DNA of 24,000 bases from Georgenia sp. Z1491. GTDB taxonomy: Bacteria; Actinomycetota; Actinomycetes; Actinomycetales; Actinomycetaceae. A model generated the notes under the pieces. That model did not search any database. It saw only the letters and a list, made by a program, of their open reading frames with translations, and had not been told where the DNA came from. Position numbers and translations under genes: made by a program. The DNA lies in NCBI RefSeq assembly GCF_049856175.1, contig NZ_JBNDNA010000018.1, positions 19,355 through 43,354 on the forward strand, written 5' to 3'. This document shows, piece after piece, positions 1 to 24,000 of this stretch. Position 1 is the first letter of the stretch; each line of letters starts with the position of its first letter.

Positions 1-1
1 C

Positions 2-1894
2 GACATCATCGCCCCGGGCCTGTCCGAGGACATCGACGCCGCATTCGCCGGCCACTCGCACCTGGTGAAGTCCACCGAGACCGGCGCCGGTGCCCCGCTG
101 CTGCAGCCCGGTAATTTCGGCAGCCACGTCGCCAACACCCAGCTGACGATCGACCCCGAGTCCGGCGAGATCACGGTCGACACGGCGGAGAACATCGAGA
201 TCACCGAGGAGACCGCGCGCGACGCGGACATCGAGGCGCTCTACCAGGACGCTCTGGCCGAGAGCGAGGAGCTCGGCCAGGAGCAGGTCGGCTCCGTCGT
301 CGCGCCGTTCGACCGCGGCTCGCGCACGGGAGCACCCGACGGCACGAACCGTGGCGCGGAGTCCACGCTCGGCAACTTGCTCGGCGACGCCGCGCTGGCG
401 TCGGCGAACGAGTTCAACCTCGGCGCCGACATCGGCGTCATCAACCCGGGCGGTATCCGCGCGGACCTCGACCCGGACGGCGACGGCGTTGTCACCTACC
501 AGGAGGCGTTCGACGTCCAGCCCTTCGGGAACACGATCGGCGCCGTGACGATCCCGGGCTCCGACCTGCGCCTGCTCCTCGAGCAGCAGCAGCGCACCGT
601 GACGGACTCGCACCCGTACCTGGCGCTCGGCTGGTCCGAGAACCTGGACTACGTGTGGGACCCGGAGAGCAACGAGATCCTCTCCCTGACGATCGACGGC
701 GAGCCCGTGGCCGACGACCAGCAGGTCCGCATCGCCGGTAACACCTTCCTGCTCGCGGGCGGTGACGCGTTCACCGGGTTCACCGACAACGCGAGCAACT
801 TCGTCGACGCCGGAGTGCAGGACGTCCAGGCGCTCAACGACTACCTGGCGGCGAACGAGGAGCTCTCCCCGACCTACGAGCAGCGCTCGATCGGCTGGAC
901 CGGTCCGACGTCGGCTGCCGCCGGCGAGACCGTCTCGGTGGACCTCTCGGGCCTGTCGTTCACGACCGAGGCGGCCGCCAAGCCATTCGAGGTCGAGGTG
1001 CTCCTCGGCGACGAGGTCGTCGGGACCGCCGACGTCGACAACACCCCGTCCGACGGTTACAACACGACCGGCACGGCGACCGTCGACATCACCATCCCTG
1101 AGGGTGCCGAGGTCGGCGAGCAGTCGCTGACCGTCAGCGCCGAGCCGACCGTCGCCGAGGTGCCCTTCGAGGTCACCGAGGGTGCCGAGCAGCCTGGTGA
1201 GCCGGTGCCGCCGTCGCCGGGTCGTGGGTTCTACCTCAACGACGGCTGGAGCATCTGGGCTGACCACGAGTTCTCCTTCGGTCGCCCGGGTGACGAGGTC
1301 CTGGTCGGTGACTGGGACGGCGACGGCGCGGACACCCTCGCGGTGCGTCGCGGGAACGCCTACTACCTGAGCAACTCGCTGTATGGCGGGGCGGCGGAGG
1401 TCGAGCTGACCTACGGCCGCGCGGACGACGCGGTGCTGGTGGGTGACTGGGACGGCGACGGCAGTGACTCGTTCGCGGTGCGCCGGGGGAACAGCTACTT
1501 CCTGTCGAACTCCCTGACCGGTGGGAACGCCGACGCGGAGCTGGACTACGGCCGCGCCGACGACACCGTGCTGGTCGGGGACTACGACGGCGACGGCATC
1601 GACACCTTCACGGTCCGTCGCGGCAACACGTACTACGTGTCCAACTCGCTGAGCACTGGTTGGGCGGAGGTCGAGCTCGACTACGGCCGTGCGTCGGACG
1701 ACGTGCTGGTCGGTGACTGGGACGGCGACGCGGTCGACACCTTCGCGGTGCGCCGCGGGAACCTCTACCTGGTCTCGAACTCGCTGACGTCCACGGTGGC
1801 CGACACCGAGGTCCGCTACGGCCGGGCCGGCGACGAGGTGTTCGTCGGTGACTGGAACGGCGACGGCTCCGACACCCTGGGAGTCCGCCGCTGA
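2..1894 (+). CDS. Bifunctional metallophosphatase/5'-nucleotidase (UshA-like), truncated at its 5' end by the window edge, with a C-terminal 45-aa repeat domain
   Basis: The frame stays open back to nt 2 (DIIAPGLSEDIDAAFAGHSHLVKS, containing the GHSH metallophosphatase motif). 5'-nucleotidase C-domain signatures VINPGGIRADL and VQPFGNT are present. Stop TGA at 1892-1894. Third codon positions are G/C-dominated. Confidence 0.8.
   Translation, partial: DIIAPGLSEDIDAAFAGHSHLVKSTETGAGAPLLQPGNFGSHVANTQLTIDPESGEITVDTAENIEITEETARDADIEALYQDALAESEELGQEQVGSVVAPFDRGSRTGAPDGTNRGAESTLGNLLGDAALASANEFNLGADIGVINPGGIRADLDPDGDGVVTYQEAFDVQPFGNTIGAVTIPGSDLRLLLEQQQRTVTDSHPYLALGWSENLDYVWDPESNEILSLTIDGEPVADDQQVRIAGNTFLLAGGDAFTGFTDNASNFVDAGVQDVQALNDYLAANEELSPTYEQRSIGWTGPTSAAAGETVSVDLSGLSFTTEAAAKPFEVEVLLGDEVVGTADVDNTPSDGYNTTGTATVDITIPEGAEVGEQSLTVSAEPTVAEVPFEVTEGAEQPGEPVPPSPGRGFYLNDGWSIWADHEFSFGRPGDEVLVGDWDGDGADTLAVRRGNAYYLSNSLYGGAAEVELTYGRADDAVLVGDWDGDGSDSFAVRRGNSYFLSNSLTGGNADAELDYGRADDTVLVGDYDGDGIDTFTVRRGNTYYVSNSLSTGWAEVELDYGRASDDVLVGDWDGDAVDTFAVRRGNLYLVSNSLTSTVADTEVRYGRAGDEVFVGDWNGDGSDTLGVRR
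1280..1891 (+). repeat. About 4.5 in-frame tandem copies of a 135-bp (45-aa) unit, GRxxDxVLVGDWDGDGxDTFAVRRGNxYYLSNSLxxGxAExELxY (FG-GAP/VCBS-like)
   Basis: Unit boundaries read directly from the sequence at 1280, 1415, 1550, 1685 and 1820. The last copy is partial and ends at the stop codon. Confidence 0.85.
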
Positions 1895-1903
1895 CACGCA
1901 CCC

Positions 1904-1973
1904 CACGAGTGCGGGGATATTTCCTCACCAACGAGGGGATTCTTCTCCACGAGTGCGGGGAATCTTCCTCACC
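1904..1973. repeat. GC-rich REP-like units (cacgagtgcggggaWWtttcctcacc), inverted relative to the 2171-2285 array
   Basis: Two 26-nt copies at 1904-1929 and 1948-1973 with a degenerate copy between them. The reverse complement of the 2263-2285 unit (cacgagtgaggggacttcctcccc) closely matches these copies. Confidence 0.6.
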
Positions 1974-1974
1974 A

Positions 1975-2012
1975 GTGAGCGCCGCCCGGACCTCGGTCCG
2001 GGCGGCGCTCAC
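1975..2012. terminator. Perfect 18-nt inverted repeat hairpin in a convergent gap, likely an intrinsic or bidirectional terminator without a T-tract
   Basis: gtgagcgccgcccggacc (1975-1992) and ggtccgggcggcgctcac (1995-2012) are exact reverse complements. The hairpin lies 80 nt after the 5'-nucleotidase stop. Confidence 0.55.
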
Positions 2013-2170
2013 TCGTTCGTCGGGCCGCGGGCACCCCCGGGGCGTGGCCTGGCCGGTGAGTCAATCGGCGAAGCGGTGAGTCAACGCCCCGGGCGACTGC
2101 CTCGACACGTACCCGATTGACTGGGCGACAGCGCGACGCCAGGATCCACTCCACGCACCCCAGCGGACCG

Positions 2171-2285
2171 AGCCCCGCTCTCCCGCGGGGAGGCAGTCCG
2201 TTCACTCGCCGGGAGGAAATCCCCTCACTCGCGGGGAGGCAGTCCGCTCTCCCGCGGGGAGGAAGTCCCCTCACTCGTGAGGGGG
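2171..2285. repeat. Five contiguous 23-bp tandem units, consensus about cAGTCCsyTCaCTCGCgGGGAGG, each with an internal CTCCC-GCG-GGGAG type palindrome
   Basis: Units read at 2171-2193, 2194-2216, 2217-2239, 2240-2262 and 2263-2285. There are no spacers, so this is not CRISPR-like. The last unit encodes the TetR C-terminus and stop codon. Confidence 0.8.
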
Positions 2286-2969
2286 TGGTTCGAGGCGCGC
2301 GACGACGGCGTCGATCGTCGCCCGCACCACCTCGGGGTCTGGGCGGTTCGAGCGGAAGAACGCGTGCACCGTGAAGCCCTCGACCAGGGCGTCCAGCGCC
2401 TTGCGCGTCGGCTCGGCGAAGTGCAGGGCGAGGGCGTCGGAGGACATCTGCGTCCACTCGTTGCGCAGCGCCCCGACGGCCGGGTCGTGGTTGCCGTAGG
2501 CGTACAGCTCGAGCATGGCGGTGGTGTCGCGGGGCGTGGAGTACTCGTCGTCGGAGATGAGGGCGGCCAGCGCCGTGCACGCCTCCTCCTGCGACCGGGC
2601 CCCCTCCATCGCCGCGCGGAACTGGCTGGTCATCGTGCGTACGAGCTGCCGGAACGCCTCCTCGAAGATTTCCTCGAGCCCGTCGAAGTAGTAGGTCATC
2701 GACCCCAGCGGCACGCCCGCACGCTCGGCCACGGCGCGGTGCGTCGTCCCCCGCACGCCACCCTCGGCGATCGAGTCGAGGGCCGCCCGCACGATCCGCT
2801 CGCGCCGCTCGGGGTCGTTCGCCCCGCGCCTGCGCCCGCTCGCGCCGCCCGGGCCCCGTCCGGGCGCGGCTGCCTTGCTCCCTCCGCCCGCGCCTCCCGA
2901 GCCCCGTCCTGTCGCGGCCCCCGTGCCCCGTCCTGTCGCGGCCCCCGTGCCCCGTCCTGTCGCGGACAT
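2271..2969 (-). CDS. TetR/AcrR-family transcriptional regulator with a roughly 60-aa Gly/Arg-rich N-terminal extension
   Basis: TetR HTH region RIVRAALDSIAEGGVRGTTHRAVAERAGVPLGSMTYYF. ATG at 2969 is preceded by GGAGGA. The gene is divergent from an MFS gene. Confidence 0.9.
   Translation of the reverse strand: MSATGRGTGAATGRGTGAATGRGSGGAGGGSKAAAPGRGPGGASGRRRGANDPERRERIVRAALDSIAEGGVRGTTHRAVAERAGVPLGSMTYYFDGLEEIFEEAFRQLVRTMTSQFRAAMEGARSQEEACTALAALISDDEYSTPRDTTAMLELYAYGNHDPAVGALRNEWTQMSSDALALHFAEPTRKALDALVEGFTVHAFFRSNRPDPEVVRATIDAVVARLEPPPHE
2901..2965. repeat. 24-bp tandem repeat, about 2.7 copies (gccccgtcctgtcgcggcccccgt), in frame within the TetR N-terminus (ATGRGTGA repeats)
   Basis: Exact copies at 2901-2924 and 2925-2948, with a partial copy at 2949-2965. 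Confidence 0.85.
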
Positions 2970-3015
2970 CTCATCCTCCGGTCGTCGTCGGCCGTACCCT
3001 CGTCCCGCTCGTCAG

Positions 3016-3050
3016 TGTACATTTGTCCGCGAAACATGTACGAACGTACA
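3016..3050. promoter_or_regulatory. Candidate TetR operator: TGTACA (3016-3021) plus the 14-bp palindrome TGTACGAACGTACA (3037-3050)
   Basis: Three TGTAC/GTACA half-sites lie in the 137-bp divergent TetR/MFS intergenic region, which is locally AT-richer. Confidence 0.5.
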
Positions 3051-3106
3051 CGAATGGCGAAGCGAGCACGCTGCGCGCACGCGACGAAGGTGCCCTAGGA
3101 GGTTGT

Positions 3107-4444
3107 ATGTCCGAGGTGATCGCCCGCCACGAGTCGGGGGTCGGCCGTCGACGGCTGGCGCTGCTCGCCCTGTTCCTCCTGCCCGGCCTCGCCATTTCGT
3201 CCTGGGTGACGCGCACGCCCGCGATCCGTGACGCGATCGGTGCCTCGACGGCCGAGATGGGCCTCGTGCTGCTCGGCCTATCGGTCGGGTCGATGGTCGG
3301 CATCCTCGCGGCGGGCCCGCTGGTCACGCGGTTCGGCGGGAAGCCGGTCGTCGTGGTCGGGATGACGCTGCTCGTCCTCAGCATGCCGACGATCGGCCTC
3401 GGCTCCGCCCTCGGTGAGCAGTCCGTCATCACCGCGGGCCTCGCGCTGTTCGGCGCCGGCATGGGGTCCGGCGAGGTCGCGATGAACGTCGAGGGCGCCG
3501 CGATCGAGGAGCTGACCGGGCGCTCGTTCCTGCCCGTCATGCACGGCTGCTTCAGCCTCGGCACGGTGATCGGCGCCCTGCTCGGCATGCTCGCCACGTG
3601 GGGCGGCTTCCCGGTCGGCGTCCACCTCGTCCTCGTCGGCGCCGTCGCGCTGGTCGTCGCCCTGGCGAGCATGAGTCTCGTCCCCGGTGGTACGGGTCGG
3701 GTCGACCCCGCCACCCGGGCGCTCACCGCCGCCGGGCCGCGCGTGCGGGTCTGGAAGGACTCCCGCCTGCTGCTCATCGGGCTCGTGGTGCTCGCGATGG
3801 CGCTCGCCGAGGGCACCGCGAACGACTGGCTGCCGCTGATCATGGTCGACGGCCACGGTGTCGATCTTGCCCTCGGCTCCGCCGTCTACGCCGTGTTCGC
3901 CGCCTCGATGATGGTGGGGCGCTTCGCGGGCGGCGCGATCGTCGAGCGCATCGGGCGCCCGGTCGTGCTCGCCGGGAGCGCGATGTCCGGCGTCGTGGGT
4001 CTCGGGCTCGTCGCGTTCGTCGACAGCCAGCTGGTGGCCGGGCTCGCCGTGGTGCTGTGGGGCCTGGGCACCTCGCTCGGCTTCCCGCTCGCACTGTCCG
4101 CGGCCGGCGACTCCGGGCCGGAGCCGGCCTCGCGCGTCGCGCTCGTCTCGACGGTGGGCTACCTCGCCTTCCTCGTCGGCCCCCCGGTGCTCGGCTTCCT
4201 CGGGGAGGAGGTCGGCCTGCGCAACGCGCTGATCGTCCCGATGGTCGTCCTCGTCGGCGCCGCCTTCCTCACGCCAGCCACCGCTCGTCGCGGCGCCCCC
4301 GACGACGACGCGCCCACCTCCCGTACCCCTGGCGCCGGGGAGGGCGGCGCGCCTCGCGCGGACGGGGGCCACGGTCCCGGCACGACGACGTCGCACGCCG
4401 GCTCGGGTGAGTCCCTCGCCCCGGTCGGGGCTCGCCGGGAGTGA
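3107..4444 (+). CDS. MFS transporter
   Basis: Multiple hydrophobic helices are visible in the translation (LALLALFLLPGLAISSW, VVVVGMTLLVLSM and others). ATG at 3107 lies 4 nt after AGGAGG. The ORF-track start at 3023 would run into the operator region. Confidence 0.85.
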   Translation: MSEVIARHESGVGRRRLALLALFLLPGLAISSWVTRTPAIRDAIGASTAEMGLVLLGLSVGSMVGILAAGPLVTRFGGKPVVVVGMTLLVLSMPTIGLGSALGEQSVITAGLALFGAGMGSGEVAMNVEGAAIEELTGRSFLPVMHGCFSLGTVIGALLGMLATWGGFPVGVHLVLVGAVALVVALASMSLVPGGTGRVDPATRALTAAGPRVRVWKDSRLLLIGLVVLAMALAEGTANDWLPLIMVDGHGVDLALGSAVYAVFAASMMVGRFAGGAIVERIGRPVVLAGSAMSGVVGLGLVAFVDSQLVAGLAVVLWGLGTSLGFPLALSAAGDSGPEPASRVALVSTVGYLAFLVGPPVLGFLGEEVGLRNALIVPMVVLVGAAFLTPATARRGAPDDDAPTSRTPGAGEGGAPRADGGHGPGTTTSHAGSGESLAPVGARRE

Positions 4445-4503
4445 ACCGGCTCGCCCGGAGTGTCGCGGCTCCCCGGGAGTGAGGCGGCTCGCCGGGGGTA
4501 GCC
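4399..4503. repeat. Tandem roughly 19-bp GC-rich units (ggctcgccgggagtgaacc, ggctcgcccggagtgtcgc, ggctccccgggagtgaggc, ggctcgccgggggtagcc) overlapping the MFS stop codon
   Basis: Units read at 4428-4447, 4448-4466, 4467-4485 and 4486-4503, with a degenerate copy at 4399-4427. They share the core CTCGCCGGGAG with the 23-bp units at 2194-2216. Confidence 0.7.
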
Positions 4504-4544
4504 GGCGGCGGTCGGGTGCGGGGCGGGCGTGCCGCGGGGGACCG

Positions 4545-4680
4545 GGTTGTTCGTTCCGCGCTCCGCTGTCGATTGCGGTGTCATCGATAGCTTCGCTGTC
4601 GATATCGCCGTGATCGACAGCGGCGGTCCGGGAGGCGATCCCCTCCGCCGCGTTCCGCGTGACGCAGGATGGTGCGGTGA
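4545..4680. repeat. Copy A of a roughly 140-bp intergenic element with a relatively AT-rich core (core 4563-4630)
   Basis: The core aligns with 14073-14139 at roughly 79% identity by hand alignment (14 differences over 68 nt), with weaker similarity in both flanks. Copy A contains CGCTGTCGAT twice (4564, 4594) and its reverse complement ATCGACAGCG once (4612). Confidence 0.7.
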
Positions 4681-4722
4681 CCATAACGACGAGGCCGCAG
4701 CCCCGCGGCTGCCCAAGGGTTG

Positions 4723-5388
4723 ATGGCCCCGCCGCGAGATCGGCGCGGACCGGTGTCTGACGCGCTGGTCGAGAGCGCGGCGCGGCTGGCCCGGGAGGGG
4801 CAGGCGCGGTCCGGACGCCGCCCGATCCTCGGCATCACCGGCGCTCCCGGCGCGGGCAAGTCGACCCTCGCCGCCTCGCTCGCGGAGGGCCTGCGGGCGG
4901 GGGGCGTCGTCGTCGGGATCCTCCCGATGGACGGCTTCCATCTCGCGGACGTCGAGCTCGACCGGCTGGGGCGCCGGGCCCGCAAGGGCGCGATCGACAC
5001 GTTCGACGGTTGGGGCTACCTCTCCGTCCTCGAGCGCGTGGCGGCTGCCCCGGACCACATCGTCTACGCGCCGGGGTTCGAGCGAGAGCTGGAGCAACCG
5101 ATCGCCGGCGCCGTGGCGATCGAGCCGGACGTCGACCTGGTCATCACCGAGGGCAACTACCTCCTCGCCGACGACGCACCCTGGGACGCGTTGCGCGGCG
5201 TGCTCGGCGAGACGTGGTTCGTCGAGGTGCCCGACGCGCTGCGTCGAGAGCGCCTCGTCGCCCGGCACGTCACGTTCGGCAAGAGCGAGCAGCAGGCGCG
5301 GGACTGGGTCCGCGACGTCGACGAGCCCAACGCCCGGGCCATCCAGGCAACGCGTGACGCCGCCGACCGAGTGGTCGAGGTCGGCTGA
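4723..5388 (+). CDS. P-loop nucleoside/nucleotide kinase family protein (PRK/uridine-kinase/FrcK-like)
   Basis: Walker A motif ILGITGAPGAGKSTLA, followed by LPMDGFH and ITEGNYLL motifs typical of the PRK family. Start is ATG 4723 or TTG 4720, after AAGGG. Confidence 0.8.
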   Translation: MAPPRDRRGPVSDALVESAARLAREGQARSGRRPILGITGAPGAGKSTLAASLAEGLRAGGVVVGILPMDGFHLADVELDRLGRRARKGAIDTFDGWGYLSVLERVAAAPDHIVYAPGFERELEQPIAGAVAIEPDVDLVITEGNYLLADDAPWDALRGVLGETWFVEVPDALRRERLVARHVTFGKSEQQARDWVRDVDEPNARAIQATRDAADRVVEVG

Positions 5389-5422
5389 GGGGCTGGCTCA
5401 GTCAGGGTCTCGGGGCGATCCG

Positions 5423-5626
5423 CTACTTTCGCGTTCCGTAGGGGGGCCGATTCGTCGGCTTGAGCGAGACGCCGAGGTTGGACGCCATCGACTGAACGGC
5501 GCTCTCGGACCGTCCGAGCTTCAGTCCGATCACTCGTGTGGGCGTATTGCCTCGGGCGAGGGCTGAGAGTTCCTGCTTCTCGGTCGAGGACCATGGCTTG
5601 CCTGAGTTGCGTGTCGATTTCGACAT
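5423..5626 (-). CDS. Small (67 aa) Myb/SANT- or GcrA-N-terminal-like HTH protein
   Basis: MSKSTRNSGKPWSSTEKQELSALARGNTPTRVIGLKLGRSESAVQSMASNLGVSL fits a W-x-x-E...L...G...I...LGR...AV pattern. ATG at 5626 is preceded by GAGGTGG. The longer track ORF extending to 5746 has no RBS support. Confidence 0.55.
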   Translation of the reverse strand: MSKSTRNSGKPWSSTEKQELSALARGNTPTRVIGLKLGRSESAVQSMASNLGVSLKPTNRPPYGTRK

Positions 5627-5745
5627 GTGACCACCTCGATCTTGATCCTGCCGGGTGGGTCTGACATCGAGCCCGCGTCGGCTCCCCCCGTCGAGGTGCG
5701 TCCCTCGGTTGCGGCTGTCCGCGGTGGCAACGGACGCGCAGCCCA

Positions 5746-5773
5746 TTGATTAATCCAGGATCCTGGATATTCT
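5746..5773 (+). promoter_or_regulatory. Sigma-70-like promoter (TTGATT, 16-nt spacer, TATTCT) with a perfect 16-bp palindrome ATCCAGGATCCTGGAT (5753-5768) filling the spacer
   Basis: Read directly from the sequence. It is the most AT-rich stretch in the region and lies 28 nt upstream of the yhfZ-like ATG. Confidence 0.5.
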
Positions 5774-5800
5774 CTCTCCGTGGTGTCGACGGAGATTCTC

Positions 5801-6694
5801 ATGACGCGCGTCGGGTACGTGGTCTCACGCCTGGCGGGCGAGCTCGCCGCGCTCACGCCCGGTGACCGCATCCCGAAGGTCGACGACCTCGCTGAGAAGC
5901 TCGACTGCGGCCGCGGGACGATCCAGGCCGCCTTCGCGGTCCTCGAGGAGGCTGCTGCGCTGCGGCTCAAGGCTCGTGGGCGGCTCGGCACGTTCGTCGA
6001 GGCGATCGACCACCGCAACCTCTGGGAGCTGTCCGGCCGGCGCTCAGCCTCGCTCGCGATGCCACTGCCGTACACGCGTCGGTACGAGGGGCTTGCCACC
6101 GGCCTCCAGGCTGCCTTCGACGACGGCGCCATGCCGCTGACGCTGTCCTTCATCCGCGGCTCGGTCGCCCGGGTCCGCGCGCTGCGCGAGGGGCGCGTCG
6201 ACCTCGCCCTCGTCTCCGCCCTGGCAGCCAGCACCTTCGGCGATGTCGAGACCGTCCACGACTACGGCCCCGGCAGCTACGTCGCGGCGCACGCCGTCGT
6301 CGTCCGCCGCGGTATGGACCCCACGGACGCAACCTTGAGGGTCGCGGTCGACCCGAGCTCGGCCGATCTCGTCGACCTGGTGGCCCGCGTCTTCCCGGAC
6401 CTCCCGGCGGAGCGACGCATCGAGATGTCCTACAACCACCTCGATCGCGCGTTCACCGACGGGGCCGTCGACGCCACCGTGTGGAACGCCGACGAGATCG
6501 GTTCGCACATCTCCACGCCCATCGACCTCCACCCGCTGCCCGACTCGGTGGGCGACGCGAACACACGCGGCGTCGTCCTCCGTCTCGCCGGCGACACCCC
6601 GATCTCGGTGGCCGTGCTCGACGCGCTGCGCAGCGACCGCGTGCTGGGCATCGCTGACGACGTCGTCGCCGGACGCGCGATCCCCACCTACTGA
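5801..6694 (+). CDS. yhfZ: YhfZ-like regulator (GntR-type winged HTH plus YhfZ C-terminal domain)
   Basis: N-terminal wHTH IPKVDDLAEKLDCGRGTIQAAFAVLEEAAALRLKARGRLGTFV, and AMPLPYTRRYEGLATG, which I recall as characteristic of YhfZ. ATG at 5801 lies 7 nt after GGAG. GTG at 5780 is an alternative start. Confidence 0.75.
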   Translation: MTRVGYVVSRLAGELAALTPGDRIPKVDDLAEKLDCGRGTIQAAFAVLEEAAALRLKARGRLGTFVEAIDHRNLWELSGRRSASLAMPLPYTRRYEGLATGLQAAFDDGAMPLTLSFIRGSVARVRALREGRVDLALVSALAASTFGDVETVHDYGPGSYVAAHAVVVRRGMDPTDATLRVAVDPSSADLVDLVARVFPDLPAERRIEMSYNHLDRAFTDGAVDATVWNADEIGSHISTPIDLHPLPDSVGDANTRGVVLRLAGDTPISVAVLDALRSDRVLGIADDVVAGRAIPTY

Positions 6695-6717
6695 TCCCCG
6701 CCCCCAAGGAGTCCCGA

Positions 6718-7116
6718 ATGCATCCCACGGTCACTGCCCGGCTCGACGTCTACCGATCCATGGACACGGTTCCGGACGCGGTCGTCGACGCCGTCGCCGA
6801 CGAGGTCGACCGCATCGATCCCGGAGGGGCCCTCGACGACGAGGCGGTCGGCTCGTTCGTCTCCCACCTCGTCAGCGCGCTCGCCAGGGCGGTCGACGGC
6901 GACACGTCCGTCGAGCAACCCGTGGAGGCCGTCTACGACGAGGTCAGACGCACCGTCCCCGACGCCGACTCACGAGCGAGCGAGCTCGCCGCCCGCGTCT
7001 CCGAGCGCCTGTCGGTCGACGTCCCCGAGCCCGAGCGGCGCTTCGTCGCGATCCACCTGGCGGTCATCGACCAGCACCAGACGCAGCACCAGTCCCAGTC
7101 GAAGGAGACATCATGA
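6718..7116 (+). CDS. yhfY: YhfY-like PRD-domain protein
   Basis: 132 aa, helical. Two His-containing PRD-like segments (FVSHLVSALAR, RRFVAIHLAVI). AAGGAG RBS before ATG 6718. ATGA overlap with the next gene. Confidence 0.65.
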   Translation: MHPTVTARLDVYRSMDTVPDAVVDAVADEVDRIDPGGALDDEAVGSFVSHLVSALARAVDGDTSVEQPVEAVYDEVRRTVPDADSRASELAARVSERLSVDVPEPERRFVAIHLAVIDQHQTQHQSQSKETS

Positions 7117-7475
7117 AGATCATCGTCGGAGGCGTGGCGAAGTCCGCCGTGGCCGATGCCCTGAAGCCGATCCTGCGCGAGACCGACTCGGTCGCGGTCG
7201 GCAGCGACATGGATGCGGCGATGAAGCTGCGCTCCGGTCAGGCCGACTACTTCCTCGGCACCTGCCACACGGGCGCCGGTGCCAGCCTCGGCGTGCTCGT
7301 CGGGCTGCTCGGCACGAACAAGTGCCACACGTTCGCCCGCCGCGTGCCCACGTCCGACGACGTCACGGCCGCCGTCGAGTCCGGCGTGCAGGCGCTGGGC
7401 TTCTCGGTAGACCAGGTCGAGGTTGCAGCGCCCACCATCTACCGCGCGCTCGTCGCGCACGACGAAGGACGTTGA
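7113..7475 (+). CDS. yhfU: YhfU-like DUF2620 protein
   Basis: 120 aa. MKIIVGG...DMDAAMKLRSGQADYFLGTCHTGAGASLG matches my recollection of the DUF2620/YhfU signature. AAGGAG RBS. Confidence 0.75.
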   Translation: MKIIVGGVAKSAVADALKPILRETDSVAVGSDMDAAMKLRSGQADYFLGTCHTGAGASLGVLVGLLGTNKCHTFARRVPTSDDVTAAVESGVQALGFSVDQVEVAAPTIYRALVAHDEGR

Positions 7476-7477
7476 CC

Positions 7478-8875
7478 ATGGGCACCGTGATGCTCTCCGC
7501 TCCGCAGGTGGGGATCAGCTTCGAGGTCTGGCAATCCGGCGTGGTGCTGGCCGTATCGGCGATCGCCGCCGTCCTGGCCCACTACGCGCTGGCCGTCTTC
7601 AACGACGGCGCCCGCCCGTTCATGCTCGACTTCATCCAGGGGCGCACGAGCAGGGCAGCGACCGCCACGATCATCTTCGGCCTGTCCGCCGGGTTCATCT
7701 TCGGCCTCGGCGCGCCGATGGCCCTGTCCACGGGCGTCCTCAACCCGTGGCTCATCTTCCTGCCCGCCGAGATCCTCGGCCTCATCGCTCCCTGGCCGTG
7801 GCTCGCCGCGGCGCTCGGCCTGAGCTGGGGCGCGATCTGCGCGTTCGGCCTGTCCACGGTCAACAACGCCGCGCAGCAGCTGCCGATCGACTTCATCACC
7901 GCCCTGCAGCAGATCGGCACGCCGATCCTGTGGCTGTTCGCCATGTTCCCCGTCATCGCCGTCGCCCAGCAGTTCGGCAAGATGCGCGGCGCGATCACGT
8001 TCGGCGTCGAGGCGGTGGCGATCGTCGCCACGATGAAGCTGTGGCCCACCATGTTCGCCGGTGCCATCGCCATGGCCCTCGGTGTGGCGATGCTGCTGGC
8101 CTTTGCGCTGACCAAGGACCGCACGCGACGGGCAGCCGAACAGAGGGAGCTGGCGTCCCAGGGCGCGGAGGCGATCGATGCGGCCCGGGCGTCGAAGGCA
8201 GCGGAGGCCGAGGCGGTCGACCAGCTCTTCGGCCCCAACGCCGAACGCCTGCGCCGCGGGCTGCCGTGGCTCGCGATCCTCGGCGCCGGCGTCGCCGCTC
8301 TGTCCGCGACCCACGTCTTCGCCGGCGGCGAGGCCACCTCCTTCCTCATCGCCGACGGCAACGTCACCGAGGCGGCCCAGGTCGACTTCTACCGGGCCTT
8401 CGGCTTCATCCCGCTCATCGCGACGACGGCGCTCGCGTCTGGTGCCTACGCGATGGCCGGGTTCACCTTCGTCTACCCGGTCGGCTACCTCACCGGCCAC
8501 TGGGTCGACAACCCGGTGCTCGCGATCGCCATCGCGGCGGTCCTGGGCGCGGCGATCTTCGCCGTCGAGGTCTTTGCCCTGTCGGCCCTCGGTCGCTGGC
8601 TGCAGCACTGGCCGTCCGTGCGTGACTCCGCCGACCACATCCGCAACGCGATCCACGAGTCGCTGCACCTCGCGATCCTCGTCGGCTCGCTCATGGCGGC
8701 GCTCGCGATGGGCGGCGGGCTGGGCGTGTTCATCGTCGGTGGCCTCTACCTGCTCAACGACGCCATGGGCCGGCCCGTCGTCCGGATGGCCGCCGGTCCT
8801 GCCGCGGTGATCATCGGTGGCGTGGTCCTCAACCTGCTGTACCTCGTCGACCTCTTCGCACCGGTCGCCGCGTGA
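7478..8875 (+). CDS. yhfT: YhfT-like polytopic membrane protein (putative permease)
   Basis: Many hydrophobic segments. ATG at 7478 lies 2 nt after the yhfU-like stop, preceded by GAAGGA. The track start at 7322 would overlap the yhfU-like gene by about 150 nt and translates as Arg-rich nonsense. Confidence 0.8.
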   Translation: MGTVMLSAPQVGISFEVWQSGVVLAVSAIAAVLAHYALAVFNDGARPFMLDFIQGRTSRAATATIIFGLSAGFIFGLGAPMALSTGVLNPWLIFLPAEILGLIAPWPWLAAALGLSWGAICAFGLSTVNNAAQQLPIDFITALQQIGTPILWLFAMFPVIAVAQQFGKMRGAITFGVEAVAIVATMKLWPTMFAGAIAMALGVAMLLAFALTKDRTRRAAEQRELASQGAEAIDAARASKAAEAEAVDQLFGPNAERLRRGLPWLAILGAGVAALSATHVFAGGEATSFLIADGNVTEAAQVDFYRAFGFIPLIATTALASGAYAMAGFTFVYPVGYLTGHWVDNPVLAIAIAAVLGAAIFAVEVFALSALGRWLQHWPSVRDSADHIRNAIHESLHLAILVGSLMAALAMGGGLGVFIVGGLYLLNDAMGRPVVRMAAGPAAVIIGGVVLNLLYLVDLFAPVAA

Positions 8876-9813
8876 GCATGCCCGGCACGACGACGATCCG
8901 CACCGTCTCGGGCCCGGTGGCCGCCTCGGCGGTCGCCGGCCCGGTCCTCGCCCACGAGCATCTCGCGCTCGACCTGCGCACGGGCGACGACGCCGAGGGT
9001 TTCCTCGCCCACGAGGACGCGGTCACCGCGGAGCTCGCACGGGCAGCCGACGCGCACGGACTGGCGCTCGTCGTCGACCAGACGGCGCGCGGGATGGGGC
9101 GGGACGTCGCCGTCCTCGCCCGGATCTCCGCCGGCTCGGGGGTCGACGTCGTCGCCGCCACCGGCTGGTACTACGCGAGGTTCCATCCGGACGGAGAGCC
9201 GGGTGACGACGTCGGGAGGGCGACGGACCTCCTGCTCGCCGACCTGCTCGAGGGCATCGACGGGACCGGCATCCGGGCGGGCGTGGTCGCCGAGATCGGT
9301 ACCCACGCCGAGGAGCCGACACCCGCGGAGTCGATCGGTCTGCGTGCCTCCGCGCGGGCCGCCTGCCGCGCCGACGTCTCGCTCGCCACGCACGCCCACC
9401 TGGGCACCGGCGCGCGCGCCCAGCTCGACCTGCTGCTGAGAGAGGGCCTCGACCCCGCCCGGATCGCGATCGGCCACCAAGACCTCAGCGCGGACGAGGA
9501 CCAGCAGGACGAGCTGCTCGCCGCCGGCTGCTACCTCTCCTTCGACACGGTCGGCAAGGAGTCCTACCGCCCCGACGACGCCCGCCGCGCCCGCATCCTC
9601 GCGCTCGTCGAGTCCGGGTACGGCGGCCGGCTGCTCCTCAGCAACGACATCTCCCGGCACGCCTACCTCGCGTCCGAAGGAGGCCAGGGCTACGGGCACG
9701 TCCTGGGACCGTTCGCCGACTCGCTGCGATCCTTGGGGCTGGAGATCGACGACATCGACAGGCTCTACCGGCGCAACGCGCTCCGCTGGCTGACGGGGGT
9801 GGGGACCAGATGA
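8872..9813 (+). CDS. php: Phosphotriesterase-homology protein (Php/YhfV; amidohydrolase superfamily)
   Basis: Metal-ligand motifs LAHEHLALDL, HAHLG, IGHQD and LLLSNDI. GTGA overlap with the yhfT-like stop. ATG at 8878 is an alternative start. Confidence 0.85.
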   Translation: MSMPGTTTIRTVSGPVAASAVAGPVLAHEHLALDLRTGDDAEGFLAHEDAVTAELARAADAHGLALVVDQTARGMGRDVAVLARISAGSGVDVVAATGWYYARFHPDGEPGDDVGRATDLLLADLLEGIDGTGIRAGVVAEIGTHAEEPTPAESIGLRASARAACRADVSLATHAHLGTGARAQLDLLLREGLDPARIAIGHQDLSADEDQQDELLAAGCYLSFDTVGKESYRPDDARRARILALVESGYGGRLLLSNDISRHAYLASEGGQGYGHVLGPFADSLRSLGLEIDDIDRLYRRNALRWLTGVGTR

Positions 9814-10940
9814 CCACGAGACCAGAGCTGCCGGCCACAACGCCGCTGCCCGTGATGGACGCGGACGGAGCGTTCGACCTCCAGCAGCGGCTCGTCGAGG
9901 CGATGTGCGAGGAGATGCCGGGCGCTGCGCCGTTCGAGGCCGACGCCGGCGTGCGCCCACCGCTGGGTCGACCCGGAACGACGGCCGGCGTCGAACGCGT
10001 CCTCGCCCGCGCGTTCGGCGGAAAGGCGGCGTGCCTCGTCCAGGGCGCAGGGACCGGCGCCATCCGCACGGCACTGTCCGCCGGGCCCTGGCGGTCGGGC
10101 GTCCGCCGTCTCCTCGTCCACGATGCCCCGGACTACACGACGACGGCGCAGACCTTCGCGGACGGGTGCGTCGAGACCGTGCGGGTCGACATGGGCGACG
10201 ACGACGCCCTGCGGGCGGCGCTCGCCGGCTCGGGCGACGACGCCTGGGTCTACGTCCAGCACACGCGCCAGAGGCTCGAGGACGCGTTCGACCCAATGGC
10301 GGTCGTGCGTCTCGCGGTGCAGCACGGCCGGCGCGTGATCGTCGACGACAACTACGCGGTCCTGCGCACGCCGAGCATCGGCGTCGAGCACGGGGCCGCT
10401 GCCTCGGCCTTCTCGCTGTTCAAGCTGCACGGGCCGGAGGGGGTGGGCGTGGTGGTCGGGGACGCTGACCTCGTCGACGCCGCCCACGCGGCCAACTACT
10501 CCGGCGGCGGCCAGGTCCAGGGCCATCAGGCGCTCGAGGCGCTGCGCGCGCTCGTCACCGTCCCGCTCGCCTGGGCTGCGCAGGCCCGGGAGGCCGCCCG
10601 GCTCGCCGAGCTCCTCGACGCCGGCCACGTGCCGGGCGTGGTCGGCGCGCGGCTCGCGAACGCCCAGGACCTGTGCGTGGTGGCACTGCTCGAGGAACCG
10701 GTCGCCGACGCGGTGCGCGCGGCGGCCGCGCAGCTCGGTGCCGCCCCGTACCCGGTGGGCTCGAACTCGCGCTACGAGATCGCCCCGATGATCTACCGGC
10801 TGTCCTCCTCCGCACTGGACTCCAGGCCCGACCTGCGGGAGTGGACGCTGCGCATCAACCCGATGCGGGCGAGCGCCGAGCTCACCGCCCGTCTCGTGCG
10901 TCGCGCGCTCGACCAGGTGGGGGGACGCCATGTTTCTTGA
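9810..10940 (+). CDS. yhfS: YhfS-like PLP-dependent enzyme (fold-type I, aminotransferase/C-S lyase-like)
   Basis: Candidate PLP-lysine context AFSLFKLHGPEGVGVVVG. 376 aa. ATGA overlap with the php stop. Confidence 0.7.
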   Translation: MTTRPELPATTPLPVMDADGAFDLQQRLVEAMCEEMPGAAPFEADAGVRPPLGRPGTTAGVERVLARAFGGKAACLVQGAGTGAIRTALSAGPWRSGVRRLLVHDAPDYTTTAQTFADGCVETVRVDMGDDDALRAALAGSGDDAWVYVQHTRQRLEDAFDPMAVVRLAVQHGRRVIVDDNYAVLRTPSIGVEHGAAASAFSLFKLHGPEGVGVVVGDADLVDAAHAANYSGGGQVQGHQALEALRALVTVPLAWAAQAREAARLAELLDAGHVPGVVGARLANAQDLCVVALLEEPVADAVRAAAAQLGAAPYPVGSNSRYEIAPMIYRLSSSALDSRPDLREWTLRINPMRASAELTARLVRRALDQVGGRHVS

Positions 10941-12105
10941 CGCGTTGCTCCGGCGAAACCCGCTCCTGGTCGACGCTGCCGCCCAGCTGCACGCCGACGG
11001 TCGGGTCGAGGCCGATACCTACGTCGTCGACGCCGATGCCGTCGAGGCCAACGCCGCCGCCCTCGCGAGCGTGGCCGCGGAGCACGGGGTCACGGCCTGG
11101 TTCGTGGTCAAGCAGCTCGGGCGCAACCCGGCGCTCGCCGCCCGGATCGCCCGTCACCTGCCCCGCGCCGCGGCCATCGACCTGCGGGAGGCTCGGGTCC
11201 TGCGTTCGGCCGGCGTCGAGCTGGGCAACGTCGGGCACCTCGTACAGATCCCGGTCCGTGCCCTCGACGAGGCGCTCGCCTGGCGCCCGTCGCACGTGAC
11301 CGTCTACGACCGCGCGAACCTCGCGGCCGTGGCTGCCGCCGCGGAACGCGCCGGGATCGTCCAGGACGTGCTCCTGCGGATCGCGGGGGATCCAGCTTCG
11401 ACCTACCCGGCGCAGGAGGGCGGCATCGACCTCGCGGACGTGGCCGTACTGCTCGAGGAGTCCGACCGGATGGCGGCGGTGCGGGCCGTCGGCGTCACCG
11501 GGTTCCCGTGCGTGCTGCTCGCCCCGGACACGGGGGAGCCGCGGCTGACGCCGACCGGTGAGCTCGTCGAGGCTGCGGCAGGCGTTCTTCGCGACCGGGG
11601 GATCGATCCGGTGGTGTCGATGCCGAGCCTGTCCAGCTGCTCGACGATCCCCGTCCTCGCTGCGCACGGCGCCACCCACGTCGAACCCGGGCACGCGCTG
11701 ACCGGCACGACACCGGAGCACGCCCGCCGCGACGACCTCCCCGAGGTCCCCGCCATGGTCTACATCTCCGAGCTCGCACGCACCGAGCCGGATGCGGCTG
11801 TACTGGGCGGCGGCTTCTACGCGCGCGGTCACGCCGAGCACGCGCTCATCGACCCGCGCGGCGCCGCCGTGCGGGGGCGCCTGATCGGCACCCCGCCGGA
11901 GAACATCGACTACTACCGACGCCTCGGCCTCGAGGCGGGCGACCGGGAGCGGGTGCGGCTCGGCGACACCGCCGTCATGGCGTTCCGGACCCAGATCTTC
12001 GCCACGCGTTCCCGGGTCGCCGTCGTGTCCGGCGCCGCCTCAGGCACTCCGGTGATCGACGGGATCTACGACAGCCTGGGTACGCGGATCGAGGCCGGAC
12101 AATGA
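10930..12105 (+). CDS. yhfX: YhfX-like alanine-racemase-fold PLP enzyme (predicted amino-acid racemase)
   Basis: N-terminal VVKQLGRNP, a PLP-lysine context of the alanine racemase N-terminal domain fold. 391 aa. 11-nt overlap with the upstream gene. Confidence 0.7.
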   Translation: MFLDALLRRNPLLVDAAAQLHADGRVEADTYVVDADAVEANAAALASVAAEHGVTAWFVVKQLGRNPALAARIARHLPRAAAIDLREARVLRSAGVELGNVGHLVQIPVRALDEALAWRPSHVTVYDRANLAAVAAAAERAGIVQDVLLRIAGDPASTYPAQEGGIDLADVAVLLEESDRMAAVRAVGVTGFPCVLLAPDTGEPRLTPTGELVEAAAGVLRDRGIDPVVSMPSLSSCSTIPVLAAHGATHVEPGHALTGTTPEHARRDDLPEVPAMVYISELARTEPDAAVLGGGFYARGHAEHALIDPRGAAVRGRLIGTPPENIDYYRRLGLEAGDRERVRLGDTAVMAFRTQIFATRSRVAVVSGAASGTPVIDGIYDSLGTRIEAGQ

Positions 12106-13355
12106 CGGTGACGATCCTCGTCGTCGACGGCCTGGGCATCGGAGCCATGCCGGACGCCGGCGAGCTGCGGCCAGGCGACGTCGAGGCCGACACGATCGGC
12201 CACGTGGCCGGCTGGTCGCTGCGCGAGCGCGGTCGACCGCTGGACGTCCCACATCTGGCGGCGCTCGGGCTGGCGGCGCTGCGCCCGGACCTGGGGGAGA
12301 CGGTCGAGGCTGGGACCGGGGACGGCCCGACCGGGCTGCCGGCCAGCCTGCGCGCGATGGCGTACCGGGTCGCCCTCGGCTACCCGGGTGCCGACACGTT
12401 CGCGGGCCACCAGACGATGATGGGCGCGGACATGTCGCACGTGGTGCTGTGCCCTCTCGCGGACCGGATCGACGCGGTCGCGGCCGCGCTGTGGTCGGCG
12501 GGCCACCGTGTCGAGCGCCTGGACGGGCAGGCGCTGCTCATCGTGGACGGAGCCGCGCTCGTCCACGACAATCTCGAGGCCGACCCGGGCCTCAACTGGA
12601 ACGTCTCGTGCCGGCTGGACGACCTGCCGTTCGAGGAGATCGTGGCGATCACCCGCGTGGTGCGCGGCGTCGCGCCGGTGGCGCGGGTCATCGCGGTCGG
12701 CGGGCGGTCGGACGGTCCGCTGGAGGAATTTGTGCGTGACGGCGACTTCGGCGTGGTCGGGATGGACACTCCTGCGTCGGGTTTCTACCGCAACGGCGGG
12801 CTCGAGGTGCTGCATCTCGGTGCGCCGATCGATCACTCCAGTCAGCTCCCGCAGGTGGCCGCGGCCCACGCGAAGCAGGTGACCCTCATCGGCAAGGCTG
12901 CGGACATCCTCGAGTGCGACCTTCCGGTGGAGAGGCGACCCGGTGTCGACACCGCCGACGTCCTGCGGTGGACGCTCGAGGCGCAGGGGCACGCCGATCT
13001 CGTGGTGGCCAACGTGCAGCAGACCGATCTGGCAGGGCACCAGCAGGACGTGGGGAGATATGCCGACCTGCTCGAGCAGGTGGACCGGGCGCTCGTCGAG
13101 CTGACTGCGGGGCTGAGCGGCGAGGACCTGCTCGTCGTCACCGGGGACCACGGCAACGACCCGACTATCGGGCACGGATATCACACGCGTGAGTACGTGC
13201 CGGCGCTCGTCGTGGAATCACGGTCCGGGACCGACCGCGGAACGGAACGGAGCGCGGCGTCGGCAGCCGCTGACCTTGGGTCGCTCCGTGAGGTCGGTGA
13301 GCTGTCCGCCCACCGGTTGGGAATCGACGAGCCGGGCTCGGTCCGCCGCGCATAG
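12102..13355 (+). CDS. yhfW: YhfW-like phosphopentomutase/metalloenzyme-superfamily protein
   Basis: ILVVDGLGIGAMPDAG at the N-terminus and VVTGDHGNDPTIGHGYHTREYVP near the C-terminus (DeoB-type metal-site motifs). ATGA overlap with the upstream gene. Confidence 0.8.
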   Translation: MTVTILVVDGLGIGAMPDAGELRPGDVEADTIGHVAGWSLRERGRPLDVPHLAALGLAALRPDLGETVEAGTGDGPTGLPASLRAMAYRVALGYPGADTFAGHQTMMGADMSHVVLCPLADRIDAVAAALWSAGHRVERLDGQALLIVDGAALVHDNLEADPGLNWNVSCRLDDLPFEEIVAITRVVRGVAPVARVIAVGGRSDGPLEEFVRDGDFGVVGMDTPASGFYRNGGLEVLHLGAPIDHSSQLPQVAAAHAKQVTLIGKAADILECDLPVERRPGVDTADVLRWTLEAQGHADLVVANVQQTDLAGHQQDVGRYADLLEQVDRALVELTAGLSGEDLLVVTGDHGNDPTIGHGYHTREYVPALVVESRSGTDRGTERSAASAAADLGSLREVGELSAHRLGIDEPGSVRRA

Positions 13356-13438
13356 ACCTCAGAGCCAGGTCAGGTTGGACTCATATTCCAGTCGAATCGC
13401 TGTCGTTCTTACGGCAGCGCACCGGAGGGAGTTCCGTC

Positions 13439-13837
13439 ATGGTGGCCGCACGCTCGGCGCACGGCAGCCGATCCGTTGCCTCCTCGAACGAGGGCAGGCA
13501 GCGTCCGGAGGACTGGACCGTCGCCCAGATCGTCGAGCATCTGAGCGACAACCTCGGTCCGAAGGTGGTCGCCTACATGGTGGGCAAGAGCCCCCAGACC
13601 GTGTCGCGCTGGGCCGAGGAGAAGCAGCGTCCCCCGCAGCCTGACGTCGAGCGCAAGCTCCGCGGCGCCCTCCAGATCTTTCAGCATCTCGTTGAGCGGG
13701 ACTCTCGGCACGTCGCGCGCGCGTGGTTCATCGGCATGAATCCGCAGCTCGAGGACCGCAGCCCCACCGAGGTCATCGCAGACGGAGACGTCCGTGCCGC
13801 GATGGCTGCAGCTCGCGCGTTCTCCACCGGGGGATGA
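13439..13837 (+). CDS. Xre/MbcA/ParS-type antitoxin (HTH plus DUF2384 toxin-binding domain)
   Basis: C-terminal ARAWFIGMNPQLEDRSPTEVIADGDVRAAMAAARAF fits the DUF2384 pattern. N-terminal HTH VAYMVGKSPQTVSRWAEEK. GGAGGGAG RBS. Confidence 0.75.
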   Translation: MVAARSAHGSRSVASSNEGRQRPEDWTVAQIVEHLSDNLGPKVVAYMVGKSPQTVSRWAEEKQRPPQPDVERKLRGALQIFQHLVERDSRHVARAWFIGMNPQLEDRSPTEVIADGDVRAAMAAARAFSTGG

Positions 13838-14082
13838 GCCCTCGCGAGCCCCGCACGGTTGACGCCCCGGACCAGGTGTGGCGCGCGGCCCGGTTGGGGA
13901 TGGGCGACGAGCTGCGGAGCCCGACCCACGGGTCCCGGGTCCCCCTGCTCGGGCCGAGCGTCGGAGCTTGCGGGTCCATCGTCGATCGCGCCGCACTCGC
14001 CGCAGCGGCACCTGAGTGGGTGCTGGCTGTCGGGGCGCGAGGCTGCTCGGCAGGGGTGTTGTTGTCCGGCGGCCGCTACTGA
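13834..14082 (+). pseudogene. Possible truncated or degenerate RES-domain toxin remnant (82 codons)
   Basis: ATGA-coupled to the antitoxin, which is the expected toxin position. VWRAARLG..DELRSPTHGSR resembles the RES N-terminal region up to the conserved Arg, but the ORF is less than half the usual length and ends inside repeat element B. Confidence 0.3.
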
Positions 14083-14190
14083 TTTCGGTGTGGTCGTTAG
14101 CTTCGTTGTCAATATCGGTGTGATCAACAGCGTCGTCCGACGACGAACACCCCTGTCCGCCGCGAGGAGCAGCCTCGCAGTCGGGTGGGA
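14054..14190. repeat. Copy B of the roughly 140-bp intergenic element (core 14073-14139)
   Basis: Aligns with 4545-4680 in the same orientation. The internal palindromic 10-mers of copy A are degraded here (tcgttgtcaat / atcaacagcg). Confidence 0.7.
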
Positions 14191-14224
14191 AACTCTGCCC
14201 CGCCTCCGATGACGGCAGCCGGTG

Positions 14225-14504
14225 TTACTGAACGTGCGTCCGCAGCGGGTTGACGACTGTGACGCCTCGGAGGACGGACCCCTCGGCGAGGTCCTCCGTC
14301 CAGAGCTCCGCGCAGCCCGCTTCGCTCGGCCGGGAGTGCGGGCGCGAGCTTTCGCGTGAGAACGACATACAGCTCGAGGAGGACCTGTGTGCTGACGACG
14401 AAGTCCCGGTCCTCACCGATCGCCGCTCGAGCGGCTGCCTGCTTGCCGGGCGAGGCCGAGTCGTAGAGGTAGGCGAGGATGTTGGTGTCGAGGAAGACCT
14501 CACA
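14225..14504 (-). pseudogene. vapC: VapC-type PIN toxin with an internal deletion/frameshift and no usable start codon
   Basis: One frame reads VFLDTNILAYLYDSASPGKQAAARAAIGEDRDFVVSTQVLLELYVVLTRKLAPALPAE. Around 14315-14335 the PIN C-terminus AGCAELWTEDLAEGSVLRGVTVVNPL continues in a different frame. The two parts total about 89 aa against a usual length of about 130. The central region with the conserved Asp is missing. Confidence 0.6.
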
Positions 14505-14730
14505 CGTCGTAGAGGTCGTCTCGACGCCATCCGCGCTCGCCGTCTCCGCTCGCCGAGTCGTGCTCGAGCGCCATTGCGAGGAGGGACTCGATGGCCGAGG
14601 TGTCGTCGGCGCGCGCGTACCGCTCGAGGACGTCCGACAGGTACTTGTTGACGGACTCGTTGCGCTGCAACGCGCGAATCCTCGCCCGACGCAGCACGTC
14701 GGGGTCGACGGAGAGAGTCAGCGTGACCAC
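14500..14730 (-). CDS. vapB: Ribbon-helix-helix (CopG/VapB-type) antitoxin
   Basis: VVTLTLSVDPDVLRRARIRALQRNESVNKYLSDVLERY is a typical RHH N-terminus. The stop abuts the PIN remnant. GTG at 14730 is preferred; TTG at 14778 is an alternative start. Confidence 0.7.
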   Translation of the reverse strand: MVTLTLSVDPDVLRRARIRALQRNESVNKYLSDVLERYARADDTSAIESLLAMALEHDSASGDGERGWRRDDLYDV

Positions 14731-14782
14731 GCCAACCAGTGTGGCACTGGTCCAGTGCTGAACGAGCGACTGCGTCAAGCAG

Positions 14783-14805
14783 AAGTCCGCTCACTCGCCG
14801 GAGAG
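14783..14805. repeat. Solitary copy of the 23-bp GC-rich unit (aagtccgctcactcgccggagag)
   Basis: About 19/23 identical to unit 2194-2216 (cagtccgttcactcgccgggagg), followed by a degenerate G-rich tail to about 14830. Confidence 0.5.
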
Positions 14806-14893
14806 GGGGTCGCCAGAGAGGGGGTGGGTGGGGACCTCTGACGGGGGAGCGCTGCCACTACGCAGGACTCCGCGCACCTCCTACTGTCAGGCC

Positions 14894-15511
14894 ATGACGC
14901 CGCCCCCGACGCCCACGCGCCACCGATGGCGCCAGCCCGTGCTGGGCCTGGCCGTCGGGATGGTGTGCGCCGTCGTCGCCTTCCTGCTCCTCGGCCTCGT
15001 CCGCGACGCCCGGGCGGACGAGCACGTCACCGGATATCGCCTGAGCGACGAGGACGCGCTCGCGCCCGGCCCGGTCTCGCTCGTCTCGGTGCGGGACGTC
15101 CGTCAGCCGTCGTCGGTCCCAGGTCTCGCAGCACCGACGGGCGACCGCTACATCACCCTCGTCGTCGCGATCGAGGGCGACGTCGGCGCTACCGCAGACA
15201 CCCCCACCGACACCCCCACCGACGACGACACCCCCACCGACGACACCCCCACCGAGGAGTGGATCGACCTCGACGGCCTGGAGCTCACCCTCTACGCCGT
15301 CGACGACTCGGGCGAGCGCGAGGAGCTCGTCCCCACCGACCGCGGCCGGCGCACGCTCGACGGCATCGGCGGCGAGGTCCGCAGCATCGACCCGTACTGG
15401 ATCCGCGCCGGCTACGAACCCCCGTCCGGCGACGCCGAGCACTACGAGATGGACATCGTCGTCGACGGGGAGCAGTACACGCTCGCCGCCCGCACGGAGG
15501 AGCAGGAATGA
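14894..15511 (+). CDS. Hypothetical single-pass membrane-anchored protein with a (TPTD)n linker
   Basis: ATG at 14894. Transmembrane segment VLGLAVGMVCAVVAFLLLGLV. G/C-rich third positions. Stop overlaps the next start (ATGA at 15508). The acidic TPTDTPTDDDTPTDDTPTEE stretch is encoded by a 12-bp microrepeat at 15197-15253. Confidence 0.65.
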   Translation: MTPPPTPTRHRWRQPVLGLAVGMVCAVVAFLLLGLVRDARADEHVTGYRLSDEDALAPGPVSLVSVRDVRQPSSVPGLAAPTGDRYITLVVAIEGDVGATADTPTDTPTDDDTPTDDTPTEEWIDLDGLELTLYAVDDSGEREELVPTDRGRRTLDGIGGEVRSIDPYWIRAGYEPPSGDAEHYEMDIVVDGEQYTLAARTEEQE

Positions 15512-16104
15512 CCGACGACGACGCCCCCACCCCCGCCCCCACCCCCGCCCCCACCCCCGCAGCCGGAACGCGAGCCGCCACCTCCCGCACCCTCTTCTGG
15601 GCCACCGCGACCCTCACCTTCGTCCTGGCCCTCACCGTCCTGGTCCTGCTCCCGCGTGGCGGCGCAGCGGCACCGGCCGCCGCGGGCGAGGAGGTGAGCG
15701 CCGAGCTGACGGACGGCGTGACCGTCACCGTCCTGCCAGAGCTGCGGGACCTCGGCTGGCGCGCGGCCTCCTCGACCCGCCCGTACGCGCTCGACCTCCG
15801 CCTGACGATCACCAACGACTCCGAGGACCTCTTCCCGCGCTGGTACCGCGTCGAGGTGTTCGAGGCCAGCAACGTCGTCGAGGGCGAGGACCTGGGGGAG
15901 CGGCTGACCGGCAGCCTGCAGACCGCGCACGTCCCCGCGGGCGGGCAGGCGTCCACCGACCTGTCCTACTTCCACGACCGGCCGTGCGGTGAGTTCGTCG
16001 CCCGGATCTCCTACCGGCTCACCCTCGAGGCCGACGACGAGCAGACCGACGTCGACATCCCCATCCGCGTCGGGGACGAGGAGTGCCTGGCCGAGCGCGA
16101 ATGA
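15508..16104 (+). CDS. Hypothetical single-pass membrane-anchored protein with a (PTPA)n N-terminus and a beta-rich ectodomain
   Basis: MTDDDAPTPAPTPAPTPAAG, then transmembrane segment LFWATATLTFVLALTVLVLL, then an alternating beta-like pattern (LDLRLTITNDSEDLF...). 12-bp repeat in 3 copies at 15523-15558. Confidence 0.65.
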   Translation: MTDDDAPTPAPTPAPTPAAGTRAATSRTLFWATATLTFVLALTVLVLLPRGGAAAPAAAGEEVSAELTDGVTVTVLPELRDLGWRAASSTRPYALDLRLTITNDSEDLFPRWYRVEVFEASNVVEGEDLGERLTGSLQTAHVPAGGQASTDLSYFHDRPCGEFVARISYRLTLEADDEQTDVDIPIRVGDEECLAERE

Positions 16105-16135
16105 GTACGCCGACCTGGCCCCGTCGGGCGCCGGC

Positions 16136-17275
16136 TCACCCGCCTCTGGGTACCACCGGCTGCGTCCCCCGCGCCCGCAGCCACCTCTCGGCCGGGTGCT
16201 CGACCAGCGAGTACAGCGCCCACGCCGCCGCCTGGGACAGCGCGAGCAGCGCCACCCACTCCAGCGCCACGCCCACCCCGGGCGAGGTGAGCCCGAGCCC
16301 GTCGGGCACCACGTGGTTCCACGCCCGGATGACGGGCTCGTGGACGAGGTACCAGGCGTAGGACCACGCCCCGAGCCGGATGGACACGCGGTCGCGCACG
16401 AGTGTGGCCCGCCCGTCGATGTCGTGCTGCGCGGCGGCCACGATGAGCAGGGCGAACACCGGCGTCGACCACCACTGCGACCCGGAGTACGGCCCGAACC
16501 CCGCCTCCCCGCCGGAGACCCGCTCCCACGGCACCATCGCGGCGTGGAAGGCGACCACCAGCACCACGGCCGGCCAGTACCCCACGGGGGAGCGCCCGCC
16601 CCGACGCACCACCACGGCGCACAGCACCCCGATCACGAACTGCACGAGCCGCGACGGCGGGAAGTAGTCGAGCCAGAACCCCTCCCAGCCGACGGTGCCG
16701 AACACCCACCACAGACCGAGGAGCACGACGCCGCACCCCACCCACAGCGCCCCTCGCCACCGCCTGCCAGCCGCCGCGATGGCGAGGAGCGCGGGGAAGA
16801 GCAGGTAGAAGAAGGCCTCGTCGCTCAGCGACCACGACGCCGGGTTCGCCCCGTCCTCCCACAGCGGGTGCCAGGCCTGGAGGAAGAGGAACGTCGTCGC
16901 GGACTCCCACACCCCCGGCAGCTCGTCGATCCACCAGTAGATCGCCAGCGAGATCGCGCCCGTCGCCGCGACGAGCGGCCACAGCCGCGCGAACCGCCGC
17001 CACATGAAGACGCCGAACCCCACGGGTCGGTCGAGGTAGGTCCACGCGAGCACGAACCCGGACAGGACGAAGAAGAACGTCACGCCCGTGCGGCCGAACG
17101 CGGTGAGGTAGCTGAGCACCGGCACCTCGCCGACCTGCGCGCTCAGGTGGTACATCACCACGAGCAGCGCCGCCCAGAACCGCAGCCCCGTCAGCGAGTG
17201 CAGGCGCGACGGGAAGTCACGCCCGACGGCAACCGCGCGCCCGCCGCCCCCACCGGTCCCGCTCGCACTCGACAC
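16136..17275 (-). CDS. Acyltransferase family 3 (OafA/YrhL-like) membrane protein
   Basis: LTGLRFWAALLVVMYHL...GVTFFFVLSGFVLAW is the acyltransferase-3 N-terminal signature, and the protein is polytopic. GTG at 17275 is chosen as the start; GTG at 17338 is possible. The track start at 17566 would cover the divergent gene. Confidence 0.8.
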   Translation of the reverse strand: MSSASGTGGGGGRAVAVGRDFPSRLHSLTGLRFWAALLVVMYHLSAQVGEVPVLSYLTAFGRTGVTFFFVLSGFVLAWTYLDRPVGFGVFMWRRFARLWPLVAATGAISLAIYWWIDELPGVWESATTFLFLQAWHPLWEDGANPASWSLSDEAFFYLLFPALLAIAAAGRRWRGALWVGCGVVLLGLWWVFGTVGWEGFWLDYFPPSRLVQFVIGVLCAVVVRRGGRSPVGYWPAVVLVVAFHAAMVPWERVSGGEAGFGPYSGSQWWSTPVFALLIVAAAQHDIDGRATLVRDRVSIRLGAWSYAWYLVHEPVIRAWNHVVPDGLGLTSPGVGVALEWVALLALSQAAAWALYSLVEHPAERWLRARGTQPVVPRGG

Positions 17276-17362
17276 GAGCGGACACGTTACGGGCGCGCCG
17301 CCCGCGCCGCAGGATCGGCGGCCCGGAGCACCGCCCACCGAGCGGCCACCTACCCTGGACCC

Positions 17363-17743
17363 ATGCCCCGACGCCGCATCGACCCCACGATCGGGCTCGC
17401 CGCCGTGCGGGCCTGGCAGGAGGACCCGGACTCGATGTCCCGGGCCGACCTCATGACGGCGGTGCGGTTCACCCTCGAGGAGCTGGCGATCTCCTCCCCG
17501 GGCGGGGCGCTCGAGGTGCGGGTCCCACCGGCCGGCGCGGTCCAGGCCATCGCGGGCCCGCGGCACACCCGGGGCACACCCCCAGGCGTGGTGGAGACGG
17601 ACCCGGCCACGTGGCTCGCGCTCGCGAGCGGCGACCTCGACTGGGGCACGGCGGTGAGCGAGAGTTGGGTCTCGGCATCGGGGGAGCGGGCCGATCTCGG
17701 CGCGTGCCTGCCGCTCGTGCGCCGGGGTAGGTTCAGCCAGTGA
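17363..17743 (+). CDS. Sterol-carrier-family protein (bacterial SCP orthologue type)
   Basis: VRFTLEELAISSPGGALEVRVPPAGAVQAIAGPRHTRGTPPGVVETDPATWLALASGDLDW...SASGERADL matches my recollection of the actinobacterial sterol carrier family. ATG at 17363. Confidence 0.7.
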   Translation: MPRRRIDPTIGLAAVRAWQEDPDSMSRADLMTAVRFTLEELAISSPGGALEVRVPPAGAVQAIAGPRHTRGTPPGVVETDPATWLALASGDLDWGTAVSESWVSASGERADLGACLPLVRRGRFSQ

Positions 17744-18246
17744 CGCAGCACGACCCCTCCGGCACCTCCGGCGAGCCGGAGCACCACGCCCCCGACGACG
17801 ACGCGCCCCCGCCCGCCGCCGACCCCACGGCGCGCACCGAGGACCTCGCGGGTGAGAGCGACCAGGCCGCCGAGTCCGACGCCGACGCCCCGGACGACAC
17901 CTCCGACGCCGAGCCAGAGCCCGAGCCGACCCGAGCGACGACGGTCGGCCACGTGCGCGCCGCCCCGCGGTACGGCCGGTTCATGTGGACCGGGTTCCTG
18001 CTGGGGATCCTCGTGAGCATCTTGCTCGTCGTGTTCACGGAGGGCCAGTCGTTCGGCGACGACTACGCCGACGACGTCGGGGGCAGTCAGTTCTTCACCG
18101 ATCGCCTGAGTGATTCGAACGCCATCGGTCTGCTCGTCCTCACGCTGGGCCCGCTGGGCATCCTGCTGGGTGCGTTCGTCGCGTACCTGCTGGACCGCCG
18201 CTCGCTGCGCCGCCGCGAGCGCGCGACCAGGGGGCTCACGGAGTGA
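17740..18246 (+). CDS. Hypothetical membrane protein (acidic Pro/Asp-rich N-terminus, two transmembrane segments)
   Basis: GTGA overlap with the upstream stop. Transmembrane segments FMWTGFLLGILVSILLVVF and IGLLVLTLGPLGILLGAFVAYLL. Basic tail RRSLRRRERATRGLTE. Confidence 0.65.
   Translation: MTQHDPSGTSGEPEHHAPDDDAPPPAADPTARTEDLAGESDQAAESDADAPDDTSDAEPEPEPTRATTVGHVRAAPRYGRFMWTGFLLGILVSILLVVFTEGQSFGDDYADDVGGSQFFTDRLSDSNAIGLLVLTLGPLGILLGAFVAYLLDRRSLRRRERATRGLTE
18158..18242 (+). repeat. Left copy of an 85-bp direct repeat (the 3' end of the 17740-18246 gene)
   Basis: 78/85 identical to 19758-19842 at an offset of exactly 1600 bp. Mismatches at 18168, 18192, 18214, 18222, 18229, 18231 and 18240. 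Confidence 0.9.
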
Positions 18247-18356
18247 TCGCGAGCATGGTGTGTGCCCGTTCGGCCGTGGAGTCTCTGCCGGATAGTTGGT
18301 GAGAGCGTGACCCGCACCGGGTCGCGGCCCCGACGATGCTGGTTGACGCGAACTCG

Positions 18357-18935
18357 TCAATCGATCAGGTTGGGCGCCACCAAGGCTCGGCAGTGTGCGT
18401 GGACCCGATCGGCAAACTCGTCGCAGCCCGCCTGCGCCAGTGCATGCCAGATCGATCGTGGGTTCATCTTCGCCCGCCAGTAGTTGAACTGCTTCAGCGC
18501 GACAGCCTGGACGATCCGAGGCGTCGAGTCATCGACAAGGCAGAAGAACTCGTCTGGAGTACTGATCTCGTAGCGGTCGTCTTCGATCTTCAGGTAGGAC
18601 GAATCGTTGGTGAGGACGAGATCGATCTCGCCCGCGACGGCCGCGGCATGGATGTGCCCGTCGTTCGCGTCGGCCCCGGCGAAGTCCGATAGGTGCGGAT
18701 ACTCGGCGATCACGGTGTCAGTTGACTCGCGGAGCAGTTGCGAGAGGCGGTGAATCACTGCGCCGTCGACTCCCCGATTGTTCCGCCTGAGGTGGTATGT
18801 CACTTCGGACACGATGTCTTCGGTGGTGTGGAGCGTGAACATTCCGCCACCCGAGGCGTCACGAAGGAGGAACAGCCAGTCACGAACGGTCTTGCTGTTG
18901 AGGACATTGCTGTCCGGCAGCACCTTCGTGATCAC
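18357..18935 (-). CDS. PIN-domain protein (toxin-like, 192 aa, with a roughly 60-aa C-terminal extension)
   Basis: VLPDSNVLNSKTVRDWL (first acidic PIN motif) and DANDGHIHAAAVAGEIDLVLTNDSSY (C-terminal PIN motifs). GTG at 18935 lies 28 nt after the upstream stop. The track start at 19055 overlaps the HTH gene. Confidence 0.8.
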   Translation of the reverse strand: MITKVLPDSNVLNSKTVRDWLFLLRDASGGGMFTLHTTEDIVSEVTYHLRRNNRGVDGAVIHRLSQLLRESTDTVIAEYPHLSDFAGADANDGHIHAAAVAGEIDLVLTNDSSYLKIEDDRYEISTPDEFFCLVDDSTPRIVQAVALKQFNYWRAKMNPRSIWHALAQAGCDEFADRVHAHCRALVAPNLID

Positions 18936-18963
18936 CCATCCAGCGTAGCTGCCGACGCCGACG

Positions 18964-19398
18964 TCACTCCCGAATGCCGTGTTCCTCTTCCAGGTCGCGC
19001 AGCTCGGCAAATGCGTCGCGCTGGCGGCTCGAGCGTGCCGACCGGAACTCGACAACGTCCGCTGATCGCAGTCGAGTGTGCGAGCCGACCTGGTGGCTTG
19101 CCAGGTCGCCGTTGCGAATGTGCTTCATGAGGGTCGGGCGCGAGATGCCGAGCATCCGGGCCGCCACCGTCGTCGACACGACTTCGGGCACGGACTGAAA
19201 GGTGACATCTGCGCCAGAGGCGATCGCCTCGATCGCCTGCCGAAGGAACTCCGACAGGGCGGGCTCCAGGGTGACGGCGTCGCGACCTCGTGCGGAGGTG
19301 ATCATCTCGAGGGTCTGTCCGTCACGTGGTGGCAGCTCCGAGACGAACTGCCGCGCCTCGCTGCGCACCTCGTCGGAGACAGTCATGGTGTCAGGCAC
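18964..19398 (-). CDS. Excisionase-family (MerR-like) HTH DNA-binding protein, putative antitoxin of the PIN gene
   Basis: VSTTVAARMLGISRPTLMKHIRNGDLASHQVGSHTRLRSADVVEF is the excisionase-type HTH. GTG at 19398 lies 5 nt after GAGGAG. Confidence 0.8.
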   Translation of the reverse strand: MPDTMTVSDEVRSEARQFVSELPPRDGQTLEMITSARGRDAVTLEPALSEFLRQAIEAIASGADVTFQSVPEVVSTTVAARMLGISRPTLMKHIRNGDLASHQVGSHTRLRSADVVEFRSARSSRQRDAFAELRDLEEEHGIRE

Positions 19399-19460
19399 GG
19401 TCGCTCCTCATCTCCACAACGCCGCTCGCTCTGCGTGCCGTGGACCAACAGTGTCCAACT

Positions 19461-19478
19461 TTGCACTCGTAAGTGCAA
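19461..19478. promoter_or_regulatory. 18-bp palindrome TTGCACTcgtaAGTGCAA, a candidate autoregulatory operator of the HTH-PIN operon
   Basis: Perfect 7-bp arms with a 4-bp spacer, about 63-80 nt upstream of the HTH start on the minus strand. Confidence 0.45.
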
Positions 19479-19711
19479 CCCCGGATCGACTCCGCGAGGG
19501 ACCAGATTGGCGCGCCCGAAGGCCGCGCGCACCGCTCGGCAAGAGAAGGCGCAGCTGCCGCTACCAGCTCGCCCCGCCGTCGGCGGACACGAGCGTCTCC
19601 TCGCCCGCCCACAGCCACATGGCGTCGCCTGCGCCGGCCACGGCGGTCTGACCGGCCTCGGGGTCGGCGCCCTCGGCGGACCCGGCGAGCTCGACACCAC
19701 TGGAGCGTGAG

Positions 19712-19894
19712 TCCGGCGACGACGATGCCGTGCTTCTCGGGCCGGGTATCCTCGCGAGCATCCTGCTCGGTGCGTTCGTCGCGTACCTGCTCGACCGCCG
19801 CTCGCTGCGCCGCGGCGAGCGGGCGACCCGCGGGCTCACCGACTGGCCTTCGGACGTTCCGCGCGACACCGTGCTCGTCGTATGCCACAGTTGA
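19712..19894 (+). pseudogene. Start-less 3' fragment homologous to the end of the 17740-18246 gene
   Basis: Translates to SGDDDAVLLGPGILASILLGAFVAYLLDRRSLRRGERATRGLTDWPSDVPRDTVLVVCHS*. No in-frame ATG, and the frame is closed upstream at 19649-19651. Contains the right copy of the 85-bp repeat (19758-19842). Confidence 0.6.
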
Positions 19895-19951
19895 GGCGCC
19901 GGCGACAAGAGGCCAGCGCGATCTCTTCCCTTGAGGGGATAGCCGGCGCAC

Positions 19952-20611
19952 TCATGCCACGCCCCATGGCCTAAAGATCGACTTCACCAGTGGAGCTACG
20001 TCCTCCTCGTAGTTCTTCAACGGTGCGCCACGTAGATGGCGGTGGGCGGCCCACAGGGCATAGTCAGCGACCTGCAAGCCCCATGACGTCGCCGCCGGCC
20101 ACACGCACAACGTGATTTGTTGGCTCATCTGGCTGACGACGTCTCGAACTGCCGCCATCGCCGCTGTCTTGCGCGCCTTGGTGCCGATCGACCCGGTGAC
20201 GACGTACAGGTGATCCTCAGGACGGGCGACGTTCTCGCAGATGTGCCTGAGGTGCAGGAACCAGGCGTATTTGTGCATCCACATCTCGCCGCGCTCCTTC
20301 ACGTCGGGGTACGCACCAGACTTCAGCAAGAAGGTCGTGTCGATCCGCGGTCGCTGGTCACTGAGCAGGGCAAACATGCTGTTGCGGACTTCCCAGGTGT
20401 CGTACTTCGCGTGAAAGCCCTTCGACATGTCGATGCCTCGACCGGATAGCGCGGCGCGGAGGACGTGACCGTCCCTGATCTCCAGGCTGTGATCTCCCTG
20501 GAAGATTGCCGAGCCGAAGCCGAAGTAGTCGCTGGCGCCGTCCTTGCCTGCCCCCGCGTAGTCGAGGTTGCCGGTCTCGTCGGCATAGACGAAGACGTCG
20601 GCGCCGTTCAT
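19952..20611 (-). CDS. DUF3800-family protein
   Basis: N-terminal VFVYADETGN (DESG-like motif) and C-terminal WGLQVADYALWAAHR (the LQxAD motif typical of DUF3800). ATG at 20611 with AGGA 9 nt upstream. The track extension to 20842 is unsupported. Confidence 0.75.
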   Translation of the reverse strand: MNGADVFVYADETGNLDYAGAGKDGASDYFGFGSAIFQGDHSLEIRDGHVLRAALSGRGIDMSKGFHAKYDTWEVRNSMFALLSDQRPRIDTTFLLKSGAYPDVKERGEMWMHKYAWFLHLRHICENVARPEDHLYVVTGSIGTKARKTAAMAAVRDVVSQMSQQITLCVWPAATSWGLQVADYALWAAHRHLRGAPLKNYEEDVAPLVKSIFRPWGVA

Positions 20612-20856
20612 GTGCGGGCGTCCTGGTTGGTCCGCGCGCAGTCGTTGGTGATCACCCTGCGAGTATGAGTAACACGCCCGACGTGATGACGCGCAGCCGT
20701 TGAGTCGGATCACGCAGGGCACTCGAGGAGGCCTGATGTGCAGGCGGCCACCCAGCCTGCGCGACCATGAAGCCGCTGCCGTTCGCGGTGCGGATGTGCG
20801 AGTTGACAGCCCCGCGTGCGGGCGAAGCCAATTGCTGGTCATTCTCTTGACGTCGA

Positions 20857-21687
20857 CTATTGCTGCTGCCCACCGTGCGCGTCGGACGTCCCTTGCCGGA
20901 CCATGTATTCGAGGAGCAGTAGCTCGGGGTCGCGCGTGCGCTCGGTATGCAGCGCTCGGCTGATGCCATGCGCGGTGGCACGCACCGCTGGGCGAGCGTT
21001 GTCAGCCAGAGCGCTGTCGCGCGGAACGAGGACCGAGACCGCCGCGACGACCTCGTCGTGCTGATCGCGGATCGGGGCGGCGAGTCCCGTGACGTCCGGG
21101 TGGATCCATCCCTCGATCGCGCACACGCCGGAACGGCGACCGGCCTCGATGGCCGCCCAGATGTCATCGGTGCGGGTCGGGGACGCGGAGGTGAGCGGCC
21201 GAGGGATCGCGCCGAGGATGGCCTCCCGCTCGGCGTCGGTCCCGAATGCTGCGAACACGATGCCGGCGGAGCAGGTGGCAGCCGGAAGCCTCCCGGCCAG
21301 TTTGAGGATGCTGATGGCAGTCGGCTCGGGCGCTCGGAGATTCTCGATGTAGACGACGTCTGTTCCTCGGAGGACCGACAGTTGCGTGTGCTGCCGGACG
21401 GCTGATTGCAGCCCCTCGAGGAACGGCAGCGCGCGGTCCCGGAGTTCGGTCTGGGGTGAGTTGCGTACGGCCAGCTCCCACAACCGCAGCCCGATCCTGA
21501 TGCGCCGTGTGTCGGTCCGTTCCAGGAGCTCCCACCGAATGAGCTCATTGACGATCCGGTGAGCGCTCGGGATCGGCAGACGACTGGAGCGCGCGATCGC
21601 AGCGACGCTGAGCTCCGACTCGTCGCTCTGAAACGCCTCGAGGACTCTGACGACGCGTGAGATCACGGACTCTCCGGGCGTGGCCAT
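20857..21687 (-). CDS. IclR-family transcriptional regulator
   Basis: SVISRVVRVLEAFQSDESELSVAAIARSSRLPIPSAHRIVNELIRWELLER is the IclR wHTH, and the C-terminal effector domain has the typical length. ATG at 21687 lies after GGAAGGA. Confidence 0.9.
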   Translation of the reverse strand: MATPGESVISRVVRVLEAFQSDESELSVAAIARSSRLPIPSAHRIVNELIRWELLERTDTRRIRIGLRLWELAVRNSPQTELRDRALPFLEGLQSAVRQHTQLSVLRGTDVVYIENLRAPEPTAISILKLAGRLPAATCSAGIVFAAFGTDAEREAILGAIPRPLTSASPTRTDDIWAAIEAGRRSGVCAIEGWIHPDVTGLAAPIRDQHDEVVAAVSVLVPRDSALADNARPAVRATAHGISRALHTERTRDPELLLLEYMVRQGTSDAHGGQQQ

Positions 21688-21718
21688 GAGCAAGATCCTT
21701 CCGATGAGTGAGAGGTTC

Positions 21719-21749
21719 TTTTCCTGCGGGTAGTCCCTACGCAGAAAGG
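21719..21749. promoter_or_regulatory. Imperfect inverted repeat ttttCCTGCG-N11-CGCAGaaagg in the IclR/BVMO divergent region
   Basis: Read directly from the sequence. It has one indel and is only weakly operator-like. Confidence 0.3.
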
Positions 21750-21938
21750 GTATCGCTCAGCAAGAGATTGGGTGGCGCGGCCTCGGTTCGACAGGGATGC
21801 TCACGGCCAAGTAAGGACGCGCTATCCCCGTCGTGAGCAGGCGGCGCACGAAGCGTGGCCGGTGAGTCACAGACAACCCGTCGGAGAGTGCCGCGCGCAG
21901 GGCGGGGTGGCGCTCAGAACGCAGAGCGAGGAGACGCA

Positions 21939-23597
21939 GTGGTGGGAGAACGGGATGGCACGTCCGGGGCACCGACGCCAGAGGTCGACGTCCTCGTCGT
22001 TGGAGCTGGTCTGTCCGGGCTGTACTCGCTGTACAGCCTGCGGAAGGCGGGCTTCACCGTCCGGGTGCTCGAGAGCGGCGACGACGTCGGCGGCACCTGG
22101 TACCACAACCGGTACCCAGGAGCTCGGTGCGACATCGAGAGCCTCGACTACTCCTACTCCTTCGACGAGGACCTCCAGCAGGAGTGGACGTGGAGCGAGC
22201 GTTATGCGAGCCAGCCCGAGATCCTCTCCTACCTCCGGCACGTCGCCGAGCGGTTCGACCTCCGCCGCGACATCGAGCTCCGGACCCGCGTCGACCACGC
22301 CTCGTGGCACGACGCCATCGCCCGCTGGTCGATCTCCACGGACGACGGTTGGTACTACTCGGCGCAGTTCCTTGTCCTCGCGACCGGGGTGCTCTCGGCG
22401 GCCCAGTTGCCCGACATTCCCGGGCTGTCCGAGTTCGCCGGCGAGCGCTACCACACCGCCGACTGGCCGCACGAGGGAGCGGACCTCACGGGCAAGCGGG
22501 TCGGTGTCATCGGCACAGGTTCGTCGGCCACTCAGCTCATCCCGCTCGTCGCCGAGGACGCTGCACACCTGACGGTCTTCCAGCGCACACCCAACTTCGT
22601 GATGCCGGCGCAGAACCACCCTCTCGACGACGAGTTCCAGAACCGCTGGAAGGCGAGCTACCCCGAGCGGCGCCGTCACGCGCGCACCACCAAGAACGGT
22701 CACAACCAGCCGAGCAACGTCGCCCGTGGAGCGGACGTGAGCGCGGCGGAGCGGCGGGCCGAGTTCGAGAGCCGCTGGCAGTCCGGCGGGCTCTACATGA
22801 TGCGCGCCTTCACGGACATCCTCACGAACCCGGACGTCAACGCCGAAGCAGGCGACTTCGTGCGGGACAAGGTTCGGAGCATCGTCGACGATGAGGAGAC
22901 CGCCGAGCGACTGCTCCCGCCCCGGGACCTTCACCTCGGCACGAAGCGCCTCTGTTCAGGCACGAACTATTTCGAGACGTTCAACCGGCACGACGTCTCT
23001 CTCGTTGACCTCAGGTCGACGCCGATCGGCCGCGTCGTGCCCGAAGGCCTCCGCACCGCCGACGGCGTGGTCCACGAACTTGACGCCCTCGTCCTCGCCA
23101 CCGGGTTCGACGCCATGACCGGGTCGTTCGTACGAATCGATGTTCGTGGCCGCGACGGCCAGACCCTGCGCGAGAAGTGGTCTCACGGCCCGCGCACCTA
23201 CATGGGTGTGATGACCCACGGGTTCCCCAACCTCTTCGTCATGGCCGGCCCGCAGACGCCGTCGGTCTTCAGCAACATGGTGACGCAGGCGGAGATCCAC
23301 GTCGAATGGGTGACCGCGTGCCTCGAGGCGCTCCGGAGCGCGGGTGACACCACCATCGAGCCCACCCTCGAGGCCGAGGACGGCTGGGTCGACCACGTCA
23401 ACGACCTCGCCGCATCGACTCTCTACGGCAGCTCGCGGCATTCGTGGTTCTGGGGAGCCAACACACCGGGCAAGGCGCGGGTCTTCGCCCCCTACGTCGG
23501 CGGCATCGACCGCTACCTCGCCACCGTCACGGAGTCCGCCGAGCACGGCTACTCCGGGTTTGTCCGCCGCGGTCTGTCGACCGCGGCCCACCGATAG
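21939..23597 (+). CDS. Baeyer-Villiger (type I flavin-containing) monooxygenase
   Basis: VVGAGLSG, GGTWYHNRYPGARCD, the BVMO fingerprint FAGERYHTADWP, and a second Rossmann motif VGVIGTGSSA. GTG at 21939 lies 5 nt after GAGGAG. The upstream part of the track ORF lacks RBS support. Confidence 0.9.
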   Translation: MVGERDGTSGAPTPEVDVLVVGAGLSGLYSLYSLRKAGFTVRVLESGDDVGGTWYHNRYPGARCDIESLDYSYSFDEDLQQEWTWSERYASQPEILSYLRHVAERFDLRRDIELRTRVDHASWHDAIARWSISTDDGWYYSAQFLVLATGVLSAAQLPDIPGLSEFAGERYHTADWPHEGADLTGKRVGVIGTGSSATQLIPLVAEDAAHLTVFQRTPNFVMPAQNHPLDDEFQNRWKASYPERRRHARTTKNGHNQPSNVARGADVSAAERRAEFESRWQSGGLYMMRAFTDILTNPDVNAEAGDFVRDKVRSIVDDEETAERLLPPRDLHLGTKRLCSGTNYFETFNRHDVSLVDLRSTPIGRVVPEGLRTADGVVHELDALVLATGFDAMTGSFVRIDVRGRDGQTLREKWSHGPRTYMGVMTHGFPNLFVMAGPQTPSVFSNMVTQAEIHVEWVTACLEALRSAGDTTIEPTLEAEDGWVDHVNDLAASTLYGSSRHSWFWGANTPGKARVFAPYVGGIDRYLATVTESAEHGYSGFVRRGLSTAAHR

Positions 23598-23622
23598 CCC
23601 GACGACAACAAAGGAGACAACG

Positions 23623-24000
23623 ATGTCTGCTCGAACAGCTTCTACGATCGCAGTCCTCGCGGCCACGGCTGCCCTCGTCCTCGCGGCGTGCGGTGACGAG
23701 GATGCTGGAGGGAGCGCGGACGCCGAGACCCCCTCCGAGGGAGCCGACGACGCGCTGCAGCAGGTCACGGTCGGCGTGCAGCCGTTCGCGGAGCTCGCGC
23801 CCTTCTACATCGCTATTGAGGAGGGCCTCTTCGCCGAGCACGGCATCGAGGTGGAGCCCTTCCCCGCCAGCCAGGGCGCGGAGCTCATCACCGCCATGGT
23901 CGCCGGCGACGTGCCGATCATCTACGCCAATCACTTCAGCTCCCTGACCGCGGTGGACCAGGGGCTCGACGTGCAGATCTTCCGGGAGAACGACCGGGGC
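23623..24000 (+). CDS. ABC transporter substrate-binding lipoprotein (NMT1/SsuA/TauA-like), truncated at its 3' end by the window edge
   Basis: AAGGAG RBS. Signal peptide with lipobox LVLAAC. VTVGVQPFAELAPFYIAIEEGLFAEHGIEVE is typical of NitT/TauT-family binding proteins. The frame is open to nt 24000. This ORF is not in the supplied track because it has no stop within the window. Confidence 0.8.
   Translation, partial: MSARTASTIAVLAATAALVLAACGDEDAGGSADAETPSEGADDALQQVTVGVQPFAELAPFYIAIEEGLFAEHGIEVEPFPASQGAELITAMVAGDVPIIYANHFSSLTAVDQGLDVQIFRENDRG

Follow-up and report, generated by a model that had tools for sequence, protein, structure and literature searches.

The 24,000-nt stretch of Georgenia sp. 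Z1491 DNA analyzed here (the window) harbours a real and, judged by its sequence, intact copy of the yhf/php operon, with eight open reading frames on the plus strand (5780–13355) assigned to the yhf/php families by ORF list and profile searches. The operon is tentatively interpreted, at a probability of roughly 0.45, as a YhfZ-repressed, PTS-coupled and substrate-inducible catabolic operon for an amino-sugar-type compound. This reading draws on gene content, coupling, a conserved promoter/operator, folds, catalytic residues and gene neighbourhoods as found here, while all biochemical steps and the identity of the substrate are what we infer. Among the new evidence is a promoter with a palindromic candidate operator, both conserved between genera and arranged for a leaderless yhfZ mRNA.

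Structure and distribution of the operon

The preliminary description of this DNA had assigned the eight genes to the yhf/php families. The profile-HMM searches it suggested bear this out, all eight proteins matching the expected Pfam or NCBIfam families, and the motifs it quoted (e.g., HEHL, GTCHTGAGAS, SLFKLHGPEG, VVKQLGRNP, GDHGNDPT) are all found in the translations. The operon start it gave (5746) was wrong, since an in-frame TGA at 5747–5749 precludes initiation of yhfZ there; the gene begins with GTG at 5780 (Table 1). The single coupled unit it proposed stands, with five overlapping junctions where it had placed them: ATGA at 7113, 9810 and 12102, GTGA at 8872 and an 11-nt overlap at 10930. 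Gaps of 23 nt (yhfZ/yhfY) and 2 nt (yhfU/yhfT) are each associated with an upstream Shine-Dalgarno-like sequence, and the seven genes downstream of yhfZ are predicted to be translationally coupled to one another. In case of yhfT, ATG 7478 is most likely the start codon, rather than an upstream GTG (7322) overlapping yhfU. The GC content of the cluster (0.68–0.75) is the same as that of its flanks, the catalytic residues of its enzymes are intact, and no kinase is encoded in it.

Table 1 Features of the yhf/php operon in the window
Feature	Position	Strand	Basis
-35-like hexamer TTGATT of the operon promoter	5746–5751	+	sequence, alignment
Perfect 16-bp inverted repeat ATCCAGGATCCTGGAT, candidate YhfZ operator	5753–5768	.	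sequence
-10 hexamer TATTCT (actinobacterial TAnnnT type)	5768–5773	+	alignment
yhfZ-like regulator, GntR-type winged helix (HTH_41) and YhfZ_C ligand-binding-type domain	5780–6694	+	Pfam, NCBIfam
yhfY-like single-PRD protein, two conserved histidines (H50, H113)	6718–7116	+	Pfam PRD
yhfU-like DUF2620 protein, predicted RpiB-like alpha/beta fold	7113–7475	+	Pfam, AF2, Foldseek
yhfT-like polytopic membrane protein, 465 aa	7478–8875	+	Pfam YhfT
php-like binuclear-metal hydrolase (phosphotriesterase family, amidohydrolase superfamily)	8872–9813	+	Pfam PTE
yhfS-like fold-type I PLP enzyme	9810–10940	+	PDB 4J8L match
yhfX-like fold-type III (alanine-racemase fold) PLP enzyme	10930–12105	+	PDB 4KBX match
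yhfW-like phosphopentomutase-family metalloenzyme	12102–13355	+	Pfam Metalloenzyme, NCBIfam PRK12383
8-bp GC-rich hairpin, possible terminator without U-tract	13399–13418	+	RNA fold

The cluster is a further copy of the already known yhf/php cluster, which is common in actinobacteria. In all, 457 species genomes contain a YhfT relative; every one of the best 80 YhfT loci belongs to Actinomycetota, and 66 of them contain the eight genes of the window in identical order (Z-Y-U-T-php-S-X-W). As claimed in the preliminary description, this order is unlike that of E. coli K-12 (Z-Y-X-W-php-U-T-S), and the gene set is common to several phyla (Actinomycetota, Pseudomonadota, Fusobacteriota and Bacillota). 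Since the window order recurs in Fusobacteriota and Bacillota, the E. coli arrangement is the rearranged one, and the differing flanks between genera mark the cluster as a self-contained module. The term "orphan", in the sense of unusual in actinobacteria, was overstated, given a common cluster whose proteins carry NCBI names and whose order in the window is that of the majority; it was also missed that yhfS is absent in Vibrio, Breznakia and Paenibacillus and is thus not universal. A full-text literature search retrieved no paper defining a substrate or function for the yhf/php cluster, and hence nothing contrary to the earlier statement that neither substrate nor role is established.

Regulators, membrane protein pair and enzymes

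YhfZ contains HTH_41 and YhfZ_C domains (Pfam, E 8e-45), matches NCBIfam YhfZ_full (264.8 bits, cutoff 260) and shares 31 % identity with E. coli YhfZ; for its C-terminal domain, the PDB match is 2OZZ ("hypothetical protein yhfZ"). YhfY scores slightly below the Pfam cutoff for PRD (22 versus 23 bits), with 41–44 bits for its positional orthologues. H50 is conserved in 69 and H113 in 68 of 76 orthologues, the motif of the first histidine, (T/S)H-x3-A-x2-R, being present throughout the phyla examined.

The inverted repeat, which occurs only once in the window, is situated in the spacer of the promoter and extends into the -10 hexamer. At the equivalent position 5' of yhfZ, the element (consensus ATATCCAGAATCCTGGATA) recurs in almost all of the 77 upstream regions that were compared and in 16 of 18 aligned loci; DNA farther upstream lacks conservation. 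The palindrome ATCCAG-N4-CTGGAT extends over spacer and -10 and is a candidate site for YhfZ, which would most likely act on it as an autorepressor. The TTGATT hexamer aligns with TTGnCA, which is conserved across 18 loci from nine named actinobacterial genera and two MAGs; owing to its score of 8/12 against the consensus, it was not called by a generic promoter scan. In the alignment of actinobacterial yhfZ upstream regions, the T, A and final T of the -10 are invariant. The yhfZ start codon follows the -10 after 6 nt in the window and after 6–8 nt in every genus aligned, in none of which a Shine-Dalgarno sequence precedes yhfZ. Such a short distance implies that transcription from this promoter would yield a leaderless yhfZ mRNA. 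At the other end, a hairpin 44 nt past the yhfW stop codon (fold of 13350–13440: -32.6 kcal/mol, z = -2.7) was not called by a consensus terminator scan and is at best a possible terminator.

YhfU (DUF2620, 125.7 bits) yielded an AF2 model with a pLDDT of 93.6, whose five best Foldseek matches in the PDB are all RpiB (TM 0.61–0.67), with no EIIB among the top 50 fold matches. The loop C51-x-(T/S)-G-x-G aligns with Cys66 of RpiB, at a similarity that is not significant, and its cysteine is common to all 14 sequences compared, which come from four named phyla and from metagenomes. E. coli YhfU has a weak LacAB_rpiB Pfam match in the corresponding region, and DUF2620 weakly resembles Gly_rich_SFCGS (E 0.03–0.09). 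YhfT (Pfam YhfT, 464 bits; 38 % identity with E. coli YhfT; AF2 pLDDT 87.7) has no similar solved structure according to Foldseek (best E 0.11, TM ≤ 0.22) and no resemblance to any known EIIC in sequence and fold searches; an alignment including the E. coli protein contains no invariant Cys or His, which was counted in favour of YhfU as phospho-carrier. Adjacency of yhfU and yhfT is kept despite every rearrangement (E. coli, Vibrio, Breznakia, Paenibacillus, metagenomes), and a natural YhfU-YhfY fusion exists in one relative (L092; U profile E 2e-20, residues 6–121; Y profile E 5e-17, residues 148–263). The fusion and the invariant cysteine likewise speak for YhfU as a candidate phospho-carrier. 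The earlier view took DUF2620 as filler and YhfT as a generic permease; the two proteins are probably the most informative parts of the cluster.

Php (PTE, 190 bits) has E. coli PHP as nearest PDB relative (1BF6 and 4LEF, E 1e-45), and its metal ligands (HxH, Glu, His, His, Asp) align with those of PHP. YhfS (YhfS-like_C, 120 bits) matches the E. coli YhfS structure (E 1e-78) with the FKLxGPEG lysine kept, its closest characterised relatives being methionine gamma-lyase, cystathionine gamma-synthase and cysteine desulfurases. YhfX (Ala_racemase_N, 54 bits; YhfX-like_C, 74.4 bits) correspondingly matches E. coli YhfX (E 4e-73) with the KQxGRNP lysine kept, and is closest to alanine racemase and D-threonine aldolase among characterised enzymes. 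YhfW (PRK12383, 369 bits, cutoff 254) possesses the complete phosphopentomutase catalytic set by comparison with E. coli DeoB, i.e., D9, D98-T99 (nucleophile motif DTxxGH), D309/H313, D349-H350 and H361.

Proposed function and alternatives

Among 11 distant contexts, HPr abuts the cluster in five (L090–L093 and L095) and Enzyme I (EI) in four (L090–L093), in differing gene orders; in a Cellulomonas MAG, too, an HPr gene comes after yhfW. Genes for HPr, EI and EIIA are absent from the window, which counts against PTS coupling, and also from the vicinity of the cluster in 78 other actinobacterial loci. NagB stands beside the cluster in L052 and L091 (TIGR00502, 264 and 317 bits, cutoff 237). Five Aeromicrobium-type loci have a two-SIS protein (NagB-II/GlmS relative) ATGA-coupled to yhfW, scoring nearest NagB-II and GlmS rather than FrlB, and such a protein is also present in L093. 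CUT1-type ABC sugar transporters adjoin the cluster in four relatives, so that YhfT may not be the importer. A gene of the ribulose-phosphate 3-epimerase family precedes yhfU-yhfT in L094, amidase-family genes adjoin php in Cetobacterium and stand in its place in L096, and ATP-grasp genes follow the B. thuringiensis plasmid copy. No kinase is encoded in or beside any relative cluster examined.

The proposed PTS link is suggested by the phosphorylatable histidines of YhfY, by a phosphomutase-type enzyme encoded without a kinase, and by HPr/EI in distant relatives. Phosphate would pass from PEP via EI and HPr to the invariant YhfU cysteine and on to a substrate passing through or located at YhfT, and YhfY would signal the phosphorylation state to YhfZ. 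Php may then cleave an ester, lactone or amide bond of the phosphorylated product (an amidase taking its place in one relative), YhfW may shift the phosphate, YhfX may invert the amino-bearing carbon, and YhfS, if present, may eliminate or remove the amino group. The substrate would be an amino-sugar-type compound, for example a derivative of an amino sugar, the acid or lactone of one, or a glycated amino acid, and its carbon would exit as hexosamine-6-phosphate or hexose-6-phosphate. NagB, GlmS-like SIS and HPr/EI adjoining the cluster in other genomes strengthen the guess, made in the preliminary description, that a phosphorylated amino-sugar or modified amino acid is catabolised. Also counted in favour of the proposed pathway are frlABCDR beside the E. 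coli cluster, the phospho-sugar lactonases of the PTE family and the parallel make-up of an E. faecium cluster (see below). Against PTS coupling, the YhfU model resembles RpiB isomerases and not any known EIIB, and the cluster codes for no EIIA-like protein, leaving a gap in the phosphoryl chain. HPr and EI could serve regulation of the PRD protein only, the NagB and SIS neighbours occur in a minority of the lineages and might be part of adjacent units, and the sequence similarities of YhfU/DUF2620 to RpiB and SFCGS are below significance.

A catabolic operon without group translocation is possible but rather doubtful. YhfT would then be a secondary carrier or membrane-bound accessory and YhfU a cytosolic RpiB-type sugar-phosphate isomerase, with the PTS merely tuning expression via YhfY and phosphate supplied by a kinase encoded elsewhere or already present on the substrate. 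The RpiB isomerases as best structural matches of YhfU, the alignment of its Cys-x-Thr-Gly-x-Gly loop with the RpiB catalytic loop, the LacAB_rpiB match of E. coli YhfU, the epimerase-family gene and the ABC sugar importers agree with this, and purely regulatory PTS branches such as PTS-Ntr exist. However, strict yhfU-yhfT adjacency and the YhfU-PRD fusion are hard to square with a soluble isomerase, YhfU shows no evident RpiB residues beyond its Cys loop, a kinase is lacking in and near all examined clusters, and dedicated HPr and EI pairs would be a heavy investment for mere regulation. Degradation of a non-sugar modified amino acid (a D- or beta-substituted amino acid, a lactone/lactam such as homoserine lactone, or a phospho-amino acid) would employ Php as esterase/amidase, YhfX as racemase, YhfS as beta/gamma-lyase and YhfW as phosphotransferase or phosphatase. 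It would fit the amino acid substrates of the nearest characterised relatives of both PLP enzymes, the amidase-family genes beside or in place of Php and the lactonases within the PTE family, but is rendered unlikely by the recurrent neighbours (NagB, GlmS-like SIS, ribulose-phosphate epimerase-family gene, HPr, EI), by the full catalytic set retained in YhfW and by the dispensability of the lyase gene yhfS in several lineages.

Biosynthetic clusters, too, contain PLP enzymes, mutases and hydrolases, and the ATP-grasp genes of B. thuringiensis could point towards a biosynthetic or metabolite-repair cluster making or salvaging a small nitrogenous sugar-derived molecule. This is very unlikely, since a permease-type protein, a ligand-type repressor with autoregulated promoter, PTS coupling, patchy distribution, variable flanks and neighbouring deaminases are typical of nutrient-utilisation modules, and no conserved synthetase, glycosyltransferase or export function accompanies the cluster. 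Chance juxtaposition or a decaying remnant, for which no supporting evidence was found, is refuted as far as sequence evidence goes by eight intact ORFs with conserved catalytic residues, the five overlapping junctions and the recurrence of the order in actinobacterial species (66 of the best 80 loci) and other phyla.

Comparison with known systems

The E. coli K-12 cluster yhfZ-yhfY-yhfX-yhfW-php-yhfU-yhfT-yhfS (b3383–b3376) has all eight families in common with the window, with 31–44 % pairwise identity for seven proteins and like catalytic residues; both are tightly packed on one strand and retain the pairs Z-Y, U-T and X-W. In contrast, E. coli YhfY is barely alignable and lacks the second histidine, and E. 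coli has its own palindrome upstream of yhfZ instead of the actinobacterial operator. Since the E. coli cluster has itself been uncharacterised for decades, the match supplies a name but does not define a function.

Phospho-sugar lactonases are among the members of the PTE family (PMC10971088). In comparison with these and other cog1735 lactonases, the binuclear metal site known from E. coli PHP is complete in Php, a Glu being the bridging ligand, but Php scores far below the NCBIfam equivalog cutoffs (PHP, 176 versus 486; phospho-furanose lactonase NF045706, 43 versus 630). YhfU agrees with RpiB/LacAB isomerases in predicted fold and in position and pattern of the C-x-T-G-x-G-x-S loop, yet is about 30 residues shorter, shows no significant sequence similarity or identifiable further active-site residues, and is linked genetically to both a membrane protein and a PRD domain.

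With PTS systems controlled by PRD regulators (Bgl/LicT; MtlR/LicR/ManR with fused EIIB-like domains), the operon shares a PRD protein with conserved histidines, a small Cys-loop protein encoded beside a polytopic membrane protein and naturally fused to a PRD domain, and, in relatives, adjacent HPr and EI genes. It differs in that YhfT and YhfU lie outside the known EIIC/EIIB families in sequence and fold, EIIA is lacking, phosphotransfer is a proposal, and the PRD protein itself carries neither an RNA- nor a DNA-binding domain, being paired with a GntR-type regulator.

Salmonella dga encodes the D-glucosaminate pathway. An uncharacterised cluster of E. faecium comprises SFCGS, DUF4312, DUF4311, DUF4310, an amidohydrolase, DgaE lyase, KDPG aldolase and a BglG-type PRD regulator (PMC11934601). 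Both parallel the yhf operon in combining a small Cys protein rich in Gly with one or more membrane proteins, a hydrolase of the amidohydrolase superfamily, a PLP enzyme of fold type I and a regulator of the PRD kind; however, they lack counterparts of YhfX and YhfW, YhfS is not of the DgaE family (no such NCBIfam match), and yhf has no KDPG aldolase. In case of the frl/gfr systems for fructoselysine and glucoselysine with their SIS-domain deglycases, no yhf enzyme is homologous to FrlA, FrlC or FrlD and the window has no SIS gene, but frlABCDR adjoins the yhf/php cluster in E. coli and the two-SIS gene coupled to yhfW in Aeromicrobium is of the GlmS/NagB-II/FrlB type.

Gene content, order and distribution of the yhf/php cluster

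Eight contiguous ORFs on the + strand (5780-13355) represent every family of the yhf/php set of E. coli K-12 (orthologues of b3376-b3383). A preliminary description, made from the sequence alone, had claimed a complete eight-gene operon of this type; the observation is real and its interpretation is upheld. Pfam and NCBIfam profile searches assign the ORFs to the same eight families, and all motifs quoted there were found in the window proteins. The reported gene junctions were likewise recovered: neighbouring genes share ATGA at 7113, 9810 and 12102 and GTGA at 8872, and the junction at 10930 overlaps by 11 nt. The proposed start at 5746 had to be revised, since an in-frame TGA at 5747 renders it impossible and the first yhfZ start is GTG 5780. 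In case of yhfT, translation most plausibly starts at ATG 7478, located 8 nt past GAAGGA and 2 nt past the yhfU stop codon.

Features of the window, in the window's own coordinates
Feature	Position	Strand	Family matches and remarks
small ORF	5423-5746	-	divergent from yhfZ; 107 aa (ATG 5746) or ~67 aa (internal ATG 5626)
candidate operator ATCCAGGATCCTGGAT	5753-5768		perfect palindrome
yhfZ	5780-6694	+	HTH_41 and YhfZ_C; NCBIfam YhfZ_full (NF041241) 264.8 bits, cutoff 260
yhfY	6718-7116	+	PRD (PF00874) 22 bits, cutoff 23
yhfU	7113-7475	+	DUF2620, 126 bits
yhfT	7478-8875	+	YhfT, 464 bits
php	8872-9813	+	PTE (PF02126) 190 bits, cutoff 22
yhfS	9810-10940	+	YhfS-like_C 120 bits; Cys/Met-PLP matches weak
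yhfX	10930-12105	+	Ala_racemase_N 54 bits and YhfX-like_C 74.4 bits
yhfW	12102-13355	+	Metalloenzyme; NCBIfam PRK12383 369 bits, cutoff 254
small ORF	13439-13837	+	downstream of operon; weak HTH matches
392-aa ORF	14926-16104	+	downstream of operon; no family
584-aa protein	15989-17743	+	downstream of operon; single match a C-terminal bacterial SCP_3 domain
segment of lower GC	18000-24000		GC 0.64-0.69 (0.69-0.76 elsewhere); PIN-domain, DUF3800 and IclR-type genes

GC content is even over the operon and its flanks, and a search of the window for riboswitches, tRNAs and other RNA elements yielded none. The two larger ORFs downstream overlap by ~115 nt, and the segment of lower GC, unrelated to the operon, may be variable or acquired. 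An exact look-up of the window YhfS in public assemblies returned no identical record.

E. coli K-12 harbours the same families in the order yhfZ-Y-X-W-php-U-T-S, adjoining frlABCDR, in contrast to Z-Y-U-T-php-S-X-W in the window, in agreement with the difference noted before; identities between the respective proteins are 31-44 %, YhfY excepted. When one genome per species was scanned, 457 genomes proved to encode a YhfT relative, the top 80 loci all belonging to Actinomycetota (mostly Streptomyces, and also Georgenia, Enemella, Boudabousia, Aeromicrobium, Jiangella, Cellulomonas and Actinomadura). All eight genes are present in window order in 66 of these 80 loci (tblastn); in the other 14, a yhfY match was not detectable or a contig end cuts the cluster. 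Since no flanking genes are common to different genera among the actinobacterial loci, the eight genes represent a self-contained module. Candidates for a ninth ORF past yhfW were mostly spurious high-GC ORFs or unrelated peptidases, and tblastx comparison with Georgenia wangjunii gave short spurious matches alone beyond the operon. In the distribution survey the family is small (304 clusters at 50 % identity, 1.84 billion representatives searched).

The claim that the gene set is common across phyla is borne out by Cetobacterium somerae (Fusobacteriota), displaying the window order with an inserted amidase-like gene, and by a Bacillus thuringiensis plasmid carrying Y-U-T-php-S-X in the same order. 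Because the window order, which prevails in Actinomycetota, recurs in these other phyla, E. coli represents a rearranged form and the window cluster an ordinary member. Through all arrangements the pairs U-T, X-W and Z-Y are inseparable, the exception for Z-Y being Breznakia pachnodae (X-W-Y-U-T-php, with yhfZ transcribed divergently). The yhfS gene is missing from Breznakia, Vibrio halioticoli and two Paenibacillus genomes. In Breznakia pachnodae, php is followed by a gene for a Y_phosphatase3-family protein (L087, 12297-13028). The V. halioticoli cluster (Z-Y-php-U-T-X-W) resides on plasmid pIAM14596 (L086, 2064-12779); directly 5' of it lie a complete lactose/cellobiose-type PTS (IIB, IIC, IIA), a DUF7916 protein and a porin, and a Tn3-family transposase is encoded downstream. 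A study of Lactobacillus rhamnosus (PMC7513527) reported a phosphotriesterase-related protein together with PRD, DUF2620 and membrane proteins whose accession numbers are consecutive.

Candidate promoter and operator upstream of yhfZ

Upstream of yhfZ, TTGATT is followed after 16 nt by TATTCT and after another 6 nt by the GTG start codon. The palindrome ATCCAGGATCCTGGAT, the single such site within the window, occupies the promoter spacer and overlaps the -10 element. Alignment of the corresponding region from 18 loci (nine named genera and two MAGs) revealed a conserved block TTGnCA, ATATCCAGAATCCTGGATA, TAnnnT, preceded by unconserved DNA, the start codon being located 6-8 nt past TAnnnT and devoid of a Shine-Dalgarno sequence. 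This phylogenetic footprint supports a single promoter for the whole operon, a leaderless mRNA and an operator that would occlude the -10 element. By its position and family, YhfZ is the probable protein binding this candidate operator; its C-terminal domain matches PDB entry 2OZZ. A consensus promoter scan misses the operon promoter (8/12), and its assignment is therefore based on the footprint. The promoter/terminator scan called neither an internal promoter nor a convincing terminator, and an 8-bp hairpin is present downstream of yhfW.

The actinobacterial operator was searched for and is absent in E. coli. The yhfZ promoter region of E. coli contains a palindrome of its own (TATCTTCAAATTCCTGAAGATA, ~30 nt 5' of the ATG), the outer arms of which (TATC...GATA) agree with the ends of the actinobacterial operator; it may be either a YhfZ site analogous to the actinobacterial one or a chance resemblance. 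The small divergent ORF has no Pfam match and is not conserved beside the operon in other genera; if its start at 5746 is used, it abuts the operon promoter.

Enzymes, PRD protein and neighbouring genes

The catalytic or cofactor residues are intact in all four enzymes of the window. The metal site of Php (HxH/Glu/His/His/Asp) is conserved, YhfS and YhfX each keep their PLP lysine, and YhfW retains on alignment with phosphopentomutase DeoB the whole set of metal ligands together with the Thr nucleophile motif. YhfW differs from DeoB in its central cap region (28 % identity overall) and stays below the canonical cutoffs (PRK05362, 119 vs 256; TIGR01696, 89 vs 341). Php is a member of the PTE (phosphotriesterase) family and by position a diverged PHP orthologue (176 bits against the PHP equivalog NF007373, cutoff 486). 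Structural-genomics entries from E. coli, labelled uncharacterised, exist for Php (1BF6, 4LEF), YhfS (4J8L), YhfX (4KBX) and the YhfZ C-terminal domain (2OZZ).

The single-PRD protein YhfY evolves fast and is barely alignable with its E. coli counterpart. Positional orthologues reach 41.5 bits (Cetobacterium) and 43.5 bits (B. thuringiensis) against PF00874, and a right-sized ORF lies between yhfZ and yhfU in 75 of the best 80 actinobacterial loci. Two putatively phosphorylatable histidines ~60 residues apart are both kept in ~90 % of actinobacterial orthologues (H50 in 69 and H113 in 68 of 76), and the motif of the first one, (T/S)H-x3-A-x2-R, is present in all phyla examined. One metagenome locus (L092, 5258-6061) encodes a natural 267-aa fusion of DUF2620 (YhfU) with a YhfY-type PRD domain (profile E 2e-20 and 5e-17), a Rosetta-stone link between YhfU and YhfY.

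The gene neighbourhoods of distant relatives proved the most telling comparison. Genes for general PTS proteins recur next to the cluster in relatives. HPr adjoins it in one Paenibacillus locus (L090), four metagenome loci and a Cellulomonas MAG (L052), and Enzyme I in L090 and three of the metagenome loci (L091-L093). In the metagenome loci the arrangements are W, HPr, Enzyme I, YhfS-like, ABC transporter, DUF2620, YhfT, YhfS-like, NagB (L091); DUF2620-W-X-HPr-Enzyme I (L092); DUF2620-YhfT-PTE back to back with Enzyme I-HPr, then a SIS protein and YhfX (L093); and PTE-PRD-DUF2620-YhfT-YhfS-HPr (L095). In the MAG, yhfW is followed by genes for HPr (88.7 bits against a cutoff of 47.9) and NagB (264 bits against 237). 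Of the 11 informative contexts outside actinobacteria and enterobacteria, 5 have HPr directly against the cluster, with varying gene orders. Since the HPr gene usually occurs in one or two copies per genome, such recurrent abutting is beyond chance.

Genes for amino-sugar-phosphate deaminases/isomerases likewise recur by the cluster, i.e., nagB in two loci (L052, L091) and, in five Aeromicrobium-type loci (L006, L007, L008, L009, L048; Aeromicrobium and a related MAG), a two-SIS gene, the ninth of the cluster, overlapping the yhfW stop codon by ATGA (e.g., L007, 15832-16857). The two-SIS protein, one of which is also encoded in L093, is nearest to the NagB-II glucosamine-6-phosphate deaminase and the GlmS isomerase domain, below equivalog cutoffs; in E. 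coli, FrlB is encoded in the neighbouring frl operon. None of the examined clusters contains a kinase gene. CUT1-type ABC sugar transporters (SBP_bac_1 and two BPD_transp_1) are located beside the cluster in both Paenibacillus loci (L089, L090) and two metagenome contigs (L091, L095), and the Paenibacillus binding proteins match chitobiose-binding NgcE weakly (74-83 bits, cutoff 400). An amidase-family gene lies between yhfT and php in Cetobacterium somerae (L083, 10276-11307) and in place of php in a metagenome locus (L096, 10371-11492); the bond cut at the Php step may thus be an amide in some lineages.

Proposed function and comparison with known systems

The best-supported interpretation is that of a YhfZ-repressed, PTS-coupled catabolic operon, with PEP-dependent phosphotransfer probably (at about 0.6) forming part of the working of the yhf system. 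A new PTS-type permease, with YhfU as its cysteine phospho-carrier and YhfT as the partner in the membrane, is proposed tentatively, at distinctly less than even odds. The full scheme, in which both would constitute the carrier and membrane component of an unrecognised PTS class, fed by HPr/Enzyme I and monitored by YhfY, and the operon a new pathway from an amino-sugar-type compound to hexosamine-6-phosphate or hexose-6-phosphate, appears rather unlikely as a whole.

The main rival explanation regards YhfU as an RpiB-type isomerase, HPr and Enzyme I acting via the PRD protein alone. The AlphaFold model of YhfU (pLDDT 93.6) agrees in predicted fold with RpiB/LacAB (PF02502), its top five Foldseek matches in the PDB all being ribose-5-phosphate isomerase B (E 6e-4 to 4e-3, TM 0.61-0.67). 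G-x-C-x-(T/S)-G-x-G, unchanged throughout 14 sequences that cover four named phyla and metagenomes, is the most conserved feature of the YhfU family; this loop follows strand 3 and can be aligned with the catalytic loop C66-G-T-G-V-G-I-S of RpiB. At the sequence level, similarity of YhfU to RpiB is insignificant by hhalign (E 0.071); the window protein does not match PF02502, and E. coli YhfU gives a weak LacAB_rpiB score of 13.6 bits vs a cutoff of 24.7. Sequence relatives of YhfU and YhfT were looked for in the PDB, and none were found.

Several observations argue against a PTS permease as well. EIIA is absent, and YhfU and YhfT are unlike any known EIIB or EIIC: YhfU has no PTS_IIB match in Pfam and no EIIB among its top 50 fold matches, and a Pfam scan of YhfT up to E 10 recovered the YhfT family alone and no EIIC family. 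The window and most actinobacterial loci contain no PTS genes, including those for HPr and Enzyme I, and ABC sugar importers adjoin the cluster in four relatives. The YhfT model (pLDDT 87.7) resembles no solved structure (best E 0.11, TM <= 0.22). Its assignment to known EIIC, MFS or LeuT-type transporters was rejected, as Foldseek against the PDB and a PDB sequence profile search were both empty; an internal repeat was not significant on comparing the N- and C-terminal halves by hhalign, and a relationship to DUF4310/4311 gave no match.

There is about an even chance that the substrate is an amino-sugar-type compound, its carbon leaving as hexosamine-6-phosphate or hexose-6-phosphate. Php (the amidase in some relatives) would open an ester, lactone or amide, YhfW would shift the phosphate and YhfX would invert the amino-bearing carbon; YhfS may act as accessory lyase.

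Among the conserved operons of E. coli K-12 that encode several enzymes, the yhf/php cluster is one still without a function, although crystal structures are available for four of the encoded proteins (Php, YhfS, YhfX, YhfZ C-terminal domain). In agreement with the preliminary description, which had claimed that no substrate or role is established, full-text literature searches retrieved no paper giving a substrate or pathway, an absence that is not proof given the thin coverage of subscription journals. The Georgenia copy by itself adds little, being a routine, already-named member of a widespread unsolved operon. Of greater value are the leads from comparison with relatives, by which the question of function becomes directly testable: a defined candidate YhfZ operator, a candidate relay from Enzyme I via HPr to the YhfU cysteine, and a few candidate substrate classes ending at glucosamine-6-phosphate. 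Should the phosphotransferase reading hold, a new permease family would be added to the PTS, which to our knowledge is considered fully catalogued.

Compared to known systems, the operon differs from the DgaE-type glucosaminate-6-phosphate ammonia-lyase pathway, the DgaE-family lyase and KDPG aldolase of which are missing from it (no DgaE-family match for YhfS in the NCBIfam scan, no aldolase gene in the operon). A parallel architecture is found in a transposon cluster of E. faecium, comprising SFCGS, DUF4312, DUF4311, DUF4310, an amidohydrolase, DgaE lyase, KDPG aldolase and a BglG-type regulator (PMC11934601). Two DUF2620 proteins match Gly_rich_SFCGS weakly, and the SFCGS/DUF4310-4312 clusters may represent a sister system of yhf/php.

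Follow-up and report, generated by a model that had tools for sequence, protein, structure and literature searches.

A direct repeat of a gene 3' end around a putative toxin-antitoxin pair in Georgenia sp. Z1491 as a plausible scar of recombination between related chromosomes

The locus described here raises the question of how the 3' end of a small membrane-protein gene came to be present twice, on either side of a pair of small genes, and whether the two copies mark the ends of a mobile element. The analysis covered a stretch of 24,000 nucleotides of the Georgenia sp. Z1491 genome (the window). The repeat search recovered the direct repeat reported in an earlier note on this DNA, at the same offset of 1600 bp, and extended it from 85 to 88 nt, with copy A1 at 18158-18245 and copy A2 at 19758-19845 (91% identity, 8 mismatches). 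The match is far beyond chance: blastn of this region against all other parts of the window gives an E value of 5e-31, and the runner-up repeats measure 20-37 nt. A1, on the forward strand, comprises the final 29 codons and the first two stop-codon bases of an intact gene (17740-18246, forward strand; hereafter mem), and copy 1 had correctly been called a gene 3' end. The ORF list, the homologues and the C-terminal alignment all define mem as a gene for a membrane protein of 168 aa with two transmembrane (TM) helices. It belongs to no Pfam family; 12 other homologues were found, and the identity to Georgenia sp. Z1344 is 70%. The tail of the protein, ERATRGLTE, is typical for the family, and the close relatives in the alignment all stop directly after RGLT and one further residue (E, D or G). 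The gene upstream (17330-17743, forward strand) encodes an SCP_3, bacterial sterol-carrier-like protein (PF17844, E 2e-37) and is the conserved upstream neighbour of mem, the two being adjacent in the relatives L001, L002, L008-10, L016 and L017. A dip in GC within mem (0.62-0.69 at 17940-18120) is present in the orthologues too and is thus intrinsic to the gene.

A2 forms the core of a start-less mem remnant on the forward strand (19741-19845). The stretch 19741-19777 is similar to TM helix 1 of mem (81% to 18000-18036), with a score that 0.4% of shuffles reach, which means that the remnant either lost 141 bp in frame or has small indels in TM helix 2. Its 5' end is ambiguous, either TM1-like or TM2 with indels, and the remnant starts at mem nt ~261 or ~419. 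At the other end, the stop codon TGA of A1 is TGG in A2, and the frame reads through into the tail WPSDVPRDTVLVVCHS before it stops (19846-19894, forward strand). Copy 2 is start-less and has a longer tail, as had been noted; this tail is matched in none of the 12 other mem homologues and is probably non-coding. Neither the 54-aa ORF (19730-19894) nor a chimeric one of 115 aa on the reverse strand (19561-19908) should be annotated as a gene.

The differences between the copies lean towards synonymous change. Over the first 85 bp, the seven mismatches consist of six synonymous nucleotide changes in five codons and one change from R to G. The earlier count of six synonymous differences out of seven is right, but R to G is not the sole amino-acid change, since the base directly past the 85 bp adds a change from E to D; in total, the copies differ by six synonymous changes, two amino-acid changes and the lost stop codon. 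Under a random-mutation model, the probability of at least six synonymous changes in seven is 0.003, in line with the claim that both copies evolved as coding sequence. The support is weaker than claimed if A1 is taken to be constrained and A2 to drift in place (p = 0.04-0.11). The bias would fit orthologues that diverged while coding, and it is marginal against an in-place duplication. A1 and A2 are each other's best match (78/87), and the relatives are about equally distant from both (69-73/87). Parsimony at the eight mismatch positions with three outgroups finds derived states in A1 as well as in A2 and gives no polarity. A1 and A2 share at most 23 consecutive identical nt, which is short for a crossover within the repeat itself.

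The DNA between the copies holds a conserved two-gene module. A gene on the reverse strand (18357-18938) encodes a PIN_3-domain putative toxin of 193 aa (PF13470, E 3e-6, above the cut-off), and another on the same strand (18964-19398) encodes an HTH_17, excisionase-family DNA-binding protein of 144 aa (PF12728, E 4e-10; TIGR01764), which upholds the HTH and PIN calls made before. The HTH_17 gene is co-directional with the PIN gene and precedes it by 25 bp, and the same order recurs in the relatives L011, L013, L014 and L015. The acidic residues D9, E45, D93 and D112 of the PIN protein are invariant among 7 homologues; the protein has a conserved C-terminal extension of ~70 aa, and the classical VapC family PF01850 scores below the cut-off. 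In the partner, the excisionase/MerR-type HTH_17 domain occupies the C-terminal half. Tblastn located relatives of the pair on 20 plasmids, nearly all actinobacterial, with one annotated as VapC family; on a Curtobacterium plasmid, a transposase gene with an rve (integrase-core) domain adjoins the pair, and a gene for a TraG-type coupling protein is close by. Upstream of the HTH gene, two palindromes can be read from the sequence, TGGAC-n7-GTCCA (19441-19457) and TTGCACT-cgta-AGTGCAA (19461-19478), and these are candidate operators of the promoter of the pair. Judged by its domains and relatives, the module reads as an ordinary plasmid-type toxin-antitoxin (TA) pair, with the PIN protein as putative toxin and the HTH_17 protein as putative antitoxin and autoregulator, and we infer that it may serve as an addiction or stabilising module. 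PADLOC gave no defence-system match save a generic HTH one, an Rfam scan of 17600-20100 returned nothing relevant, and there are no terminal inverted repeats at the ends of the cassette.

The statement that the enclosed DNA holds the HTH/PIN pair alone proved wrong. Blastn, tblastn and a terminator scan identified a further fragment on the reverse strand (B'; 19541-19693), from the 3' end of a BNR-repeat gene. B' comprises the last 44 codons (132 bp), a stop codon (19561-19563) and a terminator-like hairpin (19551-19564). By blastn, B' is 81% identical to L002 (10488-10619) and to L006 and L007, and 79% identical to L001 (13563-13695); the tblastn match is confined to residues 340-379 of the 379-aa BNR protein. 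The remainder of the BNR gene, or a second copy of it, is absent from the 24-kb window. Comparison with relatives also revealed the empty site, as the mem and BNR genes stand stop-to-stop in L002, L006 and L007. B' is the 3' end of the gene that abuts the mem stop in relatives, which places the TA pair precisely between the two gene ends. The window runs from mem through the TA pair, the BNR 3' fragment, ~45 bp and the mem fragment into lower-GC DNA with DUF3800 and IclR genes. B' precedes the mem fragment, the reverse of the order in relatives, and this reversal together with the missing BNR remainder requires at least one non-homologous joint. The ~45 bp that join B' to the mem remnant (19694-19740, no strand assigned) fall outside the blastn and local-alignment matches, with no significant similarity to BNR or mem, and are presumed to contain an illegitimate junction; their translation SGDDDA aligns weakly in MAFFT with the mem loop motif LSDSNA. 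A 10-mer, TCGCGAGCAT, that occurs directly past the A1 stop and at the start of A2 was considered as a target-site duplication or microhomology and is treated as a chance match: in a local-alignment shuffle, 12% of shuffles reach the best observed score, and that score comes from another stretch (18321-18339 against 19711-19728), slightly above the 10-mer alone.

Examination of these neighbouring gene fragments changed the reading of the repeat. The arrangement could suggest a decayed site-specific integrative element that entered at the mem 3' end and brought a replacement end, with the repeats as attL and attR: gene-3'-end direct repeats bracket lower-GC DNA that encodes an excisionase-family HTH protein, relatives have empty sites, and a second genome likewise carries an intact mem plus a remnant. 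Yet a chromosomal BNR fragment lies at the right end of the segment, beside A2, whereas integration into mem, even with imprecise excision, would put that fragment directly after A1. The earlier proposal of a decayed island is not supported either, with the BNR fragment inside the bracket and ahead of the mem fragment, an order that att-type integration does not produce. The earlier remark that no integrase is present holds for the whole window, where 28 Pfam queries covering 27 ORFs matched no domain of an integrase, recombinase or transposase, and the HTH protein is always partnered with the PIN gene in its two-gene module and not with an integrase. In the second genome, that of Georgenia sp. 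Z1344, an intact mem is followed by three genes for polysaccharide biosynthesis, and a decayed mem remnant precedes BNR there. Its remnant begins at mem nt 226 and lacks nt 305-471, so that both breakpoint and cargo are unlike those of the window, which argues against a site-specific att. Taken together, these features make an integrative element quite improbable.

Base composition separates the parts of the locus. The cassette is indeed lower in GC (0.64), but the contrast had been overstated, as the flanking core lies at 0.72-0.78 and not at about 0.80, and the DNA to the right of A2 is low as well (0.61-0.68). B' and the mem remnant have core-like values (0.77 and 0.76) and are placed between two blocks of lower GC (0.64 and 0.66). 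On the right side of the remnant, Pfam identified a DUF3800 gene (19952-20620, reverse strand) as the first in the lower-GC DNA (0.61-0.66), then an IclR gene (20857-21693, reverse strand) and a flavin monooxygenase gene (21855-23597, forward strand). The DUF3800-IclR block has no similarity to the locus of any relative. An assembler might have misjoined the DNA of related strains that occurred together, one carrying mem-TA-BNR and the other mem-DUF3800, and a chimera of this kind would juxtapose orthologous sequences ~9% apart, as observed. We hold it to be highly improbable: the joint at 19694-19740 falls in sequence where the two partners are not similar, and hence offers no shared k-mer that could deceive the assembler, identical bases run to 23 in a row at most between the copies, and the scar in Z1344, an isolate genome, is independent and comparable.

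We consider it somewhat probable, and well short of certain, that the repeat is a recombination scar between two related chromosomes and not a pair of mobile-element ends. In one lineage, a plasmid-type HTH_17/PIN_3 pair would have settled between the converging stops of mem and BNR, which gives the order mem, TA pair, BNR. A piece of this chromosome that ended 132 bp inside the BNR 3' end would then have been joined to a chromosome in which mem was followed by DUF3800 and IclR. One end of the exchange would have been homologous, in or upstream of mem, and the other non-homologous at about 19694-19740, where the BNR fragment was fused to the 3' part of the mem of the other lineage. This would leave the TA pair behind an intact mem, then the stub of BNR, the start-less stub of mem and the downstream DNA of the other lineage, with the two mem ends as orthologues about 9% apart. 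B' with its terminator adjoins the TA pair, as a mem-TA-BNR donor would predict. The exchange could have proceeded by homology-facilitated illegitimate recombination of linear DNA; alternatively, the donor fragment could have closed into a circle and entered by one crossover within the 88 bp of homology. Both processes have been documented experimentally (PMC3240628), and such recombination has been given as the source of displaced gene 3' ends (PMC5361080). A mirror image, in which the mem stub came in together with the DNA on its right, would also give this order, and we infer both the direction of transfer and the mechanism from the arrangement of the parts. Sliding identity and GC against L001 and L002 detected no crossover point along SCP_3-mem because these two relatives are too distant. 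With respect to the earlier note, the start-less remnant beside an intact mem agrees with a replacement 3' end that displaced the original, while the discrete element of HTH and PIN genes alone is not borne out; its alternative, a TA cassette moved by homologous exchange, comes close to the explanation preferred here.

The order of the parts also bears on an in-place tandem duplication. A duplication of ~290 bp over the abutting 3' ends of mem and BNR would have given A-B'-A-B, and the TA pair and the DUF3800 block would have been inserted later and separately at the two stop-to-stop junctions. Its joint yields exactly the order of B' and then A, the site just past the mem stop is variable in many relatives, and the codon statistics (p = 0.04-0.11) leave room for one constrained and one drifting copy. 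However, three events are needed, two of them precise insertions at equivalent junctions. A divergence of 9% without indels over 88 bp of useless DNA would be unexpected, and so would the excess of synonymous changes; moreover, the second BNR copy is not within the window and the simple duplicated intermediate occurs in no relative. On balance, the duplication is unlikely, with some chance left to it.

As to recombination between lineages, no genome of the donor type (mem-TA-BNR) or of the recipient type (mem-DUF3800) was found in a clade whose sampling is very thin; the related genomes showed empty sites and a different insert. The search of genome contigs with mem gave two distant relatives only, metagenome scans with the BNR C-terminal peptide and with mem were both empty, and a homologue search with a 45-aa BNR peptide gave no candidate. 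The DNA past the mem stop differs in nearly every relative, and the position right after this stop is a synteny break in a poorly sampled actinobacterial clade. A broader and rather doubtful idea is that the 3' part of mem is a recurrent, recombinase-independent capture site in Georgenia-like actinobacteria, where cassettes bring a replacement end and displace the old one. If true, it would explain the intact mem, insert and in-frame mini-remnant in the window and in Z1344 alike, and the remnants might be kept as small membrane peptides or recombination anchors. The mini-remnants in both genomes combine a TM helix with an RRxERATxGL tail.

Collectively, the locus is a case of ordinary genome plasticity, and it cautions against defining a mobile element from nothing more than a short direct repeat of the end of a gene. 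It also offers a clean example, for the spread of toxin-antitoxin systems, of a plasmid-type pair embedded between two core genes, and the pair was apparently carried onward with its chromosomal flanks by recombination between lineages and not by mobility of its own.

The locus can be compared with three known systems. Elements that use the 3' ends of genes or tRNA genes as att sites share with it the gene-end direct repeats, the intact gene with a remnant, the lower-GC cargo and the empty sites. Unlike them, the window is without an integrase, the fragment of the neighbouring gene is wrongly placed for their mechanism, and the breakpoint is not conserved between the window and Z1344. The gene pair resembles type II VapBC-like modules in that two small genes run in one direction and the DNA-binding partner leads, and also in the intact PIN acidic residues, the palindromes upstream and the plasmid-borne relatives. 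In contrast to classical VapC (PF01850), the putative toxin is a PIN_3 protein (PF13470) of 193 aa with an extra conserved C-terminal region, and the partner of 144 aa differs from that of VapBC, as the C-terminal half of the protein is formed by an HTH_17 domain of the excisionase/MerR type. A likeness in layout also exists with systems that have displaced 3' ends, such as orphan Rhs and T6SS effector-immunity arrays, where an intact gene is likewise followed by new DNA and a start-less 3' fragment of the same family, with one homologous and one non-homologous side and no dedicated recombinase. While the documented recombination cases were established by experiment, the mechanism proposed for the window is read from anatomy. 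The window further differs from the Rhs and T6SS arrays in that its gene encodes a small housekeeping-type membrane protein instead of a polymorphic toxin, in that a single displaced fragment is present and not an array, and in that a fragment of the downstream neighbour was co-transferred, which exposes the event.

The window contains a direct repeat of 88 nt at 18158-18245 and 19758-19845 (91% identity, starts 1600 apart), which confirms its placement in the earlier note. All other repeats found in the window measure 20-37 nt, and blastn of the repeat region against the remaining window gave E = 5e-31. The first copy (A1) is the terminal part of a 168-aa ORF, mem (17740-18246), with two predicted TM helices and no family in Pfam or NCBIfam. 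Codon-by-codon comparison with the second copy (A2) identified six synonymous nucleotide changes spread over five codons, and the longest identical stretch is 23 nt. The R to G replacement, previously described as the only amino-acid change, is accompanied by E to D in the last codon, and the TGA stop codon of A1 reads TGG in A2. The two copies are each other's closest match (78/87), and relatives are all about equally distant from both. An inverted repeat with arms of 7-8 bp (CCGCTCGC...GCGAGCGG) lies in each copy (18198-18222 and 19798-19822); it is kept in relatives because the RRSLRRRER motif is encoded there, and it has no evident role as a recombination core. The 10-mer TCGCGAGCAT directly follows the A1 stop codon (18247-18256) and recurs at 19752-19761, overlapping the A2 start. 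This recurrence found no support in a local-alignment shuffle (the best score, itself from another stretch, was reached in 12% of shuffles) and is probably a coincidence.

Only 12 other homologues of mem are detectable, the nearest named ones being in Georgenia sp. Z1344 (70%) and an Actinomycetaceae MAG. The C-termini of close homologues all read ERATRGLT followed by E, D or G and the stop, and the tail of the second copy (WPSDV...) is in none of the mem homologues aligned. Comparison of the relatives' loci reveals that the SCP_3-mem pair is conserved (SCP_3-mem-RNB in more distant relatives) and that synteny breaks directly 3' of the mem stop codon. The empty site sought in relatives was found in the MAG (L002) and two Logan contigs (L006, L007), where the mem stop abuts the stop of a converging BNR-repeat gene with a gap of 0-1 bp. 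In Georgenia sp. Z1344 (L001), three polysaccharide genes (Bac_transf, PglD_N, and CapK_C), a frameshifted mem remnant, and then BNR follow the mem stop, and in a further relative (L005) unrelated low-GC DNA follows it. The decayed, frameshifted Z1344 remnant (L001 13405-13540) matches mem nt 226-304 (74%) and nt 472-510 (79%). The gene middle is lost from it, leaving the TM1 region with the tail RGLERATCGLAG, and it parallels the mem remnant of the window with different breakpoints.

Downstream of mem and A1, the window carries an HTH_17/PIN_3 cassette (18247 to ~19540), a 3' stub of the BNR gene on the minus strand (B', ~19541-19693), ~45 bp assigned to neither neighbor, a mem stub containing A2 (19741-19845), and then DUF3800, IclR, and flavin monooxygenase genes and the beginning of a lipoprotein gene, which by eye resembles a substrate-binding protein. 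Within B', 19561-19693 matches the BNR 3' end at 81% identity to L002, L006, and L007 and 79% to Z1344; the enclosed DNA is thus not confined to the HTH/PIN pair, as had been claimed. The tblastn alignment is confined to the C-terminal 40 residues of BNR (out of 324 or 379), with no further match to this protein anywhere in the window. The BNR stop codon at 19561-19563 survives in B', as does a terminator-like hairpin at 19551-19564, and both B' (0.77) and A2 (0.76) have core-like GC. The stub segment 19741-19777 is similar to mem's first TM helix (81%, blastn E 2e-4, and 0.4% of shuffles score as high), which would imply a 141-bp in-frame deletion; MAFFT alternatively aligns the stub with the second TM helix plus small indels, and its 5' limit is uncertain. 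Two ORFs cross this region: a 115-aa ORF (19561-19908, minus) runs antisense across the mem remnant and then through the genuine final 44 BNR codons, and a 54-aa ORF with a GTG start (19730-19894, plus) joins the mem remnant to a read-through tail. Both are mechanical artefacts of the scar, and their annotation should await expression data.

The GC of the cassette (0.64 over 18247-19540) is lower than that of the core to the left of the repeat (0.72-0.78 in sliding windows; 0.72 over 1-17329), as the earlier note proposed; to the right of copy 2, sliding windows give 0.61-0.68. An internal GC dip of mem is common to its orthologues. The DUF3800 gene (19952-20842, minus strand), absent from every relative's locus compared, lies right of the remnant in the lowest-GC stretch (0.61-0.65); its longest ORF reaches 74 codons 5' of the Pfam-matching part, and the true start is uncertain.

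At the empty site mem precedes BNR, whereas in the window B' precedes A2. Simple insertion of an incoming element into the mem 3' end, as previously suggested, therefore cannot produce the arrangement, and a joint between non-homologous sequences is required; the earlier observation was largely right, its interpretation only in part. The most economical account, which we consider slightly better than an even bet, is a scar of recombination between two parents. One parent would carry the HTH_17/PIN_3 pair exactly between the mem and BNR ends, and in the other, DUF3800 and its further neighbors would come after mem. Recombination, homologous at one side and illegitimate at the other, would join both arrangements and leave two orthologous mem ends within one chromosome. 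This account is favored because A1 and A2 match each other better than any relative and lie at similar distances from all relatives, because synonymous changes are over-represented among their differences (p = 0.003 if mutations were random), because Z1344 has the same scar type with another breakpoint and cargo, and because no recombinase was found. With A1 under constraint and A2 drifting in situ, the p value of the codon test rises to 0.04-0.11, so local tandem duplication with two subsequent insertions is kept as a rival, though an unlikely one. An att-bounded integrative element at the mem 3' end is very improbable: three defining features of such an element are absent here, since no recombinase was found in the ORFs tested across the window (in agreement with the integrase reported missing), the crossover point differs between the window and Z1344, and the bracketed cargo, with a BNR fragment inside, is not purely element DNA.

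The cassette comprises a PIN_3 protein gene (18357-18938, minus; PF13470) and, 25 bp upstream, an HTH_17/excisionase-family gene (18964-19398, minus; PF12728, TIGR01764), with two palindromes read 5' of the latter (19441-19478). Eight PIN homologues were found (best 58%), and the acidic residues D9, E45, D93, and D112, which the protein of the window keeps, are invariant in seven aligned homologues. A conserved C-terminal extension of ~70 aa past the PIN core (YE..TPD.FF.LVDD..P..V....Q..YW...C..FA.RV..H) has no Pfam assignment. The HTH_17 gene (140-146 aa) precedes the PIN gene in 4/4 loci examined; one adjoins an rve-domain (integrase-core) transposase gene on Curtobacterium plasmid CP126261, and another is on a contig bearing a TraG-type coupling protein gene. 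By tblastn, 20 plasmids match, nearly all actinobacterial, with one match annotated as a VapC family toxin. PADLOC matched only a generic HTH, and no Rfam element lies near the pair. Judged from sequence, the pair would work like a putative type II PIN toxin-antitoxin or addiction module, one that is rarely sampled.

Elsewhere in the window, ~8 kb (5388-13422) between MeaB and a 98-aa gene, missing from Georgenia Z1344, carries a yhfZ/yhfT/phosphotriesterase/yhfS/yhfX/metalloenzyme-type operon, which we take to resemble the E. coli yhf gene set, and is probably another accessory insertion. The 98-aa gene (13541-13834) shares 89% identity with the gene preceding a RES-domain toxin in Z1344. In the window (13541-13962), the RES toxin gene that follows it breaks off after its first 51 codons, so that the two resemble an orphaned antitoxin-like gene beside a truncated toxin; at the corresponding position the MAG carries AbiEi/AbiEii.

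For incoming linear DNA, homology-facilitated illegitimate recombination and circularisation plus single crossover are both documented outcomes (PMC3240628), and the same process has been invoked for strings of displaced gene 3' ends (PMC5361080). The locus has the anatomical features of such a recombination scar; no donor-type or recipient-type genome was found in genome-contig and metagenome searches. Collectively, it is a further example of known phenomena, combining a mosaic junction, located where synteny breaks, with an HTH_17/PIN_3 module.
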